Source of the DNA: a bacterium | Lineage (GTDB): Bacteria > Patescibacteriota > UBA1384 > VFKW01 | DNA length: 64,000 bases | Direction of reading: 5' to 3' | NCBI GenBank assembly: GCA_030647355.1 | Contig: JAUSIS010000013.1 | Coordinates: 113,117-177,116 of the forward strand | In this document: piece by piece, positions 1 through 64,000 of the stretch | How the letters are laid out: each line of letters opens with the position of its first letter | Position numbering within the stretch: position 1 is the stretch's first letter | Notes under the pieces: model-generated | What the model saw: the letters and a program-made list of their open reading frames with translations, nothing else | What the model was told of the DNA's origin: nothing | Database searches by the model: none | Made by a program: the position numbers and the translations under genes

Positions 1-1233
1 GCCTGTTTTATGGCAGCCCTGCTCACTTCCGACTATCAGAATTTAGATCGAATTACTATCGAAATTGAAGAATGCAACAGAATGGGCATGGAAGTCTTGG
101 CTCCAAATGTAAATGAGTCGTTCGTAGAATTTGGCGTCCTTAAAGAGACAAATAACATTAGCTTTGGTCTAGCTGCAATCAAAAATGTCGGGGTCGGTGT
201 CGCCAAAGCTATTGTAGATGAGAGGAAAGTTGCAGGCTCTTATCAATCTATAGAAGACTTTGCCTCAAGACTCGGTACTAATATAATGAATAAAAAAGTA
301 CTTGAGGCATTAATTAAATCAGGCGCCCTAGACTGTTTTGGTGAGCGAAACCAGCTATTAGCCGGTGTAGAATTAATTTTGAAGTTCACCTCAAATTTCG
401 AAAAAATGCTCTCATCGAGCCAGCTAGACCTGTTTACAAATACTAAAATACGCAGTAAAACCCAATCAGTCCCCTTCCCTCAAGTTACATCAGCCGATAA
501 AAAACAGATTCTAGCTTGGGAGAAAGAACTCTTAGGAATCTATCTCTCAGATCATCCTCTAAAAGCAATCCAAAATATTCTGCCAAAAATTGCTACTCCC
601 ATCAATCAGCTATCGGATAAAGTGGGATCAATCGAGCGAATAGGCGGAATCATAACAACTGTCAAAAAAATAATGACCAAAAACAATCAACCTATGATCT
701 TCATGAAATTGGAAGATTTATCCTCAAATATAGAGGTAGTAGTCTTTCCGCGCGCCTACGAAAACGTTGCCCAAGAATGCCAAGTAGATAGACTAGTCTG
801 CGTGGAAGGTAAAATTCAAAAGAAAGACAATGAGCTAAAAATAATCGCCGAGCAAATTGATGAAATCCCCTCCGACACCGAAAATTTAGTAAAATTAGAA
901 GTTAAATATCACAAGATATCTAAAGAAAACGGAAGTGAACCGAAGTTGTCAGAACCCGACGAACCCGAACCCAAAACAATAGAAACTCCTCCTTCCCCTC
1001 CGCTTGTGTTGCGGCTGGATCATTCTTCCAATAAAAAAACCCTTGAAGATATTAGACAAATCGTATCACAATATCCCGGCAATACTCCTCTAGTTCTGGA
1101 GATACCTCAAAATGATGAATACCAAAAAGTAAAAACGAAGACTAAAATTGAACTATCACCAGAGTTAATCGCTAAATTAGAGAATCTGCTCCCCAAAACA
1201 AATATTCTTACTCCAACCCTGGAAACTGATTAG
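1..1233 (+). CDS. dnaE: DNA polymerase III alpha subunit, C-terminal fragment (gene continues upstream of window)
   Basis: ORF open to the left edge. The ISFGLAAIKNVG segment resembles the DnaE C-terminal/OB-fold region (FGLGAIKGVG). AT-rich backbone composition. Confidence 0.65.
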   Translation, partial: ACFMAALLTSDYQNLDRITIEIEECNRMGMEVLAPNVNESFVEFGVLKETNNISFGLAAIKNVGVGVAKAIVDERKVAGSYQSIEDFASRLGTNIMNKKVLEALIKSGALDCFGERNQLLAGVELILKFTSNFEKMLSSSQLDLFTNTKIRSKTQSVPFPQVTSADKKQILAWEKELLGIYLSDHPLKAIQNILPKIATPINQLSDKVGSIERIGGIITTVKKIMTKNNQPMIFMKLEDLSSNIEVVVFPRAYENVAQECQVDRLVCVEGKIQKKDNELKIIAEQIDEIPSDTENLVKLEVKYHKISKENGSEPKLSEPDEPEPKTIETPPSPPLVLRLDHSSNKKTLEDIRQIVSQYPGNTPLVLEIPQNDEYQKVKTKTKIELSPELIAKLENLLPKTNILTPTLETD

Positions 1234-1790
1234 GTCTTAGTCTTTTTCGGCACTTCTTCTCCGAAACTATCTTGAAATTCTATTTTACCGGACATTTCAT
1301 TCTTCATCAGGTTGTGAGCTTTAACGATCTGCTGTTGCACATCATAAGGGTCAGTCACGCTTGCTAGTTCCATACCTTCATTAGAACTAGCGGTTTTGAT
1401 ATGTATCGTGCCGAAATTGATCATCATTTGTATCGGTCCTTTCATCTCTGTAGAAATATCTTGAATTCTATCCAGCTCCATTTCACTTATAACCCTGTGA
1501 AAAATACTGCTTTGATCAACCTTGATAATTCGCTGGTTAGTAAGCATATAATTGCTATTGGACCATAAATACCAACGATAGCCAACCAAAAAGCCAGCCG
1601 CTAGTACAAAAATGAACAGCAGATAAGAAAAGACACCGCTTGCACCAAACATAATTAAGGCAAATACAACTACATTTGCTAAAATTAAAATTATAATACC
1701 TGTTTTGGCAAAAACCCAAGCATTTTGCTTAACAATCAGAAGAACATCTTCATCATCCCTTTGCCCGCGAAATGTATAGTCTTCTGTCAA
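1230..1790 (-). CDS. Membrane protein with bacterial PH domain (bPH_2/YdbS-YdbT-like)
   Basis: Two N-terminal TM helices followed by the NQRIIKVD...TAS pattern typical of bPH_2. Apparent TTG start 3 nt after a GGAGGGG RBS. Confidence 0.5.
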   Translation of the reverse strand: MTEDYTFRGQRDDEDVLLIVKQNAWVFAKTGIIILILANVVVFALIMFGASGVFSYLLFIFVLAAGFLVGYRWYLWSNSNYMLTNQRIIKVDQSSIFHRVISEMELDRIQDISTEMKGPIQMMINFGTIHIKTASSNEGMELASVTDPYDVQQQIVKAHNLMKNEMSGKIEFQDSFGEEVPKKTKT

Positions 1791-1815
1791 AACCCCTCCA
1801 AGAATAATATGGTTA

Positions 1816-1982
1816 GTATATGTTGGTTAGTAAATAAATTGCCGGTAAGATACCGAATACCCAGATTGGCATCAAAGCAATAAAGAAGAGCAATAATATC
1901 GTGAGGGAAATCTTATTAACTAACAGTTGTGTATTATCTCCTTTAATGACTTTATTAATTATTATGATTCTGCTTTGCTTCA
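1816..1982 (-). CDS. Small hydrophobic protein (55 aa), translationally coupled to upstream transferase
   Basis: ORF MKQSRIIIINKV...LLTNIY not in the supplied track. Its ATG overlaps the TGA stop of the upstream gene (ATGA). Single predicted TM segment. Confidence 0.3.
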
Positions 1983-3122
1983 TCTATCCTTCTTAATTCT
2001 TCTGATCCATTCTAACATAACCAGCCCACCCGATAAAAAAAGCATCACCCCAATCAGCCAAATAAGAGCCCAAAATTTTCCTTCCGGACCGGTTCTCAAG
2101 GCAACATATCCAAAAATAATCGAACCGGCATACAGCATCAAAACAGTCTGTTTAACTGTCAACCCTGCTCGCATTAACCTGTGGTGAATATGATTTTGAT
2201 CTGCCTCAAAAGGTGATTTATGGTGAATCAGTCGGTTGCTGACGACCCATATACCATCCAAAAGAGGTAATCCCATAATAAGCGAGGCTGTCGCCACCTT
2301 TCCCCCGGAAATTATTGCCAGTATTGCCAACATATATCCCAAAAACATACTTCCGGTATCCCCCAGAAACATCCGAGCCGGACTAAAATTAAAAGGTAAA
2401 AAACCAAATACACTTCCGGCTAAAATTATCGCCAATATCGCAACTGCCGGTTGATTTATTCTAGGACTAATCGCCAACAAGAAGATCGCCAAAGTAGCAA
2501 TAATCACAACTCCACTGGCCAGTCCGTCTACCCCGTCTAGCCAATTCACCACATTCATTATTAAAACTATCCATAGCACAACAAATAGCTGTCCCCAGCT
2601 AAACGAAAAATTCCCAATTGTAAATATTGTCTGATCCAAATGAATGAGAGAATCAAAGGGATTATTAATCCAATTAATTGTCACCCCGAATCCTGCAACC
2701 GCAAACCCTGCTAAAAACTGAGCTAATAGTTTCCCAGACCACTTCACTCCTTTAATGTCGTCATAGAGCATCACCGAAGCGATTATCAAAGCCCCTAAGA
2801 GCACACCGAATAAATTTCTGTCCAAACCCCAAACCGTTTCATCAACGAACTTCAATCTATCGGCACTAAACACCAAAATCAAAGTGACCACCAGCCAAAA
2901 ACTGATGAATATTCCTAGCCCGCCGATTCTAGGCAGAGGTTTGGAATGTATATCGCGATCTCGCACTCTTTGAGTGATATTTTTCAAAATTGCCCATTTT
3001 CGCAACCGAAAACAAACAGCGAATGAAATAATTCCTACTGCAACTACTAGAAACAAATAAGACCAAACCATTTCCATTAATCCTCCGGGCAAATCATCAA
3101 TCAGCGTTTTACTTTGCCCCAA
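1980..3122 (-). CDS. Glycosyltransferase family 4, polyprenyl-phosphate sugar-phosphate transferase (MraY/WecA type)
   Basis: Multi-TM protein with a DD motif (MLYDDIKG), NVVNWLDGVDGLASG (NxxNxxDGxDGL) and an HIHHRL motif. Confidence 0.7.
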   Translation of the reverse strand: MGQSKTLIDDLPGGLMEMVWSYLFLVVAVGIISFAVCFRLRKWAILKNITQRVRDRDIHSKPLPRIGGLGIFISFWLVVTLILVFSADRLKFVDETVWGLDRNLFGVLLGALIIASVMLYDDIKGVKWSGKLLAQFLAGFAVAGFGVTINWINNPFDSLIHLDQTIFTIGNFSFSWGQLFVVLWIVLIMNVVNWLDGVDGLASGVVIIATLAIFLLAISPRINQPAVAILAIILAGSVFGFLPFNFSPARMFLGDTGSMFLGYMLAILAIISGGKVATASLIMGLPLLDGIWVVSNRLIHHKSPFEADQNHIHHRLMRAGLTVKQTVLMLYAGSIIFGYVALRTGPEGKFWALIWLIGVMLFLSGGLVMLEWIRRIKKDR

Positions 3123-3694
3123 TCGGTGCCATGCATAATTTGGGAAATTACCAAATCATAATCTAGGATTTCTTCTTTTTTAAACCATAACTCAATCTCA
3201 CACTTGGCTTCCTCAACCGAACCGGAAGCATGAACTAATGTTTGCATTGATCTACCTAGTTTGTCAGCTACACTATATGACTCTTGAGAATAGTCGCCCC
3301 TGATACTGCCTAAATCGGCAGTTAATGGATTGGTAGTTCCAACCGTCTTCCTGCCAAGTTCAACAGCATGCGCACCTTCCCATATCATCGCTAACATTGG
3401 TCGCCCGCTGTAATACTCGATTAGCCCCTCGCGTATCTGGGTAGCCAGTTCGCGGGGTGTTAAATCAATTTTATTTCCCCACGCTTCGTGTCCTTTGAGT
3501 GCGTTCGTCCCCGTTGGAATAAGCCACGCATCATCATTAGGATAATGTTTGCCAATAAGCTCTTCCGTCGGTGCAATTAATTTCGCCGCAACCAGTTTAA
3601 GACCCCTGCGCTCGAATCTGGTTATTAACTCGCCGATTAATTGCCGCTGAACCGACTCCGGTTTAATCGCAATAAACGTCTGCTCTTTTACCAT
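3101..3694 (-). CDS. ndk: Nucleoside diphosphate kinase, with an internal insertion
   Basis: IAIKPESVQRQLIGELITRFERRGLKLVA, a catalytic His in LVHASGS, and EEAKCEIELWF. Confidence 0.85.
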   Translation of the reverse strand: MVKEQTFIAIKPESVQRQLIGELITRFERRGLKLVAAKLIAPTEELIGKHYPNDDAWLIPTGTNALKGHEAWGNKIDLTPRELATQIREGLIEYYSGRPMLAMIWEGAHAVELGRKTVGTTNPLTADLGSIRGDYSQESYSVADKLGRSMQTLVHASGSVEEAKCEIELWFKKEEILDYDLVISQIMHGTDWGKVKR

Positions 3695-3746
3695 CTATCC
3701 TCCAAAAATCAACTACTTATTATATATTCTAATACATTTTATTCAA

Positions 3747-5018
3747 TCAGTCCATATCAAGTAGAGATTGTAGTTTGTTCCCATCCTTAAGCGGAGCGAC
3801 AATAGCCAAGTTCAAGTTCTTATTAATAAATATTCGTTTGGCAACCCTCATCACATCTTCTGCTGTCACACTTTCAATCTTCTTAATAACTTGATCGGCA
3901 GTCAATACTTCAGGCATTAAAAGCTCCTGCCTACCGAACCAGCCAGAGACGCTATCTGTATCATCCATGGACAAACTTATCGCGCCCTTTAGATAATCTT
4001 TGGCTTTTTGCAATTCGTCAGGGCGGACAATCACATCCCGCAGTAATTTAAATTCCTTAATCACCCCCTCTATCGCTTCCTCTAATTTACCTAAATTTAA
4101 TCCTGCATGCACGATCAATGCGCCAGTGTCCTCATATGATTCGATATGTGATGAAATGTGATAAGCCAAACCTTTTTCTTCCCGTATCTTTAAAAATAAT
4201 CGAGAACTCATCCCTTGACCCAAAATACAGTTAAGCAAATTCCAAGTGTATCGATCAGGATCGGTGTTCCCAAAACCTCTTACACCTAAAGCTAAATGCG
4301 CCTGATCAGTCTGCTTAAAATAAACCGATTTCTTGGGTTCTTTCTGTACTTCATACGCCTTCTTTGAAACAAGAATCTTACCATTAGTAGCTTTACCAAA
4401 AATACTACCAAAACCGTCAACCACTTTCTGATGGGTAATATTCCCGGCAACTGATATAACAATAGAGTTACCTTGATAGAAACTATTCAGGTACGAAATA
4501 AAATCTTTCCGCTTGATATTCTGAATATTGTTCTTACTGCCAACTATTGGCCAGCCCAATGGCTGATCGGGCCACATTAAACCAATAAGAAGTTCATATA
4601 CATGACTAGGCGGGTCATCGTAACGGCGGTTAATTTCTTCCACGATCACTCCGCGCTCCCGATCAATCGCTTCTTTCTCTAATAGAGAACTAAAAACCAT
4701 TTCCCCTAGTACTTCAAATCCGCGTTTGGCAAACTCAAAAGGTAACAAATTCCAATACGCTGTATGATCCTGATCTGTCCAGGCATTCAATTGACCGCCT
4801 ACACCTTCAATTGCTCTAGCAATATCTGCTTGGCCAGGATATTTCTTGGTGCCCTTAAAAAGCATATGCTCCAGAAAATGTGAAATACCGTTTATCTTCT
4901 CCGTCTCATAACGGCTCCCCGCTTTTACATATACCGTAGTTGCCAGCGAACGCATATGCGGCATCTCCGATGTCAAAATTCTTACCCCATTTGCTAAAAT
5001 CGTTTTTTTATAATCCAT
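3747..5018 (-). CDS. M16 family zinc peptidase (pitrilysin-like)
   Basis: Inverted zincin motif HFLEHMLFKGT (HxxEH) near the N-terminus. Length and architecture typical of M16. Confidence 0.8.
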   Translation of the reverse strand: MDYKKTILANGVRILTSEMPHMRSLATTVYVKAGSRYETEKINGISHFLEHMLFKGTKKYPGQADIARAIEGVGGQLNAWTDQDHTAYWNLLPFEFAKRGFEVLGEMVFSSLLEKEAIDRERGVIVEEINRRYDDPPSHVYELLIGLMWPDQPLGWPIVGSKNNIQNIKRKDFISYLNSFYQGNSIVISVAGNITHQKVVDGFGSIFGKATNGKILVSKKAYEVQKEPKKSVYFKQTDQAHLALGVRGFGNTDPDRYTWNLLNCILGQGMSSRLFLKIREEKGLAYHISSHIESYEDTGALIVHAGLNLGKLEEAIEGVIKEFKLLRDVIVRPDELQKAKDYLKGAISLSMDDTDSVSGWFGRQELLMPEVLTADQVIKKIESVTAEDVMRVAKRIFINKNLNLAIVAPLKDGNKLQSLLDMD

Positions 5019-5210
5019 TCGTACTTCCTTTGTTTAATATTAGATGAATTAGTGTAAGCAATCAAGGACACTAAAAATATTACGATAATTAAATATATAT
5101 ATTAGGAGGAACAATTAAAAAACGCCAATATAAACGCCAAAAGATTTGACACTTGACAATACAAATAATAAACTAGATATAGATAATAAAATAAGCAACT
5201 GGGAGGGGAT

Positions 5211-6668
5211 ATGTCACTAAGCGCGCCTTTGGATAAAATAATTCCACTAACTGACGCTCGAGATAATTTCTCAAAAATAGTTTCCGAAATAGAGAAAACT
5301 ACTGAAGGCATGTATGTCCTAACCAAAGGCGGCAAACCGTCCGTAGCTATTATCAATATTAATTATTTAGAACGCTTAACCGGCGGTCCATTAATCAAGC
5401 CAAGCGAAGAAAATGAGCAAACAGCTGACGAAGCCGATACCCCAAGCGATGAATCATCCAAACTGGCAAAATTTGACGATAAGTCAGCAGATAAACAAAA
5501 CGATACCAAACAAGACGACGATATTAAAAAAACTCCGACCGGTTTCATAAAACCCGCAATACCCAATACTCCATCATTTACCCCCCCGCCTGCTATAAAA
5601 CCCATCATTCCCATTACCCCCTCTAGCCCTCCAGCCACCCCAACTCCCTCTCCGTCAACTTCCACACCCTCTACACCAAAACCTCCCACACTGGCGCCAC
5701 CCCAACCGCCAATTATAAAACCGGCACCATTTACCCCTCAAGCACCATTCAAACCAACCACCCCCCCGCCTGCCGTCCCATCTCCAAGTACCAATAATCC
5801 TCCGGCACCTACCCCTAAACCACAAGTCAACAACCTCGCTTCCAGTATGAAAACCCCGCCGGCGATCGCCGCTGTTCAAGCGCAGACCCAAACTCCCCCT
5901 GCTCCATCGCCAACCCCGCCCCCGCCAAAAATAAATCCTACCTGGTTAAATCCGGCGCCTCCCACTCCGCCAGCTCCGCCAACCAACCAAACCCCTCCTG
6001 CACAACCGGCCAGCCAACCAATATCGCCGACCGCCGTCTCGACACCCCCCCTGCCGACACCCAAGAATAATACACCAACCCCTGTAACCGCCAATCCAAG
6101 TGGAGCACCTACCCAATCTCCGTCCGCCCCAGGTATACCCCAACCACAACCAACACCTTTTAACGTTCCGAACCAGACACCACCCGCAGCGCCAAAAATA
6201 AATCCTACTTGGCTAAATCCAGCAGCGCCTACCCCTCCCGCTAACCAACCAGCCAGTATGCCGCCAACCCCCCCACCCGCCGCTTCTATCCCAACCAATC
6301 CAACACCACCCATTACCAACCAACCTCCACAACAACCTGCAAAACCCTACAGCCCGCAATTTAACTCCGGAAGCGGTGCTGCTCGAACATTAAGTGTCAA
6401 CCAACCAACTACTGCTCCGACCCCTAACACACCAACCCCGACATCCCCAGTTGCAACAGTCCCCGCCCAAACACCTCCCACCCAAGCTCCCCAAAACCCG
6501 CCAATATCCCCTCCCCCCATCACAAATACGGTTGCCATGACACCCCCGACAACTCCAACTCAACCAGCTACTCCAGCACCCTCTAATCCCACACCCCCCC
6601 AAACTCCACCGATACCTCCCCCGCCTGCTCCTCCTGCAGCCAATTCAGTATCAGATATGGAAATATAG
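5211..6668 (+). CDS. Phd/YefM antitoxin-like N-terminal domain fused to a ~400-aa Pro/Thr-rich low-complexity tail
   Basis: N-terminus LTDARDNFSKIVSEIEKTTEGMYVLTKGGKPSVAIININYLERL matches the YefM/Phd fold. The remainder is P/T/A-rich with an internal repeat, (P/A)PKINPTWLNPA(P/A)PTPPA, present twice. Confidence 0.55.
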   Translation: MSLSAPLDKIIPLTDARDNFSKIVSEIEKTTEGMYVLTKGGKPSVAIININYLERLTGGPLIKPSEENEQTADEADTPSDESSKLAKFDDKSADKQNDTKQDDDIKKTPTGFIKPAIPNTPSFTPPPAIKPIIPITPSSPPATPTPSPSTSTPSTPKPPTLAPPQPPIIKPAPFTPQAPFKPTTPPPAVPSPSTNNPPAPTPKPQVNNLASSMKTPPAIAAVQAQTQTPPAPSPTPPPPKINPTWLNPAPPTPPAPPTNQTPPAQPASQPISPTAVSTPPLPTPKNNTPTPVTANPSGAPTQSPSAPGIPQPQPTPFNVPNQTPPAAPKINPTWLNPAAPTPPANQPASMPPTPPPAASIPTNPTPPITNQPPQQPAKPYSPQFNSGSGAARTLSVNQPTTAPTPNTPTPTSPVATVPAQTPPTQAPQNPPISPPPITNTVAMTPPTTPTQPATPAPSNPTPPQTPPIPPPPAPPAANSVSDMEI

Positions 6669-6720
6669 ACCCATAACAAAACCACCAGCAAAGCTGGTGG
6701 TTTTTGGTTAAACAGCAAAT

Positions 6721-7332
6721 CTAGTGTTTTTTGAAATGTTTCATCACATACCAAACAATCGCCAACAATATGGCTACGATAATAATATAATCGAATCCGT
6801 GAAATGTACTTCTGATTGAATCCCAATTATCACCCAACACTACACCGACATAAGCCAATCCTAGCGTCCAAGGCAACGACCCCAAAAAGGTATACACAAT
6901 AAAACGTTTGAAATGCATTTTACTAATTCCGGCTGGAAGTGAAATAAAAGTCCGAACCACCGGTAGTAATCTCGAAATAAATATCGCCCACTCCCCGTAA
7001 CGACTAAACCACTTATCAGCTCTCTCAAGATCGCGATTAGATACAAAAATAAACCTACCATATTTTTCAACTAATGGACGCCCGCCCCAAGCTCCTAACC
7101 AATACGACACCGAAGACCCGATCACGCACCCCACTGCGCCTGCCACTCCGACTAACCAGAGATTCATTACTCCCCTACTAACCAAAAATCCCGAAAAAGG
7201 CATTATTACTTCTGAAGGCAGGGGAATATTCGCACTTTCTATTGCCATCAAACCAACCACTCCGCCATATCCGGTTGCCCGAATAACATGAATGATAAAA
7301 TTTCCCAGTGTTGTCAAAATCGCTTCAACCAT
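6721..7332 (-). CDS. DedA/SNARE-associated family membrane protein
   Basis: GYGGVVGLMAIESANIPLPSE...RLLPVVRTFISLPAGISKM is a typical DedA core. Confidence 0.8.
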   Translation of the reverse strand: MVEAILTTLGNFIIHVIRATGYGGVVGLMAIESANIPLPSEVIMPFSGFLVSRGVMNLWLVGVAGAVGCVIGSSVSYWLGAWGGRPLVEKYGRFIFVSNRDLERADKWFSRYGEWAIFISRLLPVVRTFISLPAGISKMHFKRFIVYTFLGSLPWTLGLAYVGVVLGDNWDSIRSTFHGFDYIIIVAILLAIVWYVMKHFKKH

Positions 7333-7340
7333 CTATTCTC

Positions 7341-7943
7341 CTATCTAGACCGATAATGAAATAATGTAAAAACTCCAAGCGCCGTAATAAGACCCACCAA
7401 TGAGCCGGCAATTACCTGCAAGAGAGAATGCCTTTTTCTGTGTATACGAGACCATCCAACCGGGATCAGAAAAAAATACAAAATTAAAGCATATGGGTTA
7501 TATAGATAAGCCAACAATGTCACTACAGAAGAAAAGGCCATTGTGTGCAGACTGATCTTCCAAAAAACTGTAACAAATATAATAATTACCAGCTCGCTTA
7601 TCAGAGTAATACCCATAATAGTCAACGCCGCCGGAGCATCCTTTCTAAGCAAAACCCAGGTACCGATAACGGCACCGATAAGAGCAATCGCCAGCGGACG
7701 TAATCTTTCTTCCCTTTCACTTAAATTTAACCCGCGGACATTACCCTTATGAAAAGCCCAGTAGACATATGCCGAAGCCGGACCAATCAAGATAAAAATC
7801 CCAAGCAGCGCCCATATCCAAAAATACTCATAACGCGACTCGTAATATACCGAGATCGCTAGTATCGCCAGTCCTGCAACCAAAGGCGGAGAAAAGACAG
7901 CCGATATCATAAAAGCTAATCTGTCTTTTATTGTTTTTGTCAT
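7341..7943 (-). CDS. Membrane protein, divergent PAP2-like phosphatase
   Basis: Multi-TM protein. KISLHT and SRIHRKRHSLLQ resemble PAP2 motifs 2 and 3 (PSGH, SRx5Hx3D). Stop/start overlap with the next PAP2 gene. Confidence 0.4.
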   Translation of the reverse strand: MTKTIKDRLAFMISAVFSPPLVAGLAILAISVYYESRYEYFWIWALLGIFILIGPASAYVYWAFHKGNVRGLNLSEREERLRPLAIALIGAVIGTWVLLRKDAPAALTIMGITLISELVIIIFVTVFWKISLHTMAFSSVVTLLAYLYNPYALILYFFLIPVGWSRIHRKRHSLLQVIAGSLVGLITALGVFTLFHYRSR

Positions 7944-8518
7944 AATCTAAACCTCTTCAAAAATCCCAATACAGGCACTGCTAAATACCTATCCAAATAC
8001 TCATCAATCAGCCAGAATAATACTGCCGCAATACACCCAACAATAGCTCCTACAATTACATCAAGAGGATAATGCACCCCGACAAACACTCTTGTAATAC
8101 TTATAATCCCTGCAATAATAAACATAATATTTCCCAACCTCTTGTAACCATGTAAGCGCATTGATAAGGCTAAGGCAAAAAGCAAAGCAGCATGATCCGA
8201 AGGAAAAGATGTATCGGGCCTGTGAAACAATAATTCTTGAGTGCCCGCAAATGCCTCCGGCCTTGGACGATTTACCAATAGCGCCAAAGCTTTGCCGAAA
8301 ACCAGCCATCCAAAAACCGCCGCAACAACAGATTTAAATACTGCCTTTTTAGTCGGGGCAGACCAAAACCATAAAACCAAAAGTAATATAGGCAATCCAT
8401 AAATCAAATACTGGGCTAAAAAAATCCAAACTTGGTTTAACCAGTGATTTTTATCAACCAGCTCTTGAATCGAAATCAAGAATCTACCATCAAATTCAAA
8501 AATCTTACCCATAAACAT
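7940..8518 (-). CDS. PAP2 family phosphatase (BcrC/PgpB-like)
   Basis: Motif 1 VNRPRP, motif 2 FPSDHA and motif 3 SRVFVGVHYPLD are all present. Confidence 0.7.
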   Translation of the reverse strand: MFMGKIFEFDGRFLISIQELVDKNHWLNQVWIFLAQYLIYGLPILLLVLWFWSAPTKKAVFKSVVAAVFGWLVFGKALALLVNRPRPEAFAGTQELLFHRPDTSFPSDHAALLFALALSMRLHGYKRLGNIMFIIAGIISITRVFVGVHYPLDVIVGAIVGCIAAVLFWLIDEYLDRYLAVPVLGFLKRFRL

Positions 8519-8623
8519 ATCTTAACATTATTAAAAAGCAATTCCAACAAATTACTCTACACCACAATCTTTCTTGCAGCATAGATTAATATGTCGTACA
8601 ATCTATATATACAAGGAGGATTC

Positions 8624-9577
8624 ATGGATCTCAATTCAGCTATTAGGCAATTTCTTGAATATTGCGAGCTCGAAAAAGGACATTCGCCTTTGACAATCAG
8701 GAATTACTCACAATACCTGGAGCGCTTCCATGCATGGGCAAACTTACAGAATATATCAAAACTAGAAGAAATCACTCAGGACACTATAAGGCAATACCGG
8801 CTGTATTTAAATCGAATCCAAGATGAAAACGGCAACAATCTAAAAAAAATCACCATCAATTATCATCTTATAGCCCTGCGCTCGTTTCTGAAATTTATCA
8901 GTAAAAAAGATTTGGCTCAAACTCTGCAAGCAGAAAAAATTGAACTTGCCGATACCGATGAAAGACAAATCAGCTTTCTTAGTCCGGAAGAAGTTGAAAC
9001 ATTGTTAAATCAACCTAATCAAAGCTCAATAATCGGCTTGCGGGATAAAGCAATCCTGGAAACCCTATATTCAACCGGCTTGCGCGTCAGCGAATTAGTC
9101 AATCTTAAACGCGATCAAATCAACATCGAAAAAGGAGAATTTGCAGTCCTTGGTAAGGGCGGCAAGGTTAGAGTTGTCTTCCTTTCCGATCGAGCAAAGA
9201 TTTGTCTTAAGCAATTCCTCGCTAGGCGTAGCGACACTGACGACTATGTCTTTATTCGTTTTGGACGTAAGAAAAACCCGGCATTGCAAATAGGAACTGA
9301 AGAATTAAAACTAACCTCGCGTACAATTCAGAGAATTATCCATCATTATGCAGTAAAAGCGGGCATCATAAAGCCGGTTACACCTCATGTCCTGCGCCAT
9401 AGCTTTGCCACCGACCTACTTTCCAACGGTGCCGACCTTCGTAGCGTCCAAACTCTTCTCGGTCACTCTTCTGTCACCACAACCCAAATCTACACTCACG
9501 TGACAGACCCCCAATTAAAAGAAATTCATAAGCAATTCCACGGCAAAACACTAAAGACACCTCTGGAAAAGAATTAA
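8624..9577 (+). CDS. Tyrosine recombinase XerC/XerD family
   Basis: LRVSEL, HVLRHSFAT and LLGHSSVTTTQIYTHV catalytic-region motifs. RTIQRIIHHYAVKAGI is XerD-like. AAGGAGGA RBS before ATG at 8624. Confidence 0.8.
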   Translation: MDLNSAIRQFLEYCELEKGHSPLTIRNYSQYLERFHAWANLQNISKLEEITQDTIRQYRLYLNRIQDENGNNLKKITINYHLIALRSFLKFISKKDLAQTLQAEKIELADTDERQISFLSPEEVETLLNQPNQSSIIGLRDKAILETLYSTGLRVSELVNLKRDQINIEKGEFAVLGKGGKVRVVFLSDRAKICLKQFLARRSDTDDYVFIRFGRKKNPALQIGTEELKLTSRTIQRIIHHYAVKAGIIKPVTPHVLRHSFATDLLSNGADLRSVQTLLGHSSVTTTQIYTHVTDPQLKEIHKQFHGKTLKTPLEKN

Positions 9578-9591
9578 TATTGGAAAATAAT

Positions 9592-9627
9592 TAGCAAAAA
9601 AAGAAGGACCCCGCCGGTCCTTTTCAT
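9592..9627. terminator. Bidirectional intrinsic terminator between xerD-like gene and GC-rich cassette
   Basis: A7 - GGACCCCGCCGGTCC - TTTTCAT. Confidence 0.55.
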
Positions 9628-10127
9628 GTAGTTGTAGCTCGAGGGAGTATCGTGAAAATAGCTTGTGCAAAACCTGGTTGGCCGATAGGCGGTAGATACG
9701 GGTAGAACTTCACCCGATCCTTTACATCCGGGTGGCAAAGCATACCCTTGATGATTATAAATCCACGATGGCCTTCTTCGGATGTTTGCAGTGGCTTGTA
9801 GCGCGGTCTGCAACCAATACAGCAGCTATTTACTATTATCACTACGAAACGTCCATCGGCCACACCATGCGCTACGTACGCAATCCCTCGACTGTCATTG
9901 TGCTTCAGGGTATTGGCCAGAGCGTCCCCAATCGGCTCCCGGATATTCTGCCATACTGGATCGTCGTCGTTGTTACCCAGAAAACTGAAGAGCGCTTCAC
10001 AGACTGACAAACGCGCCCGACTAGCGCTCCTCTGGGTCGTGACATCCATGTCCAGATAATCCAGACCGATAGGCTCCCTGTCCAATACCTTAGCTACGAG
10101 TCTCTCAAGCGCTGCGCTTTTTGCCAT
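9624..10127 (-). CDS. Hypothetical protein (GC-rich cassette)
   Basis: 167-aa ORF with visibly higher GC than the flanks. Flanked by the hairpin terminator at 9606-9627. No recognisable motif. Confidence 0.35.
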   Translation of the reverse strand: MAKSAALERLVAKVLDREPIGLDYLDMDVTTQRSASRARLSVCEALFSFLGNNDDDPVWQNIREPIGDALANTLKHNDSRGIAYVAHGVADGRFVVIIVNSCCIGCRPRYKPLQTSEEGHRGFIIIKGMLCHPDVKDRVKFYPYLPPIGQPGFAQAIFTILPRATTT

Positions 10128-10253
10128 AATACTCCTCCGTGAAGTTCTTCCCGCAGTGCCCCCGCTTGTAATCCAACTAGCAGCCAGTTTAATTCATATA
10201 TAGCACTAGAACGAATCCTCGTCAAATTGTCAATATTCTAGTATAATCATCTC

Positions 10254-10988
10254 ATGCAGAAAGAAAAATTGACCGACTATTTAAATATCGCTATATCAGA
10301 AATAAACGACGGAAACATGTCATACGTCTGGGGCAACCACCAAGAAGTTCTAGAAAACCGTACAAAATTCTTAGAAAAATCTGGCTTCGATACCAACAAT
10401 TGCGCTGTCATGAGCGTAACACATGGCACAGATATATTGATCGCCGACCAATCATATCGAGGCAAAGGAATGTTTGACCATTCAACTGCCCTAAAAGTTG
10501 ACGCTTTAATGACTCAAGATCCTAAAATTGTTCTTTGCCTACTGATCGCTGATTGCCTGCCAATCGTTTTTTATGATCCAAAAAAAAATATCTTAGCCCT
10601 CGCCCACATGGGTTGGAAAAGCACTAATGAAAAACTTGCCATGAAACTGATCACACTAATGAAACAAAAATTCGGCAGTAATCCAAAGGATATTGTTGTA
10701 TCCATCGGTCCTGGAATACACAAAAAATCTTCTATCTTCCCAAGTCCCGTTCTTCAAGAAAAAACGCTCAATTGGCAGCCTTATTTAAAAAATTTACCGA
10801 ACAACCAAACGTCAGTTGACAATCTCGGATATAACTATCAACAGCTTCTTGATTCGGGTATTATTGCAAAAAATATTGAAATTAACCCAATAGACACAGC
10901 CCAATCGCCGGATTACTTTTCTCACTATCGCTCCGTTCGGACCGGCGAGTCTGAAGGTAGATTCATGGTCGCCGTTCGCTTAAAATAA
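10254..10988 (+). CDS. pgeF: PgeF/YfiH family (Cu-oxidase_4/DUF152) purine nucleoside-processing enzyme
   Basis: HGTDIL...IADCLPIVFYD...ALAHMGWKS motifs of the YfiH family. AT-rich native composition. Confidence 0.7.
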   Translation: MQKEKLTDYLNIAISEINDGNMSYVWGNHQEVLENRTKFLEKSGFDTNNCAVMSVTHGTDILIADQSYRGKGMFDHSTALKVDALMTQDPKIVLCLLIADCLPIVFYDPKKNILALAHMGWKSTNEKLAMKLITLMKQKFGSNPKDIVVSIGPGIHKKSSIFPSPVLQEKTLNWQPYLKNLPNNQTSVDNLGYNYQQLLDSGIIAKNIEINPIDTAQSPDYFSHYRSVRTGESEGRFMVAVRLK

Positions 10989-11169
10989 CAAATCAACGAA
11001 ACTCTCTATGGCATAATTTTCATAGGATAAAATGACAAGCCTGTTTTACATCACTGGAAATTTTTGTATAATCCAGATACGATACAAACCAGCGGGAGGA
11101 AAGTCGTTGAGACATGCAGGAAGACAGACAAGACGGTCAACTTTGCCCTTCAAACAACAAGTCGCCGTA

Positions 11170-11571
11170 ATGTTGCGCACAAGATTCTACATTGGCATGC
11201 TTGTCGCCGGAGAAACCACCGGCACATGGGATGATCCGCTTTTTCAAGCGCCAGATCTCATCCCGCCAATCTCACTTGACGACGAAGAAATCAACATGGT
11301 TGCATTGATGCAAACTGATGATTTCTTGCTGGCAGCCATGGACTACTTGCAAAACGGACTACCGGAAGAGCTTATCGAGAATGGCCTGGACGCATTGGAA
11401 GCGTGGCTTGGATTGGGCATTTTGCGTCTGCAAGTCGGCTTAGCCATTACGGCAGAAGAAATCAGCGAAATCCCGGCAAGTATGTGGGAACTCAACAGAG
11501 ATAAGCTCTGGATAAAGTTCAGAGACGACTACTATTTCTGGAGTGAGCTTTATTTCCCCAAAAGCACCTAA
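11170..11571 (+). CDS. Hypothetical acidic protein (GC-rich cassette); start uncertain
   Basis: ORF in a GC-rich segment downstream of a TTTACA-N16-TATAAT promoter (~11055-11083). Followed by hairpin terminator GGGAAGC...GCTTCCC+T-run at ~11583-11610. Confidence 0.35.
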   Translation: MLRTRFYIGMLVAGETTGTWDDPLFQAPDLIPPISLDDEEINMVALMQTDDFLLAAMDYLQNGLPEELIENGLDALEAWLGLGILRLQVGLAITAEEISEIPASMWELNRDKLWIKFRDDYYFWSELYFPKST

Positions 11572-11655
11572 CTGCACAATGGGAAGCGACAAGCTTCCCT
11601 CTTTTTGTAAACAAAAAAACCCGACGCAATCGTCGGGATATAAGATATAAAATGG

Positions 11656-12273
11656 CTAGCCGCCCGCCGCCGCCTCCTCGGGAGTCACCACATGAATACT
11701 GAATTGACAGTCCAGTGCTGTCTCAAGCCCGAGACGTACCTGGCGAACTTGTTCGCCAGACTCCCCGATCAGCTCGCCGCACTTTGAGATGTAGCGAAAT
11801 CGTAGCAGTCTGCCGGCTTGCATCACTCGAATACCATCCAGATCAGCATTCAAATCCAGCTCACCAATGTCATAGTTGGCATATATCTTGAATAGCTTGC
11901 GAGTCAGCTCATGCGCTTCAGCTCCCCGCGCTTCTCCGCGGTGCCGGGTTCCAATACTCCAAAGCAAGATATATTGACAGGGAGTAACATCCCCCATCCG
12001 CGTTATTAGCTCCAACCACTCATGGGTAACTGGTTTCTCACGATCGAGAAAATAATAATGCCTGCCTGGACGGCCGGTAGCATTGCCATTCTCATAACCT
12101 GAACAGGTGTACCAGAGAACAGTAGTCAAAAGACTATTCTGATACTCCCTATGCGACAGAACAAAGTACGACCGATCCGGGACATAAATCAACCTGATCG
12201 CCTCCCCCAATGTTAATATCAACATACTAAGTCCAAAATTAATTTTCGTCAAATCTGCAAAACAACCGACCAC
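11656..12273 (-). CDS. Hypothetical protein (GC-rich cassette); start uncertain
   Basis: 205-aa ORF. Terminator hairpin CCCGACGATTGCGTCGGG+T-run on the minus strand at ~11615-11645. Confidence 0.35.
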   Translation of the reverse strand: MVGCFADLTKINFGLSMLILTLGEAIRLIYVPDRSYFVLSHREYQNSLLTTVLWYTCSGYENGNATGRPGRHYYFLDREKPVTHEWLELITRMGDVTPCQYILLWSIGTRHRGEARGAEAHELTRKLFKIYANYDIGELDLNADLDGIRVMQAGRLLRFRYISKCGELIGESGEQVRQVRLGLETALDCQFSIHVVTPEEAAAGG

Positions 12274-12487
12274 CCAAGGGCTCTCTTTGCCCCCTTTATT
12301 CAGAGATTAAGACCTTGACAATTCTTTTTGGTATCTCTATAATACGGACACAGTCCGCCAATTGGCTAAATTGTACCTGATCTTTATAAAAGATCATGCC
12401 TGCCAAATAGCACTTTGCGCATTTACCAAGTACTCAAAGCGCTGTTTGGCAAACCCAATCAGCTGTTCCCGGAGTTAGAGGAATGAA

Positions 12488-13045
12488 ATGGTACAAACGG
12501 TGGACAATCCTGTTCGAGTCACCAAAGTGGACCCTCTTGTCCACGCCGTCAATGCGCTCGCGAAGTTATTCGGAGCGCCGTCGTTTCCGGAGGAAAACCT
12601 TGCGGGGTTGACCCTGCAAGGACTTTATAGCAAGATGCTAGCCAGTCAGAGACGAACAAGAAGGCATGTCAGTTGGTGCCTTTCTGGCACAAAGGGTTTC
12701 TACTTCATCGTCAAAGGACATGGCGGGGAAACCGTCGTCCGAATTCATCCGGGGATAAAGACTGGTGATGTAGAGCTGAATGCCAGGTTGAAAAACACCA
12801 AACAAACTGGCCTCGCCCTTGAAGCCCGCTGGGCCTTGGACTATGGTTATGTAATCAGTGCCAAGACCCGAGACGAGAACAGCTTTGATGCTGATTCTCT
12901 CGACTACCAAAAGAATGTCCTTTGTGACATCTTAGGGAGAATCAGCATCATGGCACGTGCCTTAGAAACTGATGAGCCGGAAACCCAGGTAATCCGCCGA
13001 TTCATCGGGGCTCCTGCCTATAAGGCACTGCAACTCGCCGCCTAA
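12488..13045 (+). CDS. Hypothetical protein (GC-rich cassette)
   Basis: 185-aa ORF. Upstream TTGACA-N17-TATAAT promoter at ~12318-12346. Leader contains the palindrome GATCTTTATAAAAGATC. Hairpin terminator CCCAGGA...TCCTGGG+T7 at ~13066-13105. Confidence 0.45.
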   Translation: MVQTVDNPVRVTKVDPLVHAVNALAKLFGAPSFPEENLAGLTLQGLYSKMLASQRRTRRHVSWCLSGTKGFYFIVKGHGGETVVRIHPGIKTGDVELNARLKNTKQTGLALEARWALDYGYVISAKTRDENSFDADSLDYQKNVLCDILGRISIMARALETDEPETQVIRRFIGAPAYKALQLAA

Positions 13046-13215
13046 ACCGCCAGTTATCTGGCATCCGAACCTCACCCAGGATGAAATCAAATTCTCCTGG
13101 GTTTTTTTATACCCATAATCTCAAAAGTCAGTCGAATGCTAGGCTCGCTTGTTTGACGTAAAGACAACTTTATGGTTTACTAAAGCCACTGTTGGTTTTT
13201 TAGGGGGACTGATAA

Positions 13216-13680
13216 ATGAGAATGTTCGCATTGTCAGAAGATCTTCGGTTACAGAGCACTAAGCAAGGCGATGACTTCGTGGTTCGCTTCCCGCTAGGAA
13301 GAAATGGCATTCCTGGCGTTGCACTTTACAACGCTGGGAGAAACAACACAGCCGAAGCACCCGTCGTCAATCTTCCAAGCGACCAGGCACTCATTCTGGC
13401 ACACCGGATCACGGCTCGCTGTCGTGATCATGTCTTTTCGAAAGTCACCGAGGTCAAATCTCTCGGAGACGACTGCTATTACCATATCATACTCAAGTGC
13501 GGCTTCACCTACAGGTTCACGAATGACGCCGATTTCCGGCGGAATATCAAACCGGAAGTCGGGGACATGATCCTCATCCACTTCAACGCCCGCAGAGGCA
13601 AACACTTGGTCATAAAGTCCAGCGGGCAAAGATCGTTTCCGGCCTGCGAGATCACCGACGATGACATCATCGCCGAATAG
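13216..13680 (+). CDS. Hypothetical protein (GC-rich cassette)
   Basis: 154-aa ORF with a GGGGGA RBS. Hairpin terminator GGGGAAC...GTTCCCC+T-run at ~13700-13730. Confidence 0.45.
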   Translation: MRMFALSEDLRLQSTKQGDDFVVRFPLGRNGIPGVALYNAGRNNTAEAPVVNLPSDQALILAHRITARCRDHVFSKVTEVKSLGDDCYYHIILKCGFTYRFTNDADFRRNIKPEVGDMILIHFNARRGKHLVIKSSGQRSFPACEITDDDIIAE

Positions 13681-13934
13681 CCAATCCACACTATTCACGG
13701 GGAACACTACACGTTCCCCTATTTTTAATAAAAAAGACGGAATCCGTGTCCTCTTAAGAAACCAAGATCGCTGCCTCGCCACCGTTTGACAAAAACCTAT
13801 TTTTATGCTAATATATAACATCAAGACAAACCTCGTAATATCTTCCTTCAACCTATGGACAGCGCCTTGCGTACAAAAACAGTATTCAGAGCGCTGTTCA
13901 TAGCATCATATCACTTCGAAGGAGGATCCGTTTC

Positions 13935-14471
13935 ATGGAAAAAATCATCGTTATGGCATTAAGCGCGGTGAAAGTGCTGTTTGGCAAGGTGATTCTCTCT
14001 TGCCAAACAGCCGAGACACTTCAGGAGATCCAGGAAGTTATATCACAATGTCCTGACTGGAGAAAGTCCCTCGACAAGGTCAGCTTCTCCGAGAAGACTG
14101 GCTTATCGCTCTGCCGCCTGATCCACGGAGGTGCCTTATACCTCCAGCTGCGAAACCCCGTCGGACTGGTTAACTCGATCAGGATCGGAGTAATCGTAGC
14201 AGGAGACTCCGAATTCCAAACACCAACGACCTTGAACTTGCTCTTCTGTCAGTTGAAGGATCGGAAAGAATGGCGATTGGAAAAAGCAAGATGTGATCTT
14301 GCGGGAGTCATCGAGCCCGAGCCCATTCTGCGGCTTACGGAGCTACTTGGCCCAAATGGGCTTCCCGAACTAGGAGAAACCCTCAACCAGGCACCAATCG
14401 AACAAACCCGGGAAATCAGGGAGTTTCTGGACTCCTGGGTCCAGCAGCAGGTAACGACCGCAACCGCCTAG
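13935..14471 (+). CDS. Hypothetical protein, paralog A of a tandem pair (178 aa)
   Basis: Shares the block TGLSLCRLIHGGALYLQLRN with TLCQAVIGGALCLRFQE of the downstream 178-aa ORF. Upstream motif GCGCTGTTCATAG is shared with the paralog. GAAGGAGGA RBS. Confidence 0.5.
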   Translation: MEKIIVMALSAVKVLFGKVILSCQTAETLQEIQEVISQCPDWRKSLDKVSFSEKTGLSLCRLIHGGALYLQLRNPVGLVNSIRIGVIVAGDSEFQTPTTLNLLFCQLKDRKEWRLEKARCDLAGVIEPEPILRLTELLGPNGLPELGETLNQAPIEQTREIREFLDSWVQQQVTTATA

Positions 14472-14728
14472 CGACACCAACGCACACCAGAAACATCCTC
14501 ACCCTACAAAACCTCATTCCCCCGAGGCAAGACAAAGCACCACGCTTTTCACCTCGGGGCTTTGTTATTTATAGGCATTTTATAATTTTTAATTGACAAA
14601 ACTCAACAAATATGTGATTTTCAGATTAATATATTGTTCCTTTCAACCCCTCCTAGTGCTTATGGGCAGCACTTTGGATACCTAACTCAAGTATAAAAGG
14701 CATCCGAGGCGCTGTTCATAGACTACAT

Positions 14729-15265
14729 ATGGAGGACATAATGAATATTGTGCAAATGGCTCTTGTAGCGCTACGTGAACTGTTCGAAACTACAATGTCG
14801 GAAGAGTTCCCTGACCTGGGAAGCATCGCTTCCGAGCTGGAAAACATACGGCTTGGCAAATTCAAGTATTCCTACGACAACAACGGATTAACGCTCTGTC
14901 AAGCGGTAATCGGTGGCGCACTCTGCCTTCGTTTTCAAGAATCATCTCGGAGTAACACAGGCAAAGATCGGCTCACAGTCTGGCTCATCGGCGTGAGCTC
15001 CCTGAAGTGCAGCCAACTCACTCTTAGCCTCGGGTACAACCTAATAGGAATTGGGGTAGCGGAACTAGGTGCTATCAACTGCTCTTGGAGCACATCAGAT
15101 GTAGTTGCAAGCGGCGAGCCGATCAGTGCTTTCTTAAGACTGCTCCGGTTAGACGACTACAAAATGCTGGAAAGCGCCCTGAAAGCCAAGGAGGGTTTGG
15201 ATGACGTGCGCTACCTGAAGTACCTTCTCGATCTCTGGCGCCAGCGTTACCCAGAAAGCAAGTGA
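14729..15265 (+). CDS. Hypothetical protein, paralog B of a tandem pair (178 aa)
   Basis: Same length and conserved central block as 13935-14471. Upstream GCGCTGTTCATAG motif. Followed 12 nt later by a small Zn-ribbon ORF. Confidence 0.5.
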   Translation: MEDIMNIVQMALVALRELFETTMSEEFPDLGSIASELENIRLGKFKYSYDNNGLTLCQAVIGGALCLRFQESSRSNTGKDRLTVWLIGVSSLKCSQLTLSLGYNLIGIGVAELGAINCSWSTSDVVASGEPISAFLRLLRLDDYKMLESALKAKEGLDDVRYLKYLLDLWRQRYPESK

Positions 15266-15277
15266 AAGGAGCCCTGT

Positions 15278-15502
15278 ATGTTTCTTGCCCAATGTATCTT
15301 TGGTTTGTTCGTAGGCAGTATGATGTGCTATGTGTTGTGGTTCGTTTTCTTCGATCGCGAATGTCCCAAGTGCCATTCGCACTACATCAAGCACAACGAT
15401 GAATGCATTGCCGGAGGCGCCTACTTTCGAACCGTATTCTGCCGGAACTGCAGATACGTTCTCGAAACCAAGACTATCTGCGCCCCTATCTGCCATATAT
15501 GA
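15278..15502 (+). CDS. Small membrane-anchored zinc-ribbon protein (74 aa)
   Basis: N-terminal TM helix followed by CPKC...CRNC (two CxxC pairs). Tightly linked downstream of paralog B. Confidence 0.45.
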   Translation: MFLAQCIFGLFVGSMMCYVLWFVFFDRECPKCHSHYIKHNDECIAGGAYFRTVFCRNCRYVLETKTICAPICHI

Positions 15503-15594
15503 CCCCTGACGACATGTCTCGGGTCTCTTTTTATCTTTACAGAGTGAACCTTCGGTGTATAATACTAATAACGCTGCACCTTAAGGAGTAGAAG

Positions 15595-16506
15595 ATGGGA
15601 AAGATTCTCGCCCTTATGTGTCCCGGACAAGGATCGGCACACATTGGCATGGGTGAGGATCTTTATCAAACCTCGTCCTATGCCCGAACCGTTTACCATT
15701 TCGCCGACGACTATCTAAGGGGTTATCTCCGACAAATCCTGCCTTTTGAGCATTCCGACCTGACCTTGAGTAGTATCTGCTTCGAGGGGCCCCGGGAACT
15801 TCTGGAGCTACCCTCGATTGCGCCGCTGGCTGTTTTTGTCACCAGTATCGCTAACCTCCGTCTTCTTGAGGAGATAGCCGAAGAGGTAGAATGGATAGTC
15901 GCCGGACACAGCCTCGGTGAATATACTGCCTTGGTTGCCTCTAGAGTTCTGACTTACCAACAAGCCCTCTCACTAGTTCTTATCCGAACCAGATTGATGG
16001 TTCATCACGCGAGTCGAATAAACGGCGCAATGGTAGCTACTCTGGGGTTAACTGAAGCACAGGTTGCCGAAATCTGCCAGAAACACCAGCCCACAGGTGT
16101 GATCGTCATGGCAAATTACAACTGTCCGGGACAAATCGTGCTCTCGGGAGATAAGCTTGTACTTGAGAATGCCTGTCAAGACATTCTCCGCCTTGGAGGA
16201 AAGACGCGCGAACTCAATGTCGGCGGTCCCTGGCATTCCCCCCTGATGCAGCCTGCCGCTGATAAGTTCAAACCGCATCTTCGTAGAGCCAAGATCGCCT
16301 CACCCACAGGAACGCTCTACCTAAGCGGTACCGGACGGAAGGTTTCCGCACCTGCAACCATCCGCCATCACCTGCGTATTCAAATGGTATCTCCCGTACT
16401 CTGGGAGAAAACCATTCGCAACATGCTAAGAGATGGAGTAACCGACTTTATCGAGCTCGAACCGAGCAGGATACTAAGGGGATTTCTCAAGCGCATCAAG
16501 TCCTAG
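15595..16506 (+). CDS. fabD: Malonyl-CoA:ACP transacylase family acyltransferase (FabD-like)
   Basis: CPGQGS N-terminal motif, GHSLGEY active-site nucleophile elbow, ANYNCPGQIVLSG, and PWHSPLMQPAADKF as in FabD. GC-rich. Confidence 0.8.
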   Translation: MGKILALMCPGQGSAHIGMGEDLYQTSSYARTVYHFADDYLRGYLRQILPFEHSDLTLSSICFEGPRELLELPSIAPLAVFVTSIANLRLLEEIAEEVEWIVAGHSLGEYTALVASRVLTYQQALSLVLIRTRLMVHHASRINGAMVATLGLTEAQVAEICQKHQPTGVIVMANYNCPGQIVLSGDKLVLENACQDILRLGGKTRELNVGGPWHSPLMQPAADKFKPHLRRAKIASPTGTLYLSGTGRKVSAPATIRHHLRIQMVSPVLWEKTIRNMLRDGVTDFIELEPSRILRGFLKRIKS

Positions 16507-16583
16507 CCATCTAGGACTTTTTTTATGCTCAATAGACACTACACTAATACAACAACATACCAGTTTTTCACAAGCAAAGCTCG

Positions 16584-16796
16584 GTGTATAATATAGCTAT
16601 GCTAAAAAAATATCTACTCTATCTGCTAATGGGGCTGGTTGCTGAAGGCATCATCCGAGGGTTTTTCTATTTTGAAGATCGCTACCAAGCCACTCATCCT
16701 GTAAAGCAAAAAATCAATATTGAGAAAGTTGACCCAAAATATCGTCAGGACCTGCAAGACCTGAAAGATCTCAAAGATACCATTAACGGACAATAA
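16584..16796 (+). CDS. Small membrane protein with C-terminal DLKDLKD motif
   Basis: One TM helix. C-terminus ...DLQDLKDLKD matches the ...DLKDLKDLY C-terminus of the 47351-47653 small membrane ORF. Confidence 0.35.
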   Translation: MYNIAMLKKYLLYLLMGLVAEGIIRGFFYFEDRYQATHPVKQKINIEKVDPKYRQDLQDLKDLKDTINGQ

Positions 16797-16916
16797 TCTC
16801 CGGCCACAACCTCAAAAGCGCCTGTTGTAATATTAGCTAACCGGTTGACTTTGGCTGACAATTATAGTATACTTTTCGCATACTGAACGACCGAACGACT
16901 ATTTTGGAGGTAACCA

Positions 16917-17192
16917 ATGTCTGCTGCACAGATACCCGCCTCTCCCCCAAGTCTTGAGATTCCGACGCCCCCCACCGCCACCACCTACCGAGATGAAGGC
17001 CACGATGGCTCTCCTCCGGTTCAGGTCGGATGTACTCAATTCAACTCACATACTTGCCCTCTTCGCTTCCGGGGCCGCAACGAACCCTCGGAATGGTCAG
17101 GGGCCAAGTATGAGTACGATCCTCTACCGCCCCTGGACCACGACCCTGTGTGGTGCGCTACCTGCCCCGACAGGAGGCAGAAGATCAAATGA
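16917..17192 (+). CDS. Small Pro-rich Cys-containing protein (possible Zn ribbon)
   Basis: Strong GGAGGT RBS. CTQFNSHTC...CATC cysteine pairs. TTGACT-N17-TATACT promoter at ~16845-16873. Terminator at 17459-17492. Confidence 0.4.
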   Translation: MSAAQIPASPPSLEIPTPPTATTYRDEGHDGSPPVQVGCTQFNSHTCPLRFRGRNEPSEWSGAKYEYDPLPPLDHDPVWCATCPDRRQKIK

Positions 17193-17458
17193 ACTATTCG
17201 GGCTTTGCTGGATTGCGCGAATTCGTCAAGGCAATGACCACCTGTGGCAAGAGCATACGCTTGGATTAAGTCCTACTGATCCAAGCAGCAGCCGAAAAGG
17301 CCAAGCTCAGCTAGGAGCAGCGCATTGAGATCTATGAGATACTCGCTGCATCAGGATCTGATAGCATAGCGCAGAGTCGGCTGGAGAAACTCATGACTGG
17401 CACGGAAAGCCAAGTCACATCCGGCGCCGCCTAGGCGCCCGAACTTCATCCCACCCCA

Positions 17459-17492
17459 CCCCCGCCCTTTCCCAGAAAGAGCGGGGTTTTTT
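17459..17492 (+). terminator. Intrinsic terminator, family CCCACCCC...stem...TTTTTTCATACC
   Basis: Hairpin CCCCGCCCTTTC-CCAGA-GAAAGAGCGGGG followed by T6 and CATACC. Confidence 0.6.
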
Positions 17493-17506
17493 CATACCTC
17501 CACCGC

Positions 17507-17535
17507 TTGACCAGTTGTTTATGTAATGCAATAAT
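17507..17535 (+). promoter_or_regulatory. sigma70-type promoter TTGACC-N17-AATAAT upstream of purD
   Basis: Starts 14 nt after the TTTTTTCATACC terminator tail. Confidence 0.45.
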
Positions 17536-17600
17536 CCAGGCAACGCATTGTAGTAAATTCTGCATAACAACAAACCATAGAAACGGAGGAAAACACAGTA

Positions 17601-18878
17601 ATGCGTGTACTTATCGTCGGAAAGGGCGGACGTGAGCATGCTCTAACATGGATGATCACCCAAAGCCCAAGAAAGCCGGAAATTCTGGCAGCACCGGGCA
17701 ATCCCGGCATCGCCAAGTTCGGCACGTGCTATCCAATTTCGGACACAAACCTGGACGGCATCGTCAACCTGGCAGTTGAGAAAAAGGTCGACATCGTTGT
17801 AGTCGGCCCTGAAAACCCTCTGGACGCTGGCTTAGTTGACCGCTTGGCAGACGCCAATATTCTGGCATTCGGCCCCACAGCCGCCGCCGCGCGACTCGAG
17901 TCATCCAAGCTTTTTGGCAAAGGGATCATGGAAGCCGCCGGTGTCACCACTCCTGACTATCGGGCGTTCAACAATCCCGGGAAGGCGCTCAAGTACCTGC
18001 GAGAGCTGCATCTCAGCGACTTCCCGATTGTCATCAAAGCCGACGGTCTCGCTTTTGGCAAAGGCGTCTATATCTGCCTGACTCTGGAAGCCGCCGAGCG
18101 AGCAGTCCAAAACCTCATGGTCGCACGGCTTCTCGGAGAAGCCGGTGACGCCATCCTGGTCGAGGACTTCGTGAGCGGATTGGAATGCTCGGTACTCGCC
18201 GTCTGCGACGGCGAACGCTTCGTCTATTTCCGCGCCATTCGCGACTACAAGCGAATCGGCGTTGGAGACACAGGCGAGAACACTGGCGGAATGGGAGCTG
18301 TTACACCGGTTCCTGGATGCGACATCGCCTTCCACGAATGGGTAGCAGATCACATCATCGCACCCATACTCGCAGAGATGAGACGGCGCGGCATCCCCTA
18401 CAAGGGCTGCCTCTACCTCGGCTTGCTGATCAAGGACGGCGTGATCTATGTGTTGGAATTCAATGTTCGCTTCGGCGACCCTGAAACCCAACCGGCCATG
18501 CTGATGCTTGACGAGGATCTCCTGAAACTGATGCTGGATGCGAGCCACGGCAATCTTGCCATCTCCCGTCCTGCTAGGTGGCTCAATGGAGCAGCCGCCT
18601 GCATCGTCGGCGCCGCCAATGGCTATCCTGGCAATTACGCTAAGGGCAAAGCCATCTACGGCATCAACGAGGTCGAAACTGACGACACAATCGCCTTCCA
18701 AGCCGGTACTGCGCGTCACGGAAACATACTCGTCACCGACGGCGGCAGAGTAGTCGGCGTAACGTCTTACGACGCCAATAGTCTGCCGGCAGCGCTTGAC
18801 AAGTCCCTGGCAGGAATCAGTAAAATCCGCTGCTCGGACATGATCTGGCGCCCCGACATCGGCCACAACGCCGTCTGA
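17601..18878 (+). CDS. purD: Phosphoribosylamine--glycine ligase (GAR synthetase)
   Basis: MRVLIVGKGGREHALTW N-terminus, PGNPGIA, an ATP-grasp core and PurD C-domain all colinear with PurD. Very GC-rich relative to the backbone. Confidence 0.85.
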   Translation: MRVLIVGKGGREHALTWMITQSPRKPEILAAPGNPGIAKFGTCYPISDTNLDGIVNLAVEKKVDIVVVGPENPLDAGLVDRLADANILAFGPTAAAARLESSKLFGKGIMEAAGVTTPDYRAFNNPGKALKYLRELHLSDFPIVIKADGLAFGKGVYICLTLEAAERAVQNLMVARLLGEAGDAILVEDFVSGLECSVLAVCDGERFVYFRAIRDYKRIGVGDTGENTGGMGAVTPVPGCDIAFHEWVADHIIAPILAEMRRRGIPYKGCLYLGLLIKDGVIYVLEFNVRFGDPETQPAMLMLDEDLLKLMLDASHGNLAISRPARWLNGAAACIVGAANGYPGNYAKGKAIYGINEVETDDTIAFQAGTARHGNILVTDGGRVVGVTSYDANSLPAALDKSLAGISKIRCSDMIWRPDIGHNAV

Positions 18879-18912
18879 CCAAATCATCCGGAACTAAACA
18901 CCGGCAACCAAC

Positions 18913-18932
18913 GCCCCTTCGGGGGCTTTTTT
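18913..18932 (+). terminator. Intrinsic terminator after purD (GCCCCTTCGGGGGC+T6+CATACC)
   Basis: Perfect tetraloop hairpin followed by a T-run. The same hairpin type recurs at ~19674-19700. Confidence 0.65.
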
Positions 18933-18946
18933 CATACCAGTTAATC

Positions 18947-18975
18947 TTGACAAAAAAGCGTTTATACCGTACAAT
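18947..18975 (+). promoter_or_regulatory. Consensus sigma70-type promoter TTGACA-N17-TACAAT
   Basis: Located right after the TTTTTTCATACC terminator of purD. Drives the 19089 cassette. Confidence 0.55.
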
Positions 18976-19088
18976 CACATGTTGGTTGCACCTCTGGAAT
19001 CTTCCTTGATTGGCTGCGCTTTGGATATTGTTCAAATCAGTATTCAAACCGTTGCCAACCACCAACGAAAAAATAGGAGGATTACCGT

Positions 19089-19661
19089 TTGAATGCACGC
19101 CAACGAATGATCTGTTTTGTCCAAGGGATAGTTGCCGGACTCTGGAACAACCCGAAGTTCGAAACCGCTATCCTACCTGAGGCAACCGGGCTGAAACGGC
19201 TCGAGAATAGTTTCAGCCAGTACCCGGCACCCGCGGAACCGAACCGTATCATAACGGAGTACGGGCATGATGTCTTGAGTATTGGCTACATGACACTCGG
19301 CGGGCTGTTGACTTTCAACTGCTACCCCTACTCTTACATCATGTGTTGCATCAGGACTACCGTCGGACCTGACAGCCTGGAACAACTCTTCTCTCTCGGT
19401 TGGAACCTCAAAACCGACCAGATGGATAGGGTTGGAACGCCTAACTCAAATATCCTGTATCAAGGACTAAACGGCGCTTTCCTGGATCGGCTCAACGAAC
19501 AACTCGATGTTCTTGGACGGATACTGGCCGGCAGGTATCCCGGTGCTGACATCTATGGCTATTACACCGACCAGCTCAAGCAAATGCTGATGGCGGACGA
19601 GAGTCCTAGTGCGGTATTGTTCCGCGATCTACTCCTTGAATGCGGCTCGATCAGAGCCTAA
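19089..19661 (+). CDS. Hypothetical protein (GC-rich cassette)
   Basis: 190-aa ORF with a GGAGGA RBS. Own promoter at 18947-18975 and terminator at ~19674-19700. Confidence 0.45.
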   Translation: MNARQRMICFVQGIVAGLWNNPKFETAILPEATGLKRLENSFSQYPAPAEPNRIITEYGHDVLSIGYMTLGGLLTFNCYPYSYIMCCIRTTVGPDSLEQLFSLGWNLKTDQMDRVGTPNSNILYQGLNGAFLDRLNEQLDVLGRILAGRYPGADIYGYYTDQLKQMLMADESPSAVLFRDLLLECGSIRA

Positions 19662-19761
19662 CGATCCCCTACCAACGCCCCTTCGGGGGTTCTTTTTTTA
19701 TTTCCATGCGTTTGGGTTGACCTTGATAATCGCTCAGCTTATACTCAAGCAAAGGAGCATT

Positions 19762-20370
19762 ATGCAAAAAAGTCCAGAGACATTTACGGAATTAGACCAC
19801 GACGAAGTGCAACGAAAAAGAGATATTGCCGAAATCGAACATTTTAAATTTAAGGGTGCCTGGAAAAGAATAGGCGCCGATTGCTCTGGAGATTCCAGAG
19901 GAGCATGCGCACGAAGCAATAGTGGCAAATGTGGTGTCTACCATAACTGTGAAGCTGCCTCGGCAGCAATGGGGCCCGAGGAAATATGCCCAGCTCACAC
20001 ATCCGAAGAAGATGCTCATAAAGAAGCGGAAGCTATTTACGAAAAAGTTAGTCAACTGGCAAAATTCCATGATATTAGCGATAAGTCCTTTGAATTAAAA
20101 CATGAAATTATCGCTACTAACGGTGATAAAGTTCAACCGAAATATATACTTGATAAAACAGACGAAAGATCAACTGAAGATTTAGCTTGGTATGATCCTG
20201 AGGACATTAAAACTAGTCTAATACTCAAAACAAACTTCCAAAAAGATAGTGATCGGGAAGGGAATGATAATTCTTCTTTCGAGCTTCCTCCGTCTCCTAC
20301 CCCGGAACAGCTAGGAATACTAAAAGAATTCTGCGAAATTCATGGATTATTTAGATCCGAACAACAATAG
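19762..20370 (+). CDS. Hypothetical acidic protein with Cys-rich segment
   Basis: Start at MQKSPETF after an AAAGGAG RBS. Promoter TTGACC-N17-TATACT at 19716-19745. Confidence 0.4.
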   Translation: MQKSPETFTELDHDEVQRKRDIAEIEHFKFKGAWKRIGADCSGDSRGACARSNSGKCGVYHNCEAASAAMGPEEICPAHTSEEDAHKEAEAIYEKVSQLAKFHDISDKSFELKHEIIATNGDKVQPKYILDKTDERSTEDLAWYDPEDIKTSLILKTNFQKDSDREGNDNSSFELPPSPTPEQLGILKEFCEIHGLFRSEQQ

Positions 20371-20450
20371 AGAAACTATATTACTCGAAAAAGCCCGCTT
20401 GACCAGTTACCGACGGGGTGTATAATCCAGACAAAGAAAAGAAAGCTTGA

Positions 20451-21335
20451 ATGAATAACCTTAGAGATAAACCACTTTTTATAGTCACCCTTTTAGCAGC
20501 ACTACTAGCTTTTTGTATATTCAAGAATGAGCTAAGTCAAAAAACAATTTTCTTGGGAATTGCACATACGAACTTATTACAGTTGATTCTCATATTTGCC
20601 ATTCTCCTTTCGCTATCAGCATATTTATACGCATTAGATTTCGTTAGATATGGCACCAGTTTCGAGAATAACATCATCTTGAGACGTTTTATCCTCGTCG
20701 GACACTTTTTTTATATCTTAGCAGTTTTCTTTCCTATAATTATTGGGTTAGTTTGGCTCATAGTCTGGTTATTAAATATTATCTTAGCAAACGTAATTGT
20801 TAATCAGATAGTTACAGTAGTAGTTCTTAGTCTGTCATTTTTCATAAGTAGTTACTTTGCAGACAAAATGAAAAGAAGCCAGAGGAATCAGTTGGCAGAA
20901 AAAATACAAGAGAAAACCGAAGAAAATATGGAAAGAGCATTTGAGCTATATACACAAAAATTTTACCCATCTTTCATTTTAGAAAGCTATAACACCGCTC
21001 TTTCCTTGATTCGAACTACGCTTGAATCAAAAGGCTATAGCACTATTAATCTGCCTGCTACAACGCTCCTGCTGCTCGCCAAGAAAGAAAAGGTTATTTC
21101 ACCATCAGCGCAGGAAAAATTAAATAAACTAAAGATTCTTAGAAATAAAGCAGCCCACATGAATATTACTTTGAGTAAAGCAGATGCTGATTTTGCTAAG
21201 GAAATAGTCAAAAGCATATCAAAACAATTAGATTTCCATCAGTTACTCGAGAAGGAAACGGAAGAAGACCAGCAGAAGTTTAACAAACAAATTAAAACAA
21301 TACAAAATTATATAAAAAAAATTAGAAATAAATAA
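20451..21335 (+). CDS. Membrane-anchored protein with C-terminal HEPN-like (Rx4H, DUF4145-like) domain
   Basis: About four N-terminal TM helices. C-terminal LNKLKILRNKAAHMN carries an Rx4H HEPN motif in a helical context. Very AT-rich. Confidence 0.45.
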   Translation: MNNLRDKPLFIVTLLAALLAFCIFKNELSQKTIFLGIAHTNLLQLILIFAILLSLSAYLYALDFVRYGTSFENNIILRRFILVGHFFYILAVFFPIIIGLVWLIVWLLNIILANVIVNQIVTVVVLSLSFFISSYFADKMKRSQRNQLAEKIQEKTEENMERAFELYTQKFYPSFILESYNTALSLIRTTLESKGYSTINLPATTLLLLAKKEKVISPSAQEKLNKLKILRNKAAHMNITLSKADADFAKEIVKSISKQLDFHQLLEKETEEDQQKFNKQIKTIQNYIKKIRNK

Positions 21336-21399
21336 ATGATTCTCTTTTGCAGGAAGACGAAATAAGCTAACGCTTCTAAACTCTAATTAAAAAGAATAG

Positions 21400-21665
21400 C
21401 TCCCGCTTCATCGCTCCTTTGTTTCTTTGAAAAGGAGAAGTCAATTACGCTCCCAAAGAAGCCTCGGCCACAGGATGGAATCCTAGTGGAACGCTGGGAG
21501 TGTCTTTGAGGAAGTAATTTATTTTCGACGCTTCCCAAGAAGTCGTGCAGGGGTATGGGATTGTAAGGGACATAGGGGGCGGCATCGAAACGAGCCCCCT
21601 TACCCCTTACATACCCTGGCGCTGTCAGCGCCAAAAACCCAGGCATGTCCCATGCCCTCAAACAA
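21400..21665. ncRNA. GC-rich structured intergenic element (candidate small RNA; strand and class unknown)
   Basis: GC-rich island between two AT-rich genes. Nested hairpins CCTGGCGCTGTCAGCGCCAAAAACCCAGG and GGGGGCGGCATCGAAACGAGCCCCC. The 99-aa minus-strand ORF across it looks spurious. Confidence 0.3.
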
Positions 21666-21719
21666 TCTATGCTATAATACAAATAGTAAACTCACTCAAA
21701 AAATAAAAAAGGAGAGGAA

Positions 21720-22439
21720 ATGTTGGAGCTCAAAGATGTAACTAAAAAATTCGGCCCCATAACCGCCGTAGATAATTTATCTTTTGAAATAAACGAAGGC
21801 GAAATAGTCGGCCTCATCGGCCCAAACGGCTCCGGCAAAACCACCGCCCTCAAAATGATTGCCGGCCTCTACCGCCCAACTTCCGGCAAAATAACCATCA
21901 AAAACCACGATGTCGCCAAAGACGCCGAAGAAACTCGCGCTCTTCTCGGCTACATTCCGGATGAACCGGCTGTCTACAGCAAACTGACCGGCGACGAATT
22001 CCTCAATTTTGTCGGAGAAACATTTGGCATCCCCGCCGACAAACGCCAAAGCGCCATTGCCGAACTCCACAAACAATTCCCAATGGAAGAACAAACCGGC
22101 GGCTATTTTGAAGATTATTCCCGCGGCACCCGCCAAAAATTTATGATCATGGCCGCCTTACTTCACAAATCGCCTTTGCTTTTGATTGACGAGCCGATAG
22201 TCGGCCTCGACCCCTCGAGCGCCCACACCGCCACTCGCCTCTTCTCCGAATATGCCAAAGAAGACAAAAGAGCCATTCTCGTCTCCACCCATTCTCTGGC
22301 AGTCGCCCAAGAACTCTGCGACCGCTTCATCGTCTTATCAAAAGGCAAAATGGTTGCCCAAGGGTCGCTGAGCGAACTGCGCAAAGACGCCCAAACCGAC
22401 GGCTCTTTAGAGCAAATCTATCTCAAACTGGCAGAATAA
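21720..22439 (+). CDS. ABC transporter ATP-binding protein
   Basis: Walker A GPNGSGKTT, signature region, Walker B LLLIDEP, and an H-loop. Confidence 0.85.
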   Translation: MLELKDVTKKFGPITAVDNLSFEINEGEIVGLIGPNGSGKTTALKMIAGLYRPTSGKITIKNHDVAKDAEETRALLGYIPDEPAVYSKLTGDEFLNFVGETFGIPADKRQSAIAELHKQFPMEEQTGGYFEDYSRGTRQKFMIMAALLHKSPLLLIDEPIVGLDPSSAHTATRLFSEYAKEDKRAILVSTHSLAVAQELCDRFIVLSKGKMVAQGSLSELRKDAQTDGSLEQIYLKLAE

Positions 22440-22441
22440 TC

Positions 22442-24082
22442 ATGAACACATTATCACTTTTCAACATAATCAACCGCGGCAATTCCTATTGGCGAGGCAA
22501 AAACAAGGCCTTTCCCGTTATTGTCTCCGCTTTTATCGTCCTTATCTTAGGGATTGCCTTCGGCGAATATTACGGCTTCCGATATATCCTGCATACTCTC
22601 GAAGAAGATCCTTTCTTCAAAAACATCATCATTTCCTTTAGCTTCCACGCTATCTTCGCCATTCTCTTTTCCTTGATTGTCGCCAGCGCCCTTATCATAA
22701 GCCCGATATTATTTTTGAAAAACCGCTATGATAATTTTCTATTATCCTTGCCAATTAAAACCCATACCATTTTCTCCGCCCGTTTCATTACCCAGCTAAT
22801 TCTTCTCGGCTGGACAGCCATTATCTTCGGCATGCCGATAATTCTCGCCATCGGCATCAACACCCACGCTTCATTTTCGTTTTACCTGATCGCTGTCATT
22901 TATTTAGCCCTGCTTATCGTCTTAGCCGGAGCTATCAGCAATGCCCTATTGCTTTTGATAATCGCCGTCACCAAAAACAAAATCCCCCGCCTTACCACCC
23001 TGATTAGCTTGGCGGGCGCCGCCCTTTTCTTCTATGCCTTAGTGCGCACTGTCACCCCCCACAACCTCGTGCCATTGCTCCTGCCCGACAACCAAAGCCA
23101 CGTCACTGCCCTTGTAAACATCACCACACAATTTCGCTATTGGCCTTCCACTTGGTATGCCGATTCTGTCTTGCCGCTCGTCAACGGCACTGCGCTTTCG
23201 ACAATTAACTTTCTAATTCTGCCCCTGGTAACCATTGCCGTTTTTCTAATTCAATATCTTCTGGCAGTCAAATTCTACCGCTCGGCACTCCAAGAAACCC
23301 AAGAAAGCCGCGAGAAAAAACCCAAAAAGAACAGTTTTCTAATCAAACTATCCGGCGCCCCAATGCTTTTAGTACGCCAATGGGCGCAAGTCGCCCGCAC
23401 CCGAAACGACATTAACCAACTTTTCCTGTTTATCCTACTCTTTCTTATGTATCTCGGCTTTATCGCCAATTCTCCCAATCTCGGCAGCACACCGGATCCG
23501 GTTTGGACGCCACGCATAATATTTTTCCTCCTGCTTGTGGTCGTCTATTTCATTATCTTAATGGCACTGCGCTTTGCTTTTCCCTTTGCCAGCTTGTCAG
23601 CCAATCTCTCGTGGTTCAATCTATCTCTGCCCCGCTTTCGCGCCCGCTCCTATTCCAGCCATATCATGGCCACATTCCTGCCCATCGCCATAATCCTCGA
23701 GGTAATTATTTTCTTTACCTCCCGCATCATGCAATTCTCCGCGTCTTTTACCACTCCCATGCTGATTATTACTCCTATTTTATGTTTAACCATTATTACC
23801 CTCATCACTGCCGTCGGTTCGGTCTTCCCCGCCTCCCACAACATCAATCCGGAAACTATGAGCACCACTCCCTCCGGTTTACTGGCTCTGGTCGTCGCCA
23901 ACATTTACGCCCTGCTTGCCATCGCCGCTCTCTGGAAAGAAGCATCCAATGCTATAACCGGCGGTCACATTGGTATAAATATCGGCTCTCTTTATTTAAT
24001 CGCTTTATTGAGTTCACTTCTTCTCACTATAATCTTTTGGCGCATCGGCCAGTCGGCCTTCCGCCACCTTCGCCTGGCATAG
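22442..24082 (+). CDS. ABC-2 type transporter permease (multi-TM)
   Basis: 546-aa highly hydrophobic protein immediately downstream of the ATPase, with start overlapping the ATPase stop. Confidence 0.6.
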   Translation: MNTLSLFNIINRGNSYWRGKNKAFPVIVSAFIVLILGIAFGEYYGFRYILHTLEEDPFFKNIIISFSFHAIFAILFSLIVASALIISPILFLKNRYDNFLLSLPIKTHTIFSARFITQLILLGWTAIIFGMPIILAIGINTHASFSFYLIAVIYLALLIVLAGAISNALLLLIIAVTKNKIPRLTTLISLAGAALFFYALVRTVTPHNLVPLLLPDNQSHVTALVNITTQFRYWPSTWYADSVLPLVNGTALSTINFLILPLVTIAVFLIQYLLAVKFYRSALQETQESREKKPKKNSFLIKLSGAPMLLVRQWAQVARTRNDINQLFLFILLFLMYLGFIANSPNLGSTPDPVWTPRIIFFLLLVVVYFIILMALRFAFPFASLSANLSWFNLSLPRFRARSYSSHIMATFLPIAIILEVIIFFTSRIMQFSASFTTPMLIITPILCLTIITLITAVGSVFPASHNINPETMSTTPSGLLALVVANIYALLAIAALWKEASNAITGGHIGINIGSLYLIALLSSLLLTIIFWRIGQSAFRHLRLA

Positions 24083-24084
24083 AA

Positions 24085-24843
24085 TTATTGCACTTGCGAT
24101 ACTTTCCAAAGCTGCTGGAACCAGTTGCGCATGGCAGTCGCGTTTTCCCTGGAAGTAATCACCACACCAAAATTTTCTTTTATTGAGGTCAAAATTGCTA
24201 CATTATCGCCATAAATATAATAATGCGCCGGACACTCAAAACCAACTGGCCCTATTCGCCTCTTTCTCAAGCCTTCCTTCGGATCAAAAAATGAATCAAT
24301 CTTGCCTCTAACCCATACCGAGCGCGTCCAAATCCCCTTCTTTACCTTTCGAGCCACCCAATCAATAAAAAAATTCTTATCCAAAATATCAGTCAATTTG
24401 TTAGTTTCTCCGACATAATAAATCTCATCAACTGGCGTCTCAAGAATCTCCTCGTAAATCGCCTTAATCTCCTCACCTCGGAAAAACCGGACCCTTGGCT
24501 GAAACGGCGAAAACTCGTATAACCGGTTGAATTCCGGCAGAAATTTCTCCAAATTCTCCGCCTGTTCCTGCAATTTCTCCTGCTTGCCTCGAATCAGCGT
24601 CATAATCTTACGAGGCGGATAAGGTATATAAATCCGACGTGTTGCCGTCTGCGTAATCTCAATTAATCCCCTATCTCTTAAGTTTTCTAATTCATGAAAA
24701 ACCGTCGTCCTCGGCAAACCAGTCTTTTCTTTAATTGACACTATACTCGATTCACCAAGTTCAAGACAAGCCAAATAAACTTCAATCTCTTTTTCACTTA
24801 AATCCAATTGTTTTAAAAAATCATCGAATTGCATACTGTCCAC
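24085..24843 (-). CDS. TrmB family transcriptional regulator
   Basis: N-terminal HTH LSEKEIEVYLACLELGESSIVSIKEKTGLPRTTVFHELENLRDRGLI typical of TrmB. C-terminal sensor domain. Confidence 0.7.
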   Translation of the reverse strand: MDSMQFDDFLKQLDLSEKEIEVYLACLELGESSIVSIKEKTGLPRTTVFHELENLRDRGLIEITQTATRRIYIPYPPRKIMTLIRGKQEKLQEQAENLEKFLPEFNRLYEFSPFQPRVRFFRGEEIKAIYEEILETPVDEIYYVGETNKLTDILDKNFFIDWVARKVKKGIWTRSVWVRGKIDSFFDPKEGLRKRRIGPVGFECPAHYYIYGDNVAILTSIKENFGVVITSRENATAMRNWFQQLWKVSQVQ

Positions 24844-24974
24844 CTATTTGGATGATATTAGGAATTGATTTAATCTTACAATAAGCCAAATAACCTGTCA
24901 ATATGGCAATTGGTATCCAATGGTATTGACATTTTTTTGCTCTTAGCGGATAATTTCACGTCAAGCTTAAAGCT

Positions 24975-25165
24975 GACAAAGAACCCATTGCACAAGTCTC
25001 TTAGGTACGAAACAGGAAAGATTATCGACGAAAGACTAGAACTTATGAGGAAACGTAGCCAAAGCTACGTTGACAAATAATTCTTGGCTTGCAGTCATAA
25101 GATTCCCTGCTGCAGTAACCAATAGATCCTGTGAAATGGGTTCGTTACCTTAACAAGAAAGGAAC
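24975..25165 (+). promoter_or_regulatory. Long structured leader upstream of the secreted-protein/radical-SAM operon (riboswitch-like architecture, class unknown)
   Basis: Promoter TTGACA-N17-GATAAT at ~24927-24955. Long-range pairing GAACCCATT (~25003) with AATGGGTTC (~25133) encloses about 120 nt containing the hairpin CGTAGCCAAAGCTACG. Confidence 0.3.
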
Positions 25166-25741
25166 ATGACCCTAATGAAACGTCTGATCATGGCAGTCCT
25201 GGCAGTATTTCTCATTTCTACCTCCCGCACCACCGCCGACCAGCTGGACACCCAGTTCAACTCCTCCCTTACCTGGAACCAGGACGGCATAACCAGCAAA
25301 TACATCCATAGGGAGGCCTACTTTGCCCATCTACGGGAGAATGAGGTGAACATCGGTGCTAGAGTCTCTGATAATCTGACACTGTACGGCGCCTACATCA
25401 CCAACAACCAAGGGGTAGATCGGGCCGGTATCGTCATCGCCATATCCCAACCGCTGGATAGTAAATGGCATGCCTCCGCCAGTCTTCACCTCTACAAAGG
25501 GCTGAACTCCGCTCCCGACAGGTTCAAATGGACCTTGGTCATCGCCAAACCGGTAAGCAAACACTGGTTAGTCGGTATCTACAACTTCGGCAACAGCGTG
25601 CACGGCAATCCCAATAAGTATTGGGAAGGCGGGCCAGCGCTGATTTATCGAAATGGCGCAACAACCATCCCCATTTTCTTTCTCCTGAAAGACGAGGGAA
25701 GAAAGGGAATCCAAGCCAACCTGAACTTCGCGCTAAAATAG
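25166..25741 (+). CDS. Secreted hypothetical protein (signal peptide, beta-rich)
   Basis: N-terminal signal MKRLIMAVLAVFLISTSRTTA. GC-rich. Overlaps or abuts the downstream radical SAM gene. Confidence 0.45.
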   Translation: MTLMKRLIMAVLAVFLISTSRTTADQLDTQFNSSLTWNQDGITSKYIHREAYFAHLRENEVNIGARVSDNLTLYGAYITNNQGVDRAGIVIAISQPLDSKWHASASLHLYKGLNSAPDRFKWTLVIAKPVSKHWLVGIYNFGNSVHGNPNKYWEGGPALIYRNGATTIPIFFLLKDEGRKGIQANLNFALK

Positions 25742-25752
25742 GAGGAAGCAAG

Positions 25753-27168
25753 ATGGAAACCTTTGATGCACATGGTAATGATGACCAGTATAACCGAACC
25801 TGGATACTCGAGGGCACTCACCCTCGTTACCCTGCGATTGTGCTGGTTTCGCCCCGAAACGATCCGAACCGCTATCGGCTGATAGACAGCTCTGACAAGG
25901 GAGCTAGGAAGGGCAGGCGGACACGCATGTCCCTGGGACTGCTCTTTCTGGCCAGCCATCTGCAGGAAGAAATGGGATACCAATTCAATCAGGCACGACC
26001 AACGGAGAACAGCATATTAGCAAAGCTCTCCAAGGGAAAGGTCATTGGTATTTCAACTCTCCCCAGTAGCTACCTGATTGCTACCCAATTGGCAAAGATA
26101 GCCAAGGAATCGGGCGCGATATCGGTCGTCCTTGGGGGACCTTATGCCTCCAGCTGCGCCAGGGAAGTACTCCTGAACCAGCCGGCAGTTGATCTGATCA
26201 TCAGCGGCCCGGGGCAGATACCCCTGCAAATGATCCTGGAAGACCAGGCCCCAGCCAGTATAAAGGGAGTTTCCTATCGCCAGAGAAACCAGATAGTTCA
26301 AAATACCCTACAGTGGCCGCCCTATCCTCGGACAGATACCGACTATTCTCTCTGGACAAGGCAATCTGACGAACATCATGCTCTCACCTACTGGCAAGAC
26401 GGCTGCCCGGTGGGATGCAGACAACCATGCGTCTTTTGCTTCTCCCGCAAAACTACTCCCGTCAGATGTCCAAGCGAGCAAGTTATACGAGAAACAAGAG
26501 CGCTGGTTAATCAAGGGTATAAGACTGTCGAGGATGGAGGGGATGATTTCCCCTGCGGCGGAATACAAACCTATGGCTGGTTAGAATCCCTTATGACAGC
26601 TAAGACCAGGGAAAAGCTCAAACTCGATATGTTCATCCACACATCAGTCAGGAGTGCCACCTGGCAATTCCCGGAACACAGCGAGCTTTGGATGATCAAA
26701 CGCCTTAGGGATATCGGCGTCAAGACCATGCAAGTAGGCTTCGAAACAGATAATCCTTACCAGATGGTGCTCGAGAAAGAATCTCCCGATAAGATCGAGT
26801 TCCTAATCCGTACCGCTCGAGAGTTGGGCATGAATTTCTTCGGAAGTTGGATATTCGGTCATCAAGGGGAAAGTCGAGCAACCATGCTCCGGACAGTAGA
26901 GAAAATCTACTCGATTCACGAACAAGGCCTCCTTTGGGGGCTGCAGTTTGACCTCCTCTGGCCAGGCCCCTCAACTCGCGCCCTCCAAATGCTCCTACCC
27001 GATCATCCCGAGTGGCAAGATCGGGACTTCCTCCCACCAGAAGAGGTCATATCCGCCTGGTTCAAGACCTACACCAAGACCACATTAGACGAAGCGAGAA
27101 ACCTGCGCAATCAAGTCGTCGTAGATCTCTATGACCAGCTAAATTGCGTCGGCAGCATGCTTCTATAA
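25753..27168 (+). CDS. B12-binding domain radical SAM protein
   Basis: N-terminal Rossmann-like B12-binding region (VIGISTLPSSYL...VVLGGPYAS). Radical SAM CxxxCxxC motif in the CRQPCVFC segment. AGGAGG RBS before ATG at 25753. Confidence 0.7.
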   Translation: METFDAHGNDDQYNRTWILEGTHPRYPAIVLVSPRNDPNRYRLIDSSDKGARKGRRTRMSLGLLFLASHLQEEMGYQFNQARPTENSILAKLSKGKVIGISTLPSSYLIATQLAKIAKESGAISVVLGGPYASSCAREVLLNQPAVDLIISGPGQIPLQMILEDQAPASIKGVSYRQRNQIVQNTLQWPPYPRTDTDYSLWTRQSDEHHALTYWQDGCPVGCRQPCVFCFSRKTTPVRCPSEQVIRETRALVNQGYKTVEDGGDDFPCGGIQTYGWLESLMTAKTREKLKLDMFIHTSVRSATWQFPEHSELWMIKRLRDIGVKTMQVGFETDNPYQMVLEKESPDKIEFLIRTARELGMNFFGSWIFGHQGESRATMLRTVEKIYSIHEQGLLWGLQFDLLWPGPSTRALQMLLPDHPEWQDRDFLPPEEVISAWFKTYTKTTLDEARNLRNQVVVDLYDQLNCVGSMLL

Positions 27169-27186
27169 ACCCCCACAAACCCCCAC

Positions 27187-27217
27187 CCAGCTCTTTTCAA
27201 AAAAGAGCTGGTTTTTT
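27187..27217 (+). terminator. Intrinsic terminator after radical SAM gene (CCAGCTCTTTT-CAAA-AAAAGAGCTGG+T6)
   Basis: Perfect 11-bp stem preceded by CCCCCACAAACCCCCACC. Confidence 0.65.
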
Positions 27218-27218
27218 A

Positions 27219-27857
27219 TTAGAGAATACCGGGTAGCTCTCCCAATGAGCTATAGACGCTAACCTTATTTTTTCTAGCAATATCTTGGGGATCGGCAATA
27301 TATTTATTCGGAATAAATACCACCTGGCACCCGGCTGCCAATCCTGCCGTCACCCCTATCTCGCTATCTTCCAAAATCAGGCAATCCATCGGCTTGTTGC
27401 CTGTTGCTTCTATCGCCTTAAGGTAACAATCAGGCGCCGGTTTGGGTCGTCCTTGATCGCCCAAAGCAATAATTTTACTAAAAAAATCCGCCACTCCCAG
27501 ATGACTCATCTTGGTTGAGAGCGATATTTCAGCCGCATTGGTAACCAACACTAACTCATACTTTGGCTCCAAATACTCGAGAAGTTCTCGAGCGCCAGTT
27601 TTCAATTGAGCCGAAGGGTAATTCGCCTCCGCCCTGATAAGATCAATCAATTCCTTGTGGGAAAGCTGAATATCGCAATCATTAACAATGCGCTTGGCTA
27701 AATCCTCCCCTGAAAGACCGAAAAAGCTGCCAAATTCATCCGGATCCATTGATTTATTATGATCTTTGAGAATTCGAATTATCGCCCCGTATATCAGTTC
27801 GTCGGTGTTAATCAGTAATCCATCCAGATCGAAAAAAATTGCTTTAATATTCTTCAT
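27219..27857 (-). CDS. HAD superfamily hydrolase (beta-phosphoglucomutase-like subfamily IA)
   Basis: FFDLDG motif I, VTNA motif II, and K...EDS motifs III/IV. Confidence 0.8.
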   Translation of the reverse strand: MKNIKAIFFDLDGLLINTDELIYGAIIRILKDHNKSMDPDEFGSFFGLSGEDLAKRIVNDCDIQLSHKELIDLIRAEANYPSAQLKTGARELLEYLEPKYELVLVTNAAEISLSTKMSHLGVADFFSKIIALGDQGRPKPAPDCYLKAIEATGNKPMDCLILEDSEIGVTAGLAAGCQVVFIPNKYIADPQDIARKNKVSVYSSLGELPGIL

Positions 27858-28185
27858 ACTCCCTCGTTCTCTGGAATAATTATAACACACCTTACATCCA
27901 ACCCACTGCTATGGACCTACGCCACCTCTTTTCTCATAAATTAAAACCGTGCCGACTTATGACTAGGTCAGCGGCACGGTTCCAAGGAGAATTTGTTCCG
28001 GGCGGGACCCCACCCGCCACTAGGGTCACTCACAACAGATGGTAGCACTGTCCCAACTCTCGAAGGGACGCCCCCTCTATGTACCCAGCTTCATGCAACG
28101 CAGGAAGCTTTAGCTAAAGAAGATTATACCCGAAAGAACCCATTAAGTCAACTGGGTATTCTCCCTCGTTGCTTAACCTGCAACC

Positions 28186-28214
28186 TTGACAAACCTGTTG
28201 GCTAATGATAAAAT
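28186..28214 (+). promoter_or_regulatory. Consensus sigma70-type promoter TTGACA-N17-TAAAAT
   Basis: Exact -35 and near-perfect -10 with a 17-nt spacer, about 45 nt upstream of the ORF at 28257. Confidence 0.6.
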
Positions 28215-28256
28215 GCTGACAACCAACCGAACTCTGCATTTCAGGAGGAAGAAACG

Positions 28257-28556
28257 ATGGTATGTCAGAAATATGTCTGCCTATCTAAGTACTTGTTGGA
28301 GCATTTTGGGGACCTGCGAGGACAATTCTGTCGGTGCCAGATTCCGTGTAACAGCACGGATCTGATATTCCTGGCACTCTCCAGACCGGAGTCCTTCCAG
28401 GAAACTGTCGGGCTAAGTATACGGGAATTCAACGCCCTTCATCTGCCCGATGAGGTTTCTGAAGCAATTGAGACTGGCACCATTGACACACTCCCCGAGA
28501 AACTTGAGGTCTGGATCCGGGCTAAAGTACAATACCTGACTGGTAAACCCGCCTAG
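28257..28556 (+). CDS. Hypothetical protein (99 aa)
   Basis: Perfect TTGACA-N17-TAAAAT promoter at 28186-28214 and a GGAGGA RBS. Terminator at 28592-28626. Confidence 0.4.
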   Translation: MVCQKYVCLSKYLLEHFGDLRGQFCRCQIPCNSTDLIFLALSRPESFQETVGLSIREFNALHLPDEVSEAIETGTIDTLPEKLEVWIRAKVQYLTGKPA

Positions 28557-28591
28557 ATCGACACACTGCTTCAGCATCCCCACCCCTTCCC

Positions 28592-28626
28592 GCCCAGCCC
28601 TTTCTGTAAAAGAGCTGGGCTTTTTT
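28592..28626 (+). terminator. Intrinsic terminator (GCCCAGCCCTTT...AAAGAGCTGGGC+T5+CATACC)
   Basis: Preceded by CCCCACCCCTTCCC. Same family as 27187, 29375 and 63914. Confidence 0.6.
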
Positions 28627-28651
28627 CATACCCCTAAGTCAAGATTAACTT

Positions 28652-28680
28652 CTTGACATTTCCACTTCCATAAGGTAAAA
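28652..28680 (+). promoter_or_regulatory. Consensus sigma70-type promoter TTGACA-N17-TAAAAT
   Basis: Identical hexamers to the 28186 promoter. About 40 nt upstream of the ORF at 28722. Confidence 0.6.
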
Positions 28681-28721
28681 TATCGCTACCGTAACAACAT
28701 TACCCTCATGGAGGATTACCA

Positions 28722-29363
28722 ATGCCGAAACTTCTGACTATACCTGAAAGCAGTCTTACCTCTCGCCCGGAGAACCAACCTGGGTACTACCGGCTCGAAA
28801 CCCTGATTGATAAGATTCTTGAGGCAGAGGACAAATTGATCCTCAGCCGGTTTCGAGTCATGCTGTCGATAGAATGCCGAGTCCGGCGGGGGGATGCAAT
28901 ACCCACCCAAGACCTTACGCGCATCGTGCCGAAGCTGATGGAAGCTGCCTCCAAGTCGGAGGAAGAATGGCCATTTTCGGTCGCCCTGTTCATCGAGGCA
29001 CAAACGGGTAGCCGCGCAGTCATTGAACAGTGGCTTCATCTCAACCGAGAAGAATGGAGAGTTGATAGCCGCTGCAGCTGCCCCTACTGTAAGGAGACAC
29101 ACTTCAATGTCCTGACAAAAGCACATCTTGCTTATCATATGCAAGAGCGGCAGGAATTACTGCGAGGTATGGAAGCCTATGTCGAACAGGAGTTCGGCAA
29201 AAGAGCATCCATCGTCAGGACTGAACCATTGGGATTCGTCGAAAATGGGCTCATAGGGTACCAGCTCGTCATTGCGATTCCCGGCAAACCAGATAAGCAG
29301 TACTGCATCGCCGTGGACGACGCCCTGCACAAAGAGGATCTCCTCTGGTCACTTTTCCCCTGA
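28722..29363 (+). CDS. Hypothetical protein (213 aa)
   Basis: Perfect TTGACA-N17-TAAAAT promoter at 28652-28680 and a GGAGGA RBS. Terminator at 29375-29407. CSCPYC motif. Confidence 0.45.
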   Translation: MPKLLTIPESSLTSRPENQPGYYRLETLIDKILEAEDKLILSRFRVMLSIECRVRRGDAIPTQDLTRIVPKLMEAASKSEEEWPFSVALFIEAQTGSRAVIEQWLHLNREEWRVDSRCSCPYCKETHFNVLTKAHLAYHMQERQELLRGMEAYVEQEFGKRASIVRTEPLGFVENGLIGYQLVIAIPGKPDKQYCIAVDDALHKEDLLWSLFP

Positions 29364-29374
29364 TCCAATTCACC

Positions 29375-29407
29375 CCCGCTCTTTCTATGAAAGGGCGGGG
29401 TTTTTTC
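29375..29407 (+). terminator. Intrinsic terminator (CCCCCGCTCTTTC-TAT-GAAAGGGCGGGG+T6+CAT)
   Basis: Near-identical stem to 17459 with the arms swapped. Confidence 0.6.
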
Positions 29408-29445
29408 ATTCTAAAAATAAGTTATAATAACCTCGAGGAGCGCAT

Positions 29446-30627
29446 ATGGCACTATCTTTAGGCATTGTCGGCTTGCCCAATGTCGGCAAATCAACCTTAT
29501 TCAATGCTTTGGTCAAAAACGCCCAGGCCCAAGCTAGCAACTACCCCTTCTGTACCATAGACCCCAATGTCGGCGTAGTTCAGCTACCCGATGAAAGGTT
29601 GGAAAAATTATCTGAAATCTCTAAATCAAAACAAATCGTCCCTACAACCGTCGAATTCACCGATATCGCCGGATTGGTTCAAGGTGCGCATCATGGCGAA
29701 GGATTGGGCAATCAATTTCTCTCTCATATTCGCCAGACCGATGCCATCGCCATGGTTGTCCGCTTCTTTGAAGATAAAGATATTGTTCATGTCGCCGGTG
29801 CTATTGACCCTGTCGACGACATTCATGTCATTAACCTTGAATTAATCCTAGCCGACCTGGCAGTCGCCGAAAAACGTCTGGAAGCCCTCAAAAAAGAGAC
29901 CAAATCGGGCGATGCCAAAGCTAAAAAACGGGTAGAAATTATGCAAAAGATAAAAGATGGATTGGATAGAGAAATCCCTGTCAGACAAATCTTCCCTGAT
30001 CCAAATGATCTCGAACCTATCAAAGATATTCAATTTATCACCTCCAAACCAGTAATTTACATCGCTAATGTCTCGGAGGGCCAAGCCTCAATTACTTCAG
30101 ATGAACTGATAAAGCATCACGGCCTGCAATCTATTCTACAGCCAACAAACATCCAAAAAGTCATTGCGAGGAGTGAAACGACGAAGCAATCTATTGATTG
30201 CCACGCTTCGCTCGCAATGACAAAAAATAATCTAATCCTTATCAGTGCCAAAATCGAAGCTGAACTCTCCGTTCTGGCAGAAAAGGAACAGCAAGAGTAC
30301 CTAGAATCCCTTGGGCTCCATGAAAGCGGCCTCAACCGCCTCATAGAAGCCGCCTACGAGACGCTCGGTTTGATCACCTTCTTTACCTCAGGTGAGAAGG
30401 AAACACGCGCCTGGACCGTCCTAAAGGGTTCGAGCGCCCCTGTAGCCGCCGGCAAGATACATAAAGACTTCGAGAAGGGCTTTATCGCCGCCGATGTCAT
30501 CAAATATAACGATTTTATTAAATATAACGGTTGGCAAGGCACCAAAGAGAAAGGCCTCATCAAAACAGAGGGCAAGCAGTATGTTGTACAGGACGGTGAT
30601 GTTATTTTATTCAAATTTAATGTTTAA
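29446..30627 (+). CDS. ychF: Ribosome-binding ATPase YchF (Obg-family GTPase)
   Basis: GIVGLPNVGKSTLFNAL G1 motif, DIAGLV G3, C-terminal TGS domain. An internal insertion relative to typical YchF. Confidence 0.85.
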   Translation: MALSLGIVGLPNVGKSTLFNALVKNAQAQASNYPFCTIDPNVGVVQLPDERLEKLSEISKSKQIVPTTVEFTDIAGLVQGAHHGEGLGNQFLSHIRQTDAIAMVVRFFEDKDIVHVAGAIDPVDDIHVINLELILADLAVAEKRLEALKKETKSGDAKAKKRVEIMQKIKDGLDREIPVRQIFPDPNDLEPIKDIQFITSKPVIYIANVSEGQASITSDELIKHHGLQSILQPTNIQKVIARSETTKQSIDCHASLAMTKNNLILISAKIEAELSVLAEKEQQEYLESLGLHESGLNRLIEAAYETLGLITFFTSGEKETRAWTVLKGSSAPVAAGKIHKDFEKGFIAADVIKYNDFIKYNGWQGTKEKGLIKTEGKQYVVQDGDVILFKFNV

Positions 30628-30822
30628 AATTAAACTCTAAATCCTAATATCTAAACTCTAAACAAATTCTAATTTATAAATTCAAAACAATTTCTCTTTG
30701 TCATTCGAATTTTGTATTCCGTGCTTATTTAGGATTTCGAATTTAGAATTTTTACTACGCCTGCTTCCCATCCGACCTTTTATATAGTACGCTGAGGTTA
30801 AGTTACTAAATGAAGGAGTGGG

Positions 30823-32847
30823 GTGGCTAAAATTGCTAACCGGGTTTTTGTACCTATTAAATATCTTTACACAAATAATAACAAATCTCTTGTTCTAATT
30901 TTAATTTTGATTTCATTACAAATGCCTCTTTTGGCGATAGTTCCCTTTTCACAAAAAGCCAAAGCTACAATAACTCCGCCTGCTACGCTAAGCGTCTCTG
31001 ACTTACCACCTAAGCCAAACCCTATACCAAACATTATTTATATGAACGATTTCGCCCAAGACTATGATGGTGAGATCGGACTTTTGATGTTAGCATACTT
31101 GCAACACATCGGCTATGCGAAAATTTCAGCCGTTATCGGCGACTGGAGGTACATACAGGCACAATATGCTATTGATGGAATATTGTCCAGCTATAACATT
31201 GGCGATGTTCCAATCGGCGTCTATAATTTGGCTCAAGCTACTTCGGGCGAAGAAAGACATGGCTATCACGACGGACAGTTAAATGATAATGTTACCCAAC
31301 TCAATCGAGAATACGGCGACTCAACTAATGTTCTTCGAGAGACACTAAACAATGCCACAGAACAACTAACCTTAGTCACTAACGGACCTCTAACATCATT
31401 AAATAATTTAATACAATCAGCGGCTTACAATAACGGAAATGACGATATCCCCCTTACTGGAGTTGAATTAATGCAGCAACATGTTGCTAAATTGATTGTC
31501 GGAGGGGGTTATTACTTTAAGAGCCCGTCATGGTCCAACCTCATGATTGCGCCAGCAGAAGCTTACAATGTAATTGAAACCTGGAATTCCTACTTATCTT
31601 CCAAACCAATTATCTTTATGGGAGAAGATGCCTCAGATGCACAAGGAAGAGATGTAAATGATCCTGATGGATTGGTGAATTTTATGAATGCGAAATTACT
31701 GGTAGGTGAAAATATATGGCCGGCAACCAATCCGGCGCATTGGTTTTGGGGACAGGTACCGGGGGAAGCTCAAGATTTTGGCGATGATGGCACATTCGGA
31801 TTAGGCTATGCCGAATCGCATGATCTTATCAGAACTTTTTATTATGTGTTTGGAGAAAGTGTATATTTCACATTATCTGAACCATGCCTGAATTACGTAG
31901 CCCCAGAAAACTCAATGGACGGATCAGAAGTAGCCGGGCAGACAACATGCACACCAATAGAGGGTGTTAATTCCTATTTTATTTACAGCCCAATTAATCA
32001 AGATGATGTAGATGCGTTAAATGATTTAGTTAGCAGAATCGCCTACACCGCTGCTTTTGAGGATATAACCGCACCTACCACCACTATAGCAGCAATTCCC
32101 TCCTCGCCCGACGGCTCGGACAGTTGGCATAAATCAGCCGCTCCTACTGTTTCTCTATCAGCCAATGATGGCAACGGTTTGGGTGTCGATAGAATCTATT
32201 ACAAATGGGATAATAATACGTACCAAGAATACAGCACCTCACTTATCGCTCCTGAAGGCACCCATACTCTCTACTATTATTCAAACGATAATGCCGGTAA
32301 TAGCGAGGTGGCAAAAAACCGGGAATTCAAGGTAGATACTAACACCGTTACTGCTACAATTACTACTCCTGCGGTTACTACTAGCTCTGCCCCCCAACCC
32401 GCCCTCTCCACTACCGCCCCCAGATACGGCCAAAGGAATGTTACTGTAACTAACCTGCAGACAATGCTTAAACAGATGGGCTACTATAACAAATCCTGGC
32501 CGATTACTGGATATTATGGCAACCTGACACGCACCGCTGTTATGCGCTACCAAAAGGCAAAGTATCTCCAAATTAATGGGCGGGTTGATCCGGCTACTTT
32601 GGCATATTTGAATTACAACGGCCAGGGCTATATCTTTACCAAAACCCTCAAACGTGGCTCTTCCGGTAAAGATGTTATTATTCTTCAAGCTAAACTAAAA
32701 CAAGGAAGATTTATGTCCCGATATATCACTACTACTGGTTATTTTGGCTACTATACTAAAATAGCTGTCAAAAAATACCAAAAAGCGCATTCTCTCCCCA
32801 AAACCGGGATTCTTGATCTCGCCACACGACAGGCAATCAACGATTAA
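30823..32847 (+). CDS. Secreted/membrane-anchored protein with two C-terminal peptidoglycan-binding (PG_binding_1-like) domains
   Basis: N-terminal signal-anchor. Two C-terminal repeats matching the PGRP-like PG-binding motif (TGYYGNLTRTAVMRYQKA and TGYFGYYTKIAVKKYQKAHSLPKTG). Central region has no recognised domain. Confidence 0.55.
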   Translation: MAKIANRVFVPIKYLYTNNNKSLVLILILISLQMPLLAIVPFSQKAKATITPPATLSVSDLPPKPNPIPNIIYMNDFAQDYDGEIGLLMLAYLQHIGYAKISAVIGDWRYIQAQYAIDGILSSYNIGDVPIGVYNLAQATSGEERHGYHDGQLNDNVTQLNREYGDSTNVLRETLNNATEQLTLVTNGPLTSLNNLIQSAAYNNGNDDIPLTGVELMQQHVAKLIVGGGYYFKSPSWSNLMIAPAEAYNVIETWNSYLSSKPIIFMGEDASDAQGRDVNDPDGLVNFMNAKLLVGENIWPATNPAHWFWGQVPGEAQDFGDDGTFGLGYAESHDLIRTFYYVFGESVYFTLSEPCLNYVAPENSMDGSEVAGQTTCTPIEGVNSYFIYSPINQDDVDALNDLVSRIAYTAAFEDITAPTTTIAAIPSSPDGSDSWHKSAAPTVSLSANDGNGLGVDRIYYKWDNNTYQEYSTSLIAPEGTHTLYYYSNDNAGNSEVAKNREFKVDTNTVTATITTPAVTTSSAPQPALSTTAPRYGQRNVTVTNLQTMLKQMGYYNKSWPITGYYGNLTRTAVMRYQKAKYLQINGRVDPATLAYLNYNGQGYIFTKTLKRGSSGKDVIILQAKLKQGRFMSRYITTTGYFGYYTKIAVKKYQKAHSLPKTGILDLATRQAIND

Positions 32848-32882
32848 AATTCTTTTTTACTACAACCAAAGTGCTCCAAATT

Positions 32883-32910
32883 AAAAAAAGCACCCGATCA
32901 GTTCGGGTGC
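32883..32910 (-). terminator. Intrinsic terminator of the Dcd-like gene (minus strand)
   Basis: Plus strand reads A7-GCACCCGATCAGTTCGGGTGC, so the minus-strand RNA has the hairpin followed by U7. Confidence 0.6.
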
Positions 32911-32936
32911 CAACATAAACATACCAGCGAGGAAAC

Positions 32937-33776
32937 CTATAGCTCTTCCTCCACAACTTCGTACAAAAGTGACTCAAGCCCCCGTTTTACTACCTTAGGG
33001 AGCTCTCTCATCTGTACGCGCGGAGCCAATGCATAGTGCATATACTCTTGCCGCTCAACGACATCCTCGCGGAGCTCGTCATAAGGAGCACAGATCTCCC
33101 CCTCTACTGTGAAGAACTCCATCTGTCCGATCTTGAGACCCATTTTCAGTTCTAGTGGGAATGGACCCCCATGCTTGAGCTCCAAAACAATGCGGCCGCA
33201 AAATCCCGGATCTATTTTGGGCGCATCCCGAGTGACCGTTATACCCATACGCCCAGTCTTACTACGACCATGCACATACCCCATCAGGTCGCAGGGCAGC
33301 CAGTAGCGTCGCATAGTGTAAGCCAAAGCGAATGTCCCCGGCCTCAACACATACCTCTTGCCCGCATCAATGTGGTATGTCTGCAGATAGCCCTCCGCCC
33401 GCCTCATACTATCCTTATCATTCAGATCAATCACCAGATCAGTCGGCAGGTCCGAATATCCGTCCGTGCCTGGGAGTGGGGCTATTTTGAGTGTGTCTCC
33501 CAACTCCAGGTCGAGCGATACATTCCCCACCATACCATTCGGCTGAAAATCCGCCTCCGTATGCGGCGGATCTACCACAATAAAGCCGTGCCTCCTGGCT
33601 TCCTGGAACGACGGGGGACGCTCTTCAGGTTTGAGCCTCAGAAAATCTTCCCCCGAAAGCTCAATGCCCAAATCCGCCAAGCTAACCAAACGGGATTGGA
33701 TGGAGCTATACCCCAACACGCCAAACTTCTCGATATGCTGTCTTCCTAACATCCGTCTTACTAATTCAGCTCTCAC
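32937..33776 (-). CDS. dCTP deaminase/dUTPase-superfamily protein (extended, Dcd-like)
   Basis: QPNGMVGNVSLDLELG resembles the Dcd N-terminal beta-strand. KIDPGFCGRIVLELKH matches the Dcd/dUTPase active-site motif (IDPGFxGxxTLEL). GC-rich single-gene cassette with terminator at 32883-32910. Confidence 0.6.
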   Translation of the reverse strand: MRAELVRRMLGRQHIEKFGVLGYSSIQSRLVSLADLGIELSGEDFLRLKPEERPPSFQEARRHGFIVVDPPHTEADFQPNGMVGNVSLDLELGDTLKIAPLPGTDGYSDLPTDLVIDLNDKDSMRRAEGYLQTYHIDAGKRYVLRPGTFALAYTMRRYWLPCDLMGYVHGRSKTGRMGITVTRDAPKIDPGFCGRIVLELKHGGPFPLELKMGLKIGQMEFFTVEGEICAPYDELREDVVERQEYMHYALAPRVQMRELPKVVKRGLESLLYEVVEEEL

Positions 33777-33992
33777 TGTTTTGCTCCTAAATGGAAATGT
33801 GCTTTGCGGCTACCATACAGCAAACTCGCCGGGCTATCAAGCCCTAATCGTTTGACTAAAATCCAACCTTAAGTCAAGATACTTCCGACATGAAAGCTAT
33901 GTTACGTCATTGCTCTAGGAATACTAATCTGCCACAACGCCTCAAAATAATTTCTATGTGCCTGTGAGATATCATGGTTCTCGATAACTCCC

Positions 33993-34021
33993 TTGCCAAA
34001 ACCTAAAAACCATACTATAAT
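33993..34021 (+). promoter_or_regulatory. rpsF operon promoter TTGCCA-N17-TATAAT
   Basis: Followed by an approximately 240-nt GC-richer leader before the rpsF GTG. Confidence 0.5.
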
Positions 34022-34029
34022 GTAATCAC

Positions 34030-34262
34030 TTCGCCAAACAGTATCTAGAACCCATCTTATAATTGCTTCTTGAAACGAAACTATCCTCGGCCGAGACGAG
34101 AGCGTAGGAGGTTGAGGAAGCGTAGCCACTGCTACACTGACGAAGCATCCTGCGGTAGCAGTCCGGTCCGAGATAGTTGCAGTTATCAGAGGTAGTTATA
34201 AGATGGGTTCCCAAACAATCTCCTAGTGGGATGATTGATGTAATTAATTTTCTGGAGGTTTC
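34030..34262 (+). ncRNA. Long structured 5' leader of the rpsF-ssb-rpsR operon (candidate ribosomal-protein autoregulatory leader)
   Basis: Visibly GC-rich in an AT-rich context, with multiple complementary segments (GCGTAGCCACTGCTACACTGACG, CTGCGGTAGCAG). No convincing ORF. Confidence 0.35.
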
Positions 34263-34898
34263 GTGAAGAAATACGAACTGACAACTATTACTCTGAAAGA
34301 AGACGAAGCAGACAAAGTCGCGTCTCTCATTCAAGAGCTTGGTGGAAAAATCGAAGATAGAAAAGATCTCGGCAATCGCCGGTTTGCTTATCCAATTAAC
34401 AAAGAAGCGAGCGGCATCTACACTGCATTTACCTTTTCTCTCGACGAACAAAAAATAACCGAACTCAACAAAAAACTAACCGGCAACTCTGATATCATAA
34501 GACACTTGATTATCATTACCAAAGAAATTAAGAAAGAATTCATCTCCAAGCTTTCTGAAGAGCTATCGAAAAAAACTGCCGAAAAGACAGGGGAAGAAGC
34601 TTTGGTTTCTGGTCCAGTTGAAAAAGAAGAGAAGCCGGAAGAGACCAAAGAAGCCAAAACTGAAAAAGAAAAACCCGCTGTAATATCAAAAGCAAAAGAA
34701 CCGGAGCTAAAAAAACCAGAAGAAAAGCAACCAGAAGCCGAAACTGAAAAAGTCGAGCTAAAAGAAGCAACAACAGAGGAAAAACAAGAAGAAAAACCAA
34801 CAGAAAAACCAAAAACCAAAGAACCTGAAGCCAAGAGTGAAGAGGAAGAGCGCCTCAAAAAGCTCAATGAGAAATTGGACGAACTACTTAAGGACTAA
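34263..34898 (+). CDS. rpsF: 30S ribosomal protein S6 with long acidic/lysine-rich C-terminal extension
   Basis: MKKYELTTI...GNRRFAYPI S6 core. GTG start. In the rpsF-ssb-rpsR arrangement. Confidence 0.85.
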   Translation: MKKYELTTITLKEDEADKVASLIQELGGKIEDRKDLGNRRFAYPINKEASGIYTAFTFSLDEQKITELNKKLTGNSDIIRHLIIITKEIKKEFISKLSEELSKKTAEKTGEEALVSGPVEKEEKPEETKEAKTEKEKPAVISKAKEPELKKPEEKQPEAETEKVELKEATTEEKQEEKPTEKPKTKEPEAKSEEEERLKKLNEKLDELLKD

Positions 34899-35044
34899 TT
34901 TAACAAATCCGAATATCAAATGACCAATTTCCAATCAAATTCTAAATCAAAAAAATTTGATATTAGAACTTTAACATTATTTGACATTGGAAATTTGAAA
35001 TTTGAAATTAATTCTCTGCTTCGGCAGAGAAGAAAGGAGTACCC

Positions 35045-35560
35045 ATGTTCAGTCTAAATCGAGCCACGGTCATTGGCAATCTAACCCGCGATCCGGAACT
35101 TCGATATACCCCCAACGGACAAGCGGTCGCATCTTTTGCTATCGCTACCAATCGCCGTTGGAAAAACCAAAGCGGAGAAATGCAGGACGAAGTCCAATAT
35201 CATGAAATCGTTGCTTGGGGCAAATTGGGTGAAATCGCCAACCAAACCCTGGCTAAAGGTAAAAAGGCCTATATCGAAGGGCGAATTCAAACCCGAAGCT
35301 GGGAAGGACCTGACGGCGCCAAACGCAATAAAACCGAGATAGTCGCCGAAAACTTAATCGCTTTGAGTCCGCGTGATAATTTCGGCCAGACAGGTGATTC
35401 TGACTTCCTCTCCGAAGCCCAAGAAAGCCCCCCAGAAACAAAAAAACCTGGCAAAACCGATTCCAGCCCATCGGGCTCTAAAAGTACTGCTAAAAAGGAT
35501 TCTGACGAGGATTCCTTGGACGACAATAGTGAAATAAAACTGGAAGATATACCGTTTTAA
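35045..35560 (+). CDS. ssb: Single-stranded DNA-binding protein
   Basis: OB fold RATVIGNLTRDPELRYTPNG, an acidic disordered tail, and the C-terminal DIPF tip. Confidence 0.9.
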   Translation: MFSLNRATVIGNLTRDPELRYTPNGQAVASFAIATNRRWKNQSGEMQDEVQYHEIVAWGKLGEIANQTLAKGKKAYIEGRIQTRSWEGPDGAKRNKTEIVAENLIALSPRDNFGQTGDSDFLSEAQESPPETKKPGKTDSSPSGSKSTAKKDSDEDSLDDNSEIKLEDIPF

Positions 35561-35574
35561 TTTGAAAGGGAAAT

Positions 35575-35793
35575 ATGGCAAGACAATCAAAATATAAACA
35601 ATGTGCATTCTGCAAAAAACGTATTGATGAGATAGATTTCAAAGATGTAGCTGTAATTCAAAAATACATCACTTCTTGGGGAAAAATAAAAAGTATCCGC
35701 GAATCAGGCAGTTGCGCAAAACATCAAAGATCGCTATCCCATGCCATCAAGCGCGCCCGCTTCATGGCATTATTGGCATACACCAATAAATAA
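35575..35793 (+). CDS. rpsR: 30S ribosomal protein S18
   Basis: CAFCKKRIDEIDFKDV...RQLS.AIKRARFMALLAY typical of S18. Confidence 0.9.
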   Translation: MARQSKYKQCAFCKKRIDEIDFKDVAVIQKYITSWGKIKSIRESGSCAKHQRSLSHAIKRARFMALLAYTNK

Positions 35794-35919
35794 GTAAAAT
35801 GTCTAAGTCCCAATGACAAAAGAATTTCAAAGCCAGAAATCCAAAAGATTTGACATTTGTTATTAAAACATTTATTTGTCCTTTGGACTTTGGACTTTAG
35901 TTTTGAGACAGGGAGTATT

Positions 35920-36480
35920 GTGCTAAACTTAGCAAATATTAAAGTTGGGACAATAATAGAGTTTCGTGGCTCTCCACATGAAGCGATTTTTGTTGAACAC
36001 TCCAAGCAGGGACGCGGAGGGGCAATCCTACGCACTAAACTTCGCAATCTGGAAAATGGGGCTACTGTTGAAAATACTTTCAAAGGAGCTGATAAGGTAG
36101 AGGAAGCAAATTTGAGCTATAAAAAAGCGCAGTTTCTATACAAAGACAGCGATAAACTGTTTTTTATGGATAATAAGACCTTTGATCAAATCGAACTACC
36201 TAAATCGGCTATCGGTAGCCAAGCAGAGTTCCTCAGGGAAGAAACTGCGGTTGATTTAGTCATAATTAATGGCAAAGTAGCCACAGCCAGAATCCCCATA
36301 AAAATAGATCTTAAAGTGACTTATACCGAACCCGGCTATAAAGGCAATACGCAATCAGCCGCCTTCAAACCGGCAACTTTAGAAACGGGCGCTCAAATTC
36401 AAGTCCCTTTGTTTATCTCCAATGGCGAACTCGTACGAGTGGATACTCGCACTGGGACTTATGTTGAACGGGTAAAGTAA
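35920..36480 (+). CDS. efp: Elongation factor P
   Basis: KVGTIIEF...GRGGA...KTFD... pattern. GTG start at 35920 after an AGGGAG RBS. The supplied ORF has a spurious N-terminal extension. Confidence 0.8.
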   Translation: MLNLANIKVGTIIEFRGSPHEAIFVEHSKQGRGGAILRTKLRNLENGATVENTFKGADKVEEANLSYKKAQFLYKDSDKLFFMDNKTFDQIELPKSAIGSQAEFLREETAVDLVIINGKVATARIPIKIDLKVTYTEPGYKGNTQSAAFKPATLETGAQIQVPLFISNGELVRVDTRTGTYVERVK

Positions 36481-36535
36481 AAATCAAACCTCAAAATCCA
36501 AAACCTACGCCCAAATACTGAAATGAACAAAAGTA

Positions 36536-36660
36536 AGTTATTCTTCGAGCCAGTCGAGAAGTTTTCAGAGCTTGTCGAGAAGTTATTTAAGTAAGGTATT
36601 CTTCGAGCTTGTCGAGAAGTTTTCAAAACTTGATCGTTCTCGATTGCCCTCGAACAATAA
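36536..36660. repeat. Tandem REP-like repeats (CTTCGAGCNNGTCGAGAAGTTTT units)
   Basis: TTCTTCGAGCCAGTCGAGAAGTTTTCAGAGCTTGTCGAGAAGTT followed by TTCTTCGAGCTTGTCGAGAAGTTTTCAAAACTTGATCGTTCTCGA. Related units at 44651-44700 and 53420-53469. Confidence 0.55.
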
Positions 36661-36722
36661 GAGATTTTTGTATTTTATACTTAGACATTTGACATTGGAA
36701 ATTTGTTATTTGTCATCACTCT

Positions 36723-39700
36723 CTATTCCTCCGCCGGCACTTCCACCACCGACGTGATCGTACCCGTCGGTAGGTAAGACACGATAAACGCCCGGGAAAT
36801 CCCTCCGTAGTAACCAGTAACTTTCATTTTATTCAATGACTGGGTGTAGGCAATAAGGTTAAGGTAAAAAACCGCATTCCGCACATAGTCTAAAGTCCCT
36901 GGATGATATTGTCGTATAAATTGCTGTGTTGCTAAGTTATTGGGAGTTGCATACCAAACAGTCCATGGAGGTGACGGGGGCTTGTAATAGTGGAATTCTT
37001 GTTCCCAATATTTATTAAACGGGCTGGCAAGGTCGTCTATATCTATTGTAATCTCAACTAAATCATCGATTAGCGCATTTCCAAATCCCCTCTTAATTGC
37101 CAGCCCATTGAGCCATTCTTTCCAATAATCACCGTCTCCCCAAGTACTTGAATCATCAGGATCGTATCCCGGCGGTACGCCTTTGGAGAAAGCACTATTC
37201 ATCAAATCTAAATATTCGATCTGGCTGGATAGGCCGGATGCGCCAGCCAACGAACGGGATGAAATAAACAGAAATCCTCCTTTATCATCCACGCTGGCTA
37301 CCGCCATATTGGCCAGATCGCAAACCTGCCGGGCATTCCCGTCATGGTCTGTTCTGGTTTCGACCTTTTCATTATCCTCATTGTAGTAAGGAAGCTTTCT
37401 TAGCTTCCATCCCGGCTTACTTTGACATGGATAAGTTGCCAGTACATCAAATTTTAGTCCTAAATCGGTAATAGCATAAGCATTTAGACCGTAACCCATA
37501 TAACCACCCGTAACATATCCGGGTTCGCCTATCTTTAACACATCCCTCAATCGGGCGCTATTTAAACGAAAAATTGGATACAAACCGTTCCGGTCATAAA
37601 GACTGGCAAAAATCGGATGAGAAAATTCTACTGATGATCCATCTGTATTGCCCGGACTATTAGACCAGACGTCAAAGCCGTATTCGTTTGGAGGTGGGCT
37701 TCCTATCGGGGGTATATCCGCCAAATCTACTTTGGGATTCTGATCGGACCGTTCATAAGCATAACTGTAATCACCGCTATAAAAAAGCAGATTACCGGCG
37801 GTCTGATCGATGCTAATCGACTGGCTGCCGCTTGTAGAAATCGGCCGGTCTAACCCAAGTTTATCGTCAGGATTATTTTTGAAAAGTTCCCAAGTCTGCT
37901 GGGTTCCGTCAGTTTTAGCGTTAAGTTTCCATAAGAAATTCTTATTCGAAAGACTCGCCCCCGAGGAGCTTCCTCCCCACAGGTAAAGAAAATCTTCTCC
38001 TGCTATAGAGGCATAGTTTAAAGATCCGGCAGTTCTCGTCCTTGGCTTCTTGCTTGGATCAGTATCAACTTTCGGATCAGAATCTACTTTGACATATCTC
38101 CAGTCAACTCTCCAGTTATCAGGTAGTCCGGCTAATTGAGAAACTTCACCTACCCACGAAATAAATGATTGATCCGAAGTGTCTGTATTCAAAACAAACA
38201 TCTTATTACTGCCATTAGAAGTAAACAGATCGCCAGACGTCAAACTATAGGAGGGTTGATACCGCAGTAGTATCCTATGATCATTGTCAGCAATACTCTC
38301 AATATTATCAACAGTCGCAATAAACAGCTTGTTATTTCCGCTGATAATCGGCCCTAATGTTATCTGCTTGCCAGCATACAAACCCCTTGCTTGAGAATCG
38401 TCAAGCTGTAAAGTTGCAGGAGCATCGGTAATCAAGTCTTTAGTGATTGATGTGCTTAAAACCTCGCTGTTATAACTGCCTAAATTTACACTAAACATGG
38501 TTAATCCGTTATTTGCCAAAACCTCGCTGGTTCCACCAAGTATTAAATTATTTTCAAACTCAATTTTTTGACATCCTCGAGATCCAGGCGGATTAGTCGA
38601 AAAACAGCTAGCATCATAAAATATTTTTTTAACAGTACCCTTCATTCTCTGATTTTGCGTTCCTTGATCATCAACCGGACCAACAAGGTACTCCATTCCC
38701 AACGCAATCCCCCTTATGGTGCCTTGAGCTACTTTCAATACTTTAACTGTATCGTTCGGCACGGAGTTATTCATCCTCCCTTCGGGCACTAAAACAGCCT
38801 CATTCTGAATACTGCCTCCCAAGTGGTACATATTAAAATTAACGTTGCTGGATACGCCCTTGGGTTTCAGAAAATGCCAGGTCGGGCTCGCAGTAGTTAC
38901 GCCGGTTAATCTCCATGATGGCTTTTGAATTTTCATGTGGCTGTATCCGCCGAATACATACAAAGTATCCTCGGAAAAAACATAATAGCCCTGCGGATTA
39001 GACATATAATTCGGGCCCTCATAGAGCTGCCTGATGGATTTAACGGGTTGACCGGCTATCACCCCGACTTCGCTAACCCTCCCCCAGTAAACCTCATCAT
39101 AACTATCGGTTTGCTCTAAGTTTGGACTGTTTCCATAATAAGTGGCGACATCTCCCGGCGCCAAGCACCTGTTGCCATTACCCAAAGGATTAGCGCTATT
39201 CGTCATCTCGTCGCAACCCGGAGTTACGGTTGTTGCATTCGATAATTGAAGGGTTAATCTCCTTGTATCCGCAACTGACTCTGTATTCCTGCCCGCCAAT
39301 GGCTGGTCAAAGTGCAATTGATATCTGTAGGTTCCAAATCCAACGTCAGTACCGTCTGGAAACCTGGTAATTTTCGAAATCTTCCCCTTTAAATCAACAT
39401 ATTCAGTATCCCCGCCCGAACCATCTTTGGGCCCGTAAACTCGTATAATATCTCCCACCGTTAATCCGTCCGGATATACCTCATCGCCCACAGCGCCATG
39501 AGGAGCATATACGCTCGAGCGCATACTTAAAGTCACTTCATGTATTTCATTAGCTGGCAGCGTCGTTTTGGGCGTGATATTCGGCTCAATCCAATAATCG
39601 GTCGTTGGATTTACGGCCGAAGAACTGTTGATTGATTTATGCGAAAACACTTCTTGGAGGTAATCTCCGTCAGCTAGTACATCTATAACCGGACGGTCTA

Positions 39701-42113
39701 TAACCAGATTCCACTGGGGACTGGCAATAGTCGGATCGATTCTCCAGACATCCGCTGTGCTTCCGATGCTTGTCATGCCTGAATCCCCTACATTTCCAAG
39801 GTTGCCGCCTGCAACTACCAAATTCTTATTGTCTCTGCTGTAACTAACCAGCGCCTCGCTTCTTGGCAACGGACGGTTAATATTTGTGTTAGCAGGCTTA
39901 ATCAGTTTCCATGTTTGAGGTATGCCTCCGCTCAAACTTAGCTCCCAAAGATCATTCTTCTTATTCACGCCCATATTGAATATTATTGCTGTAAGCGGGT
40001 TATCATCCGAATCATCTGCCGGACGTAGATCCCTGTTTAGATATGTTTCATTAGCTGCCATATTGCCGTTTAGCGCGCGATTAGAAATATCTTTGCCGCC
40101 ATACAAGTACGCTATGTTCTCTGACTCGTCATAAACCATTCCGTGTCCTGACCTGGGAGTCGGGCCGAAATTTAAATCCACATGCATAGTCCCCGCTGCC
40201 CCCGGACCATAATCAATGCTGTTTACTCTGCCCCACAATGGCTCCAGATTGATATCGTCTGGCTCTAGCTGAACTATTGAACCGATCGTATAACCGCTTA
40301 TATTAGCAACCGGAACGGGTTGGTTCGCTCCTGGCAAAATCTCTACCGCAGTCCCTCCGCTCCAAATACTTTTTATTTTACTGATGTCATAGTTCCCGTT
40401 TAAATCGTATTTATTATATTCTTTTTGACCGGTAATAGTTTTAGGAAGTACATATACAGAATAGCCGTGACTCTGAAAATATTCATCATACTGAAAATTC
40501 ACAAAATTGACTCCATATCCGAAATTCATCCTATCGCCTTCCAGCGTCCCGCCAAAATCAAACTTATCAGGAATGAATATCAACGGCTTGGTTGTCAATC
40601 CGGTTCCGTCAATTATATGGATAATATCTGCCTTACCGCATACTTCGCGTGCTCCTCCGTTGTGAACTGGTTGAGAGAAATAGAGCGAATCCGGATCCAC
40701 CGTGAAAAAATTTCCGGCCGTATCGATGCTCGTAATAACCCCATCAACTGTAATGTTGAAATTATAAAAATTGCTCTTCCAATATTCCTGTCCGGTCGTA
40801 TACAGCGGATCAGGCCAAGGGTGACTATCCAATTGCAAATAATAATTATACTTAGCCATGACCTTGAGAAATGCCACTCTATCGCCAATTCCGAAAGACG
40901 ATGCTTGTCCGTATTTTAAGTAAACTTTGGTGTCCGGACCCATAAACGCCGTATCCAAAGATTTTGCGATGTTAACATCGTAAGCCAGTTCGCTTGCCGG
41001 AAAAGTCAGAACGGTTGGGGTTGTTTTCTTATAAAGCTGCCGTACATAATAATCCCCGCTAATTTTTTGAGTACTCCCGTTAGCGACAACAGATGCTTTC
41101 TCCCAATTAATTACATTCGAGGGAGTATTATCCGACGGATTGTAGGCATTCTTCATTACCCATAAATCATTACGCTTTCCTCCAGACAAATTCAGCTCGT
41201 CATTGATGATAGCTTTAGTATTGGGATCCATATTCTTTTCAATCGGTCCCCACTTAAATTGATAATTAGTGTCACCAATAAAAGGAGGGTTGATAATACC
41301 TTCGGTCGGATTAGGTAAATCGCTGTTGGCATCTATCATCAGCTTTCCCCCGACGCGATCCACATTCCCTGTTATCCAGTCTTCCAAATTAGTTCTCTCT
41401 TGGCCATCGAGTACCAGACTGTCTTCCGGCAAAGATAAAATCAAAAGATCGTATTTCAAATAGCCCGGATTACTGAACAGACCGGAATATTTCACCCCGC
41501 CAGTATTAGTCACGCCAACATTCCCTTGATCCAGCGGTCCGCCCATTAAAACCTGCCAGTATTCAATCTTGTTTTTCGCATAAACCTTGCCTGTAGAAGG
41601 GTCAATCGGTGCAAGGGGATTCACAAAATCCTTAAATCCGTTATCTTTCAATATAGTACTGCTAGACATTGCCGATCCAATCGTAGTAAAGATATCATTG
41701 GGCTGGACGTAACTTCCTGCAGCTGCATCCCACGCTGAAATTACTGCGACATTGGTGCACCTGGAAATTGTTTTTATTTTTTCTTCCGGAGTAAACGAGT
41801 AATATTTGATATATGGCGCTTTCTTGGAATCTGTTGAAGCTTGGTTTCCAGTGTCAAAGTTTATTAGCATTGTCTGATCAAAAGACGGGTCACCGGCCAA
41901 TTTTTTGCTTAAATCAGAAACTCCTGCCAGCGCCGCTTCCCTCGCCACTCTCGCGTCATTATAAGAAGCCGCATTGCCGATTATGGAGTAACTGTTTATC
42001 GCCGCTCCTAAGGTCGCCGCCGTCATCAAAGTAACAATAAGCAAAGTAAGAACCAATACAGTCCCCTGCTTTTTGAGACCTGTACAATTAAATTTTATTT
42101 TGCCTAAAGCCAT
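36723..42113 (-). CDS. Giant (1796 aa) T4P-associated surface protein: PilX_N-like N-terminal prepilin-type helix plus Kelch/beta-propeller-like repeats (PilY1-like tip adhesin candidate)
   Basis: N-terminus KKQGTVLVLTLLIVTLMTAATLGAAINS resembles the PilX_N hydrophobic helix. Multiple Kelch-like segments (for example SGHGMVYDESENIAYLYGGKD). Last gene of the minus-strand prepilin/pilC cluster. Confidence 0.65.
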   Translation of the reverse strand: MALGKIKFNCTGLKKQGTVLVLTLLIVTLMTAATLGAAINSYSIIGNAASYNDARVAREAALAGVSDLSKKLAGDPSFDQTMLINFDTGNQASTDSKKAPYIKYYSFTPEEKIKTISRCTNVAVISAWDAAAGSYVQPNDIFTTIGSAMSSSTILKDNGFKDFVNPLAPIDPSTGKVYAKNKIEYWQVLMGGPLDQGNVGVTNTGGVKYSGLFSNPGYLKYDLLILSLPEDSLVLDGQERTNLEDWITGNVDRVGGKLMIDANSDLPNPTEGIINPPFIGDTNYQFKWGPIEKNMDPNTKAIINDELNLSGGKRNDLWVMKNAYNPSDNTPSNVINWEKASVVANGSTQKISGDYYVRQLYKKTTPTVLTFPASELAYDVNIAKSLDTAFMGPDTKVYLKYGQASSFGIGDRVAFLKVMAKYNYYLQLDSHPWPDPLYTTGQEYWKSNFYNFNITVDGVITSIDTAGNFFTVDPDSLYFSQPVHNGGAREVCGKADIIHIIDGTGLTTKPLIFIPDKFDFGGTLEGDRMNFGYGVNFVNFQYDEYFQSHGYSVYVLPKTITGQKEYNKYDLNGNYDISKIKSIWSGGTAVEILPGANQPVPVANISGYTIGSIVQLEPDDINLEPLWGRVNSIDYGPGAAGTMHVDLNFGPTPRSGHGMVYDESENIAYLYGGKDISNRALNGNMAANETYLNRDLRPADDSDDNPLTAIIFNMGVNKKNDLWELSLSGGIPQTWKLIKPANTNINRPLPRSEALVSYSRDNKNLVVAGGNLGNVGDSGMTSIGSTADVWRIDPTIASPQWNLVIDRPVIDVLADGDYLQEVFSHKSINSSSAVNPTTDYWIEPNITPKTTLPANEIHEVTLSMRSSVYAPHGAVGDEVYPDGLTVGDIIRVYGPKDGSGGDTEYVDLKGKISKITRFPDGTDVGFGTYRYQLHFDQPLAGRNTESVADTRRLTLQLSNATTVTPGCDEMTNSANPLGNGNRCLAPGDVATYYGNSPNLEQTDSYDEVYWGRVSEVGVIAGQPVKSIRQLYEGPNYMSNPQGYYVFSEDTLYVFGGYSHMKIQKPSWRLTGVTTASPTWHFLKPKGVSSNVNFNMYHLGGSIQNEAVLVPEGRMNNSVPNDTVKVLKVAQGTIRGIALGMEYLVGPVDDQGTQNQRMKGTVKKIFYDASCFSTNPPGSRGCQKIEFENNLILGGTSEVLANNGLTMFSVNLGSYNSEVLSTSITKDLITDAPATLQLDDSQARGLYAGKQITLGPIISGNNKLFIATVDNIESIADNDHRILLRYQPSYSLTSGDLFTSNGSNKMFVLNTDTSDQSFISWVGEVSQLAGLPDNWRVDWRYVKVDSDPKVDTDPSKKPRTRTAGSLNYASIAGEDFLYLWGGSSSGASLSNKNFLWKLNAKTDGTQQTWELFKNNPDDKLGLDRPISTSGSQSISIDQTAGNLLFYSGDYSYAYERSDQNPKVDLADIPPIGSPPPNEYGFDVWSNSPGNTDGSSVEFSHPIFASLYDRNGLYPIFRLNSARLRDVLKIGEPGYVTGGYMGYGLNAYAITDLGLKFDVLATYPCQSKPGWKLRKLPYYNEDNEKVETRTDHDGNARQVCDLANMAVASVDDKGGFLFISSRSLAGASGLSSQIEYLDLMNSAFSKGVPPGYDPDDSSTWGDGDYWKEWLNGLAIKRGFGNALIDDLVEITIDIDDLASPFNKYWEQEFHYYKPPSPPWTVWYATPNNLATQQFIRQYHPGTLDYVRNAVFYLNLIAYTQSLNKMKVTGYYGGISRAFIVSYLPTGTITSVVEVPAEE

Positions 42114-42124
42114 AACCTCTCCTG

Positions 42125-42778
42125 TCAGATTTCTTCAATATTACTGATATTGCTTGCAATAAAACGCAGTTCAATCTTACTTGGACGCGCCAGCACACTC
42201 AAGAGCTTGGAATTACCCGAATTAAAGTTGCCAAGTTTGCTGTATCGTGCTTCTTCCATAGACATCTCTACCTTAATTGCAAACTTATCATTCGGAGGAA
42301 CAGCGTCCGCACCAGTATAGACAGGAATAAAACGTAGCTTCCGTAAAAATACTTTATCCGAACTAATAATCTGCTTATGTAAGACTCCGGGGGCAGTACT
42401 TTTTTCCACCGTCATTTCAATGCTCCTACTGTTAACCGTCGGATTGATTGTCTCGATAATTGTTGTATTGCCGTCAATATCCAATCGGGTTATTTTAATC
42501 GTATCGCAAAAAACTGAAACCCCTTTACAATTCACCACATCTACTGGCTTAACGATCACTACATTGCTAGCGCTCTGCACCTCACGGTTGATGAACTCGC
42601 CGACAAATCTCGTTTCATCTTGCACTTCCCTCATTCCCTCGACTCTATCGCGCATTCTGGCACTCATAATAACCGAACCGGCTGACATCAACATGGCAAT
42701 AGTAAAAATTACTACGGAAACCAGTATCTCAATCAGTGTAAATCCGTTTCTCTCATTCAATTTCACAGCTTTTATCAT
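42125..42778 (-). CDS. Type IV pilus minor pilin (prepilin-type N-terminal cleavage/methylation domain)
   Basis: NGFTLIEILVSVVIF class III signal peptide. Confidence 0.7.
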   Translation of the reverse strand: MIKAVKLNERNGFTLIEILVSVVIFTIAMLMSAGSVIMSARMRDRVEGMREVQDETRFVGEFINREVQSASNVVIVKPVDVVNCKGVSVFCDTIKITRLDIDGNTTIIETINPTVNSRSIEMTVEKSTAPGVLHKQIISSDKVFLRKLRFIPVYTGADAVPPNDKFAIKVEMSMEEARYSKLGNFNSGNSKLLSVLARPSKIELRFIASNISNIEEI

Positions 42779-43242
42779 ATATTCCTCTTAATTACTGCAA
42801 GAGTCTCAATATAATTTTTTTTGGCTAATTCTGCGGCATCACATTTTGACTTGCTCACTGCCTCCGGCCCAAAGCAAACACCAACTTTGATTTTGGCATA
42901 ATCCGAATCGCTGAAAGCATCCTCCACTGTTATAATTCGGTAATATCTTCCGCCGTAGAGATAAACCTTCCCATCACTGGCGTCATCGGTTACAGCTAAA
43001 TCTTCACTTAAAAACTTTGTCCCGTTACCCGGAAAAGAAACCGACCCTTGATAATTCAAAATTTTCAAAACTTCCACCCCTTCTGTCGCTAGATAATACG
43101 CCTGCGTCTGTACTGCCGCCCGGTCAGCCAGACGAAATGAATTAAAATGCAAAGAAAGCGATGCTGATCCTACAGTTACAACCAGTAAAACGCTAATCAG
43201 CACCTCAATTAACCCAAAACCGTATTTATTCAGTCTCCCCAT
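42775..43242 (-). CDS. Type IV pilus minor pilin (PilV-like prepilin)
   Basis: YGFGLIEVLISVLLV prepilin N-terminus. Confidence 0.7.
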   Translation of the reverse strand: MGRLNKYGFGLIEVLISVLLVVTVGSASLSLHFNSFRLADRAAVQTQAYYLATEGVEVLKILNYQGSVSFPGNGTKFLSEDLAVTDDASDGKVYLYGGRYYRIITVEDAFSDSDYAKIKVGVCFGPEAVSKSKCDAAELAKKNYIETLAVIKRNI

Positions 43243-43252
43243 AAAATATCTC

Positions 43253-44617
43253 CTAATACAATAATTCCAAAACCGGAGCCGGTCTCACAGCTACAGACGA
43301 ATCACCGCCAGTCCCTCCACCTTCATCCTCGATACTAACCGATCCCTCTGAATCGTACTTTTCCTTGCTCAAAAACTCGACACTATCCCCTGAAGTTAAA
43401 TAGAAAACTAGCGGTAGATCATAATCAATCGATCCTGTTCCATTCCACCATGCTTTGTGCCTGGCTAAGTTAAACTCGATTGAATAACGGGTATTCTTTT
43501 CCACGTCTACTAACTCCCCTACTTCACTGCGATTTGCCCCTGCCTCCGCATAGATATGGCAGTCGCTAAACGTAGGACTAGACTCGCTGCAATTCCCCTC
43601 CAAGTCTGAATCCGGCTTAAGCATATAAATATCTACCAAACTGCCTGCTGTAACAATATCGCCTGTAGTCAGCCATAATCTGGCCCGTTTTGGAAATTTG
43701 TTCGGCTCGCTCGGGTCAGTTAAGCTGGCCCAATCGAACATGACAAATGATTGGTTGCCGTCATTAACTCTCAATATATTTCCAATCCAATCCCCTCCCC
43801 CTGCATCCCAATACGAGTCTTGCATAATCAACGATTCAGCGCTTGAATTATCGGGGAAAACCGCCATATCTGTTGACTCGCTGGCTTCTCTCGATATCCA
43901 AACCTGCCCGCTGTATTTGTTAATATTGACATACATAAATTCCGTATCCGAACTCGTTGTATTTTTTATCTTTTCATATCTGATATTTTTCAATTTCACT
44001 CTAAAGGTGTTTTCCTGTTTCGTTGAGTCCCATAATTCCGCGTTCTGCGAATCAACACTCTTCGTACCCCCGCAGGTAATGTCAAAATTTGCTAAAGTAA
44101 ACCGGACACCGGTTCTGGTTATTTTTTTCGATGTGTCGCCGTCAACCGGAATCAATTCCTCAGTGCCTGCTTTAATTGATTCTAAGAGCTTTTCCGGCGA
44201 AAATCCGTCAATCATAATACCGTCCGAAAAATCGATTGATTTGATTAATGTGGACGATAATTGATTGCTTCGATTATCACATGCCGTTACAATTCCCTGA
44301 ATTTCCACCGGTGAATTCGTCACAACTGCGTTTGAACCTGATGTCGTCTTAACTTGCTCATTCTTTTTTGTTATCCCGTTAATAAACTTGATCTCGAAAG
44401 CGGTAAAATTACTCCGACCGACATTCCCCCCCCGTGGAGCAATGGCATCGGTCCGCGCCTCGATCACTGCCTGCCTTATCGTCTCCGCCGCAGTCGTCAG
44501 ACTGCTTCGTTCTTGAATTCCGTTAACTTGAGGCATAGCTAAAGCCGTCAAAATTACAATGACGCCAATTACTACAATTAACTCAATTAAAGTGTATCCT
44601 TTTTTTAATGATTTAAT
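43253..44617 (-). CDS. Large type IV pilin-like protein (~455 aa); start codon uncertain (no in-frame ATG upstream of the prepilin motif)
   Basis: KKGYTLIELIVVIGVIVILTALAMPQ prepilin motif. The only plausible initiation is a non-ATG codon (ATT at 44615-44617) 5 nt after an AAAGGAGA RBS. The in-frame stretch upstream back to 44713 is probably not translated. Confidence 0.55.
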   Translation of the reverse strand: MKSLKKGYTLIELIVVIGVIVILTALAMPQVNGIQERSSLTTAAETIRQAVIEARTDAIAPRGGNVGRSNFTAFEIKFINGITKKNEQVKTTSGSNAVVTNSPVEIQGIVTACDNRSNQLSSTLIKSIDFSDGIMIDGFSPEKLLESIKAGTEELIPVDGDTSKKITRTGVRFTLANFDITCGGTKSVDSQNAELWDSTKQENTFRVKLKNIRYEKIKNTTSSDTEFMYVNINKYSGQVWISREASESTDMAVFPDNSSAESLIMQDSYWDAGGGDWIGNILRVNDGNQSFVMFDWASLTDPSEPNKFPKRARLWLTTGDIVTAGSLVDIYMLKPDSDLEGNCSESSPTFSDCHIYAEAGANRSEVGELVDVEKNTRYSIEFNLARHKAWWNGTGSIDYDLPLVFYLTSGDSVEFLSKEKYDSEGSVSIEDEGGGTGGDSSVAVRPAPVLELLY

Positions 44618-44785
44618 CCCATCTCCTTTTATATTTAAATGTATGTGATATCCTTCGAGCCCCACCGGCCAGCAGAGTCGAGAAGCTCGGTTCTCCACAA
44701 GCCAGAACAGCATCCTTCCCTGTCATTGCGAGCGCATTTCTGTCATTGCGAGCGTAGCGTGGCAATCTTTCTCTTTCCCAACTTC

Positions 44786-44840
44786 CTTCTTACTTCTTAC
44801 TGCTTACCAGCTTATCGCTTATTACTTACTGCTTAACTAG
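44786..44840 (-). repeat. Heptanucleotide tandem repeat (GTAAGNA)n in 5' leader of large pilin gene
   Basis: Plus strand reads CTTACTTCTTACTGCTTACCAGCTTATCGCTTATTACTTACTGCTTAA, about 7 units of NGCTTAC. Related repeat at 53227-53268. Confidence 0.5.
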
Positions 44841-44843
44841 CCC

Positions 44844-45461
44844 CTATTCCATAAGGCAAGGTGTGCAAATTTTGGTAATATCAAACTCGAAAATCCAATC
44901 TGGAGGCACTTCAGGATATACGCTAACCGTTCCATCTGTTCGAATACTCTTATCGGTCCCCTTTTCATATCTGTTAGAATCACTGCCGGCTCCTGTTGTA
45001 TCCGTCGTTAAATCATTATCATTCGAGTTCTCTAGTTGAGCCGAAATCTCAAAATTCAAACCATCTTCCGACGGTCGGTATCTGTATGCATATCCTGTCT
45101 TTGAATCCTGCACATAGGTATCGGCATAACCGTCCTTGATCATCCCATTAACATTACCGCCATCACCCTTCATAAGTTTCTCGTAGCCGCCTTGCTCGCC
45201 GTCATAATAGCAAGGGAAATTAACTTTCAAAGCAGGTAATGTTTTCTCGCAAGGCAGAGGGTAAGTCTTTTTATCGGCATAATATAAAGTCAAATACCCC
45301 TGTATTTTCGCCAAATCACTTTTCCTTTTAGCATCTCTGGATCTCAACCTCACTGCGCTCGTGCCAACCAGCGAAATTACCATTAAAATTGAAATGATGG
45401 AAATAACTACCAACAATTCTATCAGAGTAAAAGCTGAAATCCTTTCCCTTTTAATTTTCAT
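44844..45461 (-). CDS. Type IV pilin (major pilin candidate)
   Basis: ISAFTLIELLVVISIISIL prepilin leader and N-terminal helix. 205 aa. Confidence 0.75.
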   Translation of the reverse strand: MKIKRERISAFTLIELLVVISIISILMVISLVGTSAVRLRSRDAKRKSDLAKIQGYLTLYYADKKTYPLPCEKTLPALKVNFPCYYDGEQGGYEKLMKGDGGNVNGMIKDGYADTYVQDSKTGYAYRYRPSEDGLNFEISAQLENSNDNDLTTDTTGAGSDSNRYEKGTDKSIRTDGTVSVYPEVPPDWIFEFDITKICTPCLME

Positions 45462-45470
45462 AATGCCTCC

Positions 45471-46664
45471 TTAAAAAGCATTAACCAAGCTATATATCGG
45501 ACCTAAAATACTAATGACCACAAATCCAACACCGCCGCCCAGTACAATAAAGATAAACGGTTCCAAAAGTGATGTAAATGTCTTTAATTTATTATCCACT
45601 TCTTCCTCATAATACTCGGCAAGAGTATCGCACATTCCCGAAAGATCACCAGTCTGCTGACCGACATAGAGCAACTGGCTCATAAGCGGTGGGAAATATT
45701 TACTTTTCTTCAGTACCGAGCTTATCGGCAAACCCTGCTCCAGCGATTTAGATATACTCAATACCAGATCTATGTAAATCGTATTTGTCGTAATAGTCGC
45801 CAATATATTCACCGACTCGATAATCGGCACTCCAGCCAGAAGCAGCAAGGAAAAAGTCCGATTAAAACGAGCATAAAAAACTTCCCTAACAAGAGTCCCA
45901 AACACCGGAAAATTTATGCTTATAACACTTTTAGTCTTTTTGCCAGTGTTACTAATCATAAATACTTTATATCCGGCCACCAAAAATATTATACCCATAA
46001 TAATCAAATACCAATACTGAGTCATAAACCTGCTCAACGCAATCAAAATTTGAGTTTGTATAGGCAAAGCCAGATTTTGCTCCTCAAAAATCTGACTAAT
46101 AGAAGGAATGACCTTAGTCATCACAATAAAAATGACAGCTATCATCACACACACGATTACAATCGGATAAACCATAGCCCCACGGATTTTAGCAGTAAAA
46201 GAAGCCGAAGTCGCCACTTCAGCCGATAACTCGTTAAGAACAATTTCCATCTTACCCGTCGCCTCCCCGGCGCGCAGAACCCCGGTTTCTATACTGGGAA
46301 AAACTTGCGGATAATTTTCCATCATCCGTGATAATGGAAAACCATTCTGTAATCCAAGACTCATCTCCTCTAATACTCTTCCCAGCGATTTATTGGGTGT
46401 TTGCCTGGCAATCTCGATCGCTTGTGTAATAGAAACACCGGCTTTAAGCATTGTCGTTAACTGCCGATACAGCAAACTGCGATCTCTCGCCTTCACAGAA
46501 AAAGACAGAAATATGTCCTGCCATTTGGTTTTCTCAGTAATTGAGATTACTTTGAGTCCCCGTTTTTCCACATCTTTATGCACTTGTTCCATATCAGAAG
46601 AGGCAACCTTGCCGTTGACAATTTGCCCTTTGTCATCACTCGCCTTAAAAGTAAAGATTTTCAT
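45471..46664 (-). CDS. pilC: Type IV pilus assembly platform protein PilC (GspF family)
   Basis: Two GspF-type repeats each with three TM segments, including the QLLYVGQQTGDL...L motif region. Confidence 0.85.
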   Translation of the reverse strand: MKIFTFKASDDKGQIVNGKVASSDMEQVHKDVEKRGLKVISITEKTKWQDIFLSFSVKARDRSLLYRQLTTMLKAGVSITQAIEIARQTPNKSLGRVLEEMSLGLQNGFPLSRMMENYPQVFPSIETGVLRAGEATGKMEIVLNELSAEVATSASFTAKIRGAMVYPIVIVCVMIAVIFIVMTKVIPSISQIFEEQNLALPIQTQILIALSRFMTQYWYLIIMGIIFLVAGYKVFMISNTGKKTKSVISINFPVFGTLVREVFYARFNRTFSLLLLAGVPIIESVNILATITTNTIYIDLVLSISKSLEQGLPISSVLKKSKYFPPLMSQLLYVGQQTGDLSGMCDTLAEYYEEEVDNKLKTFTSLLEPFIFIVLGGGVGFVVISILGPIYSLVNAF

Positions 46665-46822
46665 TCCCCTCCCGAATTTAACCCAAAACTGTGAGACCGC
46701 TAATTCTATAAACTTATCATATCAAACTACTAAATTACGTCAAGCTGGTTTAACCTTGCAGTATATTACACAGGATAGAAGCCGATTGATCTTGCTAAAT
46801 AAATTCGGTATATTATTCTTGT

Positions 46823-47323
46823 ATGCTAATACTTGCAACCAAATTATTTCGCGCGCCGATCGTCACTCCTTCGGCAGGGAAACTGGGCGAACTCGGCAAT
46901 CCCATAGTCAATCCGTCCGATGCACACCTTTTGGCCTTTCATGTTCTGCCCAGCACTCTTTTCGGCCGAAAAAAAATAATTTCCATAACGGATATCATCG
47001 TCTTGGATCCAAAAATCGTCTTAATCAATAGCCCCGAAAGCATCATAGATTCCCAAGAAATCATCCGAGTCAAGGAGTCCGCCGATCAACAGATCTCCCT
47101 GCTCAAAACTAAAGCATATACCAAGAGTAAAGTATATCTGGGACGAGTTGAAGACATAGTGATAGATAGCGAGACCAATATGATAATAAAATATTATATT
47201 AAACATATAATTCAGAGCCGGATACTGCCCGCCGATAAAGTCGTTGAAACTAAACATAATAAAATAATATTTGACGATACAGTAATTGCCCCTAATGTCG
47301 AAGTTAAGGGTGTGCCAGCTTAG
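46823..47323 (+). CDS. Hypothetical protein, possible PRC-barrel-like domains
   Basis: Two repeats of a G..V.D.V.D....I....I pattern (KLGELGNPIVNPSD..., YLGRVEDIVIDSETNMII). Weak assignment. Confidence 0.3.
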   Translation: MLILATKLFRAPIVTPSAGKLGELGNPIVNPSDAHLLAFHVLPSTLFGRKKIISITDIIVLDPKIVLINSPESIIDSQEIIRVKESADQQISLLKTKAYTKSKVYLGRVEDIVIDSETNMIIKYYIKHIIQSRILPADKVVETKHNKIIFDDTVIAPNVEVKGVPA

Positions 47324-47350
47324 CATTAGGTCAATAAAAGAGGAGGGGAG

Positions 47351-47653
47351 ATGGATCAGGCGCCACAAAAAACGGATCAAACACCAGCCGGTGAATCAAA
47401 AGATGTGCTGGTAACAATGGATCGGTTAATTCAGGCAACTAACCAATTAACCGATATTCAAAAAAAAATATACAAACAAAACAAAATTGGTCCAGTTATG
47501 ATTCGCAGTATCGCCTATGCCCTTGGTTCCACTCTTGGTTTGGCTTTAGTTATCTCTATACTATTTTATATCTTAAAATCAATCGGGGTGCTTGACAGCC
47601 TCTCCGGCGTATTTGGCGATCTTAAAGACTTAAAAGATCTCTACACTAACTAG
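47351..47653 (+). CDS. Small membrane protein with C-terminal DLKDLKD motif
   Basis: GGAGGGGAG RBS, one TM helix, C-terminal GDLKDLKDLYTN. Related C-terminus in the 16584-16796 ORF. Confidence 0.4.
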   Translation: MDQAPQKTDQTPAGESKDVLVTMDRLIQATNQLTDIQKKIYKQNKIGPVMIRSIAYALGSTLGLALVISILFYILKSIGVLDSLSGVFGDLKDLKDLYTN

Positions 47654-48422
47654 TCTCTCGCAAAAACTGCCAAAACAGCTCAAAAATCGTCTTTTGACTA
47701 CCTGCCAGTTCTTTATCTTGAATTATCGTTGCCATCGGTCTTTGAAACGATGCCTTCAATACATTATCTCCATAAACCAAAACAAACCCAGGCAATGTAA
47801 AACCAACCGGCAATAACCTGATCGGCCAGCCCCCATCAATTTCCACATCTTCTCCCCGAAGTTTATTAATCGTCTTCTGATCAATTCTCCTTATTTCCAT
47901 ATGCCTCTTGGTCGCCTCCTCACTAAACCACTGAAAATGATCCGGCATCCATCTATTCCATGGTTCAAGCGACCCGTAGATCATTAGCGGCTGCTTACTG
48001 GTTAAGCAGAGATTTAATGCTTCAACTAAACCCTTGGCGCCATCGTAAAAATGCACGCTCGGCTTTCCCACCACCTCGTCGGAAAGCCCTCTAAGTTGGG
48101 GAATCAATTCCTTTAACTCCTCCTGCTTCTCGTCTAAAATCTTCTTTTGACGCGCAACTTCCTCCGCTTTATCTCCGATAAAATCAATAAGCTTCTCTGG
48201 TCCCTCGGCGACAAAAGTCTTGCGCTTCCCTTCCGCACTGCCTATCGCGGCGAAACCATTTTTTACAAGGTCGTCCAATATGTCGTAGACGGTTGTCCTT
48301 TGCACCTTAGTTTCTTTGGCAATCTCGCTAGCTGACATCTCCCCATTTTGTAAAAGAGCCAAATAAATAAGCGACTTCTTATCGGAAAATCCCATTTTTT
48401 GTAATGTTTGAGAAAATGACAT
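47646..48422 (-). CDS. TrmB family transcriptional regulator
   Basis: N-terminal HTH LSDKKSLIYLALLQNGEMSASEIAKETKVQRTTVYDILDDLVKNGF. Same architecture as 24085-24843. Confidence 0.7.
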   Translation of the reverse strand: MSFSQTLQKMGFSDKKSLIYLALLQNGEMSASEIAKETKVQRTTVYDILDDLVKNGFAAIGSAEGKRKTFVAEGPEKLIDFIGDKAEEVARQKKILDEKQEELKELIPQLRGLSDEVVGKPSVHFYDGAKGLVEALNLCLTSKQPLMIYGSLEPWNRWMPDHFQWFSEEATKRHMEIRRIDQKTINKLRGEDVEIDGGWPIRLLPVGFTLPGFVLVYGDNVLKASFQRPMATIIQDKELAGSQKTIFELFWQFLRETS

Positions 48423-48560
48423 ATTTAGCTCCTGTCGACAATATCTCTACAGTAAAATAATAATCTGCCTCCAGTAAAATGTCAAGTATTCAAAACCTGT
48501 CGCTGGTCAGCCGACAATATTTCATCCCCCGATTTTCCCAATTTTAATCGAAAAATCCGC

Positions 48561-48899
48561 CTAATCCAGCTTACCGCTCACTAGTCTTTCCAAAAAAGTC
48601 AAATCCTTCATGCAATAGCTAAGTGCCGCATTCACAATATCCGACTTGCTGATTTTTAACCGCCTTTCCATGCGCAGTCGAAATTTAGCTACTTCCAGAT
48701 CCTCGAGAATCTGCGGATTGAAATAAAAAGTGAACTTGACAGGGTCAGTTTCCTCCAGCTTGGCAATCTTGAAATTTGAACCGCTCCTTATCCCCCTTTC
48801 CTCCGGCTCTTCCACGGAGGGTTTATCCTCGGTTTGCTTCCCGTGCGAACCGAATAGAAGGTCCGCTCCGGGTAGATCCTCCCTACCTGTTTTTGACAT
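48561..48899 (-). CDS. Small ParA-partner protein (putative centromere-binding/partition adaptor)
   Basis: 112-aa ORF overlapping the 3' end of parA by about 17 nt (coupled). C-terminal KISKSDIVNAALSYCM helix. No ParB N-terminal domain. Confidence 0.4.
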   Translation of the reverse strand: MSKTGREDLPGADLLFGSHGKQTEDKPSVEEPEERGIRSGSNFKIAKLEETDPVKFTFYFNPQILEDLEVAKFRLRMERRLKISKSDIVNAALSYCMKDLTFLERLVSGKLD

Positions 48900-49698
48900 T
48901 TTCTACCTCCTTAGCCACTGCGCGATAAGCATCGGCCGCTTCTGAAGTCTTGGCGTGCGTTAGCACCGACTCGCAAGCGACTGTCGCATAATCAAACCGC
49001 ACAGTCTCTTTAATTACCGTTTGAAATACTTTATCTCCGAACGCCTCTCTCGCCCTCTCGGTCACTTGGCGGGAATGATGCGTCCGGCTGTTGTACATCG
49101 TAAGTAGAATACCGATAAGCTCCAAATTGGGGTTCATGCCGCTTTCTTTTATCTTATCAATCGTGTCCATCAGTTGCTTCATACCGCGCATCGCCCAATA
49201 AGCGCACTGCAATGGCACAATCACGCCATCCGACGCTACCAGCGCATTTAGAGTTAAAAGGCCTAAACTAGGCGGGCAATCAATCAAAACGTAATCGTAG
49301 GCGTTTTTGTGAGGTTTTAAGAGGTCATGAAGCGTCTTCTCGCGATTCTCACGCGCAAAAAGCTGAATTTCCGCCGCCGTCAGATCCAATGTTGCCGGCG
49401 CCACTTTCAACCCGGGTATCTTCGTTTTGTGTGAAACTTTAGGCAGAGTGAGCTTATCGTCAAACAACGCATGATAAATACTTCTGTTCCCGATATTATC
49501 AACGTCCACACCCAAACCAATAGACATATTAGATTGGGGATCGAAATCCACCAGAAGAACGTCCTTACCTCTTTCCGCTAGCGCCACACCTAAATTAATC
49601 GTGCTGGTCGTCTTACCAACCCCGCCTTTTTGATTGGCTATCGAGATGACGCGCGTATTTCGGTTTTTGTCCTTGAACATATCAAAGGGACGCAACAC
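48883..49698 (-). CDS. parA: ParA/Soj family partition ATPase
   Basis: Deviant Walker A KGGVGKTT, the DFDPQ motif, and a typical Soj-length protein. Confidence 0.85.
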   Translation of the reverse strand: MLRPFDMFKDKNRNTRVISIANQKGGVGKTTSTINLGVALAERGKDVLLVDFDPQSNMSIGLGVDVDNIGNRSIYHALFDDKLTLPKVSHKTKIPGLKVAPATLDLTAAEIQLFARENREKTLHDLLKPHKNAYDYVLIDCPPSLGLLTLNALVASDGVIVPLQCAYWAMRGMKQLMDTIDKIKESGMNPNLELIGILLTMYNSRTHHSRQVTERAREAFGDKVFQTVIKETVRFDYATVACESVLTHAKTSEAADAYRAVAKEVENVKNR

Positions 49699-49739
49699 AA
49701 CCTCCTCCTTACCTGTTCGAAATTATATACGGAAACTTG

Positions 49740-51050
49740 AATATATAATTACAATTCCTATTGCAGACATAGATTCAATCTTACGGTAATATAATATTAA
49801 TTTTATGTATACATTACACTATACATGCCATTGTATTCTACGTTATTACATGTATTATTTTTTGTCAAGTTTCACTTAATATTATTTGCACGTATTAAAT
49901 TATTCGACTGGTTAATTATTCTATATACGCTTATTAGCGTTTACGTGTAATAATCTATTTCCGCTATATTTTTTAATTGTATTATTATCGCAAAAGAACT
50001 AATTCGTTGATAATACTTGCATACCTCCATGTTAGACTCAGACAGTTCAAAATGTTACAACATAACGTATTCTAATAATAACTTCGGCAATAAAATTCCT
50101 CATGTCAAAGATAAAATTCATGTTCAAAGCGATCCTAAAGCCAAAATAGGTACGATTACAAATCATCTAATAACTAGCAATGTTCACTATAACAATTTGA
50201 AAAACAACAAGTAATAAAATCTATATTACATCAATCGCCACATCGTTCAAATCGTCAGAACCTGCACTAAGTAGTCGGCATTCAATATCTAACATTCCGC
50301 ACTCAAGATTTTACATTTAACATTTGTCAATTTAACAATGCAATTGTCCGCTCGTAAACAATAATTTCTAGCTGAAATATAAAACAAAGTGTCTGCTCCA
50401 AAAGCAATATTTACGATTGTAAAATATTAACAAATAATTTAAGTTGGACGATTGCTCAGTTATTAAAATCAACAAACATACTATGAAACAAAAACTTCTA
50501 AATATTAATATACAGATCGTCGCTCAACTAATAGAATTGGTAAATATACTAACAGAAATACTACATTTCAAAGTCCATAATCATTTGAACAATAATATTT
50601 TATTTTACAACTAATTGAATATGATTTTTGGTCGCAATAATGGCAAAAATGCAAAGCAATATACTCACCAATCGTATTATATATATTGAACTAAAGAGCA
50701 AAATAAGCGCATAAGGTACCTTAAAAAGTGAGTAACCGTATATCAAGTGAGATATTTGTTGTCGAAGTATAATAGACAGATACTAAACTGTTTATACAAT
50801 TATTGTCGAAATCTTTTCTACATTACTTTACGATAATCTACATTAGAATCAGCCAATTAACCACTCAAAAACTAATAATATATCAACTACTTGAGTTTAA
50901 GGAATTTTATGATGATTTAATACTTAGACTTACGACATCCATTTAGCTTGCATTCCCTATATTATTCAATTACACTTGAACGTTAATTGCAACAAATTAT
51001 TGTACAACCTATATTGACATAATAATCAAAAACCCTATTGCATTTGGCAA
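49740..51050. other. 1.3-kb extremely AT-rich non-coding tract between parA and groEL (candidate replication origin or decayed mobile DNA)
   Basis: No ORF longer than 65 aa on either strand. Much lower GC than either neighbour. Adjacent to parA. Confidence 0.4.
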
Positions 51051-51082
51051 AAGAAAAGTCCCGGCTCGCGGGACTTTTCTTA
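51049..51082. terminator. Bidirectional terminator downstream of groEL
   Basis: AAAAGAAAA-GTCCCGGCTCGCGGGAC-TTTTCTT. Confidence 0.6.
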
Positions 51083-51104
51083 CTTTGAATTTATATTTTT
51101 TAGC

Positions 51105-52781
<1,677 letters not shown>

Positions 52782-52927
52782 CTACTTTCTCTTAAGATTC
52801 AATAAAGTTCTATAATTGTTCAATCTTGCCTGGCGAAAGGATACGTTTTTGAGGAGAGTTAAGCGTAGTGCAGCGAGCCTGCGAGCGTAACGCTCTCCGA
52901 CAAAATGTATCCTTGAGCCTGTATTAA

Positions 52928-53227
52928 CTATTCTATAACCCCTAAAATATCTTCTTCTTTTACAATCTTGTATTCTTTGCCTTCAAATTTAATCGAATCC
53001 CCGCCATACTTACTAAACAAAACGACATCCCCCTGCTTTACTCCTAAGGAAACCAGTTTTCCGTCAATCCATTTGCCTGTCCCTATCGCTACTACCTTCC
53101 CTTCCTGTCTTTCTTCTTTGGCCGACTCCGGCAGAATTATCCCGCCCTTTGTCTTCTCTACTTTCTCAAGCGGGAAAACGAGCACGCGATCGCCCAGCGG
53201 TCTTAGCTTTGCCATATCACTCCTCAC
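52928..53227 (-). CDS. groES: Co-chaperonin GroES
   Basis: MAKLRPLGDRVLV...GKVVAIG...Y typical GroES, 99 aa. Confidence 0.9.
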   Translation of the reverse strand: MRSDMAKLRPLGDRVLVFPLEKVEKTKGGIILPESAKEERQEGKVVAIGTGKWIDGKLVSLGVKQGDVVLFSKYGGDSIKFEGKEYKIVKEEDILGVIE

Positions 53228-53268
53228 TTACTTCTTATTGCTTACTGCTTACTAGCTTATTGCTTAAT
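53227..53268 (-). repeat. Heptanucleotide tandem repeat (GTAAGNA)n immediately upstream of groES RBS
   Basis: Plus strand reads CTTACTTCTTATTGCTTACTGCTTACTAGCTTATTGCTTAA. In mRNA sense the repeats run directly into GAGGAG-N6-ATG. Confidence 0.5.
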
Positions 53269-53315
53269 CATTCAACCAATTATTACCTCAAAAGTCAACA
53301 GTGTTTCGTATTAAA

Positions 53316-53344
53316 AATTGTAAAGTCTGCTTTACATTTTGTCA
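53316..53344 (-). promoter_or_regulatory. groES promoter (TTGACA-N17-TACAAT on minus strand) with embedded inverted repeat TGTAAAG-N4-CTTTACA
   Basis: The inverted repeat at 53318-53335 lies between -35 and -10, consistent with an operator (heat-shock repressor site candidate). Not a canonical CIRCE sequence. Confidence 0.5.
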
Positions 53345-53375
53345 AGCCCATTATTGGGACCGCTGAAAAACCTAA

Positions 53376-53470
53376 TTATTCTCCGAGCGATCCGCCATCC
53401 GCCAACTGGCGGAGGCGGAGAGTCGAGAAGTTTTATCCTGCTAGTTCTCGACAAGCTCGAACAATAAAGC
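53376..53470. repeat. REP-like hairpin pair upstream of groES (CCGCCATCCGCCAACTGGCGGAGGCGG; GTCGAGAAG-N15-TTCTCGAC ... CTCGAACAATAAAG)
   Basis: Inverted copies of the GTCGAGAAG unit form a hairpin. The tail CTCGAACAATAA is shared with 36650-36660. Confidence 0.5.
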
Positions 53471-53551
53471 AAAATATGCCTTTTCAAAGAAGTTTTTCAG
53501 CGGTCTCTTATTTACAGCGGGCCCTGCATCCTATCTAGTAGAAAGAATATT

Positions 53552-53753
53552 ATCCTTTGAGAGGTATCTCGGAGGTCGAGCGAGCATTCATCCTTTTCCA
53601 CCTTAAAGAATAAGGTGTACTTTTTAAAGGCCTCTCGGAGGCGGAGCAAGCTTGGTCCCCGCCTTGGCGGGGTTGCGAGCCGAGAGAGAGCGGCGATTTT
53701 CGCTGGAAAAATCGAACGCGTGCCTTTAAGAAATACGCCTTATTCACTCCCAC
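53552..53753 (+). repeat. Copy 1 of a ~190-bp two-copy structured element (core ~53620-53753)
   Basis: Shares TTGAGAGGTATCTCG...CTTTTTAAAGGCCTCTCG.AGGC..GCAAGCT.GGT.CCCGCC..GGCGGGGTTGCGAGCCGAGAG.GAGCGGCGATTTTCGCTGGAAAAATCGAACGCGTGCCTTTAA with 60768-60958. Outer stem AATAAGGTGTAC.../...GTACGCCTTATT. Confidence 0.6.
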
Positions 53754-53758
53754 TCGCC

Positions 53759-53787
53759 TTGACAATCGCTCATCCGGCTGTTACAAT
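53759..53787 (+). promoter_or_regulatory. Consensus sigma70-type promoter TTGACA-N17-TACAAT
   Basis: Immediately downstream of copy 1 of the two-copy structured element. Drives the 53846 cassette. Confidence 0.55.
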
Positions 53788-53845
53788 ACCTTCAGATTCA
53801 CGCACCCTACATTTCATAGCGCTAAAGCGCGGAGGCACTTTTCGG

Positions 53846-54607
53846 ATGTTGATGGACAAGCTGGATATCGCTCAGTTTCTGGAGAAACGATTGTCAGAGG
53901 CGTCACTCAAGGTAACAATCTTGGCCTTGTTGGTTGTCGGAGGAATCTTCGGCATCACCTGCTCGGCGAACGCAGGTCACATCTTGATCGCCTTGATGTT
54001 GCTGGCAGCCAATATCGTAGTTGGCTTCTGGCTCCTCATCCGTTTTCCACTCACCCTGCACGACCGAGACAACTGCATCGTGCGATTGGTATACCATCGT
54101 CGGTCGCACTACTTCTACGTCGCTGACGGCACCCCTTGCTACCTGGACGTGCTCGGCCTTTCTATGAAGCTCCTGATCGTCGCCGACATGTTTCTTCATC
54201 AGGTGGCAACGAAAGAGTACCGACTCGACGACAACTTCACTCACACTACCACGTCCCTTGGAGTCGAGTTCACTCTTTCCAAAATCGCCAAAGAGAATCT
54301 CGGCAATACCATGGAACAGCTGCTCACTAGATATCGTGGCAGCAACAATGCAAGCTTGACAGCCGACCAGCTACCAGAGCACGGCAACAGGATCGTGGTT
54401 GCTGTCAAGGCAAACCCATATCTCCTGCTAGGCGACGACGGCACTCTGGAAGACCTTCGCAATAGGATCTACGACCAGACCGGTTACGAGGTCGTAGGTA
54501 TCCAAGCTATCCAGCGCCACGAACAGCGCCCCGGAAAGCCAGAGGAGCCAATCGTCATCCCGGAGCTCGCCATTGCCACACTCAACGAGCCTCCATCGGC
54601 AAGGTAA
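53846..54607 (+). CDS. Hypothetical membrane protein (two N-terminal TM helices; GC-rich cassette)
   Basis: Start at MLMDK. TTGACA-N17-TACAAT promoter at 53759-53787. Terminator at 54667-54689. Confidence 0.45.
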   Translation: MLMDKLDIAQFLEKRLSEASLKVTILALLVVGGIFGITCSANAGHILIALMLLAANIVVGFWLLIRFPLTLHDRDNCIVRLVYHRRSHYFYVADGTPCYLDVLGLSMKLLIVADMFLHQVATKEYRLDDNFTHTTTSLGVEFTLSKIAKENLGNTMEQLLTRYRGSNNASLTADQLPEHGNRIVVAVKANPYLLLGDDGTLEDLRNRIYDQTGYEVVGIQAIQRHEQRPGKPEEPIVIPELAIATLNEPPSAR

Positions 54608-54666
54608 GAACTCCAGGAAAGGAATGCGCACACCCAGCACCCCCAAGGAGTAACTGCAAACCCGCA

Positions 54667-54689
54667 GGCCTCGATCCGAGGCCTTTTTT
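54667..54689 (+). terminator. Intrinsic terminator (GGCCTCGGATCGAGGCC+T6+CATAC)
   Basis: Perfect hairpin plus T-run plus CATAC tail. Confidence 0.6.
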
Positions 54690-55306
54690 CATACAAAAAA
54701 TGCTTATGAGACACTCCTAATGACGCGGCATAACTCTCAAGTACGATTCTAACGGCACCGTATCAGTATTAATCTTTCTATAACCCACCCCTTCCACCCG
54801 TAACTAGTATTAAATAATTTAATTATTCCCCCTATACAAGTATAGTATCTTACTTGTAATACCTATCAAGTAATCCAATTTCCAGAATTCAAAAGGCAGT
54901 GGCAACGAGAAGGGGGTACTCGTATATGCCACCACCAGAATCCCATATTAGCAAAGCCCCCAAATTCTGTCAAGGTTCACGATGTTAGTTCAAACCATAT
55001 TGAAAAATCTCCTGTTTTAGTCGCCAACCGATCGTCGCTATACTCAATTGTGGTATAATGTAATCACTCTAACTAATTCTCCTCGGACAAACGCCTATGG
55101 ATATATTTTGATGTATTGAGCTATTCGACGAGGAGGGGATTATGAGCTGTCTAAGAGACTATTCAACAGTCTCCAGCCAGCTGGATTAATGTAAATTGTC
55201 CAGCAACAGATAGTAAGTTTGAGGTATAAAGAATTGACAAATCCTAACCTATAAATTAAAATAAGCGCGGCAATACAAGAAAAAACTGAAAAAGGAGGAC
55301 CTGTAA

Positions 55307-56248
55307 TTGCCAGCCATATTGCGAATCGTACCCAGAAAAACATATGCTACTTTCTCGGAGTTCATTGCAGCGACGCCTCCGTACTCGATAGGAATTGACG
55401 GCATCGTAGCCGAATCAACCCAGTACGAGCAAAAAGGGCCATACCTGAACCTAAACCATCATGACTCCTGTGACCGATTGGCCACGCGCAGTGCCTGCGG
55501 ACAAGCGTTGTGCTATATGCGAGCTGGCTTGAATGAGCAGTTTCGCCTCAATGGCCAGTACCACGCGATTGTGCACGCCAATCACCCCGACGAGGATGTC
55601 TGCACCGCCTGGTTCGTCCTGAAACACCCGGAGCTGACATGTCAGACAATCCACCCCTTGCTGAATCGGTTGATTGCCGTCGAGGATACTATGGACACCA
55701 TGGCCGGCGCTTACCCGTTCCACAAGGATTTACCTCTGCTGGAAGAGTTCGCCTGGATCTTCGAGCCCTACACTCGAGCCAGACAACTGGGAATCATTCA
55801 CCAACCGGCTATCAGCGAACATACCATGATCGGCATCGTTACCGATGTCGAGAATCGTATCATGCGCCACATCACAGGTAAGGGTGAGAGAATCGCCCTA
55901 GATACCCGCTATACCTTGTTGGATAAGGTGGGCCCGGTCGCCATTATCGAGGAGACCGGCCAGCATGCCCGCATCGGACTATTCGGCGATGGCCACAAGG
56001 CATATCTGTCCATCCAGGAATTGTCCAACGGCAATCTCAAGGTATCTGTCGGCCGCATGTCGCCCTTCATCGGATTCAATGTCATCCAGTTCCTAAGCCT
56101 CTGCAACCGAGAGGAGAGACCCTCGGGGGGCAATATCTGGGGCGGCGGCAACAATGTCGGCGGAAGCCCTCGTGACGGCGGCACCAAACTCAAGCTTGTC
56201 ACCCTCAAGGGAGCCCTGGTGCATTGCATCAGACCGATCAAAGCCTAG
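55307..56248 (+). CDS. Hypothetical protein (313 aa; GC-rich cassette)
   Basis: GGAGGA RBS. His/Asp-rich motifs (NLNHHDSCD, VHANHPDED) suggest a metal-dependent enzyme but fit no family I can assign. Terminator at 56242-56276. Confidence 0.45.
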   Translation: MPAILRIVPRKTYATFSEFIAATPPYSIGIDGIVAESTQYEQKGPYLNLNHHDSCDRLATRSACGQALCYMRAGLNEQFRLNGQYHAIVHANHPDEDVCTAWFVLKHPELTCQTIHPLLNRLIAVEDTMDTMAGAYPFHKDLPLLEEFAWIFEPYTRARQLGIIHQPAISEHTMIGIVTDVENRIMRHITGKGERIALDTRYTLLDKVGPVAIIEETGQHARIGLFGDGHKAYLSIQELSNGNLKVSVGRMSPFIGFNVIQFLSLCNREERPSGGNIWGGGNNVGGSPRDGGTKLKLVTLKGALVHCIRPIKA

Positions 56249-56276
56249 CGATAACATCAATAGGCTTCTTTTTTTA
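56242..56276 (+). terminator. Intrinsic terminator with conserved loop GCGATAACATCAA (copy 1)
   Basis: AGCCTA-GCGATAACATCAA-TAGGCT+TCTTTTTTT directly after the stop of the 55307-56248 ORF. Confidence 0.55.
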
Positions 56277-56392
56277 TTTCTTCTTTGCCTTTTAAAATTA
56301 TTTCGATCACTAAATTATTATTAATAATTTAGTATTTTTGATTTTAATGATAGCAATAACATATTCTTAGGTATTAGAAAAGTAAATGAGAA

Positions 56393-57031
56393 TTATTTAT
56401 TCAACTTCAGTTTCTTAAATATTTCAATTGTTTTTTTAATATCTGAGTCACGATTGTTCTTTGGATCTCTCCATTCATAAGAATTATCATAACCAGCCTG
56501 TTCAGCAACAAGTTTTATAAAACATGATTTGGGAGCATCTTTAATAGAATGAGACATATAATAGTGCTTATTCTCAGATCTATACATCCAATAATCTTTG
56601 TGTTTCATGTTATGTAAAGAAATTATAGTAAATTGTAATCCCAACTCTAATTCATCAAACAACTTTTCTAAATTATCACGAGAAAAATATATAGGAATGA
56701 TATGCAGGTGTGCATGAGTAATACTGAGTGGATGCCTTCCCTTTGATAAAGAACCATGTTCAAAAATTATTGGGTAAGTTCCAATAATTTTAAGATATTC
56801 ATCACAAATTCTATCTAATAAATTTTCTAACCTAAATAGATTACAAGAATCTAATTCTGCAAACCCATTGATATGTTGTTTGGAAATAATCATTAAATAA
56901 TTAGGAATAGACATCCCTAATGCTGGTTTAATTAATACCAAATCATCCTCATAAAGAACTGTATTTTCTGGTTTAGAGTAAAGTTCTTTATCAGTTTGAT
57001 TTACTAAAGAGCAAAACACACAATCTTTCAT
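56393..57031 (-). CDS. HIT (histidine triad) family nucleotide hydrolase/transferase
   Basis: N-terminal CVFC and the histidine triad ITHAHLHIIP (HxHxHxx). Extremely AT-rich. Confidence 0.75.
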   Translation of the reverse strand: MKDCVFCSLVNQTDKELYSKPENTVLYEDDLVLIKPALGMSIPNYLMIISKQHINGFAELDSCNLFRLENLLDRICDEYLKIIGTYPIIFEHGSLSKGRHPLSITHAHLHIIPIYFSRDNLEKLFDELELGLQFTIISLHNMKHKDYWMYRSENKHYYMSHSIKDAPKSCFIKLVAEQAGYDNSYEWRDPKNNRDSDIKKTIEIFKKLKLNK

Positions 57032-57038
57032 TAGTTCA

Positions 57039-57521
57039 TTAATCTTTCTTGATTATATGTGTTAAAGTGTCCAATTTGTTGTTCACCATCAAATCTTTAA
57101 CAGTGAATGGTTTAAGATCTATTTCTTCTAATTCATCAATAGAAACCCATTTGATAAATAAGTGTTTTTCTTCACCACGATCAATTTCTATAACTTCTCT
57201 GTCAACTGTTTCAACGTCTTCTTCTAGTTCAATAATGTAGTAGAATTCTACACCATGTTGAACAATTCCTTTTTTCTCATAGAAATTCTCTTGAATACAT
57301 AATAGATTTGTATTTTTAACAGTGTAATCTAATTCTTCCTTGATTTCTCTAGTAACAGCAGTAGTAGAATCTTCGCCTATTTCAATATGTCCGCCTGGAA
57401 TGTGATAATATGGCGCATTATCCACATTCATAATTAGGAATTTGTCATTGTGCTTGATAATTCCTACAACTCGATTATAGTAATTATAATCATCCGTTTT
57501 AAATTTAACTTCTTGTTTCAT
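57039..57521 (-). CDS. NUDIX hydrolase
   Basis: Nudix box GGHIEIGEDSTTAVTREIKEELDY (GX5EX7REUXEEXGU). Start at MKQEVKF after an AAAGGAAA RBS. Overlaps the upstream kinase by about 16 nt. Confidence 0.75.
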   Translation of the reverse strand: MKQEVKFKTDDYNYYNRVVGIIKHNDKFLIMNVDNAPYYHIPGGHIEIGEDSTTAVTREIKEELDYTVKNTNLLCIQENFYEKKGIVQHGVEFYYIIELEEDVETVDREVIEIDRGEEKHLFIKWVSIDELEEIDLKPFTVKDLMVNNKLDTLTHIIKKD

Positions 57522-58224
57522 TTTCAATATTTCCTTTCTTATAAATATTTTCAATTTGTCTTATATCCATAAAATTATTGGTTGTATCGTAAACAATGTT
57601 TGCTTTTGCCCCATTGTTCAATATACTATACAAATTCATGTGTCGTAAAATATCAACACCATACTTTATCCCATCAGAGCCAAGTTTCTCTCGTTCTATA
57701 AACCTTGCTACAAGAACAGATTCTTCACCCGTTAACATTATAGACAATGTTGAATCGTTCCAAATATCTGTTAGTGGCAGTAAAGCATGATTTAATACAA
57801 TTAAGTCAGGTTTATCCAATGGACTCCACTTGATTATTTTACTGTATTTAGATAAGAAATCTTCATAATCTAAGTCCTTAAAATCGTTTAATATTTTAAG
57901 AATTGTTCTATTTATGTATTCCATTATAACTTCGTACCATTCTATATATTCATCAAGAGTTATAATCTTTTCATAAATAGCACACCTCAGAAAGTACGTT
58001 CTCAAATCTTCACTTTTCTTAATTGGTTCATTGTGAGTAAATCCAAACACATTGTTTTCAATATCTTCTTCAAAAAACGTTGTTCTCAAATACTCTAAGT
58101 CTAAAGAAAGACCATTATGTAAAGAAGCAAAGGAATTACACAGTGTTGTTTTACCACAACAAGGCAACCCCGCAATACTAATAATCTCTGTCATTGTGTC
58201 CTTTCTTAATGAATGGTTACTCAT
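57505..58224 (-). CDS. P-loop nucleoside/nucleotide kinase-like protein
   Basis: Walker A IISIAGLPCCGKTTL resembles uridine/nicotinamide-riboside kinase-type P-loops. Substrate unknown. Confidence 0.55.
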   Translation of the reverse strand: MSNHSLRKDTMTEIISIAGLPCCGKTTLCNSFASLHNGLSLDLEYLRTTFFEEDIENNVFGFTHNEPIKKSEDLRTYFLRCAIYEKIITLDEYIEWYEVIMEYINRTILKILNDFKDLDYEDFLSKYSKIIKWSPLDKPDLIVLNHALLPLTDIWNDSTLSIMLTGEESVLVARFIEREKLGSDGIKYGVDILRHMNLYSILNNGAKANIVYDTTNNFMDIRQIENIYKKGNIENETRS

Positions 58225-58406
58225 ATTACAAGCTATTGTCTGATTGTTTGAAAATTTATTTATTGTAGCATACTGACTGGTCGAGTTGAATTTTAACGGG
58301 TCAATGGATCACTCGAATGAGTCGTTAAAATAAAAAGATTATTTTTAGGATTTCAACTTTATTATGTTTTTCTAATTTTGAAGTTGAAGTTGTGGGAAGT
58401 GATTGC

Positions 58407-58916
58407 TCACTCCCCACGGTTGCAGAGAAGAGCAACGATAGGTAATGGAACGCTAATTCCTTCTTCTCGACATAGAGCCAAAATAGTCGCTGCCCCTTCC
58501 GCGTCATCGGGAGTATGCAATCTATTTTCAGCTAGTTTGTCTTGAAGTGATAGACCGTCGTAACCCATCAGTACCAGCTCATCCTTCGAGTGATAGCAAA
58601 ACTTTTTCCTGATTCCATCCGTATCCATTCTTCCTTTAAGCTGTCGTAGAACTTCCCAAATATCCGTATTTGTGGGATTTTTGACTACGATAACCATCGA
58701 AAGACCAAACGAGATGGCCTTAACTGTCGAAGAGTAAGTTGGCTCCACTACTTTCTCTGGATAAATCATTTGGACGATTTCCGGCCTTATTTGCCAGTAT
58801 TCTTTCCATACTATTTCTAAGCCCCCTTCCTCAAGACATCTGATGATGTCATTTTCCAAACTATCCCTGATAGAGTCAGGTTTAAGAATTACTAGTCCAT
58901 ATTGCATTGCTAGCAC
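58407..58916 (-). CDS. Divergent nucleoside diphosphate kinase-like protein (second NDK-fold paralog)
   Basis: GLVILKPDSIRDSLENDIIRCLEEGGLEIV aligns with the NDK N-terminus (IKPDGV...RFEKKGFKLV). NRLHTPDDAEGA aligns with the catalytic NxxHGSD region, with the catalytic His retained. Confidence 0.5.
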   Translation of the reverse strand: MLAMQYGLVILKPDSIRDSLENDIIRCLEEGGLEIVWKEYWQIRPEIVQMIYPEKVVEPTYSSTVKAISFGLSMVIVVKNPTNTDIWEVLRQLKGRMDTDGIRKKFCYHSKDELVLMGYDGLSLQDKLAENRLHTPDDAEGAATILALCREEGISVPLPIVALLCNRGE

Positions 58917-59223
58917 CCCCCTTATACAAATATGCTAGTTTCTAGCTATAAAATCCCAAGTAAAACATATACTTATTTAGGTTTTTGTCAAGTCTCACAA
59001 GGAGGATAATTCTAAACAGGGACGAGATCGTTATCTTTTGCAATTATTATACTGCTACGATAAGTTTCTTCTCTCAAATGATTTTAAGTTGAAAAACTCT
59101 TCAATGTGCATAAAAGCCTTTGCGGACGGTTGTTAATGTTCACTAATCAGGTGAAAACCAGTATTTAGATATTTGTATTTCTTTAGCAAGGCCTGTGATT
59201 TCTTGGTAGTGTTTCATTCTAAA

Positions 59224-59258
59224 CGCATCAGCTAGCCCCCGCGATAACATCAAAGGGC
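59224..59258 (+). terminator. Terminator-like hairpin with the same loop GCGATAACATCAA (copy 2), not preceded by a plus-strand gene
   Basis: AGCCC-CCGCGATAACATCAA-AGGGCT+TCTTTTATT. Upstream GCATCAG also matches the 3' end of the 55307 gene. Confidence 0.45.
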
Positions 59259-59347
59259 TTCTTTTATTACCAATTTTTCTCCTTGTTTTTGATTTTCCCC
59301 TATGTTAATCTTTAATTACTAAATTAGTTCAAAAGAAGTGGGGTAAT

Positions 59348-60385
59348 ATGGCTAAAAGAATTTTCTCGGGAATCCAACCAAGCGGCATCATTCATATTGG
59401 CAACTATCTCGGCGCTATCAAGCAATGGGTTGAACTGCAAAACAATCCGCCAACTGGCGAAGATGAAGCTATCTTTTGCATTGTTGATCTCCATGCCATT
59501 ACCGTCCGCCAAAACCCCGAGCAATTGCGCAAAAACACCTTATCTGCTGCCGCCTGGTACATTGCCTGCGGCATAAACCCGCAAAAATCGGATATCTTTA
59601 TCCAATCCACCCGCCCCGAGCACACCGAACTGGCTTGGATTCTAAGTTGCTACACACAAATCGGCGAACTGGCTCGGATGACTCAGTACAAGGAAAAAAC
59701 TCAAAAATTACAGAACGACTTAGGAGATACAGGGTTTATCGTAAAAGCGGCACCCTCGGCTGGACTTCTTACCTATCCAACCCTTATGGCCGCCGACATT
59801 CTTCTTTACCAAACAACCACTGTCCCTGTTGGTGAAGATCAAGTTCAGCACGTTGAATTAACCCGTGACATAGCCAAACGCTTCAACAACCTATACGGAC
59901 AGACCTTCACTATCCCTGACTACTCTACAAAAATCTCCGGCAAACGCATTATGGCTCTCGACGACCCGTCCAAGAAAATGTCCAAATCCGCCGCCAGCGA
60001 ATATAATTACATGGCTCTATCTGATTCTCCCGAGAAAATCCGTCAAAAGATCCGCAAAGCCGTCACTGATTCTGGCACCCAAGTCAAATACGAAAAAGAC
60101 CAGCCTGCCATTTCTAATCTGTTAAACATCCACTCAGAAATCTCCGGTAAAGAAGTAGCCGAGTTGGAAGATGAATTTTCCAGTAAAAACTATGGGGAAT
60201 TCAAAGAAGCCCTTGCCGATACGATTATCTCTCATCTAGCACCAATTCAATCAAAATATAATAGCTTAATGCAAAGTCCTACCGAATTAGAAAAAATCCT
60301 TAAAGCAGGAAGCGAAAAAGTCGCATCCACCGCTCAGAAAACTCTCTCTGATGTCAAAACCAAAATCGGCTTACTAAACCTGTAA
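59348..60385 (+). CDS. trpS: Tryptophan--tRNA ligase
   Basis: FSGIQPSGIIHIGNYLGA (HIGH-class motif) and KKMSKSAAS (KMSKS). Confidence 0.9.
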   Translation: MAKRIFSGIQPSGIIHIGNYLGAIKQWVELQNNPPTGEDEAIFCIVDLHAITVRQNPEQLRKNTLSAAAWYIACGINPQKSDIFIQSTRPEHTELAWILSCYTQIGELARMTQYKEKTQKLQNDLGDTGFIVKAAPSAGLLTYPTLMAADILLYQTTTVPVGEDQVQHVELTRDIAKRFNNLYGQTFTIPDYSTKISGKRIMALDDPSKKMSKSAASEYNYMALSDSPEKIRQKIRKAVTDSGTQVKYEKDQPAISNLLNIHSEISGKEVAELEDEFSSKNYGEFKEALADTIISHLAPIQSKYNSLMQSPTELEKILKAGSEKVASTAQKTLSDVKTKIGLLNL

Positions 60386-60531
60386 ACAAGCTAAGGTTTG
60401 CAAAATCTCAGATGTCATAAATTCGTAAAGTCATCCAAAATTATAGCCATATTCTTGGCATTTTAGTGATATCCGACAATGCGATCAATAACTCTTTCGA
60501 ATATGCTTGTAATCCATTAAGCGAAAGGAGG

Positions 60532-60693
60532 TATGTGAGAAGAAAACGTCTCAGAAAAATTATTCGCTACCGAGATAAGGCTCTCAAGGAGATCAAGAAA
60601 CTCCAGCAAAAAGTTGATCGCAATTACTCGGAAATCCGAACCACACTATATTCCATCAGGAAACTGCCCCCTCAATACGATACCGACAAGTAA
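60532..60693 (+). CDS. Small basic coiled-coil protein (~53 aa)
   Basis: GTG start 5 nt after a GAAAGGAGG RBS. Followed by hairpin terminator CCGGCACCGCTCCTGCCGG+T-run at 60702-60731. Confidence 0.35.
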   Translation, partial: YVRRKRLRKIIRYRDKALKEIKKLQQKVDRNYSEIRTTLYSIRKLPPQYDTDK

Positions 60694-60767
60694 ATCCCCA
60701 CAAAAACCGGCACCGCTCCTGCCGGTTTTTGTATTCCATCCCCCTTATTTATTTTTCGAGACCAGGA

Positions 60768-60958
60768 TATTGTTTTTGAGAGGTATCTCGCAAACCCGCT
60801 AACCCATCCCTCTTTTTCACATAAATACGATGTGCTTTTTAAAGGCCTCTCGCAGGCAAGGCAAGCTGGGTTCCCGCCAAGGCGGGGTTGCGAGCCGAGA
60901 GTGAGCGGCGATTTTCGCTGGAAAAATCGAACGCGTGCCTTTAAAAAGCACGTCGTAT
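60768..60958 (+). repeat. Copy 2 of the ~190-bp two-copy structured element (core ~60825-60958)
   Basis: Outer inverted repeat ATACGATGTGCTTTTTAAAGGC / GCCTTTAAAAAGCACGTCGTAT (one mismatch) differs from copy 1 but keeps complementarity. Confidence 0.6.
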
Positions 60959-60974
60959 TTCAACCTTTACTCTG

Positions 60975-62378
60975 CTAGTTCAGCGAATCCAAATTAGCCC
61001 CAAAACTCCAATCAATCTCCGGCGCATCCTTCAGAAGTCCCACCACAATTTTCTTCATCTCTTCGTATCTCTCTTGGGTTTTGGCCTCAAACTTCGGTGA
61101 TAGATAAGGGCCGTTCTGAGAATAACGAACGATAAACATCGCATCTGAAAAATCCACTCTTATCCCATCTATATCGCTTATCTTCTCGCCCTTGTATTTT
61201 TCCTTCATCTCTTTAACCATTCGATCAACCACCTCTGCCTTAACCTCGTCAGGGCAACCGATCTTGATTTCCGGACTGGAGATATAAACCGGGAATTCCT
61301 TAATAACCTCGGAAAATGGCTTGTCTCGTCTCGATAAATACTCAAGCAACCTCAAAGCTGCATAAAAGCCGTCATCATGCCCGTAAAATTTATCAACAAA
61401 GAAGAAATGACCCGACAATTCTCCGGCAAAAGGCGCTTTTTCCTCAAATAACTTCTCCTTTATCCAAGAATGCCCCGTTAGCCACATGATTGGCTTCCCG
61501 CCATTGGCTCGAATAGTCTCCTCAACTACCTTGGAACACAAGGCATTATAGATAATCTTCTCACCCGGATTGTTCTCCAGAACATCGGCTGCAAAAATCG
61601 CCACCAGCATATCATTCCAAATAACCGCACCCTTGTCATCAACCACACCCAACCTGTCGCCATCTGCATCAAAAGTTAAGCCGATATCGGCCTTCTCTTC
61701 CAAAACTGCCTTAGCCAATCTTTCTGCCAAATGTCTTTCCGTTGGGTCAGGCGTTCCATTGGGAAAGCTGCCGTCAATCTCGGAATTGCGTACTACTAGC
61801 TCTGCCCCTATTTTCTCCATTAATCTCGGCAAAAATTTAGCCGCCGTAGCATTGTTGAAATCCGCCAAAATACGAAATTTCTTATCAATCTTGATCTTCT
61901 CTAATAGTTTAGCAAAATACGCCTCTGTTATATCTTCTTTCTTAACCGTTCCTTTCCCTGTGGCAAATTCACCTTCCTCTGCCAATTTCCTAACCTCCTG
62001 AATCTGATCAGTTACCATTGTCTGCGAAAAATCCGCCCCCAGCTTGAAACCATTGTATTCTGCCGGATTGTGCGAAGCCGACACCATTACCGCCCCTTTG
62101 GTATTGAAATGATATTGGCCGTAATAAACAATCTGTACCAGAGACATACCTAAATCAAACACATCTATCCCTGTACTGGTTAAACCCCGAATAATCGCCT
62201 CCCGATAATCATCGCTAGTCAATCTGCAATCCGATCCCACAACAGCTGTTTTTATCCCATTTTTGACTAGCCAAGTGCCATAAGCTTTACCGATAATTTC
62301 CACACTCTCCACATTCAAATCCTTATCAACTACACCTCGAATATCGTATCCACGAAAAATATATGGGTTTATCGTCAT
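60975..62378 (-). CDS. Phosphoglucomutase/phosphomannomutase (alpha-D-phosphohexomutase) family
   Basis: Active-site loop GAVMVSASHNPAEYNGFKL, the metal-binding FDADGDR motif, and a sugar-binding GELSGH motif. Confidence 0.8.
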   Translation of the reverse strand: MTINPYIFRGYDIRGVVDKDLNVESVEIIGKAYGTWLVKNGIKTAVVGSDCRLTSDDYREAIIRGLTSTGIDVFDLGMSLVQIVYYGQYHFNTKGAVMVSASHNPAEYNGFKLGADFSQTMVTDQIQEVRKLAEEGEFATGKGTVKKEDITEAYFAKLLEKIKIDKKFRILADFNNATAAKFLPRLMEKIGAELVVRNSEIDGSFPNGTPDPTERHLAERLAKAVLEEKADIGLTFDADGDRLGVVDDKGAVIWNDMLVAIFAADVLENNPGEKIIYNALCSKVVEETIRANGGKPIMWLTGHSWIKEKLFEEKAPFAGELSGHFFFVDKFYGHDDGFYAALRLLEYLSRRDKPFSEVIKEFPVYISSPEIKIGCPDEVKAEVVDRMVKEMKEKYKGEKISDIDGIRVDFSDAMFIVRYSQNGPYLSPKFEAKTQERYEEMKKIVVGLLKDAPEIDWSFGANLDSLN

Positions 62379-62585
62379 TATTTACTCCTCGTAATTTATA
62401 TTACTCCTCGTGTTACTATTTTATACCTTTGATAAGTCCCTAGCAATCCCTAAATTATCAATATTAAGTATGGAGCGCTATTTTCTCGCTGGGAAAATAG
62501 ATAGCGTGTTTTCGAAATACAAGATGCCCTAATGACTATCCGTCGATAATAAAATATGTTAAAATATGGCCAAACGGAGAACAAA

Positions 62586-63464
62586 ATGACTAAAAAGAAA
62601 AAAATATTATTCATATCTCTCCCTGTGCTAGCTATCGCCATTCTTGCAACGATCGCCTTTCTCATCTGGCCGCCTAAAACCGCCGTGGCACCTCAAGAGC
62701 CCGACAAAACATCCGAGACACCAACTGAATCTAATAATAATTCTTCCGAAGAGCCGCAACCCACACCAACTCCTGCGCCTACTCCTACGCCAACTCCCGC
62801 GCCTACTCCTACGCCAGCTCCCACACCTACACCAACCCCAACTCGCCCCACCATATTACCTCTTAACAAAGAAATCTCGATTGGCAAAACCACCGGCAAG
62901 CGCATTGCTCTCACTTTCGATGCCGGTTCGGGCGCCGTCCAAACCCCTCAAATCCTGGATATTCTGAAACAAAATAACCTCCATGCCTCGTTTGCCCTTA
63001 CCGGCAAATGGATTGAGAAAAATCCTACTCTTGTCAAACGCATGATTGCAGATGGCCATACTTTCATCAATCACACTTATTCCCACCCCTATCTGACACA
63101 AATCTCCGATGACCAGATTAAAGAAGAGTTTGCCAAAACCGAAGCCCTTCTCAAAGCTCTCGATTCAACAGCCGTCATGAAACCATATTTTCGCCCTCCC
63201 TACGGCAATCGCAACCAGCACGTTTGGGATTATGCCGCCTCTTTGGGCTATCAGTCAATCTACTGGACAGTTGACGCTCTCGATTGGAAAACCGGCACCA
63301 CCGCCGACACAGTCAAACAACGCATCTATGCCAATGAAAAACCAGGTGCCATCATCCTAATGCATGTCGGCGACGATCTCACCCCGCAAGTTTTACAAGA
63401 AGTCATAACCAAACTCCAATCAGATGGTTACTCCCTTGGCACTCTCGAATCCGTCCTCCAATAA
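62586..63464 (+). CDS. Polysaccharide deacetylase (NodB/CE4) with N-terminal TM anchor and (TPxP)n linker
   Basis: LTFDAG (TFDDG-like) motif, HTFINHTYSHP (HxxxxH) and MHVGDD motifs. The TPTPAPTPTPTPAP linker is a tandem repeat at the DNA level. Confidence 0.75.
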   Translation: MTKKKKILFISLPVLAIAILATIAFLIWPPKTAVAPQEPDKTSETPTESNNNSSEEPQPTPTPAPTPTPTPAPTPTPAPTPTPTPTRPTILPLNKEISIGKTTGKRIALTFDAGSGAVQTPQILDILKQNNLHASFALTGKWIEKNPTLVKRMIADGHTFINHTYSHPYLTQISDDQIKEEFAKTEALLKALDSTAVMKPYFRPPYGNRNQHVWDYAASLGYQSIYWTVDALDWKTGTTADTVKQRIYANEKPGAIILMHVGDDLTPQVLQEVITKLQSDGYSLGTLESVLQ

Positions 63465-63561
63465 CTCTCAAGTAGTTTACATAACCACCCTATCGTGCTA
63501 TACTTTAGCCAGTAAAAGCGTGCATTCTTCATTCACAATTTCATCACACGGAGGGACCGCA

Positions 63562-63897
63562 ATGTTGCACTATGTCATCGGTTTCGTTGCATTAATCTCC
63601 CTCGTAGTCTGCTCTGCCAGCTCGGTCCTCCTCTATCACCCTCTAGTCAGTATTAGCCGACGATGGGTAAGATTGTCAGCAGTCATCTCTGCCGCCGTCT
63701 ACTGGATCACAGGCACTATGGCCCTCACCCCCTTCTTAACCTCTCTCAAGTTTCCGGGCTATGGTCCAGTTGCAGCCAGTGCCATAATAGCACTCGTCGG
63801 AGGGATAGCCGCCTGTACAATCGCCGAAGGCGTATTCAATAACTCAGGCAACCTTCGGTTACGACAGAAGCTCGCCGATCAAAACCGGCGCTACTAG
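63562..63897 (+). CDS. Small multi-TM membrane protein (GC-rich cassette)
   Basis: Start at MLHYVIGF after a GGAGGGA RBS. TTTACA-N17-TATACT promoter at 63476-63504. Terminator at 63914-63949. Confidence 0.4.
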   Translation: MLHYVIGFVALISLVVCSASSVLLYHPLVSISRRWVRLSAVISAAVYWITGTMALTPFLTSLKFPGYGPVAASAIIALVGGIAACTIAEGVFNNSGNLRLRQKLADQNRRY

Positions 63898-63913
63898 CCC
63901 CACCCCCTTCCTC

Positions 63914-63949
63914 GCCCAGCTCTTACCTAAAAAGAGCTGGGCTCTTTTC
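63914..63949 (+). terminator. Intrinsic terminator (GCCCAGCTCTT-ACCTAAA-AAGAGCTGGGC+TCTTTTCAT)
   Basis: Preceded by AGCCCCACCCCCTTCC. Same family. Confidence 0.6.
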
Positions 63950-64000
63950 ATTAAACATATCTTCCATTGCCTCCTAAAAAACGTCCGCTTGACAAAAAAA

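Follow-up and report, generated by a model that had tools for sequence, protein, structure and literature searches.

A conserved Phd/YefM-fold protein of Patescibacteria with a long, predicted disordered tail and no adjacent toxin gene

The 64-kb stretch of patescibacterial DNA analyzed here (hereafter, the window) encodes, at positions 5211..6668 of the plus strand, a toxin-less Phd/YefM-domain protein of 485 aa that starts with ATG and carries a tail predicted to be disordered. According to structure prediction, the N-terminal ~55 aa form a folded Phd/YefM domain, whereas the ~425 further residues are predicted to be disordered. The interpretation that we favor, and to which we give about an even chance, is that this is a domesticated Phd/YefM-fold protein rather than a component of a toxin-antitoxin system, and that it is probably a dimeric DNA-binding module whose disordered tether bears motifs for docking partners. 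A DNA-binding regulator with a disordered tether was among the explanations put forward in an earlier note on this DNA, and this stays the best-supported kind of explanation. An exact look-up of the 485-aa product found no identical protein on record, and a literature search for YefM and other antitoxins combined with proline-rich, disordered, orphan and Patescibacteria/Berkelbacteria/CPR themes did not yield a description of the family.

The Phd/YefM fold is the dimerization and DNA-binding module of antitoxins. In the 485-aa protein, it spans aa 9-58 (5235..5384, plus strand), as indicated by Pfam PF02604, by profile comparison with PDB sequences, by AlphaFold2 and by Foldseek, in agreement with the domain assignment of the earlier note. 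PF02604 matched residues 9-58 with 31.6 bits when the isolated 80-aa N-terminus was searched (gathering cut-off, 29.8); the full-length protein scored 26.7 bits, under this cut-off, and NCBIfam TIGR01552 fell slightly under its own (19.8 vs 20.8). In the AlphaFold2 model of residues 1-75 (pLDDT 83.6), the folded domain begins at about residue 7-9, right at the N-terminus. A Foldseek search against the PDB returned Phd/YefM/RelB antitoxins at all of the top ~36 ranks, including the DNA-bound structures 6l8e and 4zm0, with an rmsd of 1.1-1.9 Å across ~49 residues for the best matches, and the family profile matched Mycobacterium tuberculosis RelB2 (E 4e-7) and RelB1 (E 7e-6) among PDB sequences.

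Seven residues, T14, R17, T38, K39, G41, P43 and L53, do not vary in either family alignment. Profile comparison aligns R17 with R10 of Phd and RelB1, and in the structure of the Staphylococcus aureus YefM-DNA complex, Arg10 makes a base-specific contact (PMC7544224). At the positions of the conserved DNA-contact residues Ser7 and Arg10 of YefM, the family has invariant T14 and R17, and it is the invariance of the Arg that in YefM reads the operator that suggests DNA binding by the N-terminal domain; by analogy with Phd and YefM, the domain would both dimerize and bind DNA. The residue right after the key Arg, D18, is an invariant Asp where YefM has Gln11 and where Phd/YefM antitoxins have Gln, Gly or Asn, so that the DNA sequence specificity, or DNA binding itself, may differ.

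Downstream of the domain lies a D/K/E-rich charged linker (aa 63-118; 5397..5564, plus strand; D 18%, K 16%) that is modeled without secondary structure at pLDDT 42-57 and is predicted to be disordered. It is followed by a predicted intrinsically disordered Pro/Thr/Ala-rich region (aa 119-485; 5565..6665, plus strand) with six runs of at least three consecutive prolines and a composition of P 34.9%, T 15.3%, A 11.4%, S 7.9%, N 6.8% and Q 6.5%, which bears out the earlier description of a low-complexity P/T/A/Q tail. The Gly-rich antisense ORFs over this region are likewise as the earlier note described them. In the full-length model, secondary structure ends at residue 58, pLDDT drops to ~40-60 beyond that point, and residues 60-485 are predicted to be unstructured; the low pLDDT fits disorder but is no proof of it. 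Hydrophobic segments are likewise absent from all of the ~175 family members.

Comparison with the orthologue L002 and the clade alignment reveal conserved islands amid diverged flanks. The tails otherwise differ greatly in length and sequence; the short motifs kept in them are INP[TS]W (present twice here), SPQFNSGSG and an acidic C-terminal tip of the form ...D[ML]x[IL](D/G), here VSDMEI; the motif NQTPPA also occurs twice in this tail. The first island, SSMKTPPAIAAV (aa 211-222; 5841..5876, plus strand), is kept as SSIKTPPAIAAL in L002. The near-duplicate pointed out in the earlier note corresponds to two copies of a Trp motif, PKINPTWLNPA, at aa 239-249 (5925..5957, plus strand) and aa 328-338 (6192..6224, plus strand), of which the former is equivalent to the [IV][DN]P[ST]W motif of a related clade and the latter reads PKINPSWLNP in L002. 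The two copies differ by four synonymous and zero non-synonymous substitutions, which implies that the motif is under purifying selection. Another island kept in L002, YSPQFNSGSGAARTLSV (aa 380-396; 6348..6398, plus strand), we equate with the sister clade's PAQY[AS]G / QFNSG motif, a correspondence drawn by eye and not from an alignment. The protein ends with the tip NSVSDMEI-COOH (6642..6665, plus strand), an acidic residue followed by a hydrophobic-x-hydrophobic pattern. Tips of this type (D[LIM][ED]I, [DE][MLI]x[IL][DG] or DLFV) are found in 99 of the 175 family sequences but are not universal: one subfamily has a ...PPAxQ[FLMV]-type end, and 47 of the 175 have other C-termini, some of them truncated. 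In the sister clade, the C-terminal module is bipartite, PDDKxxPAQYxG...EPEDMxID; a search with this module retrieved two short fragments only and gave no sign of it in other families. The C-terminus of the neighboring M16 peptidase, ...LLDMD, was considered as a counterpart of the tip and is taken as a coincidence, being unconserved in 24 M16 orthologues.

In the interpretation that we favor, the tail would serve as a flexible tether on which INPTW (twice), NQTPPA (twice), SPQFNSGSG and ...DMEI-COOH dock one or more putative partner proteins. Bacterial proteins are considered seldom to have long disordered regions that keep short linear motifs, and the family would be one such instance. Given such short, sharply delimited motifs and the small size of Berkelbacteria proteomes (the complete Berkelbacteria genome CP011213 has 915 kb), the partner should be findable.

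A DNA-binding N-terminal domain joined to a motif-bearing tether would follow a hub-and-tether logic like that of SSB, with an oligomeric DNA-binding core, a low-complexity linker and an acidic tip. Within the same interpretation, the protein could instead be a transcription factor under the control of partners that bind its tail. Bacterial SSB combines an OB-fold core with a low-complexity disordered linker and the acidic C-terminal tip DDDIPF. The likeness is an analogy of architecture only: a nucleic-acid-binding oligomeric core (a putative property in the case of the family), a compositionally biased linker of highly variable length and a conserved acidic-hydrophobic tip. The SSB encoded in the window (35045-35560) ends in ...KLEDIPF, and SSB and the 485-aa protein are the only two of the 77 ORFs in the window with such a C-terminus. 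Unlike SSB, the family has the YefM fold instead of the OB fold and additional internal motifs, and its tips lack the terminal Pro-Phe of DDDIPF, ending in I, ID or IG (here ...SDMEI; in relatives, ...DMxID and ...DLEI). Mimicry of the SSB tip was rejected, given that, with the terminal Pro-Phe missing, the resemblance is only loosely physico-chemical.

The gene is preceded by a ribosome-binding site, GGGAGGGG (5201..5208, plus strand), read from the sequence, of which GGAGG is conserved in orthologues, and by a sigma-70-type promoter-like site, TTGACA-17-TAAACT (5146..5174, plus strand), the TTGACA -35 box of which has been conserved ahead of nearly all orthologues. Two copies of the direct repeat AAACGCCAA, with a 12-nt spacing (5120..5140, plus strand), directly precede this box and form a candidate regulator site; in the two closest orthologues, the upstream DNA shows partial conservation of ACGCCA-like repeats. 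No palindromic operator was found upstream of the gene in the window, only this direct repeat. TGTACA-, GTAC- or TGACCA-type boxes at -10/+1 occur in some orthologues only, the GTAC/TGTACA boxes being absent upstream of the gene in the window. Downstream, a strong hairpin terminator (6678..6705; dG -19.8 kcal/mol, z -4.3, followed by a U-run) is common to this gene and the convergent DedA gene. As judged from these sequence signals, the gene is monocistronic, with a promoter-like site and a terminator of its own, the shared hairpin being what makes it so. Rfam and tRNA scans of the window produced no matches.

This upstream region is also where a simpler reading finds part of its evidence, namely, that the protein simply represses transcription or regulates itself, acting, for example, on its own promoter and on the divergent M16-NDK-GT4 operon, with a tail that has no specific partners and serves only to provide an entropic spacer or a handle for degradation. 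The conserved DNA-reading Arg, the location of the direct repeat within a 192-bp divergent intergenic region and, in the sister clade, a conserved box that overlaps the -10/+1 region are all compatible with such a role. A passive spacer, however, would not be expected to keep short motifs, a duplicated Trp motif under purifying selection and a conserved tip, and a tail of 100-430 aa is costly and unusual for a simple repressor. We therefore regard this reading as possible, with a chance of somewhat over one in five.

The YefM domain-plus-tail architecture is not confined to the window. Exhaustive HMMER search identified 301 representative clusters at 50% identity, in nearly all of which the domain occupies residues 2-60 of a protein of 150-495 aa; the family as a whole covers 105-495 aa. 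Detection depends on the method: in a word-indexed search, the 80-aa N-terminus had no matches and the family profile retrieved only proteins shorter than 120 aa, and it was the exhaustive search that brought the long family into view. In 26 genomes of Berkelbacteria/Patescibacteria, the gene resides in a common locus, GT4–NDK–M16, then the gene, then DedA/PAP2–PAP2–XerC. The neighboring proteins in these genomes are 30-55% identical, and the N-terminal domain is 57-68% identical outside the two closest genomes. Thus, by sequence comparison, the fusion is a conserved, vertically inherited family and not a singular event; the view of the earlier note that it is unusual holds among PF02604 proteins, but not in the sense of a one-off.

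In the window, the divergent neighbor, across the 192-bp region, is the M16 peptidase (3747-5018, minus strand), and the convergent neighbor is a DedA/VTT-domain membrane protein (6721..7332, minus strand), as the earlier note had listed them. DedA recurs as the convergent neighbor of family genes in two synteny blocks that are unrelated to each other. A convergent DedA gene lies immediately downstream in the window and in loci L018-L025, L027, L029, L031, L036 and L037; in the second block, arranged as rmlACBD–GtrA, the gene and DedA, the gene is again convergent with DedA, amid genes for lipid-carrier and cell-wall functions. DedA is absent at this position in 16 genomes of the Berkelbacteria-type block (GT4-NDK-M16). 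DedA proteins are described as undecaprenyl-phosphate flippases in two published accounts (PMC11474028, PMC12893004). On the strength of the gene neighborhood, the process served or regulated by the protein may be polyprenyl-phosphate and cell-envelope synthesis, the machinery of which includes DedA, PAP2/BacA, GT4, GtrA and the rml genes. The convergent orientation excludes co-transcription of the gene with DedA, and in small, slowly rearranging genomes, the adjacency can result from inherited gene order with no functional link. The repeated association of family genes with DedA and lipid-carrier genes offers a concrete hypothesis on envelope biogenesis in organisms not yet culturable alone. 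The scanned neighbors in loci L030 and L034 had no Pfam matches; by hydropathy, most of the uncharacterized neighbors in L030, L034 and L035 are membrane proteins of small size.

A bolder version of this hypothesis, which we consider unlikely, holds that in Berkelbacteria-type Patescibacteria the antitoxin fold has been turned into a docking scaffold of the eukaryotic style: through the Trp, QTPPA, PAQY/PQF and acidic-tip motifs of its disordered 100-430-aa arm, a chromosome-bound or simply dimeric tether would reach the membrane machinery of the undecaprenyl-phosphate cycle (the DedA flippase, the PAP2/BacA phosphatases and GT4/GtrA), which it would recruit or regulate. If true, envelope synthesis in these ultra-small cells would be tied to the nucleoid or to transcription.

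The reuse of a small DNA-binding fold in a conserved housekeeping gene within a cell-envelope or division neighborhood has parallels in MraZ and RodZ, housekeeping proteins with borrowed DNA-binding folds, an AbrB/MazE-like one in MraZ and an Xre-type HTH followed by a long Pro-rich disordered linker in RodZ. Neither is known to be related to the family in sequence or fold, and RodZ is membrane-anchored, whereas the family lacks a TM segment.

Phd/YefM antitoxins themselves (P1 Phd, YefM of Escherichia coli and S. aureus, M. tuberculosis RelB1 and RelB2) share with the 485-aa protein the N-terminal beta-alpha-alpha-beta-beta-alpha fold, a conserved Arg where helix 1 begins and a disordered C-terminal part with a conserved segment of the binding type at its end. 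The family could consist of true type II antitoxins with the toxin encoded elsewhere, the C-terminal ~30-aa module binding the toxin and the Pro-rich stretch being an expanded linker. Apart from the PF02604 fold, this would accommodate the family members of 105-115 aa, which are antitoxin-sized (domain, ~40-aa linker and DDMPIG tip), the length of the C-terminal module, close to that of the toxin-binding regions of YefM and Phd, and the closest short relatives (~97 aa, e.g. P0191), which are followed, 4 nt downstream, by a PIN-domain toxin gene. Nevertheless, we consider a toxin encoded elsewhere improbable, at about one chance in ten. No toxin gene is adjacent to the gene in the window, in the 26 syntenic loci or in about nine further loci (~35 in total), and no toxin Pfam family was detected among the 26 small ORFs of the 64-kb window, so that the absence of a toxin partner claimed in the earlier note holds. 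In L020 and L026, additional ORFs separate M16 from the gene; they are not the same in the two loci, and none encodes a toxin. In contrast to Phd/YefM antitoxin genes, the gene is monocistronic, and the family occupies a fixed chromosomal position amid housekeeping genes in the 26 genomes. A short toxin-binding C-terminus gives antitoxins a total length of ~70-100 aa, compared with 485 aa here, ~425 of them after the domain; likewise, the C-terminal part of family members comprises 40-430 mostly Pro-rich residues as opposed to the ~30-40 residues that fold on the toxin in Phd/YefM antitoxins. A patchy, mobile-element-like distribution was not seen; the strict synteny, with an N-terminal domain conserved beyond its diverged neighbors, is the opposite of the distribution typical of mobile toxin-antitoxin systems. 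A search of 2.9 million viral contigs yielded no relatives, and there is no second YefM copy in the window, where the gene is single-copy.

In genome surveys, solitary, or "orphan", antitoxin genes are usually of canonical size and patchily distributed and are read as decay products or anti-addiction genes. The family resembles them in being an antitoxin-family gene without an adjacent toxin and differs in being enlarged, conserved and syntenic. Surveys that reportedly include orphan genes are, for example, PMC7354431 and PMC10790755. In databases, the family is labeled "type II toxin-antitoxin system Phd/YefM family antitoxin", a label that is probably wrong for this family and would inflate the counts of toxin-antitoxin systems in Patescibacteria. 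Under the interpretation that we favor, the family would be a clean natural case of an antitoxin fold domesticated into a conserved chromosomal gene.

The earlier note also raised the possibility of a mucin-like or cell-envelope protein, that is, a secreted or surface Pro/Thr-rich protein, mucin- or linker-like, with the YefM domain used for oligomerization only. The P/T-rich composition resembles that of extracellular linkers, and the surrounding genes are involved in envelope synthesis and lipid-carrier metabolism. In the literal sense, this proposal is very improbable, well below the reading as a true antitoxin: none of the ~175 family members has a signal peptide or TM-like segment (no 19-residue hydropathy window above 1.6); in the 485-aa protein, 19-residue hydropathy peaks at 0.8, and the C-terminus is acidic, with no LPXTG-plus-TM sorting signal; the folded domain sits directly at the N-terminus (about residue 7-9); and the DNA-contact Arg is invariant.

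Finally, the ORF might be an artefact, with a small YefM gene run together with non-coding DNA or another reading frame through a frameshift, a misassembly or spurious ORF calling. Nothing but the unusual composition would suggest such an artefact, and we dismiss it almost entirely: a single frame runs unbroken from the YefM domain to the conserved C-terminal tip in 25 independent assemblies, the DNA has no tandem repeats on which an assembly could go wrong, the promoter-like site, ribosome-binding site and terminator bracket the whole ORF, and the tail motifs are conserved at the peptide level. The assembly error or split of domain from tail that the earlier note had raised is thereby excluded. 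The idea of repetitive DNA was rejected as well: Tandem Repeats Finder detected no tandem arrays in the DNA of the gene, all four Pro codons are in balanced use (29/45/28/35), and the only sizeable repeat is a single 53-nt pair with 81% identity. Length variation, which the earlier note had considered likely on account of the repetitive DNA, does exist between species, complete orthologues being 214-494 aa long; from the sequence comparisons, however, the tail evolves via substitutions and in-frame indels in non-repetitive DNA, and not by tandem-repeat slippage.

The gene at 5211..6668 on the forward strand (ATG start, 485 aa) is the longest ORF over this stretch; the overlapping minus-strand ORFs are Gly-rich and mirror its Pro codons and are, as had been supposed, artefacts of these codons. 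A promoter-like site (TTGACA-17-TAAACT, 5146-5174, +), a ribosome-binding site (GGGAGGGG, 5201-5208, +) and, 3' of the stop codon, a hairpin of 12 bp with a U-run behind it (6678-6705; dG -19.8 kcal/mol, z = -4.3), which separates the gene from the convergent DedA gene, indicate that the gene is monocistronic.

Searched exhaustively with HMMER, the 80-aa N-terminus matched 301 representative clusters (clustered at 50% identity) at E <= 1e-3 and 106 at E <= 1e-10; in nearly all of these the domain occupies residues ~2-60 of a protein of 150-495 aa. A survey covering one genome for each GTDB species yielded 26 loci, all in MAGs of Candidatus Berkelbacteria or 'Patescibacteria group', a few of which carry the label Saccharibacteria. 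In 25 of the 25 complete genes (214-494 aa), a single frame encodes the domain, a tail of 20-37% Pro and then a conserved C-terminus, which excludes a frameshift or assembly error joining separate genes, the refuting case named in the earlier note. The gene order is conserved in nearly all 26 loci: (DnaE, bPH protein,) GT4 MraY/WecA-like, NDK and M16 on one side, and (DedA,) PAP2, PAP2 and XerC on the other. The two closest genomes aside, the N-domain is 57-68% identical to that of the window protein and the flanking proteins merely 30-55%, so that conservation is higher in the N-domain than in the enzymes alongside. The window contains a single copy of the gene, and no relatives were found among 2.9 million viral contigs. 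The earlier observation is confirmed: this is a real, conserved, vertically inherited, toxin-less Phd/YefM-domain protein, with a long tail that is predicted to be disordered and is rich in conserved motifs. Family members are labelled Phd/YefM antitoxins in databases, which is probably misleading; no published description of the family was found in the literature.

The Pfam profile PF02604 covers residues 9-58 of the window protein, scoring 31.6 bits on the isolated 80-aa N-terminus and 26.7 bits on the whole protein, respectively above and below the gathering score of 29.8; the NCBIfam phd_fam model scores slightly under its own cut-off. A profile built from the family N-domains matches RelB2 (E 4e-7) and RelB1 (E 7e-6) of M. 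tuberculosis, which are YefM-fold antitoxins, and, more weakly, Phd. AlphaFold2 confidently modelled residues 1-75 (pLDDT 83.6) with a beta-alpha-alpha-beta-beta-alpha topology, and in a Foldseek search of the PDB ranks 1 to ~36 were taken exclusively by Phd/YefM/RelB-type antitoxins, among them 6l8e and 4zm0, both complexes with DNA (best matches, rmsd 1.1-1.9 Å across ~49 residues). In the alignment, the family-invariant R17 falls at Arg10 of Phd and RelB1; the base-specific contact to the GTAC operator in S. aureus YefM is made by Arg10 (PMC7544224). T14 is in register with Ser7, which contacts phosphate and thymine. R17 is followed by an invariant Asp in place of Gln11 of YefM, so any DNA specificity of the family must differ from that of YefM. 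The N-domain would be expected to dimerise and probably binds DNA. In sister-clade loci (L018-L026), a conserved box, TATATGATTAAAATGACCA, lies about 30-70 nt 5' of the family gene, over the -10/+1 region, and is a possible operator; two of these loci (L020 and L026) contain TGTACA, the core of the S. aureus YefM operator (PMC7544224).

Beyond the domain, residues 63-118 form a charged, D/K/E-rich segment, and residues 119-485 (35% Pro, 15% Thr, 11% Ala) lack Cys and His and contain just two Trp. In the full-length AlphaFold2 model, based on 40 family sequences, secondary structure is absent past residue 58 (pLDDT ~40-60 there). The G+C content over the tail, 55-59% vs ~40% in the surroundings, is attributed to CCN, ACN and GCN codons. 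The tail DNA, previously described as repetitive, is not: Tandem Repeats Finder reports no tandem repeats, the four Pro codons are mixed (used 29, 45, 28 and 35 times), and the sole substantial repeat is a 53-nt pair (5923-5975 / 6190-6242, 81% identity). The two copies of the 11 codons for PKINPTWLNPA in this pair differ at four positions (ACC/ACT, TTA/CTA, CCG/CCA, GCG/GCA), all synonymous; hence, it is the peptide that is conserved, not the DNA. NQTPPA also occurs in two internal copies. Six runs of 3 or 4 prolines are present (at aa 125, 185, 236, 354, 434 and 469), from which a strong dependence of translation on EF-P is to be expected. An EF-P gene was found in a related locus, L034.

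In two species pairs with N-domains 98-100% identical, the tails are only 59-87% identical, with many in-frame indels in one pair and none in the other. Compared with its closest complete orthologue (L002, 494 aa), the window tail has mostly composition alone in common, except for four islands: SSMKTPPAIAAV (aa 211-222), PKINPTWLNP (aa 328-337), YSPQFNSGSGAARTLSV (aa 380-396) and the C-terminal V[SK]DMEI. The next clade retains [IV][DN]P[ST]W[TL]G, [IV]NPWP[IL], LPPPPxNPTTIPFDEPPKTxxEPGE and [VI]QD[LI][ED]I-COOH, and the sister clade a bipartite end, PDDKxxPAQYxG-x(5-13)-EPEDMx[IL]D; QFNSG is shared by some sister-clade members and the window protein. An acidic residue followed by hydrophobic-x-hydrophobic ends 99 of 175 family sequences, and another subfamily ends in ...[TIL]PPAxQ[FLMV]. 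The shortest members (105-115 aa) comprise the domain, a ~40-aa linker and a DDMPIG tip, so that the long tails look like linker expansions. Such a pattern is characteristic of a disordered region carrying short linear motifs; the motifs and the C-terminal tip may dock partner proteins. A simple repressor whose tail plays a passive part is rather unlikely.

The window protein may follow the logic of SSB, acting as a tether, hub or partner-controlled regulator: SSB combines a core, a linker and an acidic tip, and the window protein, by analogy, a YefM core, a disordered linker and an acidic tip. Only two of the 77 ORFs in the window have an acidic-hydrophobic C-terminus, the window protein (...SDMEI) and SSB itself (...KLEDIPF; 35045-35560, in an rpsF-ssb-rpsR-type neighbourhood with S18 nearby). 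Given the motifs and the small proteomes, the protein's function is directly testable.

The gene was also correctly noted to lack a toxin partner: its neighbours are M16 and DedA, and no toxin-like gene adjoins the family gene in the window or in any examined locus of relatives. In L020 and L026, M16 is separated from the gene by ORFs that are not the same in the two loci and bear no relation to toxins, and none of the 26 small ORFs of the window matches a toxin family. The nearest short relatives (~97 aa; domain 37-46% identical, helical C-terminus) do have a PIN-domain gene 4 nt downstream; an orphan antitoxin whose toxin is encoded in trans appears improbable for the window protein itself. 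The earlier interpretation, a DNA-binding regulator with a disordered tether or an oligomerisation module of a mucin-like or cell-envelope protein, is supported in part, for the former: a surface protein is very improbable, the envelope-related neighbours notwithstanding, with no signal peptide or membrane segment in a 19-residue hydropathy scan (maximum only 0.8).

Window positions 1-10988 contain mainly lipid-carrier and cell-wall genes: the DnaE C-terminus (10-1233), bPH-domain protein (1230-1790), GT4 MraY/WecA-like protein (1980-3122), NDK, the divergent upstream M16 peptidase (3747-5018), the convergent downstream DedA/VTT (6721-7332, -), two PAP2 phosphatases (7341-8518), XerC (8591-9577) and PgeF/Cu-oxidase_4 (10254-10988). 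More distant long-tailed members lie in another block, between rmlA, rmlC, rmlB, rmlD and GtrA on one side and DedA on the other, with FemAB, Mur ligase and TsaD nearby. DedA/VTT is convergent with the gene both in rml-type loci (L027, L031, L036 and L037) and in the window, L018-L025 and L029. DedA proteins are undecaprenyl-phosphate flippases (PMC11474028, PMC12893004). In L029, BacA/UppP (7714-8496) occupies the slot of the first PAP2 gene, in what looks like non-orthologous displacement, which suggests that the PAP2 genes encode undecaprenyl-pyrophosphate phosphatases. The DedA, PAP2/BacA, rml and GtrA neighbours thus tie the gene, circumstantially, to the polyprenyl-phosphate carrier cycle and cell-envelope synthesis. 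The convergent orientation excludes co-transcription with DedA, and in the 16 closest-clade genomes PAP2, not DedA, adjoins the gene. One short member (105 aa, L034) lies instead 31 nt behind a XerC-like tyrosine recombinase gene interrupted by a LAGLIDADG intein (2-1999). In two distant relatives, L030 (7480-7635) and L035 (3251-3415), the place of DedA downstream of the gene is taken by a conserved, likewise convergent 51-54-aa ORF (56% identity between the loci), which is followed by small multi-TM proteins without a Pfam match.

Elsewhere in the window, a 674-aa protein (30823-32847) contains two PG_binding_1 peptidoglycan-binding repeats, its N-terminal ~500 aa being without assignment, and a 1796-aa protein (36723-42113, -) with weak Kelch/beta-propeller-like matches is encoded near a 486-aa protein (43253-44713, -) with a prepilin-type N-terminal methylation motif.

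Follow-up and report, generated by a model that had tools for sequence, protein, structure and literature searches.

The window analysed here, a stretch of 64,000 nucleotides from the chromosome of an uncultured member of the Patescibacteria (CPR), carries a block of GC-rich genes at about 9.6–19.7 kb, immediately beyond a Xer-type tyrosine recombinase, and smaller GC-rich patches elsewhere. The features of the left flank and main block are as follows.

8591..9577, + strand: Xer-type tyrosine recombinase (Pfam Phage_integrase and SAM_1), left flank of the variable zone
9604..9622, both strands: two-way hairpin terminator, serving xerD (+) and c1 (−)
9624..10127, − strand: c1, 167 aa, unknown function, GC 0.51; the slot between xerD and pgeF is conserved
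10254..10988, + strand: pgeF/YfiH-family gene, GC 0.39 (Pfam Cu-oxidase_4, 8.6e-47); promoter-like site 10219-10247
11045..11599, + strand: c2 unit; promoter 11045-11072, ORF 11107-11571 (154 aa, GC3 0.54), terminator 11581-11599
11620..12273, − strand: c3 unit; ORF 11656-12273 (205 aa, GC 0.50), terminator 11620-11637
12315..13108, + strand: c4 unit; 12/12 consensus promoter 12315-12343, leader hairpin 12399-12454, ORF 12488-13045 (185 aa), terminator 13075-13108
13216..13719, + strand: c5 unit; ORF 13216-13680 (154 aa, GC3 0.63; preferred to an overlapping − strand ORF by its RBS and terminator), terminator 13699-13719
13786..14569, + strand: c6 unit; promoter 13786-13814, leader hairpin 13851-13906 with anti-SD/SD clamp, ORF 13935-14471 (178 aa), terminator 14519-14569
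14658..15502, + strand: c7-c8 unit; leader hairpin 14658-14724, c7 14741-15265, c8 15278-15502 (74 aa, Cys-rich)
15536..16519, + strand: FabD-like acyltransferase unit; promoter 15536-15563, ORF 15595-16506 (GC 0.52; Pfam Acyl_transf_1; NCBIfam fabD 203 bits, below the 260.9 cut-off), terminator 16498-16519
16845..17500, + strand: c9 unit; promoter 16845-16873, ORF 16917-17192 (91 aa, Pro/Cys-rich, GC 0.59), R1-family terminator 17445-17500 (C-rich tract and hairpin)
17507..18938, + strand: purD unit; promoter 17507-17535, purD 17601-18878 (GC 0.58, GC3 0.67; NCBIfam purD 430 bits, cut-off 288), terminator 18913-18926 followed by TTTTTTCATACC
18947..19696, + strand: c10 unit; promoter 18947-18975, leader hairpin 19005-19064 with anti-SD/SD clamp, ORF 19089-19661 (190 aa), terminator 19677-19690

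As a conserved backbone gene of Xer type, the recombinase is a housekeeping neighbour of the block and not a capture enzyme. It scores 266 bits against the NCBIfam model for XerD (cut-off 329.6) and 224 bits against archaeal-type XerA (cut-off 220), and is 71–76% identical to its syntenic counterparts in two sister contigs, L010 and L011. It is not an integron integrase: against that NCBIfam model it scores 132 bits (cut-off 265), with the match split into two stretches. The original prediction had noted that the block starts at the stop codon of the recombinase; that it adjoins the block is no evidence for a role in capture. An integron-like or Xer-dependent array, in which the recombinase inserts cassettes beside its own gene, would suit a block of mostly co-oriented, single genes of unknown function directly downstream of it. 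This explanation already fails the tests run, and we consider it very improbable: a search for attC-like sites yielded none, where chance alone would give 1.9, the cassettes have their own promoters, and GC-rich units lie at seven further places in the window, and beside dnaA in another locus (L006), with no recombinase near. No turning point of GC skew was found within the window, so that a replication terminus or dif region is not indicated, and no tRNAs, phage genes or capture system were found.

Base composition of the GC-rich genes

The window has a GC content of 44.0%, with a standard deviation over 600-bp windows of 0.061, against ~0.020 expected for homogeneous DNA of the same composition; the corresponding value is 0.024–0.049 in most of the other long loci retrieved through pgeF relatives, and 0.066 in L006 and L012. 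Computed gene by gene, the backbone (dnaE, ndk, M16, xerD, pgeF, ychF, rpsF, ssb, efp, the pilus operon and trpS) has a GC of 0.37–0.45 and a GC3 of about 0.35–0.48, with groEL at 0.48 (GC3 0.49), and some 20 genes have a GC3 of 0.51–0.68, a comparison in which tests of GC between the classes are circular because the classes were defined by GC. All nine segments originally picked out as GC-richer proved to be so (GC 0.47–0.59): c1 (0.51), 11.1–16.5 kb (0.47–0.52), 16.9–19.7 kb (0.52–0.59), 25.2–27.2 kb (0.52), 28.3–29.4 kb (0.50–0.53), 32.9–33.8 kb (0.53), 53.6–54.6 kb (0.54), 55.3–56.2 kb (0.55), and 63.4–63.9 kb (0.51). An ABC transporter pair at 21720–24082, absent from that list, is also GC3-rich. 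A GC peak at 5211–6668 is an amino-acid effect (GC2 0.63, GC3 0.40), and AT-rich islets lie at 20451–21335 and 56393–58224.

Codon usage, which had been proposed as a check, and the dinucleotide signature are likewise non-uniform. The GC-normalised dinucleotide signature of the GC-rich genes differs from that of the backbone by a delta* of 90, compared with 31 ± 10 (maximum 63) for splits of the backbone against itself. Arginine and lysine account for 6.6 and 4.1% of residues in the GC-rich units versus 3.9 and 6.5% in the backbone, a GC-rich type of amino-acid use, and the units employ CGG, AAG, and GAG, codons avoided by the highly expressed set. The order GC1 > GC2 < GC3 in the GC-rich genes makes the called frames consistent with genuine coding sequence. 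Two-fold degenerate sites show a greater GC excess than four-fold ones, a difference that is not obviously the product of a pure mutation-bias shift. Third-position GC skew is host-like, at −0.24 for + strand units and +0.22 for − strand units, compared with −0.32 and +0.33 in the backbone.

The source is a metagenome-assembled genome (locus tags Q7S37_*), in which GC-rich fragments of another organism could have been joined to the backbone during assembly or binning. We find such a chimera scarcely credible. Over 20,735 bp, a separate Logan assembly (run SRR13727527) matches without a difference and covers all main-block junctions; each of the ~20 alternating junctions coincides exactly with the edge of a promoter or terminator; L006 and L010, loci from other samples, have the same pattern; and the units have the strand skew of the host.

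Transcription units and a shared leader

Nearly all of the ~20 GC-rich genes have their own sigma-70-type promoter, a strong RBS, and an intrinsic terminator. The autonomous promoter-gene-terminator layout claimed for them holds for almost every gene; c7 and c8 form a two-gene unit. Between 8.5 and 21.5 kb there are 37 promoter-like sites against 15.8 ± 3.8 expected, and near-consensus sites stand directly 5' of c2, c4, c6, the fabD-like gene, c9, purD, c10, and h202. The same promoter type also serves the backbone: nine of the 14 sites that match at least 11 of 12 positions between 8.5 and 61.5 kb lie 5' of GC-rich genes, and the other five precede backbone or AT-rich genes. Terminator-like sites are not enriched overall (13 versus 13.7 by chance); the good ones sit exactly at gene ends, with clear hairpins and T-runs 3' of c1, c2, c3, c4, c5, c6, the fabD-like gene, the c9 unit, purD, and c10.

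Several of these signals recur. The R1 terminator family, a C-rich tract followed by a hairpin, has five copies, all in this genome; one ends the c9 unit and the others belong to units outside the main block.

25166..27226, + strand: c11 and a B12-binding radical SAM gene; R1-family terminator 27171-27226
28257-28556 (within 28186..29414), + strand: c12 unit; 11/12 promoter, R1-family terminator 28578-28633
28722-29363 (within 28186..29414), + strand: c13 unit; 11/12 promoter, R1-family terminator 29359-29414
63424..63955, + strand: c16 unit; R1-family terminator 63900-63955

The motif TTTTTYRTACC occurs four times against 0.23 expected, and the c10 terminator is close to a copy of the purD terminator. 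A 5' leader hairpin is common to c4, c6, c7, and c10, with nine compensatory pairs and a covariation score reached by none of 500 shuffles. The anti-SD/SD pairing in c6 and c10 suggests that the leader clamps the ribosome-binding site and may thereby regulate the gene behind it.

Sister contigs and relatives of the cargo

L010 and L011 share with the window the order dnaE-bPH-GT4-ndk-M16-(P/T-rich)-VTT-PAP2-PAP2-xerD-(small ORF)-pgeF, at 46–82% amino-acid identity. Synteny with both is lost completely directly after the pgeF stop codon, and none of the window's orphan genes was found in either contig. Over the left boundary and main block, which this comparison covers, the flank is syntenic and the orphan genes are absent. 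The original prediction was also right about pgeF, a native gene lying within the block. These results support the view of the GC-rich genes as compositionally distinct accessory genes in a variable region. Relatives of pgeF carry the name 'Patescibacteria group bacterium', and the loci fetched through them span 36–59% GC, their taxonomy having been checked for a few named pgeF matches only.

L010 has three GC-rich genes (0.53–0.55) after pgeF; the variable region of L011 is not GC-rich and mostly has backbone-like GC. The equivalent slot of L011 holds a homologue of c1 (29% identity, E 4e-7) with a normal GC of 0.42, which would agree with replacement of the gene by a diverged form of itself taken from a relative. 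The ORF occupying that slot in L010 is not similar to c1. In L006, purD and three hypothetical genes (GC 0.49–0.56) adjoin dnaA/dnaN/recF at 0.36–0.40, and hyp191, the single orphan unit of L006 examined over its whole length, is likewise equipped with promoter, leader hairpin, and terminator.

The closest relatives of purD are 50–56% identical and lie on Patescibacteria-like contigs, where the gene is again a GC-rich single-gene unit. In L010, a more distant sister, purD (52–58% identity) is GC-rich and lies 1.9 kb from pgeF; in all, a GC-rich purD occurs in three diverged genomes. Among the cargo genes, c4 and the c6/c7 pair were tested and proved to be orphans. Among 1.84 billion representative proteins, c4 has a sole homologue (P0217, 37%), located on a 2-kb unclassified contig with a unit layout like that of c4 and carrying the c4 leader at ~88% nucleotide identity. 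A profile search with c6 and c7, tandem paralogues that are 27–30% identical and both GC-rich, retrieved these two proteins alone among 5.8 billion. No Pfam, PHROG, or PADLOC match was found for c1, c2, or the orphan cargo generally, and no relatives of c3 were found in IMG/VR.

The original prediction had looked to a higher-GC host or partner as donor. Recent, repeated capture into preferred sites from an organism outside the group (for instance, this symbiont's own bacterial host) would account for the deviating GC, codon usage, and amino-acid composition and for cargo that differs between sisters, and named purD matches at 45–48% identity do fall in Deltaproteobacteria, Schekmanbacteria, Binatia, and Myxococcota. 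Such a donor is not indicated by the remaining evidence, and we judge this origin improbable. First, the top purD matches lie on Patescibacteria-like contigs and not in those phyla. Second, the near-absence of c4 and c6/c7 among billions of proteins would be odd for genes from abundant free-living hosts. Third, the sole c4 homologue shares the non-coding leader and the unit layout on its short contig. Fourth, the host-like skew speaks against recent arrival.

Origin of the variable region

Somewhat less unlikely, though still doubtful, is that the units are native, fast-evolving, lineage-specific families whose GC was raised or kept high in place. GC-biased gene conversion at a recombination hotspot would be one way to achieve this, selection acting on these highly expressed units another, and foreign import would have been slight or absent. 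The host-like skew, the host's own type of promoter, the GC-rich purD near pgeF in both the window and L010, the GC-richness of purD in L006, the c6/c7 paralogues that remain GC-rich at 27% identity, and the c1 homologue in the same L011 slot all favour it. Against it, GC is backbone-like in the c1 homologue of L011 and through most of the variable region of that contig, so a hotspot effect intrinsic to the site does not hold generally; GC3 is raised slightly at most in highly expressed backbone genes (groEL 0.49, rpsF 0.35, efp 0.37), and the highly expressed set avoids codons that the units use; the GC-normalised signature of the units is unlike that of the backbone; and the orphans are missing from the syntenic sisters.

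The reading to which we lean, with considerable reserve, is a plasticity zone of "moron-like" units, comprising the main block and the smaller patches, drawn from a GC-richer Patescibacteria accessory pool and extended by local duplication. In each unit a sigma-70-type promoter and a strong SD precede a single gene (two genes in rare cases), and an intrinsic terminator follows it; a long structured 5' leader is often present, as is a C-rich tract 3' of the gene. With a promoter and terminator of its own, each gene would be transcribed and insulated separately. The cargo is mostly lineage-restricted orphans of 75–205 aa, with a few stand-alone enzymes (PurD and the FabD-like acyltransferase). 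As to donors and to the direction and route of transfer, we infer that the genes may circulate among related Patescibacteria, entering through recombination at the conserved flanks or through additive insertion. DNA uptake would be the most plausible first step, and the type IV pilus operon in the window is a possible route for it. Local duplication and rapid divergence would subsequently have enlarged the block. Published work (PMC12455944) describes genomic islands as well as transfers of single genes, for the most part between members of the Patescibacteria.

Some observations count against the plasticity-zone reading. No insertion scars were found and no donor was identified; the uneven GC excess at two-fold and four-fold sites and the variable region of L011, which is not GC-rich, also tell against it. 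The host-like skew and a purD that is GC-rich in three diverged genomes are not predicted by simple recent import, and may reflect orientation-preserving exchange or a process that keeps GC high in place. The original prediction of repeated acquisition is partly supported: the accessory genes are variable, but the strand skew, purD near pgeF in L010, the c1 slot homologue, the paralogues, and the shared leader and terminators mean that it overstates the independence and recency of the events. The region is an accessory-gene hotspot of a known kind with some unusual details, of which the leader RNA is the most novel.

Base composition and strand skew

The window has a GC content of 44.0%, and its 1-kb windows span 0.285–0.566. 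The standard deviation of GC in 600-bp windows is 0.061, roughly threefold what a binomial model predicts for homogeneous sequence. Among the other long loci carrying pgeF relatives, most give 0.024–0.049, and the metagenome contigs L006 (ERZ27297441) and L012 give 0.066. The backbone set consists of dnaE, ndk, an M16 peptidase gene, VTT, two PAP2 genes, xerD, pgeF, two TrmB genes, HAD, ychF, rpsF, ssb, efp, the pilus operon, trpS, a phosphomutase gene and groEL; apart from groEL (0.48), per-gene GC is 0.37–0.45 and third-position GC (GC3) 0.35–0.48. About 20 genes form a GC-rich class (GC 0.47–0.59, GC3 0.51–0.68) in which GC1 exceeds GC2 and GC2 is lower than GC3, as expected for real coding sequence in the called frames. 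All nine segments that the original prediction had picked out by eye as GC-richer fall in this class by per-gene GC and GC3.

Since the classes were defined by GC, a direct test of GC3 between them would be circular, and the independent evidence comes from dinucleotide and amino-acid differences. The GC-normalised Karlin dinucleotide signature separates the GC-rich genes from the backbone by a delta* of 90, against 31 ± 10 (maximum 63) for random splits of the backbone. Arginine and lysine amount to 6.6 and 4.1% in the GC-rich promoter–gene–terminator modules (the units) and to 3.9 and 6.5% in the backbone. Among genes on the same strand, NNY codons end in C at a frequency of 0.65 in units versus 0.42 in the backbone, NNR codons end in G at 0.50 versus 0.22, and four-fold-site GC is 0.58 versus 0.47, the GC excess of the units being larger at two-fold than at four-fold sites. 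Codon adaptation to high expression was rejected as a source of the high GC3, which is hardly raised in groEL (0.49), ssb (0.45), rpsF (0.35) and efp (0.37); the units also prefer CGG, AAG and GAG, which the highly expressed backbone set avoids.

The units share the strand asymmetry of the chromosome that carries them. Third-position skew on the coding strand is −0.32 in plus-strand and +0.33 in minus-strand backbone genes; it is −0.24 in 17 plus-strand units and +0.22 in three minus-strand units (Mann–Whitney p = 0.0018), and plus-strand units do not differ from plus-strand backbone genes (p = 0.14). At four-fold sites, C and G frequencies in the backbone are 0.38 and 0.09 on the plus strand and 0.18 and 0.27 on the minus strand. 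A cassette-specific preference for C over G at third positions was rejected because it is reversed in minus-strand units and matches the backbone strand effect; the excess of C-ending codons in the units is thus an effect of the host strand. Such a host-like skew indicates either that the units have long been resident or that they were exchanged so that orientation relative to replication was kept. Seventeen of the 20 GC-rich units lie on the C-rich strand and may face the replication fork head-on. Cumulative GC skew declines steadily over all 64 kb, and therefore no replication terminus is indicated in the window; this bears on Xer-exploiting integrative elements (IMEX), which by definition insert at the dif site of the chromosome.

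Other deviations in composition lie outside the GC-rich class. A GC peak at 5211–6668 coincides with a gene for a Pro/Thr/Ala-rich protein (5462–6490 in L010 and 4555–6324 in L011, the two syntenic sister contigs) with a GC2 of 0.63. The first ~69 residues of this protein are ~80% conserved in the sisters and its low-complexity body measures 342–589 residues; the peak follows from the amino-acid composition of the protein, not from foreign origin. AT-rich islets with a GC of 0.28–0.33 occur at three places:

20451–21335
56393–58224
49700–51100

One islet encodes a membrane protein of 294 aa that weakly matches DUF4145 and HEPN/AbiU2-like families, another holds three genes (HIT/DcpS_C-like, NUDIX and AAA_18), and one is 1.4 kb without a long ORF. 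The islets resemble a further category of accessory DNA, this one AT-rich.

Expression units, shared leader and cargo

Between 8.5 and 21.5 kb, 37 sigma-70-like sites are present, against 15.8 ± 3.8 in shuffled sequence. The best sites lie directly upstream of the following genes, where c numbers denote GC-rich ORFs in their order along the window.

Best promoter sites directly upstream of genes
11045, c2
12315, c4 (12/12 positions)
13786, c6
15536, fabD-like gene
16845, c9
17507, purD
18947, c10
19717, h202

A strong Shine–Dalgarno sequence (SD; GGAGG) stands ahead of most ORFs among these units, and a GC-rich hairpin with a T-run lies 3′ of nearly every ORF. Terminator-like sites in total are at chance level (13 versus 13.7), and their significance lies in gene-end placement. 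By promoter excess, SD sequences and gene-end terminators, the predicted autonomous promoter–gene–terminator organisation is largely borne out, the exception and sole operon-like pair being c7–c8. The promoter consensus is common to the backbone: between 8.5 and 61.5 kb, 14 sites agree with it at 11 or all 12 positions, nine of them ahead of GC-rich genes and five ahead of backbone or AT-rich genes.

Five units end in terminators of one family, named R1:

17445–17500, behind c9
27171–27226, behind the radical SAM gene
28578–28633, behind c12
29359–29414, behind c13
63900–63955, behind c16

An R1 copy consists of a C-rich, G-poor tract, the stem CCC[A/G]GCYCTTT-loop-AAAGRGC[T/G]GGG with compensatory changes, a T-run and then CAT(ACC). 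Within the window R1 copies occur only at the 3′ ends of GC-rich units, and the R1 covariance model matches this genome only, with no copy in ~307 kb of related loci. The purD and c10 terminators are nearly identical copies, and the motif TTTTTYRTACC occurs four times against 0.23 expected, each time just past the terminator of a unit. A structured ~140-nt repeat, possibly mobile and small or else a non-coding RNA, is present in two copies (53609–53744 and 60824–60959) that are 88–92% identical, with predicted folding energies of −63 and −65 kcal/mol (z −4.6 and −5.7). The c14 promoter (TTGACA at 53759) follows closely on one of the copies, which makes a c14 start beyond 53615 probable.

A homologous 5′-UTR hairpin, with the core CAGCRCUUUG ... 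CAAAGCGCUGUU, precedes four units and the single homologue of c4, P0217, on metagenome contig L050 (SRR30681598):

12399–12454, ahead of c4
13851–13906, ahead of c6
14658–14724, ahead of c7
19005–19064, ahead of c10
L050 121–177, ahead of the c4 homologue

Three lines of evidence concern the structure. First, the alignment contains 20 base pairs with 93% of cells paired, nine of the pairs show compensatory changes, and pairing falls to 29–43% when partners are shifted by 1–3 columns. Second, the covariation score is 0.615 versus 0.378 in shuffles, and none of 500 shuffles reaches 0.615. Third, the leader folds are more stable than those of shuffled sequences (z −3.3 to −6.2). In the predicted folds of the c6, c7 and c10 leaders, an anti-SD stretch (CUUCCU or CCUCC) brackets the hairpin and pairs with the SD GGAGG, and in these models the ribosome-binding site appears to be clamped. 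Translational control through a 5′-UTR structure that hides the ribosome-binding site is known from RNA thermometers and from type I toxin mRNA leaders; unlike type I toxin mRNAs, the leader-bearing genes encode soluble proteins of 175–190 aa and not small toxins. The c4 and L050 leaders share ~88% nucleotide identity over ~70 nt, against 52% for the c4 and P0217 coding sequences, so that the leader is more constrained than the protein. A conserved leader peptide in the c4 leader was rejected, a 1-nt indel in L050 breaking the frame. No family was assigned to the leader in an Rfam scan, an exact leader 20-mer has no match in IMG/VR, and covariance models of the leader and of R1 found no further copies in 370–460 kb of related loci. 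The 17-mer AAAGYGCTGTTTGGCAA, from the 3′ half of the c4 leader hairpin (12436–12452), recurs with one mismatch in the c6 coding region (13971–13987), where it encodes VKVLFGK; it may be the trace of a relation between leader and N-terminal coding sequence, or an alternative-pairing site. To our knowledge, almost no regulation has been characterised in Patescibacteria, and the leader hairpin is a candidate new cis-regulatory RNA.

The proteins behind these leaders are mostly orphans. The c6 and c7 genes are tandem paralogues (27–30% identity), and their joint profile finds no other match among 5.8 billion proteins. P0217 is the one homologue of c4 among 1.84 billion representative proteins, at 37% identity. 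Apart from the c6/c7 pair, the c4, c6, c7 and c10 proteins show no significant mutual similarity; c4 and c10 were rejected as sequence paralogues of c6/c7 (hhalign E 0.13, and no match in a local HMM search). AlphaFold2 models of c6 (with c7) and c4 (with P0217) reach pLDDT 39 and 40 and are unusable; a predicted order of helices, five to six strands and helices in both families is a weak hint that c6/c7 and c4/P0217 may share a fold. The idea that every unit stands alone therefore holds in part: most are single-gene expression units, but the c6/c7 paralogy, the leader common to c4, c6, c7 and c10 and the R1 terminators common to five units tie several together.

Besides PurD and a FabD-like protein, the cargo genes have no Pfam, PHROG or PADLOC match. 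PurD is full length (TIGR00877, 430 bits versus a cut-off of 288) with all three GARS domains; the second protein is called only FabD-like because it scores 203 bits with TIGR00128, below the cut-off of 260.9, and has the Pfam Acyl_transf_1 domain. Stand-alone GC-rich single-gene enzymes are found at four places:

15595–16506, FabD-like
17601–18878, purD
32937–33776, dCTP-deaminase-like
L010 11861–12508, purN-like

Patescibacteria are not generally known to have the full pathways of such enzymes. Prophage or plasmid origin was rejected: PHROG gives zero matches for ten orphan genes, there are no PADLOC matches, and c3, c4 and c10 have no relatives in IMG/VR. At the DNA level, a search of 50,697 phage records with the main block came back empty, plasmid records gave a trivial purD match of 113 bp and nothing else, and the flanks of the block are chromosomal housekeeping genes.

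Sister contigs and the neighbouring recombinase

The gene content of the window fits Patescibacteria (PAP2, VTT, TrmB regulators, a peptidoglycan-binding protein and a type IV pilus operon), and the named relatives of the backbone pgeF are entries labelled ‘Patescibacteria group bacterium’. By exact protein matches, the window belongs to a 241,868-bp contig of a metagenome-assembled genome at NCBI with locus tags Q7S37_* (proteins MDO8513772 and MDO8513779 among others). The pilus-like operon (36723–46664, minus strand) encodes a PilC-like T2SSF protein, three proteins with prepilin N-methylation motifs and a 1796-aa protein with weak Kelch/beta-propeller matches; it is possibly a DNA-uptake or host-attachment machine. 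A pgeF scan of species-representative genomes found no close relative, only ~35% matches in unrelated taxa. A metagenome scan with a pgeF profile gave 38 loci of 30–52% identity, none syntenic, which served solely as a composition control. Loci with pgeF relatives range from 36 to 59% GC, taxonomy having been checked for a few named matches only, and GC-richer donors within the group are therefore plausible.

The closest pgeF relatives lie on two Logan contigs, L010 (SRR22388218; 57% identity) and L011 (SRR29243425; 53%). Both keep the order dnaE, bPH, GT4, ndk, M16, the Pro/Thr-rich gene, VTT, PAP2, PAP2, xerD, a small minus-strand ORF and pgeF, with 46–82% amino-acid identity in backbone genes, and similarity ends at the pgeF stop codon.

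Content downstream of pgeF
Window: about a dozen GC-rich units
L010: a 313-aa hypothetical, purN-like and purD, with a GC of 0.53–0.55 versus 0.42–0.46 in the backbone
L011: twelve different genes with a near-backbone GC of 0.37–0.50, and no purD within 10 kb

The orphan genes of the window have no detectable relative in L006, L009, L010 or L011. At the left boundary, where the comparison applies, the sisters thus do not carry the same genes at the same positions, in line with the original prediction, and the absence of the orphans together with the differing content means that the region is truly variable. The c1 gene and an L011 ORF in the same slot and orientation are 29% identical (E 4e-7), the L011 ORF having a GC of 0.42; this slot holds either a gene that diverges fast or one replaced by a divergent version from a GC-richer relative. 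The variable zone of the window (21720–24082 and 25166–27168) and that of L011 (12920–14616 and 17065–18858) each include a pair of ABC transporter genes and a B12-binding radical SAM gene. These are not orthologues, with 33% identity between the ATPases and no significant similarity between the radical SAM genes; it is the functional types that recur.

The closest relatives of purD lie in Patescibacteria-like contigs, with 56% identity for a JGI/ENA fragment, 51% for L009 and 50% for L006, and named matches from Deltaproteobacteria, Schekmanbacteria and others rank lower, at 45–48%. The L006 purD stands alone with a GC of 0.536 and adjoins GC-rich hypotheticals (0.49–0.56, GC3 up to 0.70) in surroundings of dciA, recF, dnaN and dnaA at 0.35–0.40. 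The one L006 orphan unit followed over its whole length, hyp191, shows the layout of the window units, with promoter, leader hairpin, SD and terminator. The L010 purD lies 1.9 kb from pgeF and is 52–58% identical to the window copy, the same divergence as that of backbone genes. On these sequence comparisons, the simplest reading is that purD has probably stayed near pgeF since before the lineages split and has been GC-rich ever since.

These data bear on two rival explanations. In the main one, the units would be native, fast-evolving families whose GC is held high in place. It fits purD and the strand skew well, but the variable region of L011 is not GC-rich and the dinucleotide signature of the units differs from that of the backbone; we regard it as unlikely. 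In the other, which follows the original prediction, genes were repeatedly and recently acquired from an outside, higher-GC host. Variable accessory genes are indeed present, but the kin of purD in Patescibacteria-like contigs and the host-like skew speak against such a source, and an outside donor strikes us as improbable.

The block begins beside a XerD-like recombinase, as the original prediction noted. This recombinase is a conserved Xer protein, syntenic in both sisters, and GC-rich units occur at seven other sites in the window and beside dnaA in L006 with no recombinase near. Its scores with the XerD and XerC models (266 and 256 bits) fall short of the strict equivalog cut-offs, and it clears that of the archaeal-type XerA model (224 versus 220 bits). 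Most likely it lies beside the block by coincidence. Integron arrays share with the window a tyrosine recombinase beside co-oriented short genes of mostly unknown function, and rapid cargo turnover. Unlike integrons, the window has a recombinase gene that points toward the array and is of the conserved housekeeping type, and whereas integron cassettes are promoterless and use a common Pc, the window genes have their own near-consensus promoters and terminators. An integron was rejected on the integrase score and absent attC sites: the recombinase fails the integrase model TIGR02249 (132 versus 265 bits, in two split stretches), it gives 88 versus 435 bits with PRK15417, and no attC-like pairs (RYYYAAC-N40–130-GTTRRRY, both strands, 9400–21500) were found where 1.9 are expected by chance. 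An integron-like mechanism or a chimeric assembly is very improbable as the source of the pattern; in a separate Logan assembly, made from SRR13727527, 20,735 bp agree with the window at every base and take in all junctions of the main block.

A genomic island bounded by a tRNA gene and an integrase was likewise rejected. The 64-kb window contains no tRNA or tmRNA gene, a repeat search found no boundary or flanking direct repeats besides the terminators and leaders, and the only recombinase is the syntenic Xer. Rfam at gathering score returned no family, with one chance-level match to the L20 leader. The region does behave as a region of genomic plasticity, with a conserved left flank and differing downstream content in L010 and L011.

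Origin of the units and relation to known systems

Our preferred explanation, held with moderate confidence, is a plasticity zone of moron-like units that were drawn from a GC-richer gene pool common to related Patescibacteria and that grew by local duplication. If units enter by recombination at syntenic flanks, gene orientation would be kept, which would also explain the host-like skew; the block would be enlarged by local duplication and divergence. This model of exchange plus duplication accounts for variable content behind a conserved flank, for a same-slot c1 homologue of different GC, for the occurrence of orphan relatives, where there are any, on contigs that show this unit layout, and for shared regulatory modules with host-type promoters. 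A further reading, to which we give little credence, posits a dedicated GC-rich Patescibacteria pool kept in standardised modules of promoter, RBS-clamping leader, ORF, C-rich tract and terminator, whose non-coding flanks would both regulate and serve as homology handles. If it were true, the flanks would let variable ORFs be swapped and duplicated, a cassette system without an integron, and the lasting high GC and host-like skew would reflect a real, gene-class-specific force on composition.

Among known systems, the morons of lambdoid prophages come closest in layout; Juhala, Hendrix and colleagues reportedly described them in 2000 as extra genes with their own sigma-70 promoter and factor-independent terminator. 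Like the window units, which are autonomous and compositionally distinct promoter–gene–terminator units, morons differ in composition from their neighbours, are inserted between conserved syntenic genes and vary in presence between relatives. Morons lie in prophages or phages; the window units are stacked about a dozen deep in the chromosome of a Patescibacteria cell, have no phage genes around them, exceed the host in GC and in several cases share a leader RNA and a terminator family. A survey of aquifer Patescibacteria (PMC12455944) reports genomic islands and single-gene transfers, inferred mostly between Patescibacteria. Its islands resemble the window in being compositionally deviant, variable accessory regions in streamlined CPR genomes; it does not describe per-gene modules of promoter, leader and terminator, a deviation toward high GC or a host-like strand skew. 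In the window, neither an integrase nor a tRNA gene nor direct repeats were found to bound the zone.

Both islands and horizontal transfer are thus familiar from Patescibacteria, and moron-type units from phages. Unusual here are the uncatalogued, conserved leader hairpin common to otherwise unrelated orphans and the deviation toward higher GC, which persists in diverged genomes alongside a host-like skew. As a usual rule foreign DNA is AT-rich, and the direction here is the opposite. Part of the GC signal appears to be old, a caution for methods that equate deviant composition with recent transfer. In at least four Patescibacteria-like contigs, accessory genes are individually insulated units that are GC-richer than the core. 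For Patescibacteria, which rely on other cells and whose genomes are tiny, the way in which accessory genes are gained and expressed bears on adaptation to hosts.

Follow-up and report, generated by a model that had tools for sequence, protein, structure and literature searches.

Four small genes in the window analysed here, a 64-kb stretch from a deep-branching uncultivated bacterium, share a repeated cassette. We consider it about an even chance (probability roughly 0.5) that this is a locally duplicated, lineage-specific cassette in which a conserved leader hairpin clamps the ribosome-binding site closed until the leader is opened. The repetition is seen directly in the DNA. The genes starting at 12488, 13935, 14741 and 19089 are each preceded by a near-consensus sigma-70 promoter, a pyrimidine segment opposed to the Shine-Dalgarno sequence (anti-SD), a hairpin and the Shine-Dalgarno sequence (SD), and a terminator comes after the gene; in the 12488 copy the anti-SD is absent 5' of the hairpin. 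The features are as follows.

12315..12343, +, promoter of unit 1, TTGACA-17-TATAAT (12/12 match)
12401..12451, +, leader hairpin copy 1, 21 bp, holding the GCGCTGTT core (64.9 bits)
12488..13045, +, orphan gene, 185 aa (NCBI Q7S37_04695)
13074..13109, +, intrinsic terminator of unit 1
13786..13814, +, ORF1 promoter, TTGACA-17-TAATAT with a TG extension
13840..13849, +, anti-SD AUCUUCCUUC of the ORF1 leader, pairing with 13918-13927
13853..13903, +, leader hairpin copy 2, 20 bp, 3' arm GCGCTGTTCATAG at 13891-13903 (66.6 bits)
13918..13927, +, SD region GAAGGAGGAU of ORF1, predicted P(unpaired) = 0.001
13935..14471, +, ORF1, orphan paralog A, 178 aa (NCBI Q7S37_04705)
13976..14011, +, perfect hairpin of 13 bp within the coding sequence of ORF1
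14520..14570, +, ORF1 intrinsic terminator
14593..14632, +, ORF2 promoter region, TTGACA at 14593 and conserved TAATAT at 14627-14632
14649..14653, +, anti-SD CCUCC of the ORF2 leader, pairing with GGAGG at 14731-14735
14660..14721, +, leader hairpin copy 3, 21-22 bp, 3' arm GCGCTGTTCATAG at 14709-14721 (55.9 bits)
14741..15265, +, ORF2, orphan paralog B, 174 aa from the SD-supported start (NCBI Q7S37_04710)
15278..15502, +, 74-aa ORF, predicted to be co-transcribed with ORF2 (NCBI Q7S37_04715)
15501..15533, +, weak terminator-like hairpin and T-run at the end of the ORF2/74-aa unit
18947..18975, +, promoter of unit 4, TTGACA-17-TACAAT
18998..19007, +, anti-SD AAUCUUCCUU of the 19089 leader, pairing with AGGAGGAUU at 19075-19083
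19010..19058, +, leader hairpin copy 4, 19 bp (51.4 bits)
19089..19661, +, orphan gene, 190 aa (NCBI Q7S37_04735)
19677-19697, terminator of unit 4, following the 19089 gene

Each unit is flanked by a predicted promoter and a predicted terminator, and we infer the transcription start sites, placing them at about 12350, 13821, 14628-14640 and 18982. Compared with ORF1, the ORF2 promoter carries an 11-nt insertion that shifts its TAATAT and disturbs the spacing. Upstream of ORF1, a + strand ORF at 13216-13680 and an annotated minus-strand ORF at 13294-13821 are alternative calls for overlapping DNA.

The initial annotation had pointed to GCGCTGTTCATAG upstream of two tandem paralogs and to a GCGCTGTT core before a third gene. 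Both are present: the former occurs exactly at 13891-13903 and 14709-14721 and at no other site in the 64-kb window (chance expectation for a given 13-mer, ~0.002 per 128 kb), and the latter lies at 12439-12446. The distance of 35-45 nt given between motif and start fits ORF1 (44 nt) and does not fit ORF2, for which it is 20 nt from 14729 or 32 nt from 14741. The motif also recurs upstream of another gene, as a fourth and more diverged copy of the element precedes the gene at 19089. The view that this is a conserved 5' element rather than part of a generic promoter was borne out: the motif makes up the 3' arm of a 5'-UTR hairpin. Judged from the sequence, this RNA hairpin is conserved and ~20 bp long, and the motif is neither a promoter nor a free-standing box.

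Each of the four stems comprises 19-21 pairs, interrupted by 1-3 single-base mismatches. A covariance model run over the 64 kb found exactly four sites, each of them on the + strand, downstream of a predicted promoter and upstream of an SD; they score 51-67 bits, versus 20-31 bits on the opposite strand. A further 10 kb of left flank, which carries housekeeping genes, held no other copy (~74 kb searched in total). RNAalifold and pair counts gave 20 pairs with 92.5% of cells paired, and seven of these 20 pairs changed on both sides in a compensatory manner among the four paralogous sequences of this one genome. The covariation score of 0.608 was matched by none of 500 shuffles, and slid registers paired only 29-43%. 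Such counts are few and not independent of shared ancestry, because all four sequences are paralogous copies in one genome. Single-sequence folding of the hairpins gave z-scores of -4.8 to -6.7, and the sense strand is the more stable in three of the four copies because of G-U pairs.

An inverted repeat just downstream of near-consensus promoters might instead be a DNA operator at which a dimeric repressor shuts off strong transcription, and the conserved inner half-sites CAGCRC and GCGCTG would suit that role. We regard it as distinctly improbable. The half-sites stand 24-36 bp apart, the outer arms vary in sequence yet remain complementary through the seven compensatory pairs, and intramolecular complementarity is unnecessary for an operator. 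Moreover, 12 G-U cells of the alignment become A-C mismatches on the other strand, which scores 30-40 bits lower.

Could the similarity be a neutral relic without function, left by upstream regions recently homogenised through gene conversion or template switching? Sixteen of 17 nt of the 3' arm of the 12488 leader recur in an arm of the perfect palindrome inside the ORF1 coding region (13976..14011), so DNA-level exchange or palindrome-correcting events do occur at the locus. Sequence conservation of the stem between copies could therefore owe something to gene conversion rather than to selection. As a full account we find this improbable, as the copies are not near-identical and differ by substitutions that preserve pairing. 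The flanking intergenic and coding DNA has no residual nucleotide similarity. A comparison of global DNA identity between leader and coding sequence was set aside, as its scoring was too permissive (shuffled mean 0.60).

Known families do not account for the hairpin. Rfam 15 returned no match in the whole window at gathering thresholds, and at E ≤ 5 over 12300-19100 only chance-level hits were found, such as L20_leader (23 bits versus a threshold of 58.7) and miRNA models. A scan with a degenerate leader pattern picked up at least 120 metagenome stretches and 13 viral stretches; the matches listed score at most 23 bits with the model, versus 51-67 for the true copies, and are therefore chance palindromes. 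Leader peptides were considered for the small ORFs beginning ATGGAC and ATGGGC and were set aside, as these have no SD, are not found in all copies and place their ATG inside the stem. Short palindromic families of the REP, BIME or MITE type resemble the element in being repeated within one genome, but only four copies occur in the ~74 kb searched, and these share one orientation and one position, between promoter and SD. No RAYT or transposase gene was found in the subset of nearby ORFs that was scanned.

The clamp reading draws on what lies on either side of the hairpin. Three of the four leaders are predicted to sequester the SD through an upstream anti-SD, which in these copies sits 2-6 nt 5' of the hairpin while the SD sits 10-16 nt 3' of it. 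The anti-SD:SD helix has 9-10 uninterrupted pairs in two copies, and the anti-SD AUCUUCCUU is conserved at 9/9 positions between the ORF1 and 19089 leaders, in the same place beside the hairpin. The predicted P(unpaired) of the SD, 0.001 for ORF1, is 0.001-0.002 for the 14741 gene, 0.005 for the 19089 gene and 0.28 for the 12488 gene, whose SD GAGGAA (12478-12483) pairs partially with UUCCC at 12466-12470. Removing the 5' half of the leader in silico raised the values for 13935, 14741 and 19089 to 0.40-0.80. Among 45 genes of the window, these three take the first, third and fifth ranks for SD masking, on a background with a median of 0.33 in which values below 0.05 are seen in roughly one control gene in four as well. 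Since the SD is almost fully paired to the anti-SD in three leaders, we read the element as a lineage-specific translational-masking leader; the SD would be masked likewise in vivo.

The proposed history and mechanism are as follows. A cassette made up of a promoter, a leader of 100-140 nt, a gene for a protein of 174-190 aa and a closing intrinsic terminator would have been duplicated locally at least four times. The proteins would then have diverged until only ORF1 and ORF2 were recognisably related, while the leader RNA was kept. With the anti-SD and SD paired across it, the hairpin would act as a clamp on the ribosome-binding site, and mRNAs made from the strong promoters would be translated only once the leader opens. 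The most likely opener would be RNase III, which would cleave the two-turn dsRNA helix and so detach the SD from its anti-SD, as happens with E. coli adhE; a dsRNA-binding or hairpin-binding protein is the alternative. In the predicted folds the stems, at 19-21 pairs, match the ~20-22 bp of near-continuous dsRNA expected of an RNase III substrate.

There is precedent for RNase III unmasking an occluded ribosome-binding site in the adhE mRNA and in phage lambda cIII (PMC5371410). The leaders described here resemble these in having a long 5' UTR, an SD that is paired intramolecularly and an adjoining helix of RNase III length, and cleavage would free the SD here too (PMC5371410). They differ in that the sequences are unrelated, that the element is repeated before four genes at one locus, and that the long helix here lies between anti-SD and SD instead of containing them.

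RNA thermometers, among them the Listeria prfA leader, ROSE and fourU elements, likewise sequester the SD, which sits at the base of an extended imperfect hairpin. The whole leader here can also be viewed as one extended imperfect hairpin with the SD in its base. In contrast to helices that melt in the physiological range, however, the anti-SD:SD helix with its uninterrupted pairing in two copies is far more stable, and the leaders match no thermometer family in Rfam.

The same helix might serve only in mRNA stability or processing, as a 5' stabiliser or as an RNase III entry point for decay like those of pnp and rnc, with the anti-SD pairing incidental. It is long and regular (19-21 bp), the 12488 copy retains it without a 5' anti-SD, SD masking is also commonly predicted for other genes of the window, and decay set off by RNase III at a leader has been described (PMC5371410). 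We nevertheless hold this to be unlikely, though worth keeping in view. The 9/9 conservation of AUCUUCCUU between the ORF1 and 19089 leaders, together with its 9-10 bp with the SD, speaks for a role of the pairing, and the predicted transcripts do not begin with the hairpin.

An extension of the clamp reading, which we offer tentatively and think rather unlikely, is that the four leaders form a small lineage-specific post-transcriptional regulon. A single trans-acting factor would then gate translation of the diverged orphan proteins through the two-turn hairpin. RNase III could be this factor, as could a dedicated protein that binds dsRNA or the hairpin and whose gene may lie in the same cluster. 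Gating by RNA-RNA strand exchange among the hairpins is a further option, prompted by the 16 of 17 nt that the 12488 leader arm shares with the ORF1-internal hairpin. Should the regulon exist, the RNA control element would be evolutionarily more durable than the proteins under its control. If the clamp model is right, this bacterium, deep-branching and uncultivated, would possess a cis-regulatory RNA motif that has not been described before, and across the duplicated genes the leader RNA would have outlasted detectable protein homology. A shared leader could then mark and group paralogs that are otherwise unrecognisable. The case concerns one locus in one MAG, and pending relatives or expression data its broader significance is modest.

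The proteins themselves bear out the tandem paralogy that had been proposed. Both ORFs, given as 13935-14471 and 14729-15265, are present, and they are true, diverged paralogs with 24% identity over 176 aa (BLASTP E = 5e-6). Their Smith-Waterman score is 76 versus 29.8 ± 4.9 for shuffles (z = 9.3; reached by none of 300), and the similarity is confined to the frame 0/0 translation. Equal length holds only approximately: ORF1 does have 178 aa, and ORF2 more likely has 174. From the sequence, the ORF2 start is most likely ATG 14741 rather than 14729, as a GGAGG SD at 14731-14735 precedes it and both NCBI (Q7S37_04710) and Logan call the 174-aa product. The in-frame codon score is the highest among six frames for all four genes (12488, 13935, 14741 and 19089), and this together with the frame-specific similarity of ORF1 and ORF2 supports their coding status. 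AlphaFold2 gave pLDDT values of 39.1 for ORF1 (from a two-sequence alignment) and 39.7 for ORF2 (alone), too poor for fold searching. The two low-confidence models have in common a rough order of helix-helix, beta-sheet and three helices.

No other member of the family was recovered. A profile search with the ORF1 and ORF2 alignment against 1.84 billion representative proteins returned the two proteins themselves and two giant proteins. The latter were dismissed as artefacts, their scores being sums of about ten near-identical repeat matches of 4-6 bits. K-mer and HMMER searches with ORF1 and with the 12488 and 19089 proteins gave self-matches only, and the orphan proteins had no match in Pfam, NCBIfam, PHROGs, PADLOC or the PDB sequences. 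The 12488 and 19089 proteins aligned with the paralogs in hhalign at E = 0.13 and 0.28, with co-linear motifs; they were not accepted as further paralogs, as the Smith-Waterman z is below 1 and kinship is not demonstrable. Going by the sequences, isolation of the lineage explains part of the orphan status: among the GTDB species-representative genomes, fabD itself has no recovered match above 38% identity. Synteny searches through fabD in these genomes gave no close relative, the best match being the one at 38%.

The initial annotation had taken the pair for a polymorphic immunity, toxin or variable-surface family inside an acquired island; on this reading the 5' element would serve the whole family in control or recombination. 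Orphan paralogs that are small, lie in tandem and have diverged strongly are indeed what tandem immunity genes of polymorphic toxin systems look like. A hydrophobic N-terminus of ORF1 ending in ILSC and a predicted membrane-anchored Cys-rich mini-protein after ORF2 would also fit. We rate this reading as very improbable. The N-terminus of ORF1 is atypical, being interrupted by two Lys residues, and no hydrophobic or signal-peptide-like segment was seen at the N-terminus of ORF2. Each gene has its own promoter and terminator, an arrangement of independent transcription units and not of a toxin operon. The exhaustive profile search left no family member beyond the two window proteins and the two repeat artefacts. 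In those ORFs from 8.6 to 22.4 kb that were scanned, the paralogs among them, Pfam, NCBIfam, PHROGs and PADLOC gave no hit to a toxin, delivery, immunity or defence domain, so that the paralogs have neither an adjacent toxin or delivery gene nor an immunity-family match. Phase-variable surface gene families typically have near-identical 5' regions, whereas the leaders here are diverged and differ by compensatory changes. The supposed island is interrupted by pgeF, fabD and purD, and its recombinase is XerC/XerD-like rather than a phage or integron integrase. A toxin, immunity, surface-variation, integron or acquired-island role thus has no support.

The recombinase, a tyrosine recombinase at 8624-9577, bears on one further idea, namely that the hairpins are attC-like sites of a gene-cassette array which it serves. 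Imperfect palindromes of 50-60 nt, similar in size to those of integron attC arrays, do lie between small orphan genes of the same orientation, but the idea is scarcely credible. The enzyme scores as XerD (266 bits) or XerC (256 bits) and reaches only 132 bits in two pieces with the integron-integrase model TIGR02249 (cut-off 265), so that no IntI-type integrase is present. The arms, CTATGGACAGCGC with GCGCTGTTCATAG or GCCAAATAGC with GCTGTTTGGC, have no RYYYAAC or GTTRRRY boxes and no R''/R' consensus. The hairpins stand downstream of dedicated promoters and ahead of the SD, each gene is a transcription unit of its own with promoter and terminator, the array is broken up by housekeeping genes, and the strand-asymmetric G-U pairing points to RNA.

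The 74-aa Cys-rich ORF described after ORF2 exists, starting 12 nt past the ORF2 stop with an AAGGAG SD. Its codon score favours the antisense frame, a comparison confounded by nine Cys codons, and Logan calls an antisense ORF of 115 aa at 15149-15496 in its place. A PDB sequence search returned no relative, and the top Pfam match is Zn_ribbon_RPB9 (E = 0.019; 15.3 bits versus a cut-off of 25.2). The product has an N-terminal hydrophobic helix (KD19 2.17) and two CxxC pairs, CPKC at residues 29-32 and CRNC at residues 55-58.

Alignment of the regions upstream of ORF1 (13935-14471, 178 aa) and ORF2, its tandem paralog, revealed a common stretch that far exceeds the 13-mer of the initial annotation. 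Both regions contain -35 (TTGACAAAA) and -10 boxes, a pyrimidine stretch reading AUCUUCCUUC in the ORF1 leader and CCUCC in the ORF2 leader, a long inverted repeat and a ribosome-binding site (SD). The motif first noticed, GCGCTGTTCATAG, corresponds to the 3' arm of the inverted repeat, and its partner arm reads CTATGGACAGCGC at 13853-13865 (ORF1) and TTATGGGCAGCAC at 14661-14673 (ORF2). The suspected recurrence upstream of further genes was also found: ahead of the orphan gene at 12488, the GCGCTGTT copy forms the 3' arm of a corresponding hairpin. The original observation was correct and beyond chance, and the element it picked out belongs to a leader hairpin with four copies:

12401-12451, + strand, leader hairpin of the orphan gene at 12488
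13853-13903, + strand, leader hairpin of ORF1
14660-14721, + strand, leader hairpin of ORF2
19010-19058, + strand, leader hairpin, more diverged, of the orphan gene at 19089 (190 aa)

The four hairpins are stems of 19-21 pairs interrupted by one to three single-base mismatches, and every one of them folds far better than shuffled sequence (z -4.8 to -6.7). RNAalifold and explicit pair counting gave 20 pairs across the four copies with 92.5% of cells paired, and 7 of the 20 pairs have changes on both sides. The stem base is CUAUGG/UCAUAG in two copies, GCCAAA/UUUGGC in the third and UUGGC/GCCAA in the fourth. None of 500 shuffles (0.385 ± 0.06) reached the covariation score of 0.608, and a register shift of 1-3 columns lowered pairing to 29-43%. 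Twelve hairpin cells hold G-U pairs that would become A-C mismatches on the opposite strand, in agreement with covariance model scores of 51-67 bits on the + strand and 20-31 bits on the - strand. The sense-strand hairpin is more stable than the antisense in three of four copies. A binding site for a dimeric DNA-binding protein is hard to reconcile with the inner conserved half-arms, which lie 24 to 36 nt apart depending on the copy. These results speak for selection on the hairpin structure and for its acting at the RNA level.

The element is a previously undescribed 5'-leader RNA hairpin, repeated locally. No Rfam family matches it, and a covariance model detected no fifth copy in the 64-kb window (filters off) and none in 10 kb of extra flank from the same assembly. 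Pattern-scan matches in viral contigs, and those among the metagenome matches listed, were chance palindromes of at most 23 bits.

According to the predicted promoters and terminators, each leader-bearing unit is transcribed independently. The predicted promoters at 12315, 13786 and 18947 match 10-12 of 12 consensus positions; that of ORF2 shares the -35 box, with 11 nt inserted ahead of the conserved TAATAT. Intrinsic terminators lie 3' of the 12488 gene, ORF1, the pair of ORF2 and a 74-aa ORF, and the 19089 gene. For ORF1, ORF2 and the 19089 gene, the SD 3' of the leader hairpin is predicted to pair with the pyrimidine stretch directly 5' of it (anti-SD), forming helices of 10, 5 and 9 pairs, respectively. 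Because this pairing flanks the hairpin, the full leader would form one long bipartite helix. SD accessibility was estimated by partition function for the full leader and after removal of everything 5' of the apex of the hairpin.

Predicted probability that the SD is unpaired, full leader and after 5' removal
ORF1 (13935) leader: 0.001 full; 0.40 after removal
ORF2 (14741) leader: 0.001-0.002 full; 0.80 after removal
19089 leader: 0.005 full; 0.66 after removal
12488 leader: 0.28 full; removal not applicable

The 12488 leader has no 5' anti-SD, and its SD is predicted to pair partly with a local UUCCC. Among 45 window genes treated alike, the ORF1, ORF2 and 19089 leaders rank first, third and fifth in SD masking. 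As about a quarter of these genes also fall below 0.05, masking is a weak criterion alone. The main rival explanation is a hairpin serving purely mRNA stability or processing. We infer, with moderate confidence, a translational-masking leader. RNase III might cut the two-turn double-stranded helix lying between anti-SD and SD, which would part the two and switch translation on; alternatively, a hairpin-binding protein might open the leader. E. coli adhE and lambda cIII are established cases in which RNase III cleavage activates translation (PMC5371410). The element is of a familiar kind, an SD-masking or processing leader on a lineage-specific, strongly diverged gene family, and its general interest is moderate to low unless a dedicated trans-acting factor or a wider distribution emerges.

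Both ORFs, the 13-mer and the downstream mini-ORF were found where first described, and the proposed paralogy survives pairwise alignment. ORF1 and ORF2 share 24% identity over 176 residues (BLASTP, E=5e-6), with a Smith-Waterman score of 76 against 29.8 ± 4.9 in 300 shuffles (z=9.3); the relationship is distant but real at the sequence level. Similarity is confined to the two annotated reading frames (z<2.5 in all eight other combinations), so both are coding and conserved as proteins. Log-odds of codon usage, with 17 housekeeping genes from the window as training set, rank the annotated frame above the other five for each of the four leader-bearing genes (ORF1, ORF2, 12488 and 19089). ORF2 exists as described, except for its start, which is most probably ATG 14741 rather than 14729: GGAGG at 14731-14735 lies 5 nt 5' of the former, no SD precedes the latter, and NCBI (Q7S37_04710) and Logan, a second source of gene calls, both give 174 aa.

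All four products are orphans. A k-mer homolog search returned only self-matches, and Pfam, NCBIfam, PHROG, PADLOC and PDB gave zero matches. An exhaustive profile search against 1.84 billion representative proteins yielded no genuine homolog of ORF1/ORF2; two other matches were artefacts whose scores summed repeats. AlphaFold2 models of both paralogs are of low confidence (pLDDT 39-40). Orphan status is less surprising since even fabD of this genome peaks at 38% identity among matches recovered from GTDB species-representative genomes. The 12488 and 19089 proteins are co-linear with ORF1/ORF2 at a few motifs (N-terminal LF(G/E), central GG and a following G), with no statistical support. The common leader, comparable length and same cassette structure suggest one ancestor for all four genes.

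The locus lies on the chromosome. Encoded in the window and its left flank are dnaE, L27, L19, gltX, NDK, XerC/D, pgeF, fabD, purD, YchF, GroEL and a homolog of type II secretion/type IV pilus protein F. As pgeF, fabD and purD are interleaved with orphan genes, the locus does not form one acquired island, contrary to the initial proposal. The toxin, immunity or surface interpretation found no support either, no toxin, delivery or defence gene adjoining the paralogs. A recombinase encoded at 8624-9577 resembles XerD/XerC and does not pass the integron-integrase model.

The 74-aa ORF (NCBI Q7S37_04715) lies 12 nt 3' of ORF2 with a good SD, ahead of a terminator-like hairpin. Of the membrane-anchored zinc-ribbon protein first described, the ORF, the hydrophobic N-terminus and two CxxC pairs stand; the zinc ribbon is no more than suggested by a Pfam match below the cut-off (E=0.019). 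Gene calls conflict at 15149-15502, where Logan has an antisense 115-aa ORF that shares 117 nt with the 3' end of ORF2. The codon score favours the antisense frame, a comparison confounded by nine Cys codons. A 175-aa minus-strand ORF at 13294-13821, annotated by both NCBI (Q7S37_04700) and Logan, crosses a + strand intrinsic terminator (13699-13719 plus T-run) and enters the ORF1 promoter. That terminator directly follows the stop of a 154-aa + strand ORF at 13216-13680 with a GGGGGA SD and a plausible extended -10 promoter. The two candidates are level in codon score (0.06 versus 0.07), and the public annotation at 13216-13851 may be on the wrong strand.

Forty nt into the ORF1 coding region, a perfectly paired 13-bp stem encloses a loop of 10 nt (GCTGTTTGGCAAG...CTTGCCAAACAGC, within 13971-14011); this hairpin coincides with a 5-residue insertion relative to ORF2. 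One of its arms together with the flank, AAAGTGCTGTTTGGCAA, matches the 3' arm of the hairpin in the 12488 leader (within 12400-12452) at 16 of 17 positions, and the three exact occurrences of TTGCCAAACAGC in the window all fall inside this locus. Template switching, gene conversion or a trans RNA-RNA interaction could account for it.

At 20451-21335, just 3' of the fourth leader unit, a 294-aa ORF in a 34% GC patch has weak HEPN-type matches (DUF4145, E=5.6e-4; AbiU2 and HEPN below cut-offs) and could be a small defence or toxin-like gene that was acquired. A 485-aa ORF at 5211-6668 combines an N-terminal domain resembling Phd/YefM antitoxins (Pfam E=4.7e-6, narrowly missing the cut-off) with a Pro/Thr/Ala-rich low-complexity tail of ~400 residues that explains the extreme local GC skew (-0.4 to -0.5); in place of this ORF, Logan has three short shadow ORFs on the minus strand. 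Across the window, + strand GC skew is persistently negative regardless of gene orientation (cumulative -10.5 over 64 kb), and GC content is very patchy (29% to 57%). Near-consensus sigma-70 promoters are in excess at 10900-20500 (25 versus 9.4 ± 2.9 in shuffles), where almost every gene, fabD and purD included, has its own promoter and intrinsic terminator. A 1796-aa protein at 36723-42113 (-), with weak Kelch or beta-propeller repeat matches and no others, neighbours the protein F gene (45471-46664).
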